In this document: piece by piece, positions 1-32,000 of the stretch | Position numbering within the stretch: position 1 is the first letter of the stretch | Layout of the letters: each line of letters begins with the position of its first letter | NCBI RefSeq assembly: GCF_000009965.1 | Contig: NC_006624.1 | Coordinates: forward strand, 1,500,001-1,532,000 | DNA length: 32,000 bases | Reading direction: 5' to 3' | Source of the DNA: Thermococcus kodakarensis KOD1 | GTDB taxonomy: Archaea > Methanobacteriota_B > Thermococci > Thermococcales > Thermococcaceae | The notes under the pieces: generated by a model | What the model was told of the DNA's origin: nothing | Seen by the model: only the letters and a program-made list of their open reading frames with translations | Databases searched by the model: none | Made by a program: the position numbers and the translations under genes

Positions 1-654
1 AACGGTGTCGCTCACGTGGAGGTAGCTCTTCCTCTGAGTTCCATCTCCAAGGATTTCCAGCTCGTTCGGGTTCTTCCGCAGTTTGTTGATGAAGTCGTAT
101 ATAACGCCGTGGTTCGAGCGCTTGCCGATGATGTTCGCCAGGCGGAAGCTCAAGGCCTTAAAGCCGAATATGTGGGCGTAGCCACTTATTATAGCCTCAG
201 CCGCGAGCTTTGCACCACCGTAGACACTTATCGGCTTAAGAGGGCCGTAGCTCTCAGGAGTTGGAATGACTTCAGCATCGCCGTAGACCGTTGAGGAGCT
301 CGTGAAGACGAGGTATTCAACGTCGGAATTCCTCATAGCCTCCAAGAGGTTGTAGGTTATCGTGACGTTGCTTTCGTAGAGCGTTTCAGGGCTCTGGGCG
401 CTGATTCTAACTTCAGGGTTAGCCGCGAGGTGGAAGACAACATCAACGCCTTCAATGGCCTTTTTTACGGTCTCGAGGTCAACCATGTCACCTTTTATGA
501 ACTCGAAGCGCTCGTTATCGAGCCAGTGCTTTACGTTGTCCAAGCTCCCGGCGCTCAGGTTGTCCAGAACTCTGACCTCATAGCCACTCTCCATCAGCCC
601 GTCAACGAGGTGGGAACCGATAAAGCCAGCACCGCCCGTAACTAGGACTTTCAT
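1..654 (-). CDS. NAD-dependent epimerase/dehydratase (extended SDR, UDP-glucose 4-epimerase-like). N-terminal 218 codons only; the C-terminus lies beyond the window start.
   Basis: Absent from the ORF track because it is open at the window edge. The reverse complement from ATG at 654 reads MKVLVTGGAGFIGSHLVDGLMESGYEVRVLDNL. It has the Rossmann motif TGGAGFIG, then TSSSTVYG and YGGAK (S/YxxxK catalytic set). The frame is unbroken to position 1. Confidence 0.85.
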   Translation of the reverse strand, partial: MKVLVTGGAGFIGSHLVDGLMESGYEVRVLDNLSAGSLDNVKHWLDNERFEFIKGDMVDLETVKKAIEGVDVVFHLAANPEVRISAQSPETLYESNVTITYNLLEAMRNSDVEYLVFTSSSTVYGDAEVIPTPESYGPLKPISVYGGAKLAAEAIISGYAHIFGFKALSFRLANIIGKRSNHGVIYDFINKLRKNPNELEILGDGTQRKSYLHVSDTV

Positions 655-737
655 GTGCACCATCACCCATGTAGTTATCGAGGTCACGTTATTAAACTTT
701 GGGAAAAGCTTTTTTACTCTAACGTTTAAGTTAAACC

Positions 738-1145
738 ATGATGAAAATCTATGACATTCCCCCACAGGGAAGGGAGAAAATAAAAGTGAAAATTCAAGAA
801 GCCCTCATGAGAAGAGAGGAAGTTATATTTGCTTATCTCCATGGTTCTTTCATCGAAGATAGGCCGTTCAGAGACATTGATGTAGCCGTTTACGTGAAGG
901 AGAAGCTAGATATATTCTATGAAATGACGCTGGAGGATGAACTTACTGAACTAACGGGGTTTCCCGTTGACGTCCGGGTTCTGAACGAGGCCCCTATTAC
1001 TTTCAGGTTTAAGGTCATAGGCGGAGAACTACTGTTCTCGAAGGATGAAAAAGCAAGGTGCAGGTTCGAGGAAGAGACCATGGCAGAGTACCACGATTAC
1101 TCCTACTACCTCGAACTCTACGGGAGGGAGGCCCTTGGAATATGA
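738..1145 (+). CDS. MNT-type nucleotidyltransferase (pol-beta superfamily), antitoxin partner of HepT
   Basis: 135 aa ORF with the NTase signature LHGSF..(x10)..DIDVAV (GS...DxD). It lies immediately upstream of, and overlaps, a DUF86/HEPN gene. Confidence 0.8.
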   Translation: MMKIYDIPPQGREKIKVKIQEALMRREEVIFAYLHGSFIEDRPFRDIDVAVYVKEKLDIFYEMTLEDELTELTGFPVDVRVLNEAPITFRFKVIGGELLFSKDEKARCRFEEETMAEYHDYSYYLELYGREALGI

Positions 1146-1566
1146 TAGGGACAGAGTAACGAGGCTGATGGGAGAAGCCAAGAATGCCCTTTTCAACATC
1201 CATGAACTTGCAGAGCTTGATGAAGAAGAGTTTCTAAGGAACAAGCATTACATATCTAGCGCAAAGTACAATCTTCTGGTTGCAATTGAGGCATGCATAG
1301 ACATTGCGTATCACCTGATATCAAAAAACAAACTGAGACTACCGAAAGACTACTCGGACGCGTTTAAGGTTCTCCAGGAAAACAATGTTATAAGCAATGA
1401 ACTGGCACGCCGCCTTATCTTAATGGCTCGTTTTAGAAACAGACTTGTGCATATATACTGGGACATTGATGACAGGATGATATACAGAATCATAACCGAA
1501 AACATAACTGATATAGAGAAGTTCTTAGAGCACATCCGTAAAATCCTCGGAGGGGATAACAAATGA
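1135..1566 (+). CDS. HepT (DUF86, HEPN-domain) toxin RNase
   Basis: HEPN Rx4-6H motif in ARFRNRLVHIYWD; size is about 132-143 aa. The start is ambiguous: TTG at 1135 (preceded by GGGAGG, 11-nt overlap with MNT) or ATG at 1168. The track start at 1045 would overlap MNT by 101 nt and encodes a low-complexity basic leader, so it is unlikely. Confidence 0.7.
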   Translation: MEYDRDRVTRLMGEAKNALFNIHELAELDEEEFLRNKHYISSAKYNLLVAIEACIDIAYHLISKNKLRLPKDYSDAFKVLQENNVISNELARRLILMARFRNRLVHIYWDIDDRMIYRIITENITDIEKFLEHIRKILGGDNK

Positions 1567-2558
1567 AAGCCGTCATAATGGCCGGTGGCTACGCCACCAG
1601 GCTCTGGCCAATCACAAAAGATGTCCCCAAGGCCCTGCTGCCGGTGGGGGACAGGACGATACTTGACCACATATTGGAGAAGGTCGCAGAAACCGGCCTT
1701 GAAACATATATCTCCACCAACAGGTTCTTCGAGAGCAGATTCAGGCCCTTTGCCGAAAAATGGGGTGTCAAACTCATAGTTGAGGACACACTCCACGAGG
1801 AAGAGAAGCTCGGAACGATAGGCGCGCTGAAGAAGATAATCGAAGAAATAGGCCTTGACGATTATTTGATCATCGCTGGGGACAACCTCTTCTCCTTCTC
1901 GCTCCAGGACTTCCTCAAGCGATACGATGAAAAGCCCCTGATAGCGGTCTATGACGTTGGTAACCCAGAGCTCGCCAAGAGGTACGGCGTTGTGCTCCTA
2001 GAGGGGGACAGGGTTGTTGACTTCGAGGAGAAGCCGGCTGTACCTAAGTCCACGCTGATAAGCACCGGCGTCTACGCCCTCCCCAGGGATGTTATGGCTC
2101 TCATTGATGAATACCTTGCAAACGGCCACAGAGACGCACCGGGCTACTTCCTCAGCTGGCTCCTGAAGAAGGGAATCGAGATAAGGGCCTACCGCTTCTC
2201 AGAGTTTTGGTACGACATTGGTTCAGCAGACAGTTATCTTGAAGCCCTCAAGACTCTACTCAAAGAGAGCCACATCGAGGAGATCCAGATAAGCCCCTAC
2301 TCTAAGATAATCCCACCTGTGGTCATAAAGAGGGGGACGAAGATACTGGGCCGTTCCATAATCGGGCCCTACGCGTACATTGGGGAGGACTGCGTCATAG
2401 AGAACTCGGACGTAAGCGATTCAATAGTTTTTAGGGGCACTATACTCAAGAACGCGACGATATGGCGCTCAATAATAGACGAAAAGTGCGAGATAAGGAA
2501 CCTCGAGCTTAAGAAGAGCTTGGTCGGAGGACATGCGAAGATACAGAGGGGGGATTAG
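1563..2558 (+). CDS. Sugar-1-phosphate nucleotidyltransferase (NDP-sugar pyrophosphorylase) with a C-terminal left-handed beta-helix domain
   Basis: N-terminus MKAVIMAGGYATRLWPITKDVPKALLPV (GxGxR...K signature). The C-terminal part is rich in hexapeptide-like repeats. Its ATG overlaps the HepT stop (ATGA). Confidence 0.85.
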   Translation: MKAVIMAGGYATRLWPITKDVPKALLPVGDRTILDHILEKVAETGLETYISTNRFFESRFRPFAEKWGVKLIVEDTLHEEEKLGTIGALKKIIEEIGLDDYLIIAGDNLFSFSLQDFLKRYDEKPLIAVYDVGNPELAKRYGVVLLEGDRVVDFEEKPAVPKSTLISTGVYALPRDVMALIDEYLANGHRDAPGYFLSWLLKKGIEIRAYRFSEFWYDIGSADSYLEALKTLLKESHIEEIQISPYSKIIPPVVIKRGTKILGRSIIGPYAYIGEDCVIENSDVSDSIVFRGTILKNATIWRSIIDEKCEIRNLELKKSLVGGHAKIQRGD

Positions 2559-2592
2559 GTTTTTAATTTCCTTTCCCTACTGAAGGGTCGCC

Positions 2593-3840
2593 ATGACCGA
2601 AAGCCTTAAGCTGAGACTCATTAAAAATGCTGGCTGGCTCTTCGGGGCCGAGGTCATTTCGAAACTCCTGGCCTATGGGGTAATAGTCATCCTGAGCAGA
2701 ACCCTCGGCCCGGAGGGACTTGGCCAGTACTCGTTCATCTTCTACTATGTTGGACTTCTGGGGATATTCTCTGATCTCGGAGTTGGCTACTACTTCATGC
2801 GTGAGGTTGCGAGGGATAGAAGTAAGGCTGAAGAGCTTCTTCCCGATGTGCTTGGGCTTAAGATTGCACTAGCGCTGATCAATTTTGGGATAATTGTTGC
2901 CCTAACCCTCCAGCTCCCAAAGCCGGAATGGATGAAGGTTTTGATTGTACTTGCTGGAGCTGAGGCAGTGCTAGGATGGATAGCGTATGTATTTGTGAAC
3001 ATGATGTATGCCCATGAAGTTACTAAATATGAAGCTATTGCAAGAACTATTGAGAGAATCTGGGCGTTTTTTATAGGAGGAACCGTTCTCTATGTTTGCA
3101 GATCTCTCTCACCATTTATAATCACACTTCTCATTGGATACGTCCTAAGGGAACTTTTGAGGATAAAATGGGGTAAAAGATTCGTTAGAGAAATCCGCAT
3201 CCATTTTGAGCCCCAAAAATGGCTCTCCCTTCTCAAGAAGTCCTACCCCTTCTGGTTCATCGGATTATTTACGCTGATCTACTACCGCACTGACATGGTG
3301 ATGCTAAGCCTAATGAGGGGAGACTACGAGACCGGAATATACCGGGCAGCTTATACTCTAATCGAAGTTTCCCTATTTGTTCCGAATATTGTTGTCCCGA
3401 CGACTATGCCCTCAATGGCAAGGCTGTGGCAAGAGGATCGAAAAACCCTTGAGATCTTACTGAAGAAGAGCTCTCGGATTTTGAGCGGTTTGGGCGTTCT
3501 GGGAACGATAGGGTACTACGTTTTTGCAAGGTGGGGAACTATACTTGTGTTCGGAGAAGGTTTCCTGGCAAGCGTTCCTATGCTCAGAATCTTGGCCTTT
3601 GCGGTTCCATTTATGTTCCTAAACTCACTATTTGGGAGCTTTTTGAATGCAACGGGAAGGGAACTAACGTTTACCAAGATAACGGGATTCACTGCGTTGC
3701 TGAACGTTGTGCTAAACTACTTCCTGATACTGAATTATGGAGCAAGAGGAGCCGCGATGGCGACGGTGGTTAGTCAGGGGATAGCAAGTGTTTTAAGTTT
3801 TAGAGTAGGAATAAAAAACGGGAAATATAACGGTGCCTAA
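2593..3840 (+). CDS. MOP-superfamily oligosaccharide/polysaccharide flippase (Wzx-like)
   Basis: 415 aa and highly hydrophobic with many predicted TM segments. The N-terminal pattern LIKNAGWLFGAEVISKLLAYGVIVILSRTLGPEGLGQY is typical of polysaccharide biosynthesis/flippase proteins. Confidence 0.8.
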   Translation: MTESLKLRLIKNAGWLFGAEVISKLLAYGVIVILSRTLGPEGLGQYSFIFYYVGLLGIFSDLGVGYYFMREVARDRSKAEELLPDVLGLKIALALINFGIIVALTLQLPKPEWMKVLIVLAGAEAVLGWIAYVFVNMMYAHEVTKYEAIARTIERIWAFFIGGTVLYVCRSLSPFIITLLIGYVLRELLRIKWGKRFVREIRIHFEPQKWLSLLKKSYPFWFIGLFTLIYYRTDMVMLSLMRGDYETGIYRAAYTLIEVSLFVPNIVVPTTMPSMARLWQEDRKTLEILLKKSSRILSGLGVLGTIGYYVFARWGTILVFGEGFLASVPMLRILAFAVPFMFLNSLFGSFLNATGRELTFTKITGFTALLNVVLNYFLILNYGARGAAMATVVSQGIASVLSFRVGIKNGKYNGA

Positions 3841-4128
3841 GGTCTCAGTTATTATTCAGACCATCAAAGAAAGAGAAAACTGTTGAAGCATGTTGTTTAG
3901 TGTTTCGAATTAAACTTTTGTCAGGATTCTGAGATCATATGATGGCCAATAATAGCCCCATAGACTACCTCTCGATGACAACAGAGTAAGAATCTTGAAC
4001 TTCTTGGCTCTAACGTATTACAGGCTAGAAACTATAAGATTAAAAATACGCATGAACAATACATTGCGTTTCTTGATGAATAGCCATTTACAAAGCTATT
4101 GAGAAGTCAGACTGTTCTACTTGTTTAA
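3833..4128 (+). pseudogene. Decayed N-terminal relic of a GT2 glycosyltransferase
   Basis: From GTG 3833 the frame reads VPKVSVIIQTIKEREN then stop. Intact GT2s here read KVSIIVPVYN, RVSVVIPTYG and LVSVIIPTYN. A second frame reads FELNFCQDSEII (3904-3939), resembling the WELILVDDNSDD segment of the intact GT2 at 5266-6237, though more weakly than the two flanking fragments. The same frame then gives GSNVLQARNYKIKNTHEQYIAFLDE and a stop (4006-4083), matching the ARNxGxxxAxGxYIAFLDxDD block. This frame has stops at 3898, 3940, 3961, 3976 and 4081, and there is one frameshift between the fragments. Confidence 0.55.
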
Positions 4129-4195
4129 ACCGCCCTTATGTTATTGACTGAATCCGCCATACGGATAATTTAAAAACAACAGGGCTCTAAGAGGC

Positions 4196-5269
4196 TTAGT
4201 CAATCCAACTGACCTTGCATGATTTGTCCAAAGTTTGTTTATTTTTCTCTGACTTGTAGGTTTCCAAAATTGTAGTAAGAGCTTTTTTGAGTATCTCGTC
4301 CCAGTCATACTTTTTAAGGATTAGTCTGGATATTTTCCTGTATCTTTTTTCGTAATAGGGGTAATTTTCCATAACATAGAGGAAGGTCTCATAGAGATCC
4401 CTTTTGTCACAACACCTGAATGGAATTGTATACCGCGAAATCTCTGTCTGGATGCTATCACTCACGATAGACGGCACTCCGAGGGCAAGAGCCTCCAATA
4501 AAACTAATGGAAAAACTTCATGACGAGACGGCAAAATCAATACCTTAGACTCTTTCATCATCCTCAGTACATCTTTACGTGGGGAAAATGCTTTGACTAC
4601 TATATTTCCCACAACAGTATATTCTTTGTCAGCTCCAACCATTAAACCCCTATAAGGTTTGTCTTTAAAAGTATCAATCACAAGCTGGGGATTTTTTTCT
4701 TCACTAAACCTCCCTACGTAGATAAAATCCCACCTACGCCGAAATTTCCTTTGGTATAACTTCTTGACATCATCATCAATACCATTTGAAATATGGCGTA
4801 TATTTGAATTTCTCCGTCCATAATACTGAAAACTGTTTTTATTGAGTAGCAGGATCAATGTATTGGGCATAGAAACATATAAATCACGAATCTTTTTGAG
4901 TGGATAGTTCAGCAACTTTCCTCTCCAGTTCAGATAAAATTTAAAGAACTTATCCCAATCTCTACCATCTATTATGACTTTTACAGGCTTCTTTACCGGT
5001 AAAAGGGATGTGTGTGCAAAAATTATATCAACATCTCTGTATTTTCTTAATGTAGCTAACTTCTGTGCAAGCTCATTTATACTGCCAAGACCATTTAGCA
5101 TTGGAAGTGTTATCATCTCATCACATGACACGCAGGGGACATCCCCCACATATGAACAGATGAGATACAGATCATATTTTTCCTTAAGCTCAGTAAGAAC
5201 CTCTGCAACTTTTAGCATGACTCTTTCGGCACCACCCACTGTGCCGCATCCGTGGACGTATATTTTCAT
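4196..5269 (-). CDS. GT4-family (GT-B fold) glycosyltransferase
   Basis: 357 aa with the C-terminal EX7E motif PSRHEVFPLVLLEALALGVP and an N-terminal GGAERV motif. It is AT-rich relative to its neighbours. Confidence 0.85.
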   Translation of the reverse strand: MKIYVHGCGTVGGAERVMLKVAEVLTELKEKYDLYLICSYVGDVPCVSCDEMITLPMLNGLGSINELAQKLATLRKYRDVDIIFAHTSLLPVKKPVKVIIDGRDWDKFFKFYLNWRGKLLNYPLKKIRDLYVSMPNTLILLLNKNSFQYYGRRNSNIRHISNGIDDDVKKLYQRKFRRRWDFIYVGRFSEEKNPQLVIDTFKDKPYRGLMVGADKEYTVVGNIVVKAFSPRKDVLRMMKESKVLILPSRHEVFPLVLLEALALGVPSIVSDSIQTEISRYTIPFRCCDKRDLYETFLYVMENYPYYEKRYRKISRLILKKYDWDEILKKALTTILETYKSEKNKQTLDKSCKVSWID

Positions 5270-6237
5270 TTTTTACTCACCATTTTTCTCAAAAGTGGCC
5301 TAATAGGAACGAACAAATCAACAATCCATATCAACGTCAAATATGACGAATGAGACCTAACTGGCCTGTAAGTTTTGATGTAGTCAAAGTATTTCCAAAA
5401 CAGCTTACGTGCTTCCTTCCTACCGTAAGTATCCGACACGATTGTGATGTAGGTCATAAAGCTAAAAGGTCTCAACTGCCTTGCAACAACGTCGCAGACC
5501 TCACGATGTTTGCCTGACACTTCTTTGACTCTTAGACAGAGCTTATTGTAAGCTTCAAGCGTTCCCCTAATTTTCTCTTCTGGGGTTTTGCTTCTTCCTT
5601 GGACAGCCGAGCTTCTCCTTACAAGGTGGTAGAAGTCAGGTTTCGGAACAGAATACACCTTCTCAATCAATGACAGATACAAAGTGAAAAAGTATGCGTC
5701 CTCCGAGTAGCGAATGTTTTCTGGAAACCGCAAGCCGTAATCATTGATTATGTCTGCTCTCAAAAGAGAGCTACCAACACCAAACCTCGCTTTGAGCATA
5801 AGGACATCCTTCCAAGACAGTTCGCCGTGTTTTGAAGCTCTAACGTGGATTTTCTTTCCAGTTTCCTCGAAAACATCGTAGTATTCAGTTGAGACGCCAC
5901 CAAAACCCTTTATATGGCTCACCGTATCTTCAAGAAAACTCTCGCTCCACCAATCGTCGCTGTCTATGAAAGCTATGTATCTACCAGAAGCAACCTCAAT
6001 ACCCATATTTCTACCGACAGAAACGCCACTCCTTCGCTTTGGCGTCCTTAGAACTTCAACCCTATCAGGATGTTTATCTTTAAAGTCAAGCAAAAGCTCG
6101 TAAGTGCCATCATCTGAGTTGTCGTCAACGAGTATAAGCTCCCAGTCCTCGTAGGTCTGCTTCTCTATCGAACTAAGAAGCCTTGGAACGTAGTCTCGCG
6201 TGTTGTAGACGGGAACGATGATTGATACCTTAGCCAT
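5266..6237 (-). CDS. GT2-family glycosyltransferase
   Basis: N-terminus MAKVSIIVPVYNTRDYVPRLLSSIEKQTYEDWELILVDDNSDDGT, followed by GRNMGIEVASGRYIAFIDSDDWW (DxD). It overlaps the downstream GT4 by 4 nt. Confidence 0.9.
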   Translation of the reverse strand: MAKVSIIVPVYNTRDYVPRLLSSIEKQTYEDWELILVDDNSDDGTYELLLDFKDKHPDRVEVLRTPKRRSGVSVGRNMGIEVASGRYIAFIDSDDWWSESFLEDTVSHIKGFGGVSTEYYDVFEETGKKIHVRASKHGELSWKDVLMLKARFGVGSSLLRADIINDYGLRFPENIRYSEDAYFFTLYLSLIEKVYSVPKPDFYHLVRRSSAVQGRSKTPEEKIRGTLEAYNKLCLRVKEVSGKHREVCDVVARQLRPFSFMTYITIVSDTYGRKEARKLFWKYFDYIKTYRPVRSHSSYLTLIWIVDLFVPIRPLLRKMVSKK

Positions 6238-6264
6238 GCATTTCCCAAATATAGCTGGGGGACA

Positions 6265-7494
6265 ATGGTTAAAAGTTTTAGGGCATTTATCCTGGCGAGG
6301 GTGAGAATGGACAGAGTAACCAAACAGCTGATAGCCTCCAGACTCCTTTCACTGGCAAACGTTATTCCAAAAGACGAAAACAAACTCCTCTTCTACTCAA
6401 CTCCCGACGTATCTGACAATGCCCTAGCACTCTTTAAGTACGTTTCCAGAAAGACCAATGATTACGAGCTGGTCTGGCTCCTGAATAATCCAAGCTCTCC
6501 ATCCGTTAAGGTCCTCAAGGGAAGGTATTCTGAAGCGAAAACTGTGCCTCTCTACTCAATTAAGGGCCTAAAAGAGCTTTTGAGAGCCAAATTCATCATC
6601 ACTACTGATGTTCTACCCGTGACGCCCCATTTAGGTCAAAGGGTAATCCAGCTCTGGCACGGACTTCCGGGCAAGAAGACCGGCTACGAACATCCCCTAG
6701 GCATCAGGGATCTCTACCTCTACATGGACAGGTGGACGACTGACTTCGTAACAACCTCGGAACTTGTCGTCGGTTCGTTCGTGAGGCAGTTCATGATAAA
6801 CCCCCGGAAGTTCAGAATCCTCGGACAGCCCAGAAACGACGGCCTCTTTGACCACATGAAGGACTCAAAAGACACGCTCTCGTCAATACTGGGAATTGAT
6901 GTGGAGGCCTATGATGGCGTTGTTCTCTACGCACCAACTTACAGGTATACCAGCTACCTGAAAGACTTTGAGGCCAGCGTCAGGGCTGTTGAGAGCCTCT
7001 TTCGGAGAGACTTCATCGAGTTCATAAGAGAGGAGAACATCCTGCTCGTCATAAAGCCCCACAAACTAGTGGCTGAGGCGGTAAAATCCAAAGTAAAAGT
7101 AAGTTCGAACGTTGTTCTCCTCACAGACGAACCGCTTCAGTCACACCTTCTCAACATAAACGACATCATGGGGGCGTTTGATATCCTGATAACCGATTAC
7201 TCAAGCATCTTTGAGGACTACATACTCCTGAACAGGCCAATTGTATTCTACTTGCCAGATAGGGAAGCATTGGAGCAAAAAAGCGGCTTTCTCTTGCCGT
7301 ATGAATTTTTTGCTCCTGGGAAGAAGCCCGAAACTGTCGAAGACCTCAAAAGGAGCCTGAGAGAGTACATAGACGATCCCCAGATAGATGCAGAGTGGAG
7401 GGAAACTATCAAAAACCTCCTTTACGAAGTTGGGCAGGACAATAAATCTTCGGAGAGGGTTTACAAACACATAATAAAGGGGGAATTTGAATGA
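6265..7494 (+). CDS. CDP-glycerol/CDP-ribitol polyol-phosphotransferase family protein (TagF/TagB/TarL-like, Glyphos_transf)
   Basis: Family-typical blocks are present: QLWHGLPGKKTG, YAPTYR, IKPHK and ITDYSSIFEDYILLNRPIVFYLPD. An alternative in-frame ATG at 6307 follows GAGGGTGAG and may be the true start. Confidence 0.8.
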   Translation: MVKSFRAFILARVRMDRVTKQLIASRLLSLANVIPKDENKLLFYSTPDVSDNALALFKYVSRKTNDYELVWLLNNPSSPSVKVLKGRYSEAKTVPLYSIKGLKELLRAKFIITTDVLPVTPHLGQRVIQLWHGLPGKKTGYEHPLGIRDLYLYMDRWTTDFVTTSELVVGSFVRQFMINPRKFRILGQPRNDGLFDHMKDSKDTLSSILGIDVEAYDGVVLYAPTYRYTSYLKDFEASVRAVESLFRRDFIEFIREENILLVIKPHKLVAEAVKSKVKVSSNVVLLTDEPLQSHLLNINDIMGAFDILITDYSSIFEDYILLNRPIVFYLPDREALEQKSGFLLPYEFFAPGKKPETVEDLKRSLREYIDDPQIDAEWRETIKNLLYEVGQDNKSSERVYKHIIKGEFE

Positions 7495-8180
7495 CAACCC
7501 TTATCCTTCTCGCGGGCGGAATCGGAAAACGGGCAAACCTCGGCCTCCCCAAACAGTACTACAGGATCGAGGAGAAAATGATAATAGAGTACACGTTGGA
7601 AAACGTGTCAAAAGTCGGAGGCATAGACAGGCTAATCCTCGTCTCCAATCCTCAATTCATGGACACGGCCCTGGAACTGGCGGAAAGCTTTCCAAAGATA
7701 GAAACGGTCACGATAGGGGGGAAGACTAGGAACGAATCAATGTACAACGGATTTAAGGAAGTTCCACCGGGAGAGACCAAGGTTATAGTCCACGATGCCG
7801 TAAGACCATTCACACCCAGGTGGGTTTTTGAGAAAATAATAGACCTCCTGGACGAGATGGATGTGGTAACAACCGTGAACCCAATAACCGGGAACCTAAT
7901 AGAGCTGGATAATGGAAAGGTAAAGAGAATCCACGACCGTTCGAGATACGCCATGGGAGAGGCTCCCACAGGATACCGCTACGATGCCCTGAAGAAGACT
8001 CTTGAGACGGCACTATCACGGGGAATCCTGAACGAGATTCCCCACGACATCCTTCTCGCGATGGAGGCGGGATTCAACGTCCACGTGCTACATTGTAACT
8101 GCTTCAACCTGAAGATTACCTTCAGGGAAGACGTTGAGATCGCGAGGACCCTGATAAAAGTGCTGGAGGAGCAGCGTTGA
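7491..8180 (+). CDS. IspD/TarI-family cytidylyltransferase (probable CDP-polyol synthase)
   Basis: N-terminus MTTLILLAGGIGKRANLGLPKQYYRI matches the IspD/TarI signature AGGxGxR...PKQ. 229 aa. The start overlaps the stop of the TagF-like gene by 4 nt. Confidence 0.8.
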   Translation: MTTLILLAGGIGKRANLGLPKQYYRIEEKMIIEYTLENVSKVGGIDRLILVSNPQFMDTALELAESFPKIETVTIGGKTRNESMYNGFKEVPPGETKVIVHDAVRPFTPRWVFEKIIDLLDEMDVVTTVNPITGNLIELDNGKVKRIHDRSRYAMGEAPTGYRYDALKKTLETALSRGILNEIPHDILLAMEAGFNVHVLHCNCFNLKITFREDVEIARTLIKVLEEQR

Positions 8181-9061
8181 GGCCCAGGGTCTCGGTTGTC
8201 ATCCCAACTTACGGCAGGGATAGGCTCCTGAGAAGGGCCATAGAGAGCGTCCTAAACCAGACCTTCGACGATTTTGAGATCCTGATCATAGACGGTGCCC
8301 GGAGCGAATCAACGAAGGAGCTTGTGCGTTCCTACGGCGACGGAAGGCTCAGGTACATCCCCCAGCGTGGGAAGGGCATAGCGAACGCCCGCAACATCGG
8401 TGTCTTAAAGGCCCGTGGAGATTTCATTGCCTTCCTCGACGATGACGACAGATGGAGAAAGGACAAGCTAGAACTGCAGCTTGAGGCCTTCGGGGAGCTT
8501 CCCTCGAATTACGGGCTTGTCTATACCGCCTTCACGTATTACTACTTAGAACGGGACAAAGTTCTGGGGATAAAGCATCCGAAAGCGAGCGGAGACGTTT
8601 ATGGACATCTCCTAAAGGACAACATAACCGGAACATCCACGATAATGGTTAAACGGGAATGCTTCAAGAAGGCGGGCCTATTCAGGGAGGACTTCGTGAC
8701 CTGCGAGGACTGGGACATGTGGCTGAGGATGGCCAAGGTTTGCCGCTTTGGGGCGATAGATGAGCCCCTGGTTGACTACTCCATCCACTCCGGCCAGTTC
8801 TCATTTTCCAAGTATCTCTCGGGGCGGTACAGGATGATCGATGCCCACGGAGATATAAGACATGATCCCAGGATTCTGAGCTACCATCTTCTCCAAATTG
8901 GGGTTTTGAAACTCTTCAGTGGGGATAGGAGCGGTGCGAGGGAAGTACTGGAGGCGTTCAGGTTGAACCCAGTGATGCGTGGCAACATTCGGGATATCTT
9001 ATCCTCATTCCTGGATGTGAGAACCAGGATATACATCCTCAAGTTTTTGGGGAGGCTTTAG
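8177..9061 (+). CDS. GT2-family glycosyltransferase
   Basis: RVSVVIPTYGRDRLLRRAIESVLNQTFDDFEILIIDG and NARNIGVLKARGDFIAFLDDDDRW. The only in-frame start is TTG at 8177, which overlaps the upstream TGA (TTGA). Confidence 0.85.
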   Translation: MRPRVSVVIPTYGRDRLLRRAIESVLNQTFDDFEILIIDGARSESTKELVRSYGDGRLRYIPQRGKGIANARNIGVLKARGDFIAFLDDDDRWRKDKLELQLEAFGELPSNYGLVYTAFTYYYLERDKVLGIKHPKASGDVYGHLLKDNITGTSTIMVKRECFKKAGLFREDFVTCEDWDMWLRMAKVCRFGAIDEPLVDYSIHSGQFSFSKYLSGRYRMIDAHGDIRHDPRILSYHLLQIGVLKLFSGDRSGAREVLEAFRLNPVMRGNIRDILSSFLDVRTRIYILKFLGRL

Positions 9062-9094
9062 CGAGGAAATTTTAAATTTGAAAAAGAACAAAAA
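9062..9094. terminator. Short A/T-rich convergent intergenic spacer, a probable bidirectional oligo-T terminator
   Basis: 33 nt lie between the convergent stops. There are T4/T3 runs on the plus strand (9070-9079) and two T5 runs on the minus strand (A5 at 9081-9085 and 9090-9094). Archaeal termination uses oligo-T tracts. Confidence 0.4.
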
Positions 9095-11395
9095 TCAGTC
9101 TCTTCTAAACACACCCCTGTCCAAGATTTTCTCGCCCTCGGCATAGGCGTACCTTATCACCGTTCCGTTGACCTCCGCCGGCAGCTCAAACTCTTTCAGC
9201 CCTTCGACGTTGTACCACTTCTCAAAGACCTTCGTGCCGTTGTCGAGGAAGCCCCAGATTCCGAGTCTCGTCCCGGTTGCGTTCTCGAACTGAAGGAGTG
9301 TCTCGCCACCCCTTCTCTCAACGACAACGTTCGGGTGCTTAAGCCTCAGGATTTTTATGATCCCTCCATCAGAGTAAACCAGCTCATAGGGCCCATCTGG
9401 CTTTATGAAGAGCCTCGCCAGGTTAGTGTTGAAGGCCTCCCCGTTCATGAGGATCGCGTAGTTGTAGTTGAGGTTGATGTAAAGGTAAGCCCCAGATTCG
9501 GACGGCGTTATGTTCGGTTTTATAATCTTATCTCCGTACTCGACGTAGACCTCCCGCGGTCCAAAGACATGGCCGCTGACGCTTATCTTCACGTCCCATT
9601 TTTCGCCAGGTCTTGCAACGACCGTGTAGCCCGAGTTCCTGAACACCAGCGCCCCCGCTGAAGAAACCATGGGCAGGACAACGAGGCCGTAGTTTTCACT
9701 CACGTTGCACCTCGAGCACATCATCGCGGTGTCGACTATCGTTCCAAACTTCAGAAAGTCGTAATAGGAGACGATAACGTAGTCGACGCCAAGGCCCATC
9801 GCCCAGTTCTCATCGCGCTTGCCGAGGTAATACAGGGCCACACCTGTATTGGGGGCTAGCTCAGCGACTGGTGCGCGTCTGGCATAATAGGTAACCCACG
9901 TTCCGTAGTCCCACCAGGCAAGAACGATATCGTTTTCGTTCGAGTTCTCGCCGAGCCACGTTAACGCCCTCTCCCAGTGCTCGTTCATAAACGGCTCCAC
10001 TGCCGCGACCTTCTCGAAACCGATTGCAGTGTCAACGGCGGGGACGAAGAGGAGAAGCCCAAGTGCAACGGCGAGTCCTTTTCTCCCCTCAAAGCGCGGC
10101 AGAATTTCATAAAGCTCCAACAACCCGATTCCTGCCATTAAGGCAACTCCCATAGAACCTATGAATAGAAACCTCGTCCAGGTCTTGATCATGTAGAGGC
10201 TGGGAAGGACAAGCCCGAGGAGCATGAAGTCCTGAACTCTGACTTTCCCGGGCCTGAACCGGAGGAAAAAGAGGGGGGCGAGGAAAAGACCAACGGCAAA
10301 CGCGCTCCAGAGGTCGTGGAAGGTCGACGGGCGGGTCTCGGATATTGGCCATTCATTGAATATTCCAAAGCCAGTTGAGAGGTCTTTCAGCCCTTCAAAC
10401 CTCGCGAAGAGGAGGTAAACGGCGAGAGCACCGAACACCAGGACTGTCAGGGTCCTCAGCCTTTTGTCCCTGATGAACTTCGAGAGCGCGAGGAGGGCCA
10501 GGAGTCCAGCCAGGGCGAGGGGGACCAGGTACTTAAGATGGAAGAGCAGGTAGGCGTCCCTTACCGTGGTGAGTTCCAGGGACAGCTTTTCGGCGACCGT
10601 TTTACTCAACCACCTGTCGTACCCGAGCATGCCATAGCCAACCCTGGCCCCAAGGTAGTTCGCAATAAGGGCGCCAATCGCCGTGGAGACTGTTAGGAGT
10701 ATCCCGTCGAGGATGTACCTGTCCCTACCGAGGAGAAAATCCCCGACTCCCAGAAAGACCGCGCTGGCCAGGAGAAACACGAAAATCGGGTAGTAAGCCT
10801 GCCAGAAAGCCGCCGCAAGGCCGCTTGCGAGGGCTGGCACAGCGTAGAAGGCAAGGCTTTTATGTCCAAGTCTTTCCCTCGTTGAAAACGCGTAGGCGAT
10901 TCCGAGAAGCGAAATAGAATACCAGAAGAGCATGTAGTTATCGCCGCGGTAGTAGCCGGCCATTGAGCGAAAGACGTGGCCGAAGCTAACCGCTAGAAAG
11001 AGCGAAGCAAAAAAGGCCCGCTTTTCATCGTAGAGTTTCAGCAGGGCCCAATAGAACACGGCTATCGTCAAGATCCCAAAGATGACGGGCGTTATCCTAA
11101 AAGCATTGTAGAGGGAAAGGCCAAAGATCTTCAGGAGTTTGTAAACATAAGCGGGCGTTGCCCACAGGCCGAGGGGGTGAAATGTCCTCATCTGAAAGCC
11201 CCAAGGTCCGTTTGCGATTGTGAAAAAATTGAGCCACTTGCCCGCTTTTAGGGCCTCCTCTATGTAAGCGAGGTGGAAATAAGGGTCGTAGCCTAAGAGA
11301 TATCTGAACCTTATGGGGATTAACCTGAGAATCAAGGCAACGGCCGTTATCATGGGGAGTGCGATTTTTGGCCTGAAGATTTTATTGAAATCCAT
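9095..11395 (-). CDS. aglB: Archaeal oligosaccharyltransferase AglB (STT3 family), short-type 766 aa
   Basis: WWDYG catalytic motif at aa 494-498 (nt 9902-9916, reverse complement tggtgggactacgga). DK motif DFLKFGTI (DxxKxxxI) about 50 aa downstream. N-terminal loop GYDPYFH (acidic motif) and WPISET (TIXE/SVSE-like). The N-terminal roughly 460 aa is multi-TM. Confidence 0.9.
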   Translation of the reverse strand: MDFNKIFRPKIALPMITAVALILRLIPIRFRYLLGYDPYFHLAYIEEALKAGKWLNFFTIANGPWGFQMRTFHPLGLWATPAYVYKLLKIFGLSLYNAFRITPVIFGILTIAVFYWALLKLYDEKRAFFASLFLAVSFGHVFRSMAGYYRGDNYMLFWYSISLLGIAYAFSTRERLGHKSLAFYAVPALASGLAAAFWQAYYPIFVFLLASAVFLGVGDFLLGRDRYILDGILLTVSTAIGALIANYLGARVGYGMLGYDRWLSKTVAEKLSLELTTVRDAYLLFHLKYLVPLALAGLLALLALSKFIRDKRLRTLTVLVFGALAVYLLFARFEGLKDLSTGFGIFNEWPISETRPSTFHDLWSAFAVGLFLAPLFFLRFRPGKVRVQDFMLLGLVLPSLYMIKTWTRFLFIGSMGVALMAGIGLLELYEILPRFEGRKGLAVALGLLLFVPAVDTAIGFEKVAAVEPFMNEHWERALTWLGENSNENDIVLAWWDYGTWVTYYARRAPVAELAPNTGVALYYLGKRDENWAMGLGVDYVIVSYYDFLKFGTIVDTAMMCSRCNVSENYGLVVLPMVSSAGALVFRNSGYTVVARPGEKWDVKISVSGHVFGPREVYVEYGDKIIKPNITPSESGAYLYINLNYNYAILMNGEAFNTNLARLFIKPDGPYELVYSDGGIIKILRLKHPNVVVERRGGETLLQFENATGTRLGIWGFLDNGTKVFEKWYNVEGLKEFELPAEVNGTVIRYAYAEGEKILDRGVFRRD

Positions 11396-11547
11396 TGTTT
11401 CTTACCTCCCGTTGTATCAACTCGTTATCATGTTTAAACCTTTTTCCATCACATTCCCACCGAGCGCATAGACTTAACTACTATGGATTCGGACGCTACA
11501 AGATAAGGTAAGCAGTATGCATTTAAGCTAATAACATAGTAGTAATA

Positions 11548-11555
11548 TTTATAAA
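11548..11555 (+). promoter_or_regulatory. Candidate archaeal TATA box for the 11593-21411 operon
   Basis: TTTATAAA sits in the divergent aglB/flippase intergenic region, about 40 nt upstream of ATG 11593, with GGTGAG between the two. Motif only; there is no transcript evidence. Confidence 0.3.
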
Positions 11556-11592
11556 AACTCTCGCTCCACAGTGGCACGGTGAGATTAATAGC

Positions 11593-12882
11593 ATGGCCAG
11601 CAGGCCCGTTCAAATCTTTCACATCTGGAAACAAGACTTCTATCGGGACGCCCTTATCATGATGGTCGCGGTCACACTCTCCAACTTCTTTAATTACCTC
11701 TACCAGCTCCTAATGGGAAGAATGCTCTCCCCCCAGGAATACGGTGAACTTTTCAGCCTGTTGTCCCTGTTCTACATATTCTCCGTGTTTTCAACAACCA
11801 TAAACACTTCCATAACCAAATTTACGGCAGTTTACTGGGCAAGAGAGGAATACGGAAAGATAAAATCGATCATAATTAAGGGGACGAAAGTCCTGGGACT
11901 CTTCGGTGTCCTGTTGTTCGGGTTGATAGCCCTAATCTCCCCCATGTTTTCCAGTTTTCTCCAGATTGAGGACAACACACTTTTGCTGGTTTTGTTTGCA
12001 TCGCTTCCCCTCTCAATGGTTCTCCCCATATACCAGGGAGCCTTAAGGGGTATGCAGAGGTTCTCGGCGTTGGGGCTGAGCACGTCTTCCTGGGCGTTCC
12101 TTAAGGTGCTCTTCGGTGTTTCCCTGGTTGCACTCGGCTACGGAGTTTTTGGAGGTCTACTAGGGATATTTTTGGCACACGTGGGGGCGTTTTTCTTAAC
12201 ACTAATGTTTCTAAAGGATCTGTTCCAGTATAGGGAAACAGGGGACCTTGAAATTCGAGACATCCTCTCATACAGCGGTCTCGCGTTTCTCGCAGTTCTT
12301 GCGTACACAACAATGTGGAATATCGACGTTATTTTGGTCAAGCACTACTTGTCCCCCTTGGAGGCGGGGCAGTATTCCGCCATCTCTGCGCTGGGAAAGA
12401 TTGTCCTTTTTGCACCCGGAGCGATTGGAATGGTCATATTCCCCAAGGCCGCCGAAAAGCACGAGAAGGGAGAGGAACACTTCCAAGTGCTGCTGAGGGG
12501 AATGGGCCTGACACTCCTGATTTCAGGGGGAATAGTTTTGGCCTACGCCCTGTTTCCGGAGTTCATTATCAAAATCATTTATGGGGCAAAATATCTCAAT
12601 GTCGCCCCGTATCTGTGGAGATACGGGCTGGCGATGATGTTCTTTTCGTTGGCGAGCGTAATGATTAATTATTCCCTGTCAATAGACAAGACAGATATTT
12701 TTCTTTACCTACTTGGACTGCTGACAACTGAGATAGTTATGCTATCCATTGGAAGTAAGAACATTTCTACGATTATAGACATGCTAATCGGCGTAAGTGC
12801 CTCAATACCCATTGTACTGTTTATATCTATTTGGAGGCAAAATAATGCCCAAGATATCAATACTGATGCCCGCTTACAATGA
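11593..12882 (+). CDS. Second MOP-superfamily flippase (Wzx-like polysaccharide biosynthesis protein)
   Basis: 429 aa multi-TM protein. The N-terminal pattern ALIMMVAVTLSNFFNYLYQLLMGRMLSPQEYGELF parallels the flippase at 2593. Confidence 0.75.
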   Translation: MASRPVQIFHIWKQDFYRDALIMMVAVTLSNFFNYLYQLLMGRMLSPQEYGELFSLLSLFYIFSVFSTTINTSITKFTAVYWAREEYGKIKSIIIKGTKVLGLFGVLLFGLIALISPMFSSFLQIEDNTLLLVLFASLPLSMVLPIYQGALRGMQRFSALGLSTSSWAFLKVLFGVSLVALGYGVFGGLLGIFLAHVGAFFLTLMFLKDLFQYRETGDLEIRDILSYSGLAFLAVLAYTTMWNIDVILVKHYLSPLEAGQYSAISALGKIVLFAPGAIGMVIFPKAAEKHEKGEEHFQVLLRGMGLTLLISGGIVLAYALFPEFIIKIIYGAKYLNVAPYLWRYGLAMMFFSLASVMINYSLSIDKTDIFLYLLGLLTTEIVMLSIGSKNISTIIDMLIGVSASIPIVLFISIWRQNNAQDINTDARLQ

Positions 12883-13570
12883 GGGGGAAAACCTTAGAAA
12901 GGCAGTTATAGAAACCATGAAAGAGTTAAAAGGGCTAGACTACGAGATAATCATAATCAACGATGGATCCAGGGACAATACCCCCGAAGTCGCAAGGGAA
13001 CTCTGCGAGTCATTTAGGAACGTCCAACTAGTGAGCTATTCAAAGAACCGGGGAAAAGGGTACGCTCTAAAAAAGGGCTTCGAAAAGAGCAACGGTGAGA
13101 TAATCGTGTTCTTCGATGCAGATTTGGATATTCCTCCTTCCCAAATAAAGAGGTTCATAAAGTTTCTTCAAAATGGATACGACGTTGTTATAGGTTCAAA
13201 ATACCTTCCGGGAGCTAGGGTGAGGTACTCCGAGAAAAGAAGGCTATTCAGCATCTGGTACAGAACGCTCGTTAAATTACTGCTTAAGCTTGACGTCAGC
13301 GATACTCAGGTCGGACTCAAGGTGTTTAAGAGAGAAGTCCTGGAAAAGGCATTTTCCAAAGTCTTAGTCAAGAAGTACGCCTTTGATGTTGAACTTTTAA
13401 CCGTGATAAATATGTATGGATACAAGATTTATGAACTGCCGATTAAGATTGAACATAAGAGTTTTAACTCCTCCATAAACTATAGGGCAATAGCAAGAAT
13501 GTTTTTGGACACTGCAGCAATAGTTTACAGAAAAAACATCTTGCATTACTACAATGGTGATAAAAGATGA
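12845..13570 (+). CDS. GT2 glycosyltransferase, DPM1/GtrB-like (candidate dolichyl-phosphate hexose synthase), soluble type
   Basis: MPKISILMPAYNEGENL...IIIINDGSRDNT...NRGKGYALKKGFEKSNGEIIVFFDADLD...VVIGSK. ATG 12845 lies 7 nt after GGAGG. The track start at GTG 12797 would add 16 codons inside the flippase. Confidence 0.85.
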   Translation: MPKISILMPAYNEGENLRKAVIETMKELKGLDYEIIIINDGSRDNTPEVARELCESFRNVQLVSYSKNRGKGYALKKGFEKSNGEIIVFFDADLDIPPSQIKRFIKFLQNGYDVVIGSKYLPGARVRYSEKRRLFSIWYRTLVKLLLKLDVSDTQVGLKVFKREVLEKAFSKVLVKKYAFDVELLTVINMYGYKIYELPIKIEHKSFNSSINYRAIARMFLDTAAIVYRKNILHYYNGDKR

Positions 13571-14646
13571 GGATACTATGGCTCAACTGGAAGGATATAA
13601 GACACCCCGAAGCAGGGGGAGCTGAGGTTTATACTCATGAGATTGCAAAAAGATTAGTTGAAAAAGGATATGAAGTTACCCTCTTCACTTCGTATTTTAA
13701 TGGAGCTGAAAAGGAGGACGAAATTGATGGTGTCAAAATAGTCAGAAGCGGAAAAATAGTTGGTCTCTTTGATACGGTGTATTCCCACGCAAAGAGGTTC
13801 TACAGGGATAACAAAAACGATTTTGATGTAGTAATAGATGAGATAAACACCCGGCCATTTCTAACTCCAAAATACGTTGATAAGCCAATAATAGCGCTGA
13901 TACACCAATTGGCAGTTGAGTTTTGGGATTATAAGACACCGTTTCCGATCAATACCCTTGGGAAACACATCCTAGAACCCTACTGGTTAAAGCATTACGT
14001 CAATGTTAAAACAATAACTGTCTCCGAATCCACGAGGAACGACCTAGAAAAGCTCGGATTTAAAGATATTGAGATAGTTTACAATGGATTGGATAGAAAT
14101 ATTTTAGAGAAGGTCCCCGAAAAGGAAGACGAGTTTACCGCTTTATTCGTTGGCAGGTTGACCCCAACTAAAAAGCCCGAAGACGCCGTGATAGCCTTTA
14201 AAATGCTCAATAAGGGAAAAATGTGGATTGTTGGCAGAGGCGAACTTATGGAAAAGCTTAAAAAAAGGCATAATAATGGAAACATCGAATTTAGGGGGTT
14301 CATCCCTGAGAAAGAAAAAATTGAACTCATGAAAAAAGCCCACGTATTGTTGGTTCCAGGAATAAGAGAGGGCTGGGGGAGGGTCGTGATCGAGGCCAAT
14401 GCCCTGGGAACCCCAGCAATCGGTTATAACGTTCCTGGACTCAGGGACTCAATAAAGCATAGATACAACGGCTTACTGTGTGATCCAAACCCCAAGGCAA
14501 TGAGCGAGGCCCTTAGAGTATTGCACGAAGATGAAGAACTCAAAAGGAGATTAAGTGAAAACGCTTTAAAGTGGGCCAAAAGGTTCAGCTGGGATGAGAG
14601 TGCGGAGAAGTTTGAGAGGGTATTAAACTCCTCAGTCGGTGAGTGA
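13567..14646 (+). CDS. GT4-family glycosyltransferase
   Basis: EX7E motif PGIREGWGRVVIEANALGTP and N-terminal EAGGAEVY. ATGA overlap with the upstream gene. Confidence 0.85.
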   Translation: MRILWLNWKDIRHPEAGGAEVYTHEIAKRLVEKGYEVTLFTSYFNGAEKEDEIDGVKIVRSGKIVGLFDTVYSHAKRFYRDNKNDFDVVIDEINTRPFLTPKYVDKPIIALIHQLAVEFWDYKTPFPINTLGKHILEPYWLKHYVNVKTITVSESTRNDLEKLGFKDIEIVYNGLDRNILEKVPEKEDEFTALFVGRLTPTKKPEDAVIAFKMLNKGKMWIVGRGELMEKLKKRHNNGNIEFRGFIPEKEKIELMKKAHVLLVPGIREGWGRVVIEANALGTPAIGYNVPGLRDSIKHRYNGLLCDPNPKAMSEALRVLHEDEELKRRLSENALKWAKRFSWDESAEKFERVLNSSVGE

Positions 14647-14647
14647 G

Positions 14648-15466
14648 ATGGAGAATAAAGAGATGCCGCTGGTCTCTGTGATTATTCCCACGTACAACTC
14701 AGAAAAAACTATTGGAAAGTGCTTAGAATCAATCAAAAACCAGACCTACAAAAACATAGAGGTTATCGTCGTTGACAATTTTTCCCAAGATAAAACGGTT
14801 GAGATATGTAAAAAATACAATGCAAAAGTTATCCAAATCAAGAGCGAGAGGACAAAAGCGAAGAATATCGGGTTAAAAAAGGCAAATGGGAAATACGTCC
14901 TTTTTATTGATTCTGACATGGGATTAACTCCAAAGGTTATAGAGGAGTGTGTTATATTAATTGAATCAGATCCCAAAATCGGGGGGATAATAATCCCAGA
15001 GCGCTCTGTCGGTAATAGTTATTGGGTGAAGGTTAGAGATTTCGAGAGAAGTTTCTATACTGGAACTGAAATAGAATCCGCACGATTTTTCAGAAGGGAT
15101 TTAGCTCTACAAGTAGGGGGATTTGATGAAGACGTTGTATTTTTTGAGGAGTCTACACTCCCTCAGAAGATTGAGAAACTTGGATTCAATGTCAAAGCCA
15201 GAATAGAATCTCATATTATTCACCATGAAGAAAACTTTTCACTAATAAAATGGCTCAAAAAGAAGTATTATTATGGACAGACAGCCAGAAGATATAAATC
15301 GAAATATAGGGAGTATGGAAACAAGCAGATAAGCTTGTTTTACAGGTTTGGGTTGTTTTTTAAAAGGAAGAGATTTTGGAGCAAACCTCATTTGGCTGCC
15401 GGAGTAATTGTTTTAAAGGGATTGGAGTATTTAGCCGCAAGTGTTGGATATTTAAAGTCATCTTAA
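14648..15466 (+). CDS. GT2-family glycosyltransferase
   Basis: PLVSVIIPTYNSEKTIGKCLESIKNQTYKNIEVIVVDNFSQD and KNIGLKKANGKYVLFIDSDM. ATG 14648 sits 1 nt after the upstream stop and is preceded by GGTGAG. The track start is GTG 14639. Confidence 0.85.
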   Translation: MENKEMPLVSVIIPTYNSEKTIGKCLESIKNQTYKNIEVIVVDNFSQDKTVEICKKYNAKVIQIKSERTKAKNIGLKKANGKYVLFIDSDMGLTPKVIEECVILIESDPKIGGIIIPERSVGNSYWVKVRDFERSFYTGTEIESARFFRRDLALQVGGFDEDVVFFEESTLPQKIEKLGFNVKARIESHIIHHEENFSLIKWLKKKYYYGQTARRYKSKYREYGNKQISLFYRFGLFFKRKRFWSKPHLAAGVIVLKGLEYLAASVGYLKSS

Positions 15467-15486
15467 ACTTACGAAGGTGGAGAAAA

Positions 15487-16653
15487 ATGAGGATCCCTCA
15501 GAGAGCCTTGTTCATAGCAAATGGCATTGGGGCTGAAAATGGAAAACCAGGAATAAGTGGTGGAGACATAAGATGGATAGAAATTGCTAAAAAATGGCAA
15601 GAGATGGGAATTGAAATCCATGTATTGACTCAAGACGCCGGAATAGAACTTTGCAAAAGAGTAGGGCTAACAGCTGAGTTCCACAGGATGAAAATGCCAA
15701 GCGAATATTCAATAAGGGGGTATCTTTTAAGGGCCCTTAATTCTTTCAGGATCCCCCAAGAACTCATGAGATTTGAGGGAATAATCTATGCTTCCACAGA
15801 GCATTGGTATGATGTTATTCCTGGAGCATTAATTAAAAGGAAAAATCCTCAGAACAGATTCGCAATAGTAGCTCATTGGGTTGCACCACTAATAAGGAAA
15901 GGAACTTCGGCTATAAATAGCATCCTTTTTTATATTAACCAACGCGTGGGATATTTTGTTGGTAAGAGATACTCAGATGTTTTTTTAGCAGTATCCAAAC
16001 CAACTGGAAATGATTTAAAAAGAATAGGGATACCTGAGTCCAAAATAAGGGTAGTTGAAGCAGGTGTAGATTATGAGAGAATAAGACAAATTTCATCCAA
16101 AATAAAAGAGAAACAATTCGATGGAGTATTTATGAAAAGATTTGACGGTACTAAAGGCGTCTTCGATGTAGTGGAAATATGGGAACATGTAGTCTCAGAG
16201 ATTCCAGATGCAAAACTGATTTTGATCGGTCACGGAACCAAAACAAATGTGAATAAATTAGAAAGAATGATTAAGGATAAGAAGCTCGAAGAAAACGTAA
16301 AAATTCTGGGTCCAATATATGATTTCGAAGAGAAATTTAAGACACTGGCAAAAAGCAAAGTGTTTCTCTTACCTAGCTATGAAGAGAATTGGGCAATAGT
16401 AATCGGAGAGGCAATGGCCGCAGGATTACCTGTAGTATGTTACGATCTACCCGAAATACGACCAATTTGGAAGGACAACGTTATCTGGATTCCAAGAGGA
16501 AATAAAAAAGAATTCGCTAAGAAAGTTGTTGAATTGCTTGAGAATGAGAATGTTGGAAAAAGAGTAGGAGAAAATGGAGCCAGATTTGTTAAGAGATATG
16601 ATTGGAGAAAAATAGCTGGAAAAGAGCTGATGATAATCCAAAGGGGGGTCTGA
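15487..16653 (+). CDS. GT4-family glycosyltransferase
   Basis: EX7E motif PSYEENWAIVIGEAMAAGLP. ATG 15487 is preceded by GGTGGAG. The track start at TTG 15376 overlaps the upstream gene by 91 nt and encodes junk-like sequence. Confidence 0.8.
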   Translation: MRIPQRALFIANGIGAENGKPGISGGDIRWIEIAKKWQEMGIEIHVLTQDAGIELCKRVGLTAEFHRMKMPSEYSIRGYLLRALNSFRIPQELMRFEGIIYASTEHWYDVIPGALIKRKNPQNRFAIVAHWVAPLIRKGTSAINSILFYINQRVGYFVGKRYSDVFLAVSKPTGNDLKRIGIPESKIRVVEAGVDYERIRQISSKIKEKQFDGVFMKRFDGTKGVFDVVEIWEHVVSEIPDAKLILIGHGTKTNVNKLERMIKDKKLEENVKILGPIYDFEEKFKTLAKSKVFLLPSYEENWAIVIGEAMAAGLPVVCYDLPEIRPIWKDNVIWIPRGNKKEFAKKVVELLENENVGKRVGENGARFVKRYDWRKIAGKELMIIQRGV

Positions 16654-16655
16654 TT

Positions 16656-17666
16656 TTGATCCAAAAAGAGGCCATTCCCAAACTAATTACTATAGAGACA
16701 AATAAAGAGATAATCCCAGGGTTTTCAATTTCGCCTTTTTTAGTAGATGCCAAGGACACCACAGAAAAAACACCATTCTGGTTCAGATTTCAAGTGGATT
16801 CTAAGTTTCATATTAACAAACATGATGTCGTTAAAGTATTTGATAGATTTATGCTTCTAAGAGATGGTTCTATATACTACTCCAATCACATACTTCCAAA
16901 AATCATGCTTAATTTGGTATTTAGACCCAATACTAATGAGATTCAAGTTAATCCCACATACTTCTTATTAGTAAAAGAGAAGATTGGATCGGCATATCCA
17001 CCTGGAGTATTGTTATTAGATTATGTCTTTGTTGAACTTCTTGTGCGTAACTTCTTTGTATTACATGCTAGCGGTATTTCGGATAATGATGGTGCATATT
17101 TATTTATTGCTCCTCCAAATACGGGTAAGACCACTACTGTGTTACAATTTCTAAATAATCATAAAAATTTATTATACGTCGGAGAAGACACTGTGATCAT
17201 AGATGCTAAACGGAATTTTGTATACCCTACACCTCATACTTCAACTTTCTTCCATCATGAAACTCGCTTTGGGCATATTGAAGGACTATTTCGTGTAAAA
17301 TATAAACCAACAGGAAGATCCCTTTTTAGGGGTAGAATACTAGATACTCCTCAGAATATTTCCTCAATATTTTTACTTCAGAAAGGAATAGATGACAAAA
17401 TTATTCCCTTAGAGGATGTTGACCATAGATATATTATGAAAATACTACTTTCAATTCAACGGTACGAATTTTCCTGGTTCAAAAACCCTTTGCTACGTGC
17501 ATCATCCTTTTTATTAGATGATTGGTACAACCTTGATGAATTACTAAACAAAGAAGAAGAACTTCTTTGGAAACTATTAAAACGAAACCAAGTTTTTTTA
17601 GTTCGCAGTTCAAATAGTTTTCGATTTTATAACATAATAAGAGATCATTTAGATATAAAACCGTAG
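16656..17666 (+). CDS. P-loop protein resembling HPr kinase-related kinases (HprK C-terminal-like fold); function unknown
   Basis: LHASGISDNDGAYLFIAPPNTGKTTTVLQFL...LLYVGEDTVIID has the HprK-type arrangement: LHA, strand, Walker A (APPNTGKT), helix, then an acidic xxED/DD. There is no ATG near the 5' end. TTG 16656 lies 2 nt after the upstream stop and follows AAGGGGGGT; TTG 16602 is the longest option. Confidence 0.5.
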   Translation: MIQKEAIPKLITIETNKEIIPGFSISPFLVDAKDTTEKTPFWFRFQVDSKFHINKHDVVKVFDRFMLLRDGSIYYSNHILPKIMLNLVFRPNTNEIQVNPTYFLLVKEKIGSAYPPGVLLLDYVFVELLVRNFFVLHASGISDNDGAYLFIAPPNTGKTTTVLQFLNNHKNLLYVGEDTVIIDAKRNFVYPTPHTSTFFHHETRFGHIEGLFRVKYKPTGRSLFRGRILDTPQNISSIFLLQKGIDDKIIPLEDVDHRYIMKILLSIQRYEFSWFKNPLLRASSFLLDDWYNLDELLNKEEELLWKLLKRNQVFLVRSSNSFRFYNIIRDHLDIKP

Positions 17667-17682
17667 TAAACAGGGGGTAAAT

Positions 17683-20600
17683 ATGGAAAGGATGCGTTAT
17701 ACATATCTACGAGTTGGTTTTATATACGCACTAGTGTCTTTCCTCTCAAATGCTTACTATATTTTTTCTCCAGGCGTTATCGGATTTAGACATGACTGGA
17801 GAATCCCGTACCTCCCTGGCCAAGTGTGGGACAGGTTTTTTGAAGCAATATTTACTTGGAATTCTATCTCTGGTAGGGGGGTGTCGGGAGTTCCAAACAC
17901 TTTATTATATGAAAGACTCTTTGAGCTCGCACTAGCAGTTTTGGTCAGATTTAATGGTGAGGTATTATCAAAGATTATTGTTCCGATTATTATGTTGGTT
18001 TCTGCTTTGACCATGTTCTATTTAGGCAAGGTACTAAGATTCTCTAGTAAGTCCGCATTCTTTATGGGTCTTTTCTATATGTTGACTCCTGTACTTTATA
18101 ATAGAATCATAGCTGGATATCATCTCTATAATTTTGCATATGCAATCTCACCATTGTTTTTTGCATTTTTACACAAATATGTTTATTACAAACAAAGATG
18201 TTCATATATTCTCACAGCCGCATTAGTATTTGGCATGTCGGCTGTTCAAGTGCAGTTTCCCCCAATGTTAGCGTTTATGGCGGCTCTGTACTTGTTGATA
18301 TTTGCTATATCAAAAAGAAACTACTCCTCACTTATAATATCATTAAAAGCCATCGCTATTCTTATAGTGCTATTTATCATACTTAACTCTTTTTGGATTT
18401 TAACAATGTTTATGAATCCAGGATCTAAACTTGTGATAAATAAAGCAGCACCAATTGATTATCATGAAATTATGAACGCTCCTAAGCTTCTTCCAGCATT
18501 TTTAATGACTGGATATAGTCATGTTTATGATCCATTTTATCTCTATACTCACAATAAACTGCCCAGTTTAGTCATATACTCTCTGTTATCCTTGTCAATT
18601 CTTTCACTTATAGCAAGCATCTTTGCTATTAACAAAAAAGAGCAAGCATATCTCGCTGTGTACTCACTCTCATTGCTTTCTATTGGATTATTCTTTGTGT
18701 CTGCTCTAAACGGACCATTCCCCCAATTGTGGAAACTTCTCTACCTTAAAATTCCAATTCTTTCAGTATTTCGTGAGGTATATCATTCAATGTTTATAGT
18801 AACATTTGCATATACTTTACTTGTTGGAATGCTCATAGAAGAGCTTCACAAGAAACTCTCCTCTCCTAGATCGAAAAATCTATTAGTAGTGATATTATTG
18901 TTTATAATTCTATCTTCTGGATACCCTTCGTTAAATTCGTTTATGCATCAATTAAACGTATTAAATTATGGGAACAGCGACATTGAGGTGTATAATTTTC
19001 TGAAAAATGAATCAGGGATATATCGCGTAGTTTATGTACCATCCTTAAGCCCTATAAGATACCCTACTATAAATCGGGGCTCTGTGGACTTGATGATTAA
19101 ATATAGCCCAAAACCAACGTTTCCACAGCATGTGACTAGGGTATTCCCTTCCGAAGGGATTTTACAATATTATGTGTTGACCTCAATTGAACACCCTGAA
19201 AGAATAGAGAATATTCATGAATTACTCGGAAAGATCAGTGTAAAATATATAATTTGTAGACCCAATTGTACATCCTATTACCCATATTACGTTCCAATGT
19301 TGAGATACCTCCAAAAAGTTTATGGTAGTACTATACTATACCACCGCTGGTTTAATACAAGCCTTCGATGTGACAATATAAAACATAGGGGACAAATATT
19401 GAACTTTAACAACATAAATTTAGTTCAGATAGATAATTCTCCGTTTATCAATGTAGGCGGGACTCCTTTGGTTTTCTCTTCATTTGACGATTTGTTGTCC
19501 GGAGTTCGTTATTTAGATAATAATTTTGCAATAATTTTGAATGTCCATTTAAGAGAATTTCCACTTATTAATAATATCAGCAACACATTTGTATTCACTA
19601 ACGAACCCTTGTATGATTTATACTTGATGGACTCCTATTTGAGCACTACTTTATTTGTAACGCCAAACGCACCAAACAACAGACCTGAGAAGAGCTGGGC
19701 AACTGATTTGCTTAGTTGGTATATTAATCCCTCCATTGCTATAGCCCCTCTCTATGGAGAAAATACAGTACTCACGTGGGCCCCTCCCACGGCAGATTTA
19801 CCGGAAAACATGCCTATATCCAATTTAATTGCCAGTTGGGACTTTACATCCCAAGATCAAGTTAAAGCATGGGAAAATGTCACTCCAAAAATCCAGTTTA
19901 GTGCTATTCAAACAATTTCATGGGACGAAAGTGTGCAAGCTCTTAGAGCAGAACTTTACAATTCAACTTGGGTCTGGAAGACAATTAGATCCCCTCTGAT
20001 TCCGGTTAAATATGATCACGTCTACAGATTTATGTTTAAAGTTAAAGGTCAAAATACTAATGTAGTTCATGCTTATGTTAAAGAATATGATGTCAATAAA
20101 ACGCTGATCAAAGGCTCTTTCTTATATTACCCTTTTATAGGTGATGGAACTTTCAACTGGAAAACAATTTCTTTCAACTACCAGCCCCAAAGTGAAGATA
20201 CCCGCTATATCCAACTCCAGATATGGCATGGCCACGAAACAGATAAACCGCTACCTAACATAATCTGGATAGATGACGTGAAAGTCTATGACATAACAAA
20301 CTATACCAAACCCGTAACTCTGGACATTCCCTTCAAAGTCGATAAAACTGACAATTACAAGCTTTTCATCCGCTACTTTAAGAACCAGAAGGGCGGCGCA
20401 ATAAGGGTTTATTTAGATGGAACTCCAATTTATATCAAGACCAAAGACCAGCTTAACAAATTCGTTTGGGAAGATCTAGGAACATTCAAGCTTGAAAAAG
20501 GAAAACACAAGATAGTCCTTGAGAACGTTAGGGGATTTAACGCAGTTAATCTATTTGCGTTGATACCTGAAAAAGAGTACAATAAAGCAAGAAAAGAGGC

Positions 20601-21411
20601 CATAGAACTATTGCAGAACAAAACCATAATATATCTCTTCGAAGCAGAATCCGATTTATACAGGGAAAACACCGAGATTATAAAAGACTTCAACGCAAGT
20701 AACGGAGAGGCCATAAAATTCGACCAGAAGGGAAAAGCATGGCAAAACGTGGAGATAGTGAAAAACAGTACCTACAGACTTGCATTAAAGGGCAATGGTA
20801 CATTTAATATATCCATAGGAGACTATAAGTATGTTTTAACTGTAAACAATTCAACATTTGAATATACCCCACTGTTCTACTTGAGAAATGGAGAATACAA
20901 ATTAGAAATAACCCCTACATCAAAGGACGCCCTCTTGGACGTGGTCTGGCTCTACTCAACTGATAAAAACGAAACACTCGAAGAACTCTTCCAAACAAAT
21001 GAAACTCCCGCCACAGTCCAGGACTACACAAAGGTCAACCCAACCCTCTGGAAGGTCAAAGTCAACGCAACAAAGCCCTTCATGTTAACCTTCGCCGAAT
21101 CCTATGATCCGCTGTGGGAGGCGAGAGTTTACAAGGATGGCAAACTCGTGGAAAAAGTCTCCCCAGTTCCGGTATACGGAGTCATCAACGGCTTCTGGAT
21201 TAATCAGACAGGGGACCTTGAAATAGTCCTGAGATACACTCCTCAGGACTGGTTCGAGAGGGGACTGATGGTATCCTTAACAACTTTCCTCCTCAGTGTA
21301 TTCTACATCTTCTACGACTGGAGAAGAGAAAAGGGGGACAAATGGGCCAAGAGGCTAGAGAAGAAGTTCAAAAAACTAACCAGCAAAGTTAAACGAAAAT
21401 TAAGCCCTTAA
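17683..21411 (+). CDS. Giant (1242 aa) membrane protein, GT-C-like (YfhO/AftD-like), with a large extracytoplasmic region and a C-terminal TM anchor
   Basis: The N-terminal roughly 420 aa has many TM segments, with an acidic first loop (GFRHDWRIPYLPGQVWDRF). The central part has jelly-roll/CBM-like signatures (FNWKTISFNY...IIWIDDVKVYD). The C-terminal block SYDPLWEARVYKDGKLV...VNGFWINQTGDLEIVLRYTPQDWFERGLMVSLTTFLL resembles the conserved end of YfhO/AftD-type GT-C enzymes. The protein ends in a basic tail. The CDS itself is near certain; the function is inferred. Confidence 0.6.
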   Translation: MERMRYTYLRVGFIYALVSFLSNAYYIFSPGVIGFRHDWRIPYLPGQVWDRFFEAIFTWNSISGRGVSGVPNTLLYERLFELALAVLVRFNGEVLSKIIVPIIMLVSALTMFYLGKVLRFSSKSAFFMGLFYMLTPVLYNRIIAGYHLYNFAYAISPLFFAFLHKYVYYKQRCSYILTAALVFGMSAVQVQFPPMLAFMAALYLLIFAISKRNYSSLIISLKAIAILIVLFIILNSFWILTMFMNPGSKLVINKAAPIDYHEIMNAPKLLPAFLMTGYSHVYDPFYLYTHNKLPSLVIYSLLSLSILSLIASIFAINKKEQAYLAVYSLSLLSIGLFFVSALNGPFPQLWKLLYLKIPILSVFREVYHSMFIVTFAYTLLVGMLIEELHKKLSSPRSKNLLVVILLFIILSSGYPSLNSFMHQLNVLNYGNSDIEVYNFLKNESGIYRVVYVPSLSPIRYPTINRGSVDLMIKYSPKPTFPQHVTRVFPSEGILQYYVLTSIEHPERIENIHELLGKISVKYIICRPNCTSYYPYYVPMLRYLQKVYGSTILYHRWFNTSLRCDNIKHRGQILNFNNINLVQIDNSPFINVGGTPLVFSSFDDLLSGVRYLDNNFAIILNVHLREFPLINNISNTFVFTNEPLYDLYLMDSYLSTTLFVTPNAPNNRPEKSWATDLLSWYINPSIAIAPLYGENTVLTWAPPTADLPENMPISNLIASWDFTSQDQVKAWENVTPKIQFSAIQTISWDESVQALRAELYNSTWVWKTIRSPLIPVKYDHVYRFMFKVKGQNTNVVHAYVKEYDVNKTLIKGSFLYYPFIGDGTFNWKTISFNYQPQSEDTRYIQLQIWHGHETDKPLPNIIWIDDVKVYDITNYTKPVTLDIPFKVDKTDNYKLFIRYFKNQKGGAIRVYLDGTPIYIKTKDQLNKFVWEDLGTFKLEKGKHKIVLENVRGFNAVNLFALIPEKEYNKARKEAIELLQNKTIIYLFEAESDLYRENTEIIKDFNASNGEAIKFDQKGKAWQNVEIVKNSTYRLALKGNGTFNISIGDYKYVLTVNNSTFEYTPLFYLRNGEYKLEITPTSKDALLDVVWLYSTDKNETLEELFQTNETPATVQDYTKVNPTLWKVKVNATKPFMLTFAESYDPLWEARVYKDGKLVEKVSPVPVYGVINGFWINQTGDLEIVLRYTPQDWFERGLMVSLTTFLLSVFYIFYDWRREKGDKWAKRLEKKFKKLTSKVKRKLSP

Positions 21412-21545
21412 CTAGAGAAAGTTTCGGGTCACGAGTTCAGCTTTGTGAAACTTTTCACGTTGATATTTCAAGAACAATAAACAGACTGAAGATTTGTAAA
21501 AAATTTAATAAATCCCATAGGAGATACTCAGATCGGGGAAATCAC

Positions 21546-22403
21546 ATGACGGATAAAATATTGTCTGCAGACTCAAAGTCACTTGTTATTGTACGTAAAA
21601 AGCAGTTTAAGGCAAACATTGGTGTCGCTTTATTGTTCGAAGACCCCAAAAAATTCAAAGAGAATTACATCAACTATTTTGAGAGCCTTAAAGGTAATCT
21701 CAACACTAAGAATCCAAGATACGTATTCAAAAGCAAAGACATAAAGTCGCTCTTTGGTCATGATAAATCTAACGAAATTATAGAGGACTTTGTTTCCCTA
21801 ATCAATGAATCTAAAGTCACCGTTAGTTTTGTGTTCTCTATATTCAACACGAAGCGTTTAAGGGAGGTTAAATATTACTCCAAGGACAATACAGTAAAGA
21901 CGGAAAAGCCCATGAAGTTTATAGACAAGCTAACGAGTTATTTCTCATACATAACCGCATGGAAATCAATAAGAGAGCTTGGACTTAACGGCATCAAAGT
22001 TTATCTGGACAATTTCGATGAACAGGAATATACCTACGCATGGGATGATATAACAGTATCTAACCGGCCAGTTATCTTCCCAAAGGGGGATCAAGTTAAT
22101 CTTTTTATCTCCACTGCAGACATCATAGTCGAATACGTTTATAGGAAAATTATGGAACAAAACATCCGCCTGGGAGTTAGAGAGATGTATGAGCTTAATG
22201 AAAAGCACTTAGGTCTTGATAATTTTAAAGTATCTTATAGTGGAAACAGAGATGTTAAATACCTAGCACCATATTCACACAGGAAGATTCCAATTAGAGA
22301 CTACCTCGCAAGACCAATGCTTTATGTTTTAACCGAAGGATTAATTGGGAAAGGAAGAAAGAACAGTTATAGAGAATTCCCCGTCCTTCCAATATCTTCT
22401 TAG
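21546..22403 (+). CDS. Hypothetical protein, first part of a probably frameshifted gene
   Basis: 285 aa AT-rich ORF with no motif I can assign securely. There is a weak DUF3800-like pattern (ALLFED near the N-terminus; GDQVNLFISTADIIVEYVYRKI later). TATA-like TTTAATAA lies at 21504-21511. Confidence 0.6.
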   Translation: MTDKILSADSKSLVIVRKKQFKANIGVALLFEDPKKFKENYINYFESLKGNLNTKNPRYVFKSKDIKSLFGHDKSNEIIEDFVSLINESKVTVSFVFSIFNTKRLREVKYYSKDNTVKTEKPMKFIDKLTSYFSYITAWKSIRELGLNGIKVYLDNFDEQEYTYAWDDITVSNRPVIFPKGDQVNLFISTADIIVEYVYRKIMEQNIRLGVREMYELNEKHLGLDNFKVSYSGNRDVKYLAPYSHRKIPIRDYLARPMLYVLTEGLIGKGRKNSYREFPVLPISS

Positions 22404-22611
22404 ATTTGCCTCCGATATTGGGGGAGGGTTGAAATTTATATCGCTTGAAAAAGATGCCTATAATATAAGAGAGAATGATATTATTGTTTGCTTCGGAGAT
22501 GAAAGCAAGAAAAGAGCTGAGTATCTTAAAAAAGTACTTAAATATCCAATAGAGATACATTCTATATTGGAAATCATTGAACGCTACGAGACAAACGCTA
22601 ACGGGGTCTGA
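22345..22611 (+). CDS. Hypothetical 88 aa ORF, likely the C-terminal continuation of 21546-22403 in another frame
   Basis: It overlaps the upstream ORF by 59 nt. It has no ATG (TTG 22345 only), and a TAA lies immediately upstream in its frame. This is consistent with an indel between 22348 and 22400. An independent TTG start after GAAGGA cannot be excluded. Confidence 0.4.
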   Translation: MGKEERTVIENSPSFQYLLRFASDIGGGLKFISLEKDAYNIRENDIIVCFGDESKKRAEYLKKVLKYPIEIHSILEIIERYETNANGV

Positions 22612-22649
22612 CCGATAGATTTTTATACCTGAAGATTAAACGTCATAAT

Positions 22650-22857
22650 GAGGGTGCACTCCCGGTAGGGAGTGTGCCCGTTATCTGATCTCATATCCCC
22701 GTACTTTCTATTGTTTTATAAATGGTCTGTTCTCAAAGACTCTCCCAGAAGCAAATATCCCCGGTAAGTGAAGCCTGATCCCCTTCCGCCCCGAAGGGTG
22801 AGGCTTTCAAAAGAAAAAAGTAAATGAACAAAGAAGCTAGTCATCCGCCGGTTTTTT
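22650..22857 (+). ncRNA. Candidate structured small RNA(s) of unknown class
   Basis: TATA-like TTTTTATA (22620-22627) sits about 25 nt upstream of a 12-bp hairpin: GGGTGCACTCCC (22652-22663), loop GGTA, GGGAGTGTGCCC (22668-22679). The hairpin contains two G-U pairs, so it is fully paired only on the plus strand. A second composite hairpin pairs AAGCCT/AGGCTT plus CCCTTC/GAAGGG (22771-22806). A T6 run lies at 22852-22857. There is no ORF of 60 aa or more on either strand. Confidence 0.3.
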
Positions 22858-23029
22858 ACGCTGATCTAGCGATAGAACGTTAGTATCACCAGAGATCTCG
22901 TGTTTCTTCTATCCCTATCTGTTTCTTTTCTTCCCAAAATCTCCCACATTAAGAAAATTTTAAAGCTCATGACCAAAATTGGGACATAAAGACTTATGCA
23001 AGAATCAAAGACTTTAATAGGTGAATCCT

Positions 23030-24478
23030 ATGAAAAAGTTAGTCTCTCTAATGTTAATCACTATGTTGTTCACTTTCGCTCTGGCCCAGAAAGAATGGAT
23101 GGGCCATGGCGTTAATATAACCCTGATGGAAAATGGAATAATAAAAGCAGCCTCCACACGGAGCGGGCTTAACACCCTAATCTCCCCACTATTTCCAATA
23201 AATACAACCCTGAAATATTCCTTCTCAATAAGGAGCGAGAGTACCAACGGCGTTTTAGCGGAGATTGCTTATTTTGACGAAAACAGAACTTTCATGTTCG
23301 CCAAGAACGTTACAGTCGTAGGAAACGGCTCGTTTGGATGGAAAAACGTCGAAATAGTCGCCCTACCAGCTGAAGGGGCGACGTTTTCTTCCCTGGTGAT
23401 TGCGATAAACGGCACTGGGATGGTTTACATTGATAACTTCACCGTCAGCGAAGCTAAGCCAACAGAAAAACCAGAGATGGAGAGCACAACCCCAACTAAA
23501 ACCGGGGCACCAAAAAAGACCGAAACCACAACATCTCAAGAAATTGGAAAAGGAACCATACCCTATGAAAACTCTCAAAAGCTTTCAATTGACGATGACG
23601 ATATCAAAGTCGAAGTCTTTCTAAACAAAACCTACCACCCCGGGGATACCATAAGGGCGGACTTCTACATAACCAACAAAAAGGGAGTAATCTATGAGAT
23701 AGACATAAGGCTCGATGTGTATTACCTTGGAATCAAAGTGTTCTCGTACGAGCACCCCTCCTGGCGCGAATACAGGGAGGGAAAAACTGTCCACATATTC
23801 CAGGAATCCAAACTCCCAGTGATCACTCCCCCCGGCAGATACACCCTGAAGTTCTACATAACTCCCGCGGGCAGGGAGACGAAAGAGCTGGAAGGGGAAA
23901 TAACGGTAAAGCCAAACCTCGAATGGATTTTGCTAGTTGTGTTCTCAGCGTTTTCACTCCTCGGGATTATCCTCCTGATCAGAAGATACTGGAGGTTGCT
24001 GGTTAAAACATACAGGGAGTTTTCAATCGGACAGAGATTCGTGTTCTTCGCAGTGGTGGGACTGATAATAGCGGCGGTCATACTAGCGCTTGGGGCCGAG
24101 AACTACGCCAACGATGTGGCAATCGTGGTGTATTATCTCCTCTTAGTTGGAGTTCTAAACGAGTGGGTCGAGTACCTGGAGCCCAAGTGGGACAGGGAAA
24201 GTATAAGAGAAGTCTCCAGCGTCTACCTGCTCGCATTGTTGATGTACCTATCAAAGGACACGTTCACCGTTTATCCGGCGATAGCAATTTTTGCCCTAGG
24301 GACCGTTGTCGGCTTGCTGAGGTTACAATCAAAGAACGGTGAAACTCCACCTGGGGCTAAAGCAACAGTCCCCAAGGGTAAAGTGAGCATCGAAGAGATT
24401 GAGATAGTTGGGGAAACCGAGGAAGGATTCATAATCTACGAAATAAAGAGTAAAAGCAAAAAAGAAAAGAGCGGGTAG
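23030..24478 (+). CDS. Secreted, membrane-anchored glycoprotein candidate (signal peptide, CBM-like domain, Thr/Pro linker, Ig-like domain, C-terminal multi-TM region)
   Basis: ATG 23030 lies 5 nt after GGTGA; the track start is GTG 23021. Signal peptide MKKLVSLMLITMLFTFALA-QK. Seven N-x-S/T sequons fall in the first roughly 115 mature residues (NIT, NTT, NRT, NVT, NGS, NGT, NFT). The linker reads KPTEKPEMESTTPTKTGAPKKTETTTSQE. About 4-5 hydrophobic helices follow after aa 300. Confidence 0.7.
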   Translation: MKKLVSLMLITMLFTFALAQKEWMGHGVNITLMENGIIKAASTRSGLNTLISPLFPINTTLKYSFSIRSESTNGVLAEIAYFDENRTFMFAKNVTVVGNGSFGWKNVEIVALPAEGATFSSLVIAINGTGMVYIDNFTVSEAKPTEKPEMESTTPTKTGAPKKTETTTSQEIGKGTIPYENSQKLSIDDDDIKVEVFLNKTYHPGDTIRADFYITNKKGVIYEIDIRLDVYYLGIKVFSYEHPSWREYREGKTVHIFQESKLPVITPPGRYTLKFYITPAGRETKELEGEITVKPNLEWILLVVFSAFSLLGIILLIRRYWRLLVKTYREFSIGQRFVFFAVVGLIIAAVILALGAENYANDVAIVVYYLLLVGVLNEWVEYLEPKWDRESIREVSSVYLLALLMYLSKDTFTVYPAIAIFALGTVVGLLRLQSKNGETPPGAKATVPKGKVSIEEIEIVGETEEGFIIYEIKSKSKKEKSG

Positions 24479-24520
24479 AGCATCAAGCCTTAAAAACAAA
24501 AATAATGAGGGAATCAACAG

Positions 24521-25887
24521 ATGGAAGAGAGAACTAAACTAGTCCTAATCTGGGTTGTGATGATCTTTATCCCCTTATTCACATTGAGGCTTTTCCAGGA
24601 TGAGATGTTATACTTGAACATCTCAATGAAAGTACTCCACTTCGAATTTCTGCCCAGATCTTCGCTCGTTTTCATTCTAACGTCGCCCCTGATGGCATTT
24701 GATAGTGTCGACCTCAGGGTGTTTCTACCCAGGGCCGCAACAGCCTTCGCAACGCTAACAGACACAATCCTGATCTATGAAATTGCCAAAAGATATCATG
24801 GAAAAAAAGCTGGATTCCTGAGTTCTCTAATGTTCCTTTTTTCATTTGTAGCTTTAAGATACGGGGCAAGATACACTCTGGAGCCATGGGGGACGCTCTT
24901 CATACTCTCGGCAATCTATTATTTCGAGGAAAAGCCCCTTACAGCATCTCTTTCAATGGGCTTGGCCTTTTGTGCGAGGGAAACTTGGCTCACAACGTAT
25001 CCTTTCTTTTTGGTGTACGCGTGGAGAAAAAGGAGAAAAGAGTTCTTGAAAATTCTGATGATCTCGGCATTTCCCATAGTATTGAATTTCCTGTTTATAG
25101 CATCGATCAGTGTATACCAAAGTCCCATAGGCTACAATGCGCGAGACACATTAAATGGGGAGCCCGCTACATTGTGCTGAGACTAGCGCGGAGCTGGCTT
25201 GAATTTTCAGTTGCTTATGTCCTGATAGTTGTTGGGTTTATATACGGGACAAAACACGACAAAACACATAGGGACATCCTGTTAATGATACTGCCATCAG
25301 TGATAACGCTGAACGGAGTTAATGGATTCATCCTTAACGGCCCGTTCGAGCGCTACACCTTTGGACCATTGGCGTTAATGAGCATCTTCTCTGGGTATGG
25401 CATAATCGAGCTCTACAACAACTTTAAATCGAAAATTAAGCCCCTGAATATTCTAACTGTCGAGAAATGGATAGCGCTGTTTCTGATTGTACAGCTCATT
25501 CTCCTCAACGCCGCCGTCCTAAAGCTCAGCGACATAGGGGCAAAGGGAATTCAAGACTACGGCTACTGGTACGATAGGAAGGTGTTCAACATCCTAAAAG
25601 AGAGGGCAGCCCCGGAAGAGTTTTTCGTTGGAACCCCCCATCCCGCACTCATTGGTTTTAAAAATTGGACCTGGGCAGACAGGAACATAAAGAAGGCCGT
25701 AGAGCTCGATCCAGACTGGTTGATAACGTTCAAGAGCTGGGTTAATTTTAGGGAGAATCCCCAAGAAATCCGTGAGCTTGAAATCTATTCCGTGGGCCCA
25801 TACCTGCTAATTCATGCTGAGGAGAAAGGTGCTATAAAGAAATACGTCGTTTCAAGTGATTTAAAGCTCTGGAAATTCAGGAAATAA
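24521..25887 (+). pseudogene. ArnT/PMT-like GT-C glycosyltransferase split by a single frameshift (ORFs 24521-25180 and 24886-25887)
   Basis: The first ORF is multi-TM with the first-loop motif RLFQDEMLY (the DE motif typical of GT-C family 39/83). The second ORF looks protein-like only from about ARYIVLRLARSW onward. Adding one G to the G4 run at 25157-25160 gives ...ARDTLNGGARYIVLRLARSW... and a continuous ORF of about 455 aa. Confidence 0.65.
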
Positions 25888-26938
25888 AGCGTTTAATCGC
25901 TTTTCTCCCCGTTACTGCCATTTTTCTCCTCATCTTCTCATCCTCAAGCAAAAAAAGGATCTTTTCTGCTATATCCCGCTCATCCAGTCTAGCCAGGAGC
26001 CCGCTCTTTTTATCATCAACGATTACCGGAAATTCCCCAACTCTGCTGACTATGGCGGGAGTCCCCAAAGCGAGGGCCTCCACGACAACCATCCCAAAGG
26101 CCTCGCTCTTGGATGACGGCAAAACCAGGAGTTTAGCCGATTTATAACTGCTGATAAGCCTCTCCCTGCTCACCCGTCCAAGAAATTCAACGTTGCCTTC
26201 CAGGCCCAAATCCTCGGCTAATTTCGTGTAATAGCCTATTAGGTCTCCTCCGCCGATCACAACAAGCTTAACATCGGGGATTTCCCGCTTGACCAAAACC
26301 AAAGCCCTTAACAATAAATCGAGGTTTTTCCATCTATGGAACCTGCCAAGTTGGCCAACAAAGAGAACAGTATTCCCATCACCTCTGAAATCGGGTCTTT
26401 CAAGAATGAACGCCTCATCAATCTTCGGGTATTCCACTTTTGAATGAAACCCCTTCCTCCCCAAAATCCTCTGGACATATCGGGAAACTGATATGATTTT
26501 AGTATTCCGCAAAGTCATCTTTTCAACCGTTCTCTCATAAAACCCTGCCAGGACATCAGTCCAGGAACCCTTCTTCAGCTCGCCGGTGTGATAAACAATT
26601 GTTATAGGCTTTCCCATAAGCTTCGCAGCAAAAGAGGCAACATCCGCAAAAAACGGTACCGGTGTGTGGGCAATTATAACGTCAAAATTCTGTCTCTTAA
26701 TCATCCGTATAAGCTCGAACGGCAGGAGAACCCTAACAGGTGTGTTCGAGATAATGAGGTTGGGTTTTTTTCGTATCACTTTAATATTGCCAATTTTTTC
26801 AGTTCTTTCATATAGTTTTGTTGCGCATACGACAACCACCTCATTTTCCTCGCTCAGCTCCTTTGCCATCTTATAGGCGTATCTCTCCAGCCCGCCGCCT
26901 TCTGGATAAAAATAGGGAGCAACGAGCAGAACCCTCAT
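25877..26938 (-). CDS. GT4-family glycosyltransferase
   Basis: MRVLLVAPYFYPEGGGLERY and the EX7E motif PSSKSEAFGMVVVEALALGTP. The 3' end overlaps the convergent GT-C gene by 11 nt. Confidence 0.85.
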   Translation of the reverse strand: MRVLLVAPYFYPEGGGLERYAYKMAKELSEENEVVVVCATKLYERTEKIGNIKVIRKKPNLIISNTPVRVLLPFELIRMIKRQNFDVIIAHTPVPFFADVASFAAKLMGKPITIVYHTGELKKGSWTDVLAGFYERTVEKMTLRNTKIISVSRYVQRILGRKGFHSKVEYPKIDEAFILERPDFRGDGNTVLFVGQLGRFHRWKNLDLLLRALVLVKREIPDVKLVVIGGGDLIGYYTKLAEDLGLEGNVEFLGRVSRERLISSYKSAKLLVLPSSKSEAFGMVVVEALALGTPAIVSRVGEFPVIVDDKKSGLLARLDERDIAEKILFLLEDEKMRRKMAVTGRKAIKRFIS

Positions 26939-28056
26939 TCAAACTCCTCCTTCAACATTAGGGAGCTAACGAAAAACGAGAAGAATATCAGCTGGATGCT
27001 CATGGCTATCAAGGTCAGCACTATTATGGCTGACCTAATTTCAAACAGTTCCCCATAACCTAAAGCTCTCCACTTCAAGAATATTCTAATTCCCAATGTT
27101 AAACCGGCGATGAATAATATTCCCCCAAACATAAGGCCTTCTTCCAATATCGAATATCTCATGAAAAATTTCGTGATTTTATCTGGTTTATCGAGTCCTT
27201 CCCTAACGGCGTAGACCTTTCCAGAGATTCCAAAGTTTATCACCTGGAACCCAACTATGGTCAAAAGGCTTCCCAGAATCATAGTATGTACCCTGAGCGG
27301 GTCCGTATTGGAAGCGTAGGCCAGGAGAACTATCCCAGTAATCATCAAAAACAACCCCGGAAGAAGGAACAAGTGGGATGGCGAATAAAGTAGCATCAGC
27401 CTCAGATGCCTCCACCCATCCCTAAACGAACTCAGTTTGGATTCCCCAATCCTTGGGCGATAAGTTATGGGCACCTCCCTAATCTTTAAACCTGCTTTTG
27501 CCGCCTCTATGACCATCTCGCTTGCGAATTCCATTCCACGGCATTTCAGAGGAAGCCTCTGCAATGCCTCTTTTTTTATCGCCCTGAAGCCGCAGTGGGC
27601 ATCGGAGACTCCAGCTTTAAAAAACAGATTGAGGACCTTGGTCAGAAGAGGATTTCCTATGTACCGATGAAGCCACGGCATTGCACCGGGTTCGATCATT
27701 CCCTTAAGTCTGGTCCCAATGACAAAATCTGCCTCATCCTTCAGTAGAGGTTCCAGCAACTTCGGAATCTCGCGGGGATCATAGCTCCCATCCGGATCCA
27801 GCATCACGATGTACTTTCCCCGAGCAACTTTGAACCCCTCAATGTATGCGTCTCCATAGCCTCTTCTTTTCTGACGGATTACCCTCGCACCCAATTCAGC
27901 CGCGATTTTGGGTGTTGCATCCGTACTTTTATCCACCACAATTATCTCATAGGAAACGCCCAACCTTTCCAGAGTCTCCTTTATTTGAGGGATTATTATT
28001 TTCACTGCATCTTCCTCGTTCATTGTGGGCAAAATCACGGAGACTTCAACTGTCAT
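26935..28056 (-). CDS. Membrane-anchored GT2, polyprenyl/dolichyl-phosphate hexosyltransferase-like (GtrB/AglJ/Alg5-like)
   Basis: VSVILPTMNEE...IIVVDKSTD...GYGDAYIEGFKVARGKYIVMLDPDGSYD...VIGTRL...GNPLLT...CGFRA, followed by four C-terminal hydrophobic helices (aa about 230-365). This matches the architecture of lipid-phosphate sugar synthases. Confidence 0.8.
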   Translation of the reverse strand: MTVEVSVILPTMNEEDAVKIIIPQIKETLERLGVSYEIIVVDKSTDATPKIAAELGARVIRQKRRGYGDAYIEGFKVARGKYIVMLDPDGSYDPREIPKLLEPLLKDEADFVIGTRLKGMIEPGAMPWLHRYIGNPLLTKVLNLFFKAGVSDAHCGFRAIKKEALQRLPLKCRGMEFASEMVIEAAKAGLKIREVPITYRPRIGESKLSSFRDGWRHLRLMLLYSPSHLFLLPGLFLMITGIVLLAYASNTDPLRVHTMILGSLLTIVGFQVINFGISGKVYAVREGLDKPDKITKFFMRYSILEEGLMFGGILFIAGLTLGIRIFLKWRALGYGELFEIRSAIIVLTLIAMSIQLIFFSFFVSSLMLKEEFE

Positions 28057-29155
28057 CTGCGACCCTCTCGTAGAAGTTTTCGATCAACCTCGTTATGTTA
28101 TCCCAATCGTAGTTCCTGGCATACCTAACGCAATTTCTTTTAAGCTTTTTACCGTGATCCAGCGCCACTAGAATACTCTCCGCGAGAGAACCAGGATTTG
28201 GAAACGCCAGAAATCCATTGTATTCATGAACTATCAACTCAGCAGCGGCATTCAAGGGATGAACAACAGTAACAACAGGAATGCCGGATGCATTGGCCTC
28301 CAGCGCCGTTATCCCGAAACCCTCACGGATAGAAGGTAGCACAAAGACTCTTGAGGCCTTCATGTGGGAAATAACCGCTTCATATTCATCTAGAAATCCC
28401 TTAAAATCAACGTTTTCAACCAAATTGAGCTCCTCTGAAAGTCGCTCCAAACGCCTCCTCTCGGGACCATCCCCAATTATTAGCACCTTTATGTCTGGTA
28501 TCTCAGTTTTGAGAATCTGGACAGCACGTACAAGCAGCTCTACATTTTTTTCACGTATCAAACGTCCAACAAAGAGTACATCATAGTCAACTCCCTCTAA
28601 ACGGGGGACAGACCTTATTTTTTCAAAGTCGATCCCATTTGGTATAACCCTACTAGGAACACCAAACCTCAACAGCCGTTTTTGAGTAAATCTTGAAACC
28701 GCAATATTATGGGGGGTTAATCTAGTGGTCAGTCTCTCAACTCTCCTTCCAATACCCCCCAGTTTTCCCAGGTACTCATACCAATGCCCATCCCAGACTT
28801 CATGCCACGTGAGTACCAGGGGAGTTCTCTTTAGTATGCTGTGGAGTTTAGTCGAAAAACACGAGAAATACGGGAACTCCTGACAGTCAACTATGTCGTA
28901 CTCTCCCCCAAATTTTAGAAGGAGCTTTTGGGCAAAGTACAGAGCCTCTCCAATGGATCTCCGATCTCCATGATAAAAACGCTTCCAGTTGCCAACTCTG
29001 TGTACCAATATGTCGTCCAGCTCCCCATCCCAATTCAGAGAAAACCAGTGAACTTCATGTTTTCTTGCCAGCCTTCTACCTATCTCATATACTCTTTTTT
29101 CAACTCCACCCTTTACAAAGGGATAAACCGCATCGTACACATAAGCGATTTTCAT
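28046..29155 (-). CDS. GT4-family glycosyltransferase
   Basis: MKIAYVYDAVYPFVKGGVEKRVYE and the EX7E motif PSIREGFGITALEANASGIP. It overlaps the downstream GT2 by 11 nt. Confidence 0.85.
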   Translation of the reverse strand: MKIAYVYDAVYPFVKGGVEKRVYEIGRRLARKHEVHWFSLNWDGELDDILVHRVGNWKRFYHGDRRSIGEALYFAQKLLLKFGGEYDIVDCQEFPYFSCFSTKLHSILKRTPLVLTWHEVWDGHWYEYLGKLGGIGRRVERLTTRLTPHNIAVSRFTQKRLLRFGVPSRVIPNGIDFEKIRSVPRLEGVDYDVLFVGRLIREKNVELLVRAVQILKTEIPDIKVLIIGDGPERRRLERLSEELNLVENVDFKGFLDEYEAVISHMKASRVFVLPSIREGFGITALEANASGIPVVTVVHPLNAAAELIVHEYNGFLAFPNPGSLAESILVALDHGKKLKRNCVRYARNYDWDNITRLIENFYERVADDS

Positions 29156-29299
29156 GACATTGATTGGTCACGTGCAGGCATTTAAAAAGCTGACTTTTCC
29201 CTTTAAAACAAGCCTCGTCCTTTAGGGCGGGGAGGAGGTCAGTAGCAACAACTGGTCATAAACAGTGAACTTTTAAACTCCCTCTTCCTCTTTTCCCTC

Positions 29300-30106
29300 A
29301 TGACGAGAAAAATCGGCATTATCTTCGACATGGACGGCGTCATCTACAGAGGCAGCGAGCCGATAAATGGTGCAAAAGAGGTCATCGAGTTCCTGAAAGA
29401 AAGGAAAATACCCTTCCTGTTCCTCACGAACAACTCCACGAGAGACCCCGCAATGTACAGGGAAAAGCTCCTCTCGATGGGCATAGACGTGCCGGAAGAT
29501 GTTATAGTCACGTCGGGCCTGGCCACGAGGCTCTACATGGAGAAGCACTTTGAGCCAGGAGAAGTTTTCGTTATCGGTGGAAAGGGGCTTCTCAGGGAGA
29601 TGGAGCGCCTCGGCTGGGGAGTTGTTAGCCTTGAAGATGCTAGGAAAGGCGCCTGGAAGAGGATCAAGCACGTCGTTGTGGGCCTTGACCCCGAGTTAAC
29701 CTACGAGAAGCTCAAGTACGGAACGCTCGCTATAAGGAACGGGGCAAGCTTCATAGGGACGAACCCGGACACGACATATCCAGCGGAGGAAGGGCTCTAC
29801 CCCGGTGCTGGGGCAATAATAGCCGCCCTCAGGGCATCAACGGACAGAGAGCCAGTGATCATAGGCAAGCCAAACGAACCGGCCTATGAAGTCGTTAAGG
29901 ACAAACTTGGAGACGTTGAAGAGCTCTGGATGGTCGGCGACAGGCTCGATACCGATATAGCGTTCGCAAAGCGCTTCGGCATGAAGGCCATAATGGTGCT
30001 CACGGGTGTAAGCACGCTCAAGGACGTTGCCGAAAGCGGGATAAAGCCGAACCTCGTTCTCCCCGATGTGGGGGAGCTGAAAAGGTATCTGGAGGCTGCC
30101 CTTTAG
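29300..30106 (+). CDS. HAD-superfamily hydrolase, subfamily IIA (NagD-like sugar phosphatase)
   Basis: HAD motifs I FDMDGVIY, II LTNNS, III GKPNEP and IV GDRLDTD. TTTTAAAC at 29271-29278 is a possible TATA box about 25 nt upstream, suggesting a near-leaderless transcript. Confidence 0.85.
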   Translation: MTRKIGIIFDMDGVIYRGSEPINGAKEVIEFLKERKIPFLFLTNNSTRDPAMYREKLLSMGIDVPEDVIVTSGLATRLYMEKHFEPGEVFVIGGKGLLREMERLGWGVVSLEDARKGAWKRIKHVVVGLDPELTYEKLKYGTLAIRNGASFIGTNPDTTYPAEEGLYPGAGAIIAALRASTDREPVIIGKPNEPAYEVVKDKLGDVEELWMVGDRLDTDIAFAKRFGMKAIMVLTGVSTLKDVAESGIKPNLVLPDVGELKRYLEAAL

Positions 30107-30544
30107 ATGGACGCAGGAGAGCTCATAAAGAAGATCATCTGGCAGGAAAACGAGCTCTACAACCTATACAAGCTCGGTGAGACCTTTGCCCTCTTTGAGA
30201 GGCCCGACCTGAGGGACGACTTCGCCCAGCTCGCCGAGGAAGAACTTAGACATAGAAAGACCCTTGAAGGCCTCCTTTCGGAGGGTACAATCGAAGGGCT
30301 CCTCCTCGATTACATGGACGAGCTTGAACTGGAGCCGATGGTGCACGACGAAAGGGCACACCCCGATAGCCTCGAGGAGCTGATAGTGGAGGCATTGATA
30401 AGGGAGAAACATGCGTACGAACTCTACACAAAGCTCTCGCACATCCTGGAGGGAAGTCTGTCGCAGATATTCCGAATGATGGCAGGAGAAGAGCTGAAAC
30501 ACGCCTACAGACTGAGGCTTATATACGAAAAGATCGATGGATAA
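30107..30544 (+). CDS. Ferritin-like/rubrerythrin-family four-helix protein
   Basis: 145 aa with two ExxH metal-site motifs (AEEELRH and AGEELKH) spaced as in diiron ferritin-like folds. It starts 1 nt after the HAD gene stop. A T6 run at 30569-30574 lies downstream. Confidence 0.65.
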   Translation: MDAGELIKKIIWQENELYNLYKLGETFALFERPDLRDDFAQLAEEELRHRKTLEGLLSEGTIEGLLLDYMDELELEPMVHDERAHPDSLEELIVEALIREKHAYELYTKLSHILEGSLSQIFRMMAGEELKHAYRLRLIYEKIDG

Positions 30545-30668
30545 TTCGTCCAGCATTGTGATGCCCCCTTTTTTAACATGGCTGCACCGTTATGCAAACA
30601 TCACAGACATTTTTTGTCAACATGCCAAGCTGAAGCAGGGTAAGGTATATGTACCTTTTCCTCCATAG

Positions 30669-32000
<1,332 letters not shown>

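Follow-up and report, generated by a model that had tools for sequence, protein, structure and literature searches.

The window analysed here, a stretch of 32,000 nucleotides of DNA, comes from Thermococcus kodakarensis KOD1, its cytidylyltransferase being 100% identical to the entry 'cytidylyltransferase [T. kodakarensis KOD1]', and Pfam and NCBIfam scans of the window ORFs exposed an island with about 10 glycosyltransferases and two Wzx-type genes. The following features of this island were observed around a small module of TagF-like, cytidylyltransferase and glycosyltransferase genes:

2593..3840, + strand: candidate Wzx/MOP-type flippase for a lipid-linked glycan, 415 aa
4196..5269, - strand: GT4 glycosyltransferase, 357 aa, with a 4-base overlap with the divergent GT2 gene
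5266..6237, - strand: divergently transcribed GT2 glycosyltransferase, 323 aa, the fourth conserved module member
6238..6306, no strand: divergent intergenic region of 69 bp between the divergent GT2 and TagF-like transcription units
6307..7494, + strand: TagF-like CDP-polyol phosphotransferase, BAD85904, 395 aa, in an ORF open from 6265
7491..8180, + strand: IspD/TarI-fold cytidylyltransferase, presumed TK1716, 229 aa
8177..9061, + strand: GT2 glycosyltransferase, BAD85906, TK1717, 294 aa
9062..9094, no strand: convergent spacer of 33 bp between the 3' end of the operon and TK1718
9095..11395, - strand: short AglB/STT3 paralog, BAD85907, TK1718, 766 aa

The ORF listing of the window contains 6265-7494, 7491-8180 and 8177-9061 on the + strand, and both junctions within this three-gene operon are 4-base overlaps, namely ATGA at 7491-7494 with GGGGG upstream for the TagF-like/cytidylyltransferase junction, and TTGA at 8177-8180 with a GGAGG ribosome-binding site upstream for the cytidylyltransferase/GT2 junction. 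The three genes are translationally coupled, and the tight operon of overlapping genes described in an earlier note on this DNA is thus borne out, as are the motifs quoted there (QLWHG, YAPTYR, KPH, TDYSS and AGGIGKR...PKQ), all of which were found in the ORFs, and the host-like GC content, which is 0.497 for positions 6265-9061 vs 0.475 for positions 1-13000 of the window. The intergenic region 6238..6306, a putative promoter region, is AT-rich and holds TATA-like stretches as well as the GGTGA that serves the TagF-like gene as ribosome-binding site. The spacer 9062..9094, likewise AT-rich with runs of T and A, is probably the termination region for both transcription units. None of the four module enzymes (TagF-like, cytidylyltransferase and the two GT2) has a predicted membrane segment.

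The families proposed in the note for the three proteins hold in HMM searches. The TagF-like protein, which is TK1715 from accession arithmetic on BAD85904, matched PF04464 (Glyphos_transf) with E 2.4e-60 and 204.9 bits against a curated cut-off of 22.1 bits, over profile positions 7-366 of 367 in the Pfam scan of ORF 6265-7494; the cytidylyltransferase matched PF01128 (IspD) with E 2e-34 and 119.7 bits against a cut-off of 27 bits, over positions 3-219 of 221; and TK1717 matched PF00535 with E 4.2e-30. The start of TK1715 is most likely the ATG at 6307 rather than 6265, because the GGTGA ribosome-binding site lies upstream of it, the RefSeq product has 395 aa and the orthologs have 392-400 aa. 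Both catalytic histidines, whose presence the note had left to an alignment, are in place: His118 aligns with H444 of Staphylococcus epidermidis TagF and, in TarL, with the residue changed to Asn in the H300N variant, His252 aligns with chain residue 584 of S. epidermidis TagF, and the two are invariant in an alignment of 60 homologs. The AF2 model of TK1715 (pLDDT 92.4) adopts the two-domain TagF/TarL fold, its best Foldseek matches being TarL (E 2e-20), TagF (TM 0.75-0.78), Cps3D and the 8a0c capsule multienzyme, with the UDP-GlcNAc 2-epimerases as the next fold class at nine orders of magnitude weaker. The use of a CDP-activated polyol donor with release of CMP is predicted from the family. 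TK1715 scores under the NCBIfam equivalog cut-offs for TarF (77.9 vs 550), TarL (76.8 vs 1000) and TarB (33 vs 500), has TarF-type size and an end-to-end match to the TarF profile, and finds its closest solved sequence match in Cps3D (E 6.3e-15, PDB sequence search). Orthologs of it with 66-82% identity occur in Thermococcales only, and in a rough tree it groups with hyperthermophile homologs, apart from a methanogen clade in which the TagF-like genes adjoin glycerol-3-phosphate dehydrogenase genes. Hydrophobic moments at the N-terminus, where an amphipathic membrane anchor was looked for, were unremarkable.

The cytidylyltransferase TK1716 resembles TarI and IspD equally closely, its AF2 model (pLDDT 93.7) reaching TM-scores of 0.87 to Bacillus subtilis IspD and 0.86 to Staphylococcus aureus TarI, in keeping with the structure-model check suggested before, and human ISPD (4cvh) is a clear match in sequence and fold as well. 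Its residues R14, K21, D102, R105, T133, R150 and K208 correspond to R20, K27, D106, R109, T140, R157 and K213 of Escherichia coli IspD, whereas the QTPQxF of IspD (E. coli T165-P-Q) is replaced by a rare GE(A/S)PTGY, which is present in 13/13 members of the archaeal clade, while QTPQ is kept in 16/18 bacterial relatives and (Q)TPQ occupies this position in 121 of the 148 best representatives. TK1716 also falls below the NCBIfam cut-offs of the IspD equivalog TIGR00453 (129.9 bits vs 181.3) and of the ribitol-5-phosphate cytidylyltransferase NF001183 (105.7 bits vs 166), and its GE(A/S)PTGY motif fits a different substrate. The model NF041135, whose N-terminal half is inositol-1-phosphate cytidylyltransferase (IPCT), was absent among the NCBIfam matches of TK1716 at E up to 0.001, which weakens the statement that TK1716 is an IPCT and not the statement that it makes CDP-inositol. 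Isoprenoids in archaea come from mevalonate routes, and archaea have no peptidoglycan-anchored teichoic acid; on this established knowledge, the view that the IspD homolog does not serve isoprenoid synthesis is upheld.

The conserved unit is larger than the three genes of the operon and comprises four, with the divergent GT2 at 5266-6237. The block of GT2, TagF-like, IspD-like and GT2 genes was observed in nine Thermococcales contigs including T. kodakarensis, in eight of which it is contiguous and in one of which (L045) a methyltransferase gene is inserted, usually with a Wzx ortholog close by; in 9/9 of the close orthologous loci whose sequence continues beyond the gene, at most one inserted gene separates the TagF-like from the IspD-like gene. 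In all Thermococcales loci examined, a TK1717 ortholog (71-83% identity) comes directly after the IspD-like gene, and the divergent GT2 (PF00535, E 9.6e-35) has orthologs (36-65% identity) oriented head-to-head to the TagF-like gene in the loci L003/L058, L004, L045, L056, L059, L061, L062 and L063. The flippase candidate (PF01943, E 2.7e-29) has orthologs (74-79% identity) in the vicinity of the module in L045, L056, L059, L061 and L050. The GT4 (PF00534, E 3.3e-17) is a candidate further extension enzyme, its orthologs (44% identity) adjoining a TK1714-like GT2 in L059 and L063, and it is not conserved at the T. stetteri locus L056. The note's statement that the window holds no TarJ-like reductase or TagD-type enzyme was confirmed among the window ORFs scanned, and neither these nor a GpsA-like dehydrogenase were found in the eight orthologous loci; a GpsA-like dehydrogenase is likewise absent from the window. 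No TagF-like gene lies within 10 kb of the low-GC TK1716 relatives in L066-L068 (42% identity), and their neighbours are uninformative. The genome-contig scan missed the KOD1 genome and several named orthologs and is therefore unusable to show absence in any species.

TK1718, which converges on the operon across the AT-rich spacer, displays WWDYG at residue 494, a DK-type DFLK at 546 and PISE at 350, with at least nine predicted membrane segments, and matched TIGR04154 at E 2.8e-17, the Pfam STT3 models falling just under their cut-offs. On its catalytic motif, DK-type motif and multi-span N-terminal domain, TK1718 is classed as an AglB/STT3 protein, and orthologs occur across Thermococcales, among them a 743-aa STT3 protein of Pyrococcus furiosus at 53% identity. 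The link of TK1718 to the module is positional only. The position beside aglB, from which the earlier note had argued for a role in N-glycan decoration, is a weak argument, since T. kodakarensis alone has this short paralog next to the module, against 0/8 of the other Thermococcales loci examined; adjacency, not being conserved, was rejected as evidence for N-glycan function.

Independent glycan chemistry agrees with a polyol phosphate as the product. A review (PMC11407970, citing Hirao et al. 2023) states that myo-inositol phosphate is part of the T. kodakarensis N-glycan, the first described with inositol. For this organism it reports no polymer of glycerol phosphate or ribitol phosphate, and for the glycan neither a second phosphodiester nor a further CDP-derived group. 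Glycerol and ribitol, the polyols suggested by name before, are not reported in the glycan, and the cyclitol myo-inositol is the likely one. A full-text literature search for TK1714-TK1719 gave unrelated matches only, and no gene is tied to the inositol unit in the searchable literature. As for the proposed polyol decoration of a surface glycan, a phosphodiester-linked polyol phosphate is likely and myo-inositol phosphate fits it, but the notion of a decoration needs correcting, as the inositol phosphate is reportedly an internal bridge, itself glycosylated, and not terminal.

The module genes are the best candidates for installing this phosphate-linked myo-inositol, a reading that we hold at about even chance. 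On this reading, CDP-inositol made by the cytidylyltransferase would supply the TagF-like enzyme, which would pass inositol phosphate on to a lipid-linked sugar for nearby glycosyltransferases to extend. In its favour are the family, fold and catalytic residues of both enzymes, the 4-base overlaps, the conserved four-gene block, the scores of TK1716 below the IspD and ribitol-5-phosphate cut-offs, its GE(A/S)PTGY motif and the place of TK1715 in the rough tree. In the first step, TK1716 would condense CTP and a polyol phosphate, proposed to be myo-inositol 1-phosphate from inositol-phosphate synthase, to a CDP-polyol and pyrophosphate. In the second, for which the chemistry is taken from the family and the catalytic residues are seen in TK1715, this soluble enzyme, with His118 as base, would take the polyol phosphate off the CDP-polyol and attach it to a hydroxyl on a short glycan linked to dolichol phosphate, with release of CMP, in the way that TagB/TarF enzymes, in wall teichoic acid synthesis, add one glycerol phosphate to a lipid-linked disaccharide. 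The two GT2 enzymes (8177-9061, 5266-6237), perhaps together with the GT4 (4196-5269), would then glycosylate the inositol, the Wzx-type flippase (2593-3840) would move the finished lipid-linked glycan outward, and an AglB, either the adjacent short paralog or a long one elsewhere in the genome, would transfer it to Asn. Several points count against this reading, among them the lack of conserved AglB adjacency and the varied substrates of IPCT-like enzymes. Neither an IspD-fold enzyme accepting inositol phosphate nor a TagF-like enzyme using CDP-inositol is known; CDP-inositol in Thermococcales already comes from the IPCT/DIPPS fusion enzyme that serves the di-myo-inositol-phosphate pathway, so that a second cytidylyltransferase would need a reason to exist; and the glycosyltransferases of the window exceed the need of one hexasaccharide-sized glycan, so a second glycan may be made here. 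A fuller proposal is put forward more tentatively: TK1716, with its GE(A/S)PTGY pocket, would be a second, non-homologous CTP:myo-inositol-phosphate cytidylyltransferase and TK1715 the first CDP-inositol:glycan inositol-phosphotransferase, the two building the only known inositol-containing N-glycan.

Among known systems, the wall teichoic acid enzymes TagB/TarB, TarF and TagF/TarL (PF04464) have the fold and two catalytic His in common with TK1715 and the same predicted chemistry, in which a CDP-polyol reacts with a sugar hydroxyl of a short, lipid-linked glycan to give a phosphodiester and CMP, and in TarI/TarL the IspD-fold cytidylyltransferase gene adjoins the transferase gene as it does in T. 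kodakarensis. The present module, however, is archaeal, its carrier would be dolichol phosphate instead of undecaprenol, the window ORFs include Wzx-type flippases in place of TagD, TarJ and a TagGH-type ABC exporter, the target is likely the N-glycan and the polyol likely myo-inositol, and a single unit is probably added with no polymer; of the parts that define the bacterial system (TagO/TagA, TagD or TarIJ, TagGH), only TagF-like and TarI-like ones are present. Cps3D of Actinobacillus pleuropneumoniae (PDB 8qoy) and the multienzyme 8a0c, strong fold matches to TK1715, resemble the module in that a TagF-like domain acts with glycosyltransferases to make sugar-polyol-phosphate linkages, but they are large fused multi-domain polymerases for long capsule chains, each above 1000 aa in size, whereas the module consists of separate small proteins of 395, 294 and 323 aa that give no hint of a polymerase architecture. 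Human ISPD (CRPPA) makes CDP-ribitol in an organism without the MEP pathway, and with fukutin and FKRP the ribitol phosphate becomes an internal phosphodiester-linked unit of the dystroglycan O-mannosyl glycan. The parallel lies in an IspD homolog without the MEP pathway, a CDP-polyol and an internal unit of a protein glycan; the human system differs in its O-linked glycan, in ribitol as its polyol and in its transferases, fukutin and FKRP, which are unlike TagF. The IPCT enzymes of di-myo-inositol-phosphate synthesis (PDB 2xme, 4jd0, 4mnd) catalyze the reaction proposed for TK1716, in which CTP reacts with inositol 1-phosphate and CDP-inositol is formed, but TK1716 lies outside that family and matches the folds of IspD and TarI.

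A different polyol phosphate, such as glycerol, ribitol or another CDP-activated alcohol, might instead be put on an exopolysaccharide, O-glycan or glycolipid unrelated to the N-glycan inositol, and the module might then act as a teichoic-acid-like or capsule-like synthase of alternating sugar and polyol phosphate, as in the TagF-like capsule polymerases. This is rather unlikely, given that inositol is the sole polyol phosphate that the review reports for T. kodakarensis (PMC11407970), that no enzyme of the TarJ, GpsA or TagD type accompanies the module in the window or the eight orthologous loci, that the size and full-length match of TK1715 are those of a single-addition TarF-type enzyme and not of a long polymerase, and that TK1716 is under the TarI cut-off and without QTPQ. 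It draws, even so, on the closest solved relatives being CDP-glycerol and CDP-ribitol enzymes, the capsule polymerase Cps3D included, on the equal closeness of the cytidylyltransferase to TarI and IspD, on the GT2 genes flanking the TagF-like gene, which echo the fused capsule enzymes, on the number of glycosyltransferase and Wzx-type genes in the island, on the location of the module away from AglB in other species and on the glycerol-3-phosphate dehydrogenase genes beside other archaeal TagF-like genes.

The TagF-like enzyme might also install the N-glycan inositol phosphate with CDP-inositol from IPCT/DIPPS, for which NCBIfam holds the Thermococcales model NF041135, leaving the IspD-fold enzyme to activate another phosphate ester, for example for the coupled GT2 or a minor modification. 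Consistent with this, a Thermococcales-like contig (L050) carries a 42%-identical TagF-like gene adjoined by a 53% relative of the divergent GT2 (a TK1714-like GT2), together with Wzx and with no IspD-like gene within the 10 kb examined, and a Desulfurococcales TagF-like homolog of the near clade is paired with an IPCT-like, not an IspD-like, enzyme; in NCBIfam and PDB, this cytidylyltransferase matched nothing but inositol-1-phosphate cytidylyltransferases. That neighbour, once taken as strong evidence for CDP-inositol, was downgraded to suggestive because IPCT-like enzymes vary in substrate, acting on phosphocholine, phosphoglutamine and phosphoglycerate (PMC12275187), and because weakly IPCT-like transferases also adjoin glycerol-3-phosphate dehydrogenase genes in methanogen-type loci. 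Separate donors are nevertheless improbable, as the constant pairing of the TagF-like and IspD-like genes in the nine close orthologous loci, overlapping in T. kodakarensis, is a coupling that usually marks a donor-supply pair, and the second phosphodiester or CDP-derived group that they would call for is not reported in PMC11407970. That TK1716 is a true IspD of the methylerythritol-phosphate pathway and TK1715 a true wall-teichoic-acid polymerase from bacteria, as the top Pfam and TIGRFAM names (IspD, CDP-glycerol glycerophosphotransferase) would have it, is scarcely credible and was rejected on the archaeal mevalonate route and lack of peptidoglycan-anchored teichoic acid, the score of TK1716 below the IspD cut-off and its loss of QTPQ, the 78 bits of TK1715 vs cut-offs of 550-1000, the lack of other MEP-pathway or Tag/Tar genes in the window, the host-like GC and the orthologs confined to Thermococcales.

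With inositol phosphate as the preferred reading, the module provides two specific, soluble and thermostable candidate enzymes for the entry of inositol phosphate into the N-glycan of a genetically tractable archaeon. Were the polyol glycerol or ribitol, a hyperthermophilic archaeon would turn out to have a teichoic-acid-like glycoconjugate not described to date. If the inositol reading is true, the substrate range of the TagF/TarL and IspD/TarI families, both drug targets in bacteria, would be widened, enzymes for making inositol-phosphate-linked glycans would become available, a parallel would be drawn to the human ISPD ribitol-phosphate pathway, the loss of which causes muscular dystrophy, and the reach of teichoic-acid chemistry would come to include archaeal protein N-glycosylation and a cyclitol donor.

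The three genes recognised in the earlier note were borne out by family matches, including the PF04464 and IspD (PF01128) profile checks that it had proposed, and every motif that it quoted was found in the open reading frames, which are as follows:

6265-7494, + strand: TagF-like gene (TK1715), PF04464 CDP-glycerol:poly(glycerophosphate) glycerophosphotransferase, E 2.4e-60, profile positions 7-366 of 367 (full length)
7491-8180, + strand: IspD-like cytidylyltransferase gene (TK1716), PF01128 IspD, E 2e-34
8177-9061, + strand: GT2 gene (TK1717), PF00535, E 4.2e-30

The TagF-like/IspD-like and IspD-like/GT2 junctions are ATGA and TTGA overlaps with a purine-rich ribosome-binding site before each, and the three-gene operon is therefore likely to be translationally coupled. 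The TagF-like gene probably starts at ATG 6307 rather than at 6265, given a GGTGA shortly before this ATG and lengths of 395 aa for the RefSeq protein and 392-400 aa for the orthologs. On the opposite strand, a gene for a 766-aa STT3-type protein ends 33 bases past the GT2 gene; the TagF-like, GT2 and STT3-type genes carry the GenBank accessions BAD85904, BAD85906 and BAD85907, which we take, by accession arithmetic, to be TK1715, TK1717 and TK1718. The window is a glycosylation island with about 10 GT2/GT4 genes, two Wzx-type flippase genes and one sugar-1-phosphate nucleotidyltransferase gene.

Among solved structures, TK1715 is closest in sequence to Cps3D (a TagF-like capsule polymerase), TarL and TagF. 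Its AlphaFold model (pLDDT 92.4) matches TagF, CDP-ribitol-bound TarL and two capsule multienzymes; matches to the fold class that comes next are nine orders of magnitude weaker. By a residue count along the alignment, TagF His444 and the mutant Asn of TarL H300N both correspond to His118 (395-aa numbering), and TagF chain residue 584 corresponds to His252; His118 and His252 are invariant in 60 homologs, and both catalytic histidines on which the earlier proposal hinged are present. The alignment to the NCBIfam TarF model runs end to end and reaches 78 bits against a cut-off of 550, which places TK1715 in the TagF family but not among the named teichoic acid enzymes. No membrane segment was predicted in TK1715. 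The title of PDB entry 3L7M reads TagF 'H548A'; by alignment count, there is an Arg at chain position 548 and the conserved His stands at 584, so the digits in the title are probably transposed.

The TK1716 model (pLDDT 93.7) superposes equally on IspD (TM 0.87) and TarI (TM 0.86), and the protein keeps the E. coli IspD residues for binding CTP and the substrate phosphate; it scores under the curated cut-offs for IspD (129.9 vs 181.3) and for ribitol-5-phosphate cytidylyltransferase (105.7 vs 166). The segment that is canonically QTPQxF, which contains the substrate-contact residue Thr165 of E. coli IspD, reads GE(A/S)PTGY in 13 of 13 archaeal clade members, and QTPQ is kept in 16 of 18 bacterial relatives. 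When a clade profile was searched against 1.84 billion representatives, the variant was observed in only 2 of the 148 best matches examined, with (Q)TPQ kept in 121. TK1716 is a narrow, divergent branch of the IspD/TarI family, and this divergence fits a substrate that is neither methylerythritol phosphate nor ribitol phosphate, without identifying which.

The block of divergent GT2 (5266-6237, - strand), TagF-like, IspD-like and GT2 genes recurs in T. stetteri, a P. horikoshii-type genome and seven metagenomic Thermococcales contigs, with identities to T. kodakarensis of 65-82% (TagF-like), 72-85% (IspD-like) and 71-83% (GT2). An ortholog of the first Wzx gene of the window (74-79%) is usually near the block, and the GT4 ortholog was found in two loci. 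The earlier note had drawn on the position beside aglB; the adjacency is true in T. kodakarensis, but no AglB gene lies beside the module in any of the other Thermococcales loci carrying the block, so the positional argument is valid for T. kodakarensis only. The block is followed by housekeeping genes in two loci and by sulfate-activation genes in T. stetteri. TK1718, a short AglB paralog, has orthologs throughout Thermococcales; one of them, a P. furiosus protein of 743 aa (53% identity), is encoded in a non-glycosylation context. In the P. horikoshii-type locus (L045, 7277-12258), an FkbM-family methyltransferase gene is inserted between the TagF-like gene and the IspD-like one, and the module comes with a second FkbM-family gene and with two proteins without family matches, a hint that its product may occur in a methylated form. 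In T. stetteri (L056, 10540-15498), an ATP-sulfurylase, an APS-kinase, a DHH/DHHA1 protein, a PF01663 phosphodiesterase-type protein and a TauE exporter directly follow the module as a sulfate-activation set, which suggests sulfated glycans in this species.

In a rough neighbour-joining tree, TK1715 groups with three hyperthermophile homologs (40-44% identity), apart from a methanogen-type clade (35-38%) whose members have GpsA-type glycerol-3-phosphate dehydrogenase genes as neighbours and presumably work with glycerol phosphate. A near-clade TagF-like gene in one Desulfurococcales genome stands head-to-head with a gene for a 262-aa cytidylyltransferase, whose sole NCBIfam match is the CTP:inositol-1-phosphate cytidylyltransferase (IPCT) half of the Thermococcales IPCT/DIPPS model (E 8.4e-24) and whose sole PDB matches are three inositol-1-phosphate cytidylyltransferases. 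As a hint of CDP-inositol this neighbour is only suggestive, because relatives of the IPCT family act on phosphocholine, phosphoglutamine and phosphoglycerate (PMC12275187). At 35-37% identity, more remote TagF-like genes of archaea (contigs L055, 8187-9885, and L054, 8472-9391) lie beside bacterial-type NAD(P)H glycerol-3-phosphate dehydrogenase and small nucleotidyltransferase genes, which implies that archaea with lipids built on the opposite glycerol phosphate modify glycans by way of sn-glycerol-3-phosphate.

Several other features were observed in the window. A type VII toxin-antitoxin pair, made up of a nucleotidyltransferase (Polbeta/MNT, 738-1145) and a HepT RNase (within 1045-1566), is flanked by an SDR epimerase gene on one side and the sugar-1-phosphate nucleotidyltransferase gene on the other, and the pair is absent from the same spot in T. 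stetteri. GC falls to 0.33-0.41 in the stretch of about 13000-23000, from about 0.47-0.50 in its flanks. This stretch encodes GT2/GT4 enzymes and uncharacterised membrane proteins, differs in gene content between two sequencing samples with an identical TagF-like protein (L001 and L002), and is probably a glycan cassette that was acquired laterally and varies between strains. Inside it, a 1242-aa open reading frame (17683-21411) has about eight N-terminal membrane segments and no Pfam match. The open reading frames at 24521-25180 (PMT_2 match) and 24886-25887, each with membrane segments, share 295 bases that are read in different frames; they may reflect a sequencing error or a frameshift in a single gene for a GT-C-type membrane glycosyltransferase.

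The general mechanism, in which a CDP-polyol would be synthesised and polyol phosphate then transferred to a lipid-linked glycan, draws good support from family and fold, from the catalytic residues and from gene coupling. As had been noted for TarJ-like and TagD-type enzymes, the scan of window open reading frames returned no reductase, dehydrogenase or TagD-type enzyme with the module, nor did the orthologous loci, and the polyol phosphate must therefore be supplied by general metabolism. In the N-glycan, inositol is reported to be itself glycosylated and joined to a disaccharide via a phosphodiester, reportedly with three sugars on the inositol. A TagF-type enzyme using CDP-inositol and a lipid-linked disaccharide would create exactly this linkage, in parallel to TagB on the teichoic acid linkage unit, and the match of three glycosyltransferase genes flanking the pair (two GT2, one GT4) to the three sugars is only suggestive. 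Thermococcales already make CDP-inositol for di-myo-inositol phosphate, and the need for a second cytidylyltransferase is the main difficulty. In a review, the T. kodakarensis N-glycan is described as containing myo-inositol phosphate (PMC11407970, citing Hirao et al. 2023). On published chemistry and parsimony, the N-glycan as target and myo-inositol as polyol are the favoured reading, with about an even chance. A different polyol on a different glycoconjugate seems unlikely. A split of roles, with the TagF-like enzyme alone acting in the inositol step, is quite improbable. No paper naming these genes was found in the literature searched; T. kodakarensis is genetically tractable, and the role of the module is readily testable.

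Follow-up and report, generated by a model that had tools for sequence, protein, structure and literature searches.

To our knowledge, the characterized stand-alone HprK-like kinases have proteins or peptides, and not sugars, as their acceptors. Two branches of this superfamily offer biochemical precedents for the locus discussed below. The HprK homologs of lasso-peptide clusters phosphorylate a C-terminal serine and, in the case of pseudomycoidin, the new phosphate subsequently receives a sugar (PMC8498205). FomB, in turn, converts fosfomycin phosphate to fosfomycin diphosphate with ATP/Mg, and thus furnishes a precedent for a small-molecule kinase within the superfamily (PMC4790336).

We analyzed a stretch of 32,000 nucleotides from the genome of Thermococcus kodakarensis KOD1 (hereinafter the window), in which a gene for a protein with such a fold lies in an operon of glycosyltransferases. 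The kinase fold of this protein has not previously been linked to glycan assembly: our search of the literature for a link of HprK-like proteins to archaeal glycosylation or to EPS clusters returned nothing relevant and no published role, in agreement with the earlier note made from the DNA alone, which knew of no described role for such a protein in archaeal glycosylation. Polysaccharide and N-glycan loci have been heavily mined, yet the family to which the protein belongs, with its 676 clusters, lacks a Pfam or NCBIfam model.

Fold and catalytic core of the protein

The reading frame of the gene (Table 1) is open from a TTG at 16602; a second TTG, at 16656, is separated by 2 nt from the TGA stop (16651–16653) of the upstream GT4 gene. 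The latter TTG, following a G6 run, had been read as the start in the earlier note, and comparison upholds this: the ATG start of the L001 ortholog (71% identity) aligns with it and is also preceded by a G-run (G5) at the equivalent position, while a public protein collection holds the same product with an identical 336-aa start. The product has a predicted pI of 9.1, a mass of 39.5 kDa and 0 predicted TM segments, and is hence predicted to be soluble.

Table 1. Coordinates of the genes, domains and motifs discussed in the text (positions in the window; residue numbers refer to the 336-aa protein)
Feature	Position	Strand	Basis or remark
TagF-like and cytidylyltransferase gene pair	6265-8180		Elsewhere in the window
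Low-GC operon, tightly packed	11593..21411	+	ORF overlaps/short gaps, Pfam assignments
Upstream GT4 glycosyltransferase, 388 aa from ATG 15487	15487..16653	+	Glycos_transf_1 E=1.6e-29, Glyco_transf_4 E=9.6e-14 (Pfam)
G6 run, Shine-Dalgarno-like	16643..16648	+	7 nt 5' of the TTG start; read from sequence
PEPCK/HprK-fold P-loop protein gene, 336 aa	16656..17666	+	TTG start, TAG stop (17664-17666)
N-terminal β-rich domain, ~residues 1-115	16656..17000	+	AF2 strands within 2-98
C-terminal P-loop nucleotide-binding domain, ~residues 116-336	17001..17663	+	AF2 model, Foldseek, hhalign
His137 of the 'LHA' motif	17064..17066	+	Aligned with His of MHG (L. casei HprK/P) and His232 (E. coli PEPCK)
Walker A/P-loop APPNTGKT, residues 152-159	17109..17132	+	Conservation and hhalign
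Acidic pair Glu177-Asp178, end of the strand after the P-loop helix	17184..17189	+	Conservation and hhalign
Family motif P-x-T-S-T (PHTST), residues 193-197	17232..17246	+	Conservation
Family motif (N/Q)-R-x-E-F (QRYEF), residues 268-272	17457..17471	+	In a C-terminal-domain helix
Glu300, nearly invariant in the family	17553..17555	+	94% of 108 sequences
Downstream GT-C-like membrane protein, 1242 aa	17683..21411	+	ORF and TM prediction

The earlier note had recognized the order of elements of the HprK/P catalytic core, namely His, strand, Walker A, helix and acidic pair, in the segment LHASGISDNDGAYLFIAPPNTGKTTTVLQFLNNHKNLLYVGEDTVIID (residues 136–183). An AlphaFold (AF2) model built from 108 sequences (pLDDT 95.7, pTM 0.93) reproduces this order, with a strand at 133–136 leading to His137, strands at 139–143 and 146–151, the P-loop at 152–159, a helix at 158–168, and a strand at 173–176 that ends in Glu177-Asp178. 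In Foldseek searches of the PDB with this model, the best 50 matches are exclusively PEPCK and HprK/P (probability 0.87–1.0), the two folds that the note had named for comparison; model and matches together place the protein in the PEPCK/HprK-like P-loop fold at the superfamily level. The best 31 of these matches are all ATP-PEPCKs (E ~1e-5, TM(query) 0.36–0.47), with HprK/P ranking thereafter (E ~1e-3, probability 0.97–1.0). As the ATP-PEPCK alignments span 280–390 columns, they cover both domains. Thus, the predicted fold of the whole protein is closer to ATP-PEPCK, over both domains, than to HprK/P. A first AF2 model, built from 5 sequences (pLDDT 61), had yielded weak lipocalin/START-like matches to the N-terminal domain, which vanished with the 108-sequence model.

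Profile–profile comparisons converge on the same core. With hhalign, the family profile aligns to L. casei HprK/P with a probability of 93.7% (E=1.9e-7) over 43 columns (residues 136–180), and to E. coli PEPCK with a probability of 81% (E=1.2e-5) over 48 columns, placing His137, Lys158/Thr159 and Glu177-Asp178 in register with the catalytic His, the P-loop Lys/Thr and the acidic pair, respectively. Specifically, Lys158 falls on the Lys of GKS in HprK/P and on Lys254 in E. coli PEPCK, Thr159 on Thr255 of the latter, and Glu177-Asp178 on the two Asp of 'ADDRV' (HprK/P) and on Asp268-Asp269 (PEPCK). In residue counts over 108 family members, Lys158 and Thr/Ser159 are present in all 108 and Gly157 in 107/108; the first acidic position is Glu/Asp in 108/108 and Asp178 is kept in 104/108 (96%). 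Position 137 is His in 89/108 (82%) and Tyr in 13, with a residue other than His in 19/108. The retention of the catalytic residues in 82–100% of 108 relatives argues for an active enzyme, and the protein appears to be catalytically intact.

Beyond the acidic pair the family has motifs of its own, in the arrangement DG..Y..PxTST, including a conserved D183. Within PxTST, for which no counterpart was detected in HprK/P, Pro193 is conserved in 97/108, Thr195 in 86/108 and Thr/Ser197 in 94/108 members. In the (N/Q)RxEF motif, conservation reaches 92% for Asn/Gln268, 72% for Arg269, 79% for Glu271 and 84% for Phe272. The N-terminal domain also carries family-conserved positions, namely Asn99, Tyr102 (codon 16959–16961) and a basic residue at 107.

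Two observations had been named beforehand as telling against this assignment, a lack of the catalytic acidic residues and membership in an unrelated P-loop family such as an AAA or ABC fragment. The former is contradicted by the alignment and conservation of the acidic pair. As to the latter, the best PDB sequence matches of the family profile are indeed AAA+ proteins (a VCP-like ATPase, E=7e-7), which would suit an AAA+, ABC or RecA-type fragment with a chance Walker A match. However, these matches are restricted to 26–31 residues around the 'PPxTGKT' stretch of the Walker A (profile positions 150–180), no AAA+ or ABC structure is among the best 50 Foldseek matches of the high-confidence model, and the acidic pair lies 19 residues past the Lys on the next strand, as is the arrangement in PEPCK/HprK. 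We therefore reject this reading as exceedingly improbable.

Family spread and gene neighborhoods

The window protein itself has no match in Pfam at E<=0.1 (including PF07475 and PF01293), none to TIGR00679 (HPr kinase/phosphorylase) at E<=1, and none to the FomB model (NF000361). Its scores to ScmC (TIGR04249; E=0.056, 12.8 bits vs. a cut-off of 125) and HprK_rel_A (TIGR04352; E=0.093, 11.8 bits vs. a cut-off of 200) come from the P-loop region. The HprK/P signature region past the acidic pair (the ...EIRGLGI... loop) went undetected in the hhalign comparison, which ends at residue 180; as detectable similarity stops with the acidic pair, no such loop is recognizable. Since every curated family threshold failed and the signature loop is not recognizable, the protein, judged by its sequence, belongs to a new family of known fold and is not an HprK. 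Thus, of the HprK-related identity given in the earlier note, the HprK/P–PEPCK P-loop fold stands, whereas the narrower affiliation does not, given a fold nearer to ATP-PEPCK and the failure at all HprK-type family thresholds.

Among the 108 relatives, 47 match the profile of HprK-related kinase A, 25 that of FomB (all sub-threshold, best E 4.8e-9), 23 that of HprK-related kinase B, 22 ScmC, 16 the HPr(Ser) kinase model TIGR00679 and 7 PEPCK; the corresponding Pfam matches are 15/108 for PF07475 and, weakly, 5/108 for PF01293. An exhaustive profile search recovered 676 family clusters at 50% identity, mostly of proteins of ~340 aa, with the close homologs of the window protein making up five clusters; a word-indexed protein search with a 25-sequence profile returned 6 proteins only. 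Genomes were scanned for members with a motif-selected subset of the broad family alignment (A4). As members occur in many bacterial phyla as well as in archaea, the family is not specific to archaea. Cultured carriers include Halobacillus yeomjeoni KCTC 3957, Brumimicrobium aurantiacum N62 and Pueribacillus sp. YX66. All four members whose NCBI names were looked up are termed "hypothetical protein".

In the window, the gene is the penultimate one of an operon coding, in order, for a Wzx-like flippase, a GT2, a GT4, a GT2, a GT4, the kinase-fold protein and a giant GT-C-like protein, with a GC content of 0.388 vs. 0.48 in the flanks. Pfam assignments reveal no phosphoglycosyl transferase of the operon's own. 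The giant protein has an N-terminal multi-TM domain (~8 or more predicted TM segments) and a large extracytoplasmic part, while its C-terminal region includes a terminal hydrophobic stretch; an Asp just past TM1 is kept in 9/9 homologs. Its L001 ortholog scores above threshold to the Pfam model PTPS_related (27.7 bits, E=1.2e-6), which we take to be a member of the GT-C clan, while the giant protein of the window reaches only E=0.009. A 492-aa product listed in other assemblies might suggest a broken gene, yet tblastn finds the full 1242-aa ORF intact, making the shorter product an index artifact. The setting between a GT4 and a giant protein described in the earlier note holds, with a Pfam-supported GT4 on one side and a GT-C-like multi-TM protein on the other.

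Among the close relatives, the gene is preceded by a GT4 gene wherever the contig extends that far and is followed in every case by the giant GT-C-like gene, the genes usually overlapping or being closely spaced. In the locus L014, a giant homolog follows even a kinase-fold relative of 26% identity. An obligatory pairing of the two is nonetheless rejected: co-occurrence with the GT-C gene, which the earlier note had singled out for a survey, breaks down in both directions, as a 1371-aa giant homolog has no kinase gene within 6 kb and most bacterial family members have no giant gene. In bacteria, the kinase-fold gene X instead occupies the middle of a conserved GT4–X–GT4 triad within Wzx/Wzy-type loci, and the giant protein takes the downstream place of the triad in the archaeal clade. 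Across 20 bacterial and archaeal genomes, we found a GT4 at +1 in 13/18 loci and at −1 in 11/17, as compared to 11/88 for positions ±2 to 4 (Fisher, p=7e-7 for +1 and 2e-5 for −1, values that are optimistic because the counts include some related loci). The two flanking GT4s belong to distinct conserved subfamilies, neither of which obtains a specific name from NCBIfam, where all matches are far below cut-offs. The place of the family is fixed between two conserved GT4 subfamilies, and in the many bacterial phyla these, rather than a GT-C protein, are its conserved partners. The wider neighborhoods of relatives contain PglC-like initiating transferases, DegT aminotransferases, PglD-like acetyltransferases and Wzx/Wzy. 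This unnamed family of ~340-aa proteins forms a module within loci for the assembly of glycans and polysaccharides, in bacteria as well as in archaea. No conserved small ORF, precursor peptide, PqqD-like protein, lasso cyclase or radical-SAM partner adjoins the gene in the window or in relatives.

A candidate role in glycan assembly and its alternatives

Given a kinase-like fold and relatives placed between sugar-adding enzymes, the family probably functions in phosphate addition during glycan assembly; the earlier note had suggested a glycan, a dolichol-linked intermediate or a protein as the acceptor. From the fold and the gene context we infer a kinase activity, an acceptor and an order of steps, and tentatively propose that the window protein is a cytoplasmic ATP-dependent phosphotransferase acting on a glycan or a lipid-linked intermediate. 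ATP-Mg would be bound at the P-loop by Lys158, Thr159 and the acidic pair Glu177-Asp178, with His137 and Asp178 assisting the transfer of the γ-phosphate to a sugar hydroxyl. The acceptor sugar might be part of a lipid-linked oligosaccharide, or of its precursor, built by the adjacent GT4s on the cytoplasmic face. The operon's Wzx-like protein would then flip the phosphorylated intermediate; outside the cell, the giant GT-C-like enzyme would take it over in this archaeon, and Wzy-type machinery would do so in bacteria.

Several observations speak against a glycan kinase. The known glycan kinases WaaP, KdkA and POMK have other folds, and the acceptors of the characterized stand-alone HprK-like kinases, as noted above, lie elsewhere. 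The variation of His137 in 19/108 members sits poorly with the proposed mechanism, and no phosphate-handling partner, be it a phosphatase or a phospho-substituent transferase, is consistently near the gene in the surveyed loci. Nor is the pairing with the giant protein obligatory. Moreover, the N-glycan of T. kodakarensis is reported to bear its phosphate as myo-inositol phosphate (PMC11407970), which is more simply explained by the TagF-like/cytidylyltransferase pair (Table 1).

One alternative is that the protein is a Ser/Thr kinase or kinase/phosphorylase of a protein or peptide, regulating or marking a protein of the pathway; candidate targets would be a neighboring GT4, a glycoprotein substrate or the GT-C-like giant, the last through one of its cytoplasmic loops. 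The closest characterized stand-alone relatives by sequence, HprK/P, HprK-related kinases A and B and ScmC, are indeed protein or peptide Ser kinases, with the C-terminal Ser phosphorylation by the lasso-peptide homologs (PMC8498205) as a case in point, and the tight coupling to specific GT4 subfamilies would equally suit an enzyme–regulator pair. We regard it as unlikely nevertheless: the likeness to HprK/P fades at the acidic pair, with hhalign covering 43 columns only, while at full length both domains of the fold are matched by PEPCK. In PEPCK, this two-domain arrangement surrounds an interdomain site for a small molecule, which fits poorly with a protein acceptor. There is also no HPr-like gene in the 32-kb window, and neither a conserved small ORF or precursor peptide nor a PqqD-like partner adjoins the gene.

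The FomB-model matches of 25/108 relatives raise another option, namely that of a kinase of a phosphate monoester, which would turn a polyprenyl/dolichyl-phosphate-linked compound or a sugar-1-phosphate into a diphosphate, or else of a polyprenol/dolichol kinase supplying the carrier lipid. FomB itself makes a diphosphate from a monophosphate with ATP/Mg (PMC4790336), Dol-P as well as Dol-PP serves as a carrier in archaea (PMC11407970), and the operon has no recognizable phosphoglycosyl transferase of its own. However, the window protein does not match the FomB model, the bacterial loci already have PglC-like initiating transferases that make Und-PP-sugar directly, and a soluble protein lacking a membrane anchor would be an unusual polyprenol kinase. 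As the patchy distribution in particular loci also suits a decorating enzyme better than carrier supply, we consider this option rather improbable. Slightly less probable still is that the protein, as an NTPase or PPi-dependent phosphorylase, yields no phosphorylated product and serves the GT4 or GT-C enzymes as a subunit that uses ATP for assembly, chaperoning or gating. In favor of this, the gene keeps its place next to glycosyltransferase genes, often with translational coupling, HprK/P has a phosphorylase mode, and the departure from His137 in 18% of members would be readily accommodated. Yet the acidic pair is conserved along with N99, Y102, D183, PxTST, NRxEF and E300, which suggests a defined substrate site and not nucleotide hydrolysis alone, and we know of no member of the PEPCK/HprK fold that acts as a motor or chaperone.

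Returning to the glycan kinase, a bolder version, which we offer as speculation with little expectation of its being correct, posits a previously unrecognized class of such enzymes that would phosphorylate a sugar within the lipid-linked repeat unit. The dedicated neighboring transferase, i.e., the bacterial 'down-type' GT4 or the giant GT-C-like enzyme of the Thermococcus-type clade, might then glycosylate on or beside this phosphate, resulting in a phosphodiester-bridged (phosphoglycosylated) surface glycan. If so, that glycan would be the carbohydrate counterpart of the kinase-plus-glycosyl-addition chemistry of pseudomycoidin, and in this archaeon a second glycan pathway, one with phosphate in its product, would exist alongside that of AglB. 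More generally, a kinase of glycans or carrier lipids would represent a new enzyme class in glycan decoration and account for a recurrent unknown gene of capsule/EPS loci. As the host is genetically tractable and the structure of its N-glycan is solved, the question is directly testable.

Comparison with known systems

The enzymes WaaP, WaaY, KdkA, POMK and FAM20B catalyze the ATP-dependent phosphorylation of a sugar in a growing glycan and are thus functional analogs only; they have protein-kinase-like or other folds, and we saw no similarity in sequence or structure between them and the window protein. As for FomB (NF000361), 25/108 relatives match its model, and it brings ATP/Mg-dependent small-molecule kinases into the superfamily (PMC4790336). 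It differs in that the window protein has no match and no phosphonate biosynthesis genes lie nearby.

With HprK/P (1JB1, 1KKL, 1KO7; PF07475, TIGR00679), the protein shares the core order of His, strand, Walker A, helix and acidic pair. In contrast, its N-terminal domain is PEPCK-like rather than HprK-like, it has neither a threshold match nor similarity past the acidic pair, and its gene context is glycan biosynthesis and not PTS/carbon catabolite control. ATP-PEPCK (PckA; 1AQ2, 1YVY, 2PC9; PF01293) is the best structural match, over both domains, with His137, Lys158, Thr159 and Glu177-Asp178 corresponding to His232, Lys254, Thr255 and Asp268-Asp269. The differences here lie in length (336 aa vs. 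~540 aa in PckA), the lack of a Pfam match, sequence similarity limited to 48 columns and a context unrelated to gluconeogenesis.

From the HprK-like kinases of RiPP clusters (paeninodin, pseudomycoidin; TIGR04352, TIGR04355, TIGR04249) the window protein is set apart by scores of 11.8–12.8 bits against cut-offs of 125–200, and by neighbors that are glycosyltransferases and, in relatives, sugar-modifying enzymes, with no peptide-modification partners. They are, however, of similar size and likewise single-gene accessory kinases in biosynthetic clusters, and the phosphate added by the pseudomycoidin kinase is then glycosylated (PMC8498205), a possible analogy for a kinase beside a glycosyltransferase.

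A PEPCK/HprK-type fold and its catalytic core

The kinase-like gene comprises 336 codons from TTG 16656, in a reading frame that opens already at TTG 16602. The former is a well-supported start, because the 71%-identical orthologue (L001) has an ATG in exact register with it, also preceded by a G-run, and a public protein collection contains the identical 336-aa product; the observation of the earlier note is confirmed. The product has no predicted TM segments and finds no match in Pfam or in a PDB sequence search. NCBIfam gives two marginal matches only (ScmC, E=0.056; HprK-related kinase A, E=0.093), both covering residues about 129-202. A word-indexed protein search recovered only five close clusters (42-100% identity), and an exhaustive profile search covering 1.84 billion representatives yielded 676 family clusters at E<=1e-3 (189 at E<=1e-10), most of them 330-360 aa long and matching end to end. 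When 108 relatives were scanned one by one against NCBIfam and Pfam models, individual matches tied the family to the HprK/PEPCK superfamily: HprK-related kinase A (47 relatives), FomB kinase (25), HprK-related kinase B (23), ScmC (22), HPr(Ser) kinase (16) and NCBIfam PEPCK (7), together with Pfam Hpr_kinase_C (15) and PEPCK_ATP (5).

Profile-sequence alignments with authentic HprK/P and PEPCK sequences, verified against PDB entries, place residues 136-180 on the L. casei HprK/P core (probability 93.7%, E=1.9e-7) and residues 136-190 on E. coli PEPCK 231-279 (probability 81%, E=1.2e-5); the peptide quoted in the earlier note corresponds to residues 136-183. In these alignments, His137 falls on the MHG histidine of HprK/P and His232 of PEPCK, Lys158 and Thr159 on the P-loop lysine and threonine (Lys254 and Thr255 in PEPCK), and Glu177-Asp178 on the 'DD' pair (Asp268-Asp269 in PEPCK). 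Lys158, Thr/Ser159 and Glu/Asp177 are conserved in all 108 relatives, Gly157 in 107, Asp178 in 104 and His137 in 89, with a tyrosine replacing the last in 13. The family additionally has its own conserved polar positions (Asn99, Tyr102, a basic residue at 107, Asp122, Asp183, Asn277 and Glu300) and motifs, P-x-T-S-T (193-197) and (N/Q)-R-x-E-F (268-272).

The AlphaFold2 model built from the 108-sequence alignment is confident (pLDDT 95.7, pTM 0.93), and its best 31 PDB structural matches are ATP-dependent PEPCKs (E about 1e-5, TM(query) 0.36-0.47). These span 280-390 aligned columns, and PEPCK therefore covers both domains of the protein. HprK/P comes next (E about 1e-3), and no other fold appears among the top 50 matches. 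Hence, the structural comparison proposed in the earlier note places the protein in the PEPCK/HprK fold: its HprK assignment holds at that level, but over its full length the protein resembles PEPCK more closely than HprK/P and falls in no named HprK family. The AAA+ family that it had named as the contrary outcome was rejected, as such matches are limited to ~30 residues around the Walker A motif and are absent structurally.

Operon and neighboring genes

The operon is tightly packed, with a GC content of 0.388 as against about 0.48 in its flanks (0.326 for the kinase-like gene alone), which suggests that it is a horizontally acquired island. It encodes, in order, a Wzx-like flippase, GT2, GT4, GT2, GT4, the kinase-fold protein and a 1242-aa membrane protein (hereinafter the giant). 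Other glycosylation genes, an AglB-like one among them, lie nearby. The gene right after the giant encodes a 285-aa protein with no Pfam match in the copy searched, for which the contig index gives a precomputed label, DUF8203 (PF26630). Further downstream, an A3 run in the window is A4 in three independent sequencing-run assemblies (L010, L011, L013), the sole difference in 21,011 bp. In the window it breaks a 455-aa PMT_2-like gene (GT-C type) into two ORFs that overlap, and the cause is either an error in the reference sequence or a difference between strains.

Features of the window
Feature	Position	Strand	Remark
TagF-like and cytidylyltransferase gene pair	6265-8180	+	
AglB	9095-11395	-	beside the 6265-8180 gene pair
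Operon	11593-21411	+	
Upstream GT4 gene	15487-16653	+	
G6 run	16643-16648	+	7 nt before TTG 16656
Upstream GT4 stop codon	16651-16653	+	TGA
Kinase-like gene	16656-17666	+	
Giant	17683-21411	+	
285-aa protein	21546-22403	+	directly 3' of giant gene
PMT_2-like ORFs	24521..25180, 24886..25887		
A3 run	25153-25156		

Distribution of the family and its partners

In the four close metagenomic relatives, a GT4 lies upstream wherever the contig reaches that far. A scan of species-representative genomes found 87 relatives, with full-length members in Nitrososphaera, Saccharimonadia, Paceibacterota, Actinomycetota, Armatimonadota, several Clostridia, Bacteroidota (Lutibacter, Brumimicrobium aurantiacum), Bacillota (Pueribacillus, Halobacillus yeomjeoni), Verrucomicrobiota and Planctomycetes. 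Thus, the archaeal setting given to the protein earlier is not borne out for the family, which is widespread in bacteria too, with GT4s as its constant partners. A GT4 is the next gene downstream in 13/18 loci and upstream in 11/17, as against 11/88 at positions ±2 to 4 (Fisher p 7e-7 and 2e-5, respectively, values that are optimistic because some loci are related). The GT4s on the downstream side fall into one subfamily (mean identity 37.7%) and those on the upstream side into another (39%), with 26% identity between the two. The resulting three-gene module, with the kinase-fold gene between the two GT4 types, is conserved in several bacterial phyla (L019-L037), often with overlapping gene junctions. 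The wider bacterial neighbors include PglC-like Bac_transf, DegT aminotransferase, PglD-like acetyltransferase, PglF-like dehydratase and Wzy or EpsG, surroundings typical of Wzx/Wzy heteropolysaccharide loci starting with an amino-dideoxy sugar. The family is thus a module of loci for glycan assembly in both bacteria and archaea.

The arrangement GT4–kinase-fold gene–giant is the variant of the window and its close relatives. The giant looks GT-C-like from its sequence, with roughly 8 or more predicted N-terminal TM segments and an Asp right after TM1 conserved in 9/9 homologues compared; its L001 orthologue exceeds the Pfam threshold for PTPS_related. The survey of co-occurrence suggested in the earlier note found a giant homologue downstream in all close relatives (49-74% identity) and a collinear 1260-aa one in L014, an NCBI MAG with a 26%-identical kinase-fold relative. 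The latter giant (L014 11031-14816) resembles that of the window in three respects: its N-terminal TM domain, its middle region (faintly labelled CBM_4_9 in L014) and its C-terminal block ('...ESYDPLWEARV...', residues 1114-1209 in the window) leading into a terminal hydrophobic stretch, an architecture that we take to be reminiscent of YfhO/AftD-type GT-C enzymes. Giant-type proteins also occur near the family gene in one Nitrososphaera and one Saccharimonadia locus. In the metagenome contig JAEAMF010001073.1 (L098), a 1371-aa giant homologue (5953-10065; local HMM E=1e-50) has no kinase-fold gene within 6 kb of it; the two genes can thus occur apart, and an obligatory pairing is ruled out.

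Predicted activity and comparison with named families

This soluble protein has an ATP site of the PEPCK/HprK type, and the residues of its catalytic core are conserved in a large family genomically tied to glycosyltransferases. We tentatively propose, as a possibility somewhat short of even, that it acts on the cytoplasmic side, transferring the ATP γ-phosphate to an oxygen nucleophile in a pathway intermediate. The acceptor would most likely be a hydroxyl on one of the sugars in the lipid-linked oligosaccharide built by the flanking GT4s, phosphorylated before flipping. Superfamily precedents cover phosphorylation of both hydroxyls and phosphates. The HprK homologues acting on lasso peptides put a phosphate on a Ser, and in the case of pseudomycoidin this phosphate goes on to receive a hexose (PMC8498205). 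A protein or peptide Ser kinase targeting a pathway protein is an unlikely reading here. FomB converts a monophosphate to a diphosphate (PMC4790336), and a FomB-like kinase with a phosphate monoester or a carrier lipid as its acceptor is less probable again, with a non-transferring NTPase or phosphorylase subunit slightly below even that.

The T. kodakarensis N-glycan is reported to contain myo-inositol phosphate (Hirao et al. 2023, as cited in PMC11407970). Beside AglB, the genes for a TagF-like homologue of CDP-glycerol glycerophosphotransferase (Pfam E=2e-60) and for an IspD-like cytidylyltransferase overlap, and these are natural candidates to install the phospho-myo-inositol via a CDP-alcohol donor. 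As they explain it more simply, this modification is no evidence for the kinase-fold protein. The role of the latter can be put to a direct test, both in an archaeon that is genetically tractable and in bacteria that are in culture.

Literature and database-name searches turned up nothing that describes this family in glycan biosynthesis: it is new and unnamed, within a known enzyme fold but in a new functional setting. Four bacterial members are "hypothetical protein" at NCBI, and one of these four is auto-labelled ScmC in UniProt. About 55 Nitrososphaeraceae/Thermoproteota loci (L041-L096) match residues about 120-195 only, i.e., the P-loop core including an APP[ND]TGKT motif, and apparently come from a separate archaeal HprK-like family. 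Failing the curated thresholds of HprK/P, PEPCK, HprK-related A/B, ScmC and FomB, the protein is outside every curated family of the fold. It differs from the RiPP kinases in lacking their peptide-modification neighborhood and from HprK/P in that similarity is undetected past the acidic pair, and its modeled N-terminal domain is PEPCK-like rather than HprK-like.

Follow-up and report, generated by a model that had tools for sequence, protein, structure and literature searches.

GT-C glycosyltransferases with built-in carbohydrate-binding modules (CBMs) are already established, namely AftD, EmbA-C, and GT136 (PMC11127046). For AftD, residues K39, D41, E251, K361, and D474 have been found to be essential (bioRxiv 10.1101/2019.12.22.885152). 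In archaea, AglD/AglR/AglS is a precedent with a Wzx-like flippase (PMC3871713), and an AglB-independent oligosaccharyltransferase has been inferred, though never identified, in Haloferax volcanii (PMC3892788).

Here, we analyzed a window of 32,000 nucleotides (the whole stretch of DNA) from Thermococcus kodakarensis KOD1, in which an open reading frame at 17683-21411 on the plus strand, present in the ORF list, encodes a protein of 1242 aa. It starts with ATG, and a Shine-Dalgarno-like GGGGGT lies directly 5' of the start codon. Some kind of AftD-like GT-C glycosyltransferase is very probably encoded here. The protein is best read as a dolichyl-phosphate-sugar-dependent extracytoplasmic transferase of a Wzx-dependent surface-glycan pathway.

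Domain architecture and predicted fold

All of the motifs quoted in an earlier note on this DNA were recovered in the translation, with HDW at residue 37, WDRF at 49, IIWIDDVKVYD at 860, SYDPLWEARVYKDGK at 1140, and FWINQTGDLEIVLRYTPQDWFERG at 1171. Hydropathy delimited a hydrophobic core of about residues 1-420 and one more transmembrane (TM) segment at 1194-1213. AlphaFold models were obtained for residues 1-715 (pLDDT 90.8, pTM 0.92) and residues 421-1242 (pLDDT 89.2). They contain 11 membrane-crossing helices within residues 1-417 and a long helix at 1186-1217, in agreement with the polytopic core of about 420 aa that had been described earlier. TM1 spans residues 2-22, two loop helices lie in the first outer loop (24-87), and TM2-TM11 end at about 417. 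The proposed second, C-terminal anchor with a lysine-rich tail was likewise recovered, with 14 K/R and 3 D/E among the 29 residues that follow the last TM segment. The features of the gene are as follows:

17683-21411 (+): whole gene, 1242 aa, very probable AftD-like GT-C membrane glycosyltransferase (ORF; AlphaFold models; AftD as best Foldseek match)
17683-18942 (+): 11-helix GT-C membrane core, residues 1-420 (AlphaFold model, pLDDT mostly 93-98; hydropathy)
17794-17796 (+): codon of Asp38 (H37-D38-W39), acid at the beginning of the first outer loop and candidate for catalysis or metal binding (conservation; position relative to AftD D41)
18943-19824 (+): mixed alpha/beta soluble GT-C domain, residues 421-714 (models; covered by the 657-column alignment to AftD 6w98)
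19825-20292 (+): beta-sandwich 1, CBM4/9-like, residues 715-870, containing IIWIDDVKVYD (model strands; weak profile matches)
20314-20568 (+): beta-sandwich 2, CBM35/CBM6-like, residues 878-962 (model; weak profile matches)
20623-20958 (+): beta-sandwich 3, residues 981-1092, after a linker helix at 963-977 (model)
21010-21237 (+): C-terminal beta-sandwich, the "C-terminal block" of the earlier note, residues 1110-1185 (model; alignment to relatives P0012 and P0013)
21262-21321 (+): TM12, second membrane anchor, residues 1194-1213, inside helix 1186-1217 (hydropathy; model)
21322-21408 (+): Lys/Arg-rich helical tail, predicted to be cytoplasmic, residues 1214-1242 (composition; model)

Outside the cell, the protein would thus expose the soluble GT-C domain and four beta-sandwiches, the first three of them CBM-like, before re-entering the membrane once and ending in the short basic tail.

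We compared the models with the PDB using Foldseek. For residues 1-715, AftD (6w98) was the top match (E 4e-9, TM 0.56, 657 columns), the remaining significant matches were all GT-C enzymes (STT3, AglB, PglB, DPY19, ArnT, Pmt4, and AftA), and the best 30 PDB matches comprised GT-C enzymes only. For residues 421-1242, three AftD entries ranked first (E 1.6e-13 to 1.6e-12, about 1000 columns), followed by CBM-containing proteins. The GT-C fold proposed earlier was therefore supported at the level of structure prediction, and AftD is the closest solved structure to the core as well as to the ectodomain. The identity to AftD in the structural alignments was 11-12%, so the substrate is not transferable by homology. 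Enzymes of the GT-C_A class are recognized by a polytopic core (7-13 TM helices) whose first outer loop is structured, a conserved acid in that loop, and likeness to solved GT-C enzymes. Here we found 11 helices with a loop at 24-87, the acid D38, and the match to AftD (E 4e-9, TM 0.56). The models thus predict an integral-membrane glycosyltransferase of the GT-C_A class that shares its overall plan with mycobacterial AftD.

The ectodomain had been described as rich in N-x-S/T sequons and CBM-like strands, and both descriptions hold. The protein contains 20 sequons, 19 of them in the ectodomain (421-1193), where shuffling gave 7.4 +/- 2.5 (a 2.5-fold excess) and none of 2000 shuffles reached 19. 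The TM core, with 1 sequon against 1.9 expected by shuffling, showed no enrichment. Such an excess over chance is consistent with a region that faces outward in an organism that has AglB. Beta-sandwich 1 gave weak Pfam matches to CBM_4_9 and CBM_4_9_1, as well as PDB profile matches to a hyaluronate lyase CBM and a laminarinase CBM4. For beta-sandwich 2, a weak CBM_35_2 match was found together with weak PDB profile matches to MiXBM and a polysaccharide-binding protein, while beta-sandwich 3 had no family match in the profile scan. The modules are CBM-like by modeled fold, Foldseek ranking, and sub-threshold HMM matches, and may bind sugar.

Sequence family and conserved residues

At threshold, the protein matched no Pfam or NCBIfam model. 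It had no match to GT-C_AftD (PF11847) at E <= 0.1, and sequence searches with it never reached AftD in the PDB. The link to AftD appears among its relatives: P0012 passes the GT-C_AftD model (37 bits against a cut-off of 26) and aligns collinearly with the protein at 335-415 and 1086-1206, and 11 of 44 relatives match the model at E <= 0.01. The C-terminal beta-sandwich is 30% identical to the C-terminus of P0012 (E 2e-11) and 33% identical to that of P0013 (E 7e-13), and is retained even in family members of a minimal 734 aa. The earlier note had likened this block to the C-terminus of both YfhO and AftD-type enzymes. The AftD side of that comparison stands, as the block and the anchor behind it are also present in P0012, but the YfhO side found no support. 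The YfhO model (PF09586) matched neither the whole protein nor, at E <= 10, its C-terminal 153 residues or the C-terminus of P0012, and at E <= 0.01 it matched 0 of 44 relatives.

Other relatives matched DUF6541 (PF20176, 3 of 44) or PTPS_related (PF10131, 2 of 44), uncharacterized membrane families which we take to be members of the GT-C clan. The protein itself fell below threshold for both, with a faint match to PTPS_related (E 0.075). One relative carries the NCBI product name "DUF6541 family protein", and DUF6541 was mentioned in none of the papers found by literature search. The family to which the protein belongs is very large, cross-domain, and uncharacterized, with 11,321 cluster representatives at 50% identity from Archaea and Bacteria. 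Its earlier description as a new type of archaeal enzyme was therefore overstated, the more so as the combination of GT-C and CBM has precedents.

We then analyzed conservation across 89 sequences. Position 38 is acidic in 89/89 (77 D and 12 E, no gaps), and Asp38 is invariant in A2. Of the acidic first loop highlighted earlier, the HDW motif is conserved, but W49-D50-R51-F52 (WDRF) is not. Further conserved positions, across sequences that are 15-25% identical, are W59, Y132, P136, P157, F363-R364, R448, and P453. In the soluble GT-C domain (421-714), the conserved residues are R448, P453, D469, S475-P-K-P478, and K521-Y522. Within the family, conservation is highest in the membrane core. Asp38 matches the essential D41 of AftD in position, from which we infer residue-level equivalence, and R364 and D469 are candidate counterparts of AftD K361 and D474.

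Gene neighborhood and candidate reactions

The neighboring genes considered are the following:

11593-12882 (+): Wzx/MOP-type flippase, conserved partner (Pfam Polysacc_synt; kept in L001, L002, L004, L005, and L006)
12797-13570 (+): GT2_12797, candidate polyprenyl-phosphate sugar synthase, conserved partner (NCBIfam matches; kept at all loci)
13567-14646 (+): GT4, conserved partner (Pfam; locus comparison)
14639-15466 (+): GT2, partner with the highest conservation (57-60% identity, against 30-42% for the GT-C protein)
15376-16653 (+): GT4, conserved partner, its real start probably downstream of the listed TTG (Pfam; locus comparison)
23021-24478 (+): 485-aa membrane protein with a CBM-like N-terminal module and a multi-TM C-terminus (follows the GT-C gene in L001, L004, and L005)

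One Wzx, two GT2, two GT4, and the GT-C gene are kept together in the same five loci as the flippase. The GT-C gene follows this module in Thermococcales, Thermoplasmatales, and a metagenome sequence, and a shorter set of flippase and GT genes precedes the haloarchaeal member on a Halobellus plasmid. A flippase was found beside relatives in six loci, that of L007 being an annotated oligosaccharide flippase, and at all loci examined the relatives lie inside glycan-biosynthesis operons. With its two GT4 and a second GT2, the module exceeds the set of cytoplasmic GTs that would suffice for a simple three-component system. This surplus counts against the tailoring reading given below and fits oligosaccharide assembly, with Wzx flipping the oligosaccharide.

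The best NCBIfam matches of GT2_12797 were PgfS, ArnC, a Dol-P hexose transferase, PpgS, and AglJ (52-97 bits against cut-offs of 325-529), and no TM helices were found in it. An AglJ/DPMS-like GT2 with C-terminal TM helices is encoded 5.5 kb downstream. AglB, with WWDYG at residue 494, is encoded separately at 9095-11395 and adjoins the module in Thermococcales loci. The N-terminal module of the 485-aa neighbor matches beta-sandwich 1 (paralogous), and its TM region aligns weakly (E 3e-6) with an extra C-terminal TM extension fused to P0006. This neighbor could possibly be a physical partner of the GT-C protein.

The GT-C protein probably performs an extracytoplasmic step of surface-glycan building. 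Our preferred reading, to which we give about an even chance, is a "three-component" arrangement in which single sugars are added to tailor or elongate a glycan. Judging from gene order, the protein would be the outer-face enzyme of a Wzx-dependent pathway with one flippase, two GT2, and two GT4. GT2_12797 would make a Dol-P-sugar, Wzx would flip it to the outer face, and the GT-C protein would take the dolichyl-phosphate-carried sugar and transfer it, in an inverting reaction, to a surface glycan that its CBM-like modules hold. Asp38 and the conserved R364, R448, and D469 near the membrane-ectodomain interface may serve in acceptor activation or in phosphate or metal binding. By analogy, the GT2/Wzx/GT-C arrangement would parallel AglD/AglR/AglS of Haloferax and the bacterial GtrB/GtrA/Gtr*.

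A less probable alternative is that the protein uses a Dol-P-linked oligosaccharide assembled by the module and flipped by Wzx, polymerizing repeat units in a Wzy-like manner or transferring the glycan to protein or lipid independently of AglB. We consider it unlikely in its specific form, a non-STT3 enzyme that either polymerizes archaeal glycans without Wzy or acts as an (N- or O-) oligosaccharyltransferase independent of AglB, with CBM-like modules that hold the growing or acceptor glycan. The conservation of one Wzx and four cytoplasmic GTs with the GT-C gene speaks for such transfer, as does the finding of no Wzy- or WaaL-type protein in the window. Flippase and GT-C gene also stay together in L002 and L006, whose flanks have no AglB-like tblastn match, and in L007, which has no annotated OST. 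However, little can be concluded from flanks that lack AglB, as archaea normally encode it elsewhere in the genome, and the true AglB (WWDYG) beside the module in Thermococcales loci could consume the flipped glycan. Second to AftD, the best structural matches are OSTs (STT3, AglB, and PglB), but AftD, the nearest structural relative, uses a monosaccharide-phosphate-lipid donor, and we know of no non-OST GT-C_A enzyme that transfers oligosaccharides. Haloferax has an AglB-independent glycan transferase that was unidentified as of 2023 (PMC3892788; PMC10384203), but a search of Haloferax gave no close member of the family.

A sequon-dense beta-sandwich ectodomain makes up about 60% of the mass and no curated enzyme family is matched, as might suit an anchored lectin, adhesin, or S-layer-associated scaffold with the GT-C-like core as a mere anchor. 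This is very improbable in view of the first-loop acid (89/89), the other loop residues kept at 15-25% identity, the strong conservation of the membrane core, and the placement within glycan-biosynthesis operons at all loci. A transporter, suggested by the polytopic core and the RefSeq product name of the haloarchaeal relative WP_256546776.1 ("DMT family transporter"), is hardly credible and is contradicted by the Pfam scan (no EamA/DMT match) and by the Foldseek ranking, where transporter folds appeared only below 30 GT-C matches (E > 0.02, TM about 0.1, probability <= 0.33).

In archaea, surface glycans influence how stable the S-layer is, how viruses attach, and how biofilms form, and to our knowledge the enzymes acting on them at the outer membrane face are almost unknown apart from AglB and AglS. 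Through this gene, a huge family that is un- or misannotated gains a defined fold and a candidate for its catalytic residue, as well as a link to a conserved pathway of six genes. The gene offers a concrete candidate for missing steps, be it the final tailoring of glycans, the growth of exopolysaccharides, or glycan transfer independent of AglB. The more than 11,000 sequence clusters of the family are currently labeled "hypothetical", "DUF6541", or even "DMT family transporter", and our result supports correcting their database annotation. A new CAZy GT family would probably be founded if a member is characterized.

Comparison with described enzyme systems

STT3, AglB, and PglB share the GT-C_A fold with the protein and form the second Foldseek tier (E about 5e-7 to 8e-6), and their genes, too, adjoin LLO-assembly genes and a flippase. 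The motif scan for WWD, WWDYG, or W.D[YWF]G in the protein was empty and STT3 Pfam models gave no match. As had been argued earlier, the missing WWDYG means that it is not an STT3-type OST. Wzy, Wzy_C, and O-antigen ligase had no Pfam or NCBIfam match in the protein and were absent from its Foldseek matches.

AftD (PDB 6W98; PF11847) shares the 11-TM core, an acid about 40 residues from the N-terminus, the soluble GT-C domain, three CBM-type beta-sandwiches, a further beta-sandwich, and the re-entrant TM12, and the domain order in our models agrees with its published description. The sequence link is remote, running through P0012 and 11 of the 44 relatives. In AftD, a TM13-16 bundle is joined to TM12 and forms an acyl-carrier-protein site, whereas the protein described here has one TM helix and a 29-residue tail instead. 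Unlike AftD, it is archaeal and encoded in a Wzx/GT2/GT4 operon. Given these differences, the 11-12% identity, and the lack of any recognizable enzyme of the decaprenyl-phospho-arabinose (DPA) route among the window's annotated ORFs, DPA/arabinan is very unlikely to be its substrate.

Three-component systems (GtrB/GtrA/Gtr*, CsbB/GtcA/YfhO, GT136, and AglD/AglR/AglS) resemble the locus in combining a GT2 (here a candidate polyprenyl-phosphate sugar synthase), a MOP/Wzx flippase, and a GT-C protein. The locus has three further GTs, two GT4 and one more GT2. GtrB has C-terminal TM helices, whereas GT2_12797 has none and lies far below the equivalog cut-offs. In CsbB/GtcA/YfhO, YfhO has no sequence relation to the protein. 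GT136 ORF12 is, like it, a GT-C protein with CBM modules, CBM-like in our case (PMC11127046).

Architecture and predicted fold of the target protein

The target ORF (17683-21411, +) comprises 1242 codons from an ATG start, with a GGGGGT ribosome-binding-like motif directly 5' of it. All peptide strings quoted from it in the earlier note were found at their expected positions in the translation, and a motif search of the translation agreed that a WWDYG-type motif is absent. The hydropathy profile showed a polytopic block at residues 1-420 and a single isolated hydrophobic segment at 1194-1213, and of the final 29 residues, 14 are Lys/Arg and 3 Asp/Glu. There are 20 N-x-S/T sequons, 19 of which lie within residues 421-1193. 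Composition-preserving shuffles of this region (n=2000) gave an expected 7.4 +/- 2.5 sequons, with at least 19 in 0/2000 shuffles, and the same test found no enrichment in the membrane core. The four-part architecture proposed earlier is thus confirmed by the hydropathy, the tail composition and the sequon distribution, and the shuffle counts place the sequon excess of the ectodomain beyond chance.

No Pfam or NCBIfam model, including the curated AftD, YfhO and STT3 models, matched the target at threshold; a faint PTPS_related match covered residues 97-422 (E 0.075). PDB chains were searched with the full target sequence, the distant relative P0012 (734 aa) and three profiles of the family; neither AftD nor any other GT-C enzyme was matched, and the only matches were weak ones to carbohydrate-binding modules at residues ~715-960. 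We therefore examined the fold by structure prediction. Residues 1-715 were modelled with AlphaFold2 on an alignment of 89 sequences (mean pLDDT 90.8, pTM 0.92), and a second model covered residues 421-1242 (pLDDT 89.2).

Predicted domains of the target (residues)
2-22: first membrane helix (TM1)
24-87: structured first outer loop with two loop helices
to ~417: ten further membrane helices
421-714: mixed alpha/beta domain
~715-870, 878-962 and 981-1092: beta-sandwiches 1, 2 and 3
~1110-1185: fourth beta-sandwich (the C-terminal block)
1186-1217: long helix, then a second helix in the tail

In a Foldseek search of the PDB with the model of residues 1-715, AftD (6W98) was the top match (E 4e-9, TM-score 0.56 on the query, 657 columns). 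The remaining significant matches were all GT-C enzymes (STT3, AglB, PglB, DPY19, ArnT, Pmt4 and AftA), and transporters appeared solely at E > 0.02 with TM-scores of ~0.1. With the model of residues 421-1242, AftD entries were the best three matches (E 1.6e-13 to 1.6e-12, ~1000 aligned columns), followed by CBM- and jelly-roll-rich proteins, including CBM4 and CBM22. Sub-threshold HMM matches were consistent with this (sandwich 1 to CBM_4_9, sandwich 2 to CBM_35_2), and an above-threshold CBM_4_9 domain is present in two relatives. The predicted structure thus shows a GT-C_A fold and an AftD-like domain order, and the confidence of the models together with the Foldseek matches bears out the earlier GT-C call. 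In AftD, 11 TM helices at the N-terminus precede a soluble GT-C domain, which is followed by three CBMs, a structural beta-sandwich, TM12 and a separate TM13-16 bundle (bioRxiv 10.1101/2019.12.22.885152). The target has the same domain order through TM12 and then ends, whereas AftD continues into a C-terminal domain that the target lacks.

The likeness to AftD could also be traced through relatives. P0012 scored above the Pfam GT-C_AftD threshold (37 bits against a cut-off of 26), is collinear with the target at the final core helices (335-415, E 4e-7), and shares 30% identity with its C-terminal block and anchor (1086-1206, E 2e-11); a second relative, P0013, is 33% identical over the same block (E 7e-13). 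Among 44 family members scanned, 11 matched GT-C_AftD at E <= 0.01, and other Pfam matches were to DUF6541 (3), PTPS_related (2), CBM_4_9 (2) and TMEM260-like (1). The AftD resemblance noted earlier therefore holds. The proposed resemblance of the C-terminal block to YfhO found no support: the block alone matched nothing in Pfam, YfhO included, even at E <= 10, and the YfhO model matched 0/44 family members.

A large family and its candidate active site

The target family is large yet essentially unannotated, and has no characterised member. A word-indexed search with the target found only 13 relatives, and a single-protein scan of species genomes only 3 loci. An exhaustive HMM search of 1.84 billion cluster representatives with a profile of residues 1-518 yielded 11,321 matches at E <= 1e-3, 6,597 at <= 1e-10 and 900 at <= 1e-30. 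The names on sampled members are 'hypothetical protein' or 'DUF6541 family protein', and a literature search found no paper mentioning DUF6541. These members belong to Acidobacteriota, Aminicenantes, Nanoarchaeia, Thermoplasmatales and Thermococcaceae.

A full-length relative (28% identity, 95% coverage) is encoded on a Halobellus ramosii megaplasmid (WP_256546776.1; NZ_CP101826.1, locus L007, 12193-16092), after an annotated oligosaccharide flippase and glycosyltransferase. Its RefSeq product name, 'DMT family transporter', is contradicted by the fold and family evidence for a GT-C glycosyltransferase and is likely a propagating misannotation. A word-indexed search with this protein returned only itself and no further haloarchaeal members, so no connection to the Haloferax low-salt pathway could be made.

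GT-C_A enzymes carry a catalytic or metal-binding acid where the first outer loop begins. In the 89-sequence alignment, whose members are mostly 15-25% identical to the target, position 38 is gap-free and always acidic (77 Asp, 12 Glu). The WDRF motif (W49-D50-R51-F52), highlighted in the earlier note, is unconserved in this alignment.

Conservation of target residues in the 89-sequence alignment
W59: 79/89
Y132: 81/89
P136: 85/89
P157: 89/89
F363: 80/89
R364: 77/89
R448: 74/89
P453: 88/89
D469: 62 D and 15 E of 89

The essential residues of AftD are K39, D41, E251, K361 and D474 (bioRxiv 10.1101/2019.12.22.885152), and a putative correspondence of D38 with D41, R364 with K361 and D469 with D474 is suggestive.

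The glycan island and its conserved module

The window is a glycan-biosynthesis island encoding a nucleotidyltransferase, two Wzx-type flippases, many GT2 and GT4 glycosyltransferases, the target and a PMT_2-type GT-C. It also encodes a genuine AglB, with WWDYG at residue 494; no Wzy/WaaL-type gene was found among the annotated ORFs of the window.

Features of the window
738-1566: nucleotidyltransferase (Polbeta/MNT) and HepT-like RNase pair, island edge
6265-8180: TagF-like CDP-glycerol glycerophosphotransferase beside an IspD/TarI-like cytidylyltransferase
16602-17666: variable slot immediately 5' of the target
21546-22403: 285-aa ORF between the target and the 485-aa gene, no Pfam/NCBIfam match
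23021-24478: 485-aa membrane protein, directly 3' of the target in close relatives
24521-25887: PMT_2-type GT-C, split across two frames as overlapping ORFs (24521-25180, 24886-25887)
26935-28056 (-): 373-aa GT2

The pair at the island edge is a type VII toxin-antitoxin-like module, and the TagF-like and IspD/TarI-like pair suggests a glycerol-phosphate-containing (teichoic-acid-like) surface glycan. GC content is 37.3% in the target and 35-40% in its module (12000-22000), against 53.8% in aglB and 47-53% in the flanks, consistent with a variable glycan cassette that is exchanged horizontally.

Searching fetched loci with the window proteins (tblastn), we identified a conserved module of GT2_12797, GT4_13567, Wzx_11593, GT2_14639, GT4_15376 (named by start position) and the target. 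The module was found in two Thermococcales-type contigs (L001 and L004, 71% identity), a Thermococcaceae MAG (L005), a Thermoplasmatales MAG (L006, 42%) and a 30%-identity locus (L002). L004 (JACDNZ010000030.1), labelled as a Thermosipho sp. MAG, is collinear with the archaeal island in the same layout as L001 and carries an AglB fragment 66% and a target 71% identical to those of the window; it is probably a mis-binned Thermococcales contig, not a bacterial gene.

In L001 and L004 the 285-aa ORF is missing and a 488-aa gene directly follows the target, so this ORF is probably an insertion. In L001 (7857-9059) the 5' slot is occupied by a polysaccharide pyruvyl transferase; the window has in its place a 354-aa protein whose APPNTGKTT motif is P-loop-like and whose one match, a faint one, is ScmC/HPr-kinase-like. 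Because the PMT_2-type homologue in L001 is a single intact gene (455 aa), the split copy points to a frameshift near 25150-25180, through either pseudogenization or a sequencing error.

The 485-aa protein begins with a CBM-like module paralogous to beta-sandwich 1 of the target (E 1e-8). At its C-terminus, the multi-TM region can be aligned to a TM extension that follows TM12 in the relative P0006 (residues 1397-1497), a weak match (E 3e-6) that composition may inflate. The P0006 fusion hints that the target and the 485-aa protein may cooperate, a possible Rosetta-stone link to a complex, and the arrangement loosely recalls TM13-16 of AftD.

GT2_14639, the best-conserved partner, was considered as a GtrB/DPMS-type donor synthase and rejected. 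Its best PDB and NCBIfam matches were ordinary glycan-elongating GT2s (chondroitin synthase, EpsD), with DPMS only at 7e-9, and GT2_12797 is therefore the preferred candidate. The best NCBIfam matches of GT2_12797 (PgfS, ArnC, Dol-P hexose transferase, PpgS and AglJ), all far below cut-offs, are polyprenyl-phosphate sugar synthases. The 373-aa GT2 resembles AglJ and Dol-P hexose transferase (E 6e-56, below cut-off) and has four C-terminal hydrophobic segments, as in Pyrococcus DPMS; it is likely a Dol-P-sugar synthase that could supply the PMT_2 and/or the AftD-like GT-C.

Proposed function and comparison with known systems

The target combines an invariant acidic first-loop residue with an outward-facing, sequon-rich ectodomain and a conserved Wzx/GT2/GT4 neighbourhood. 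We propose that its donor would be a sugar linked to dolichyl phosphate, used on the outer face, and that its CBM-like modules would hold the acceptor glycan. In one version of this role, to which we give about even odds, the target would add single sugars, for tailoring or elongation, as part of a three-component arrangement.

Alternatively, the target might use the flipped Dol-P-oligosaccharide itself, as a polymerase or an AglB-independent transferase. This would be parsimonious for a module of one flippase, four glycosyltransferases and one GT-C in a window that lacks Wzy; however, AglB adjoins the module in Thermococcales, we know of no non-OST GT-C_A enzyme that uses an oligosaccharide donor, and we consider this use less likely. 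It would bear on the AglB-independent transferase of Haloferax, which is still unidentified (PMC3892788, PMC10384203). Structural-protein and transporter readings of the target were rejected on the conservation and the fold.

The single-sugar arrangement has a precedent in Haloferax AglD/AglR/AglS, where a Wzx-like protein contributes to the movement of Dol-P-mannose and the mannose is attached to a protein-bound glycan by a multispanning transferase (PMC3871713). Bacterial systems of GT-C enzymes with CBMs offer a further one (PMC11127046). AftD-like GT-C enzymes with built-in CBMs are a known kind, and the 'new type' of archaeal enzyme proposed in the earlier note was an overstatement; the target is set in a distinct Wzx-type module that is conserved across several archaeal classes.
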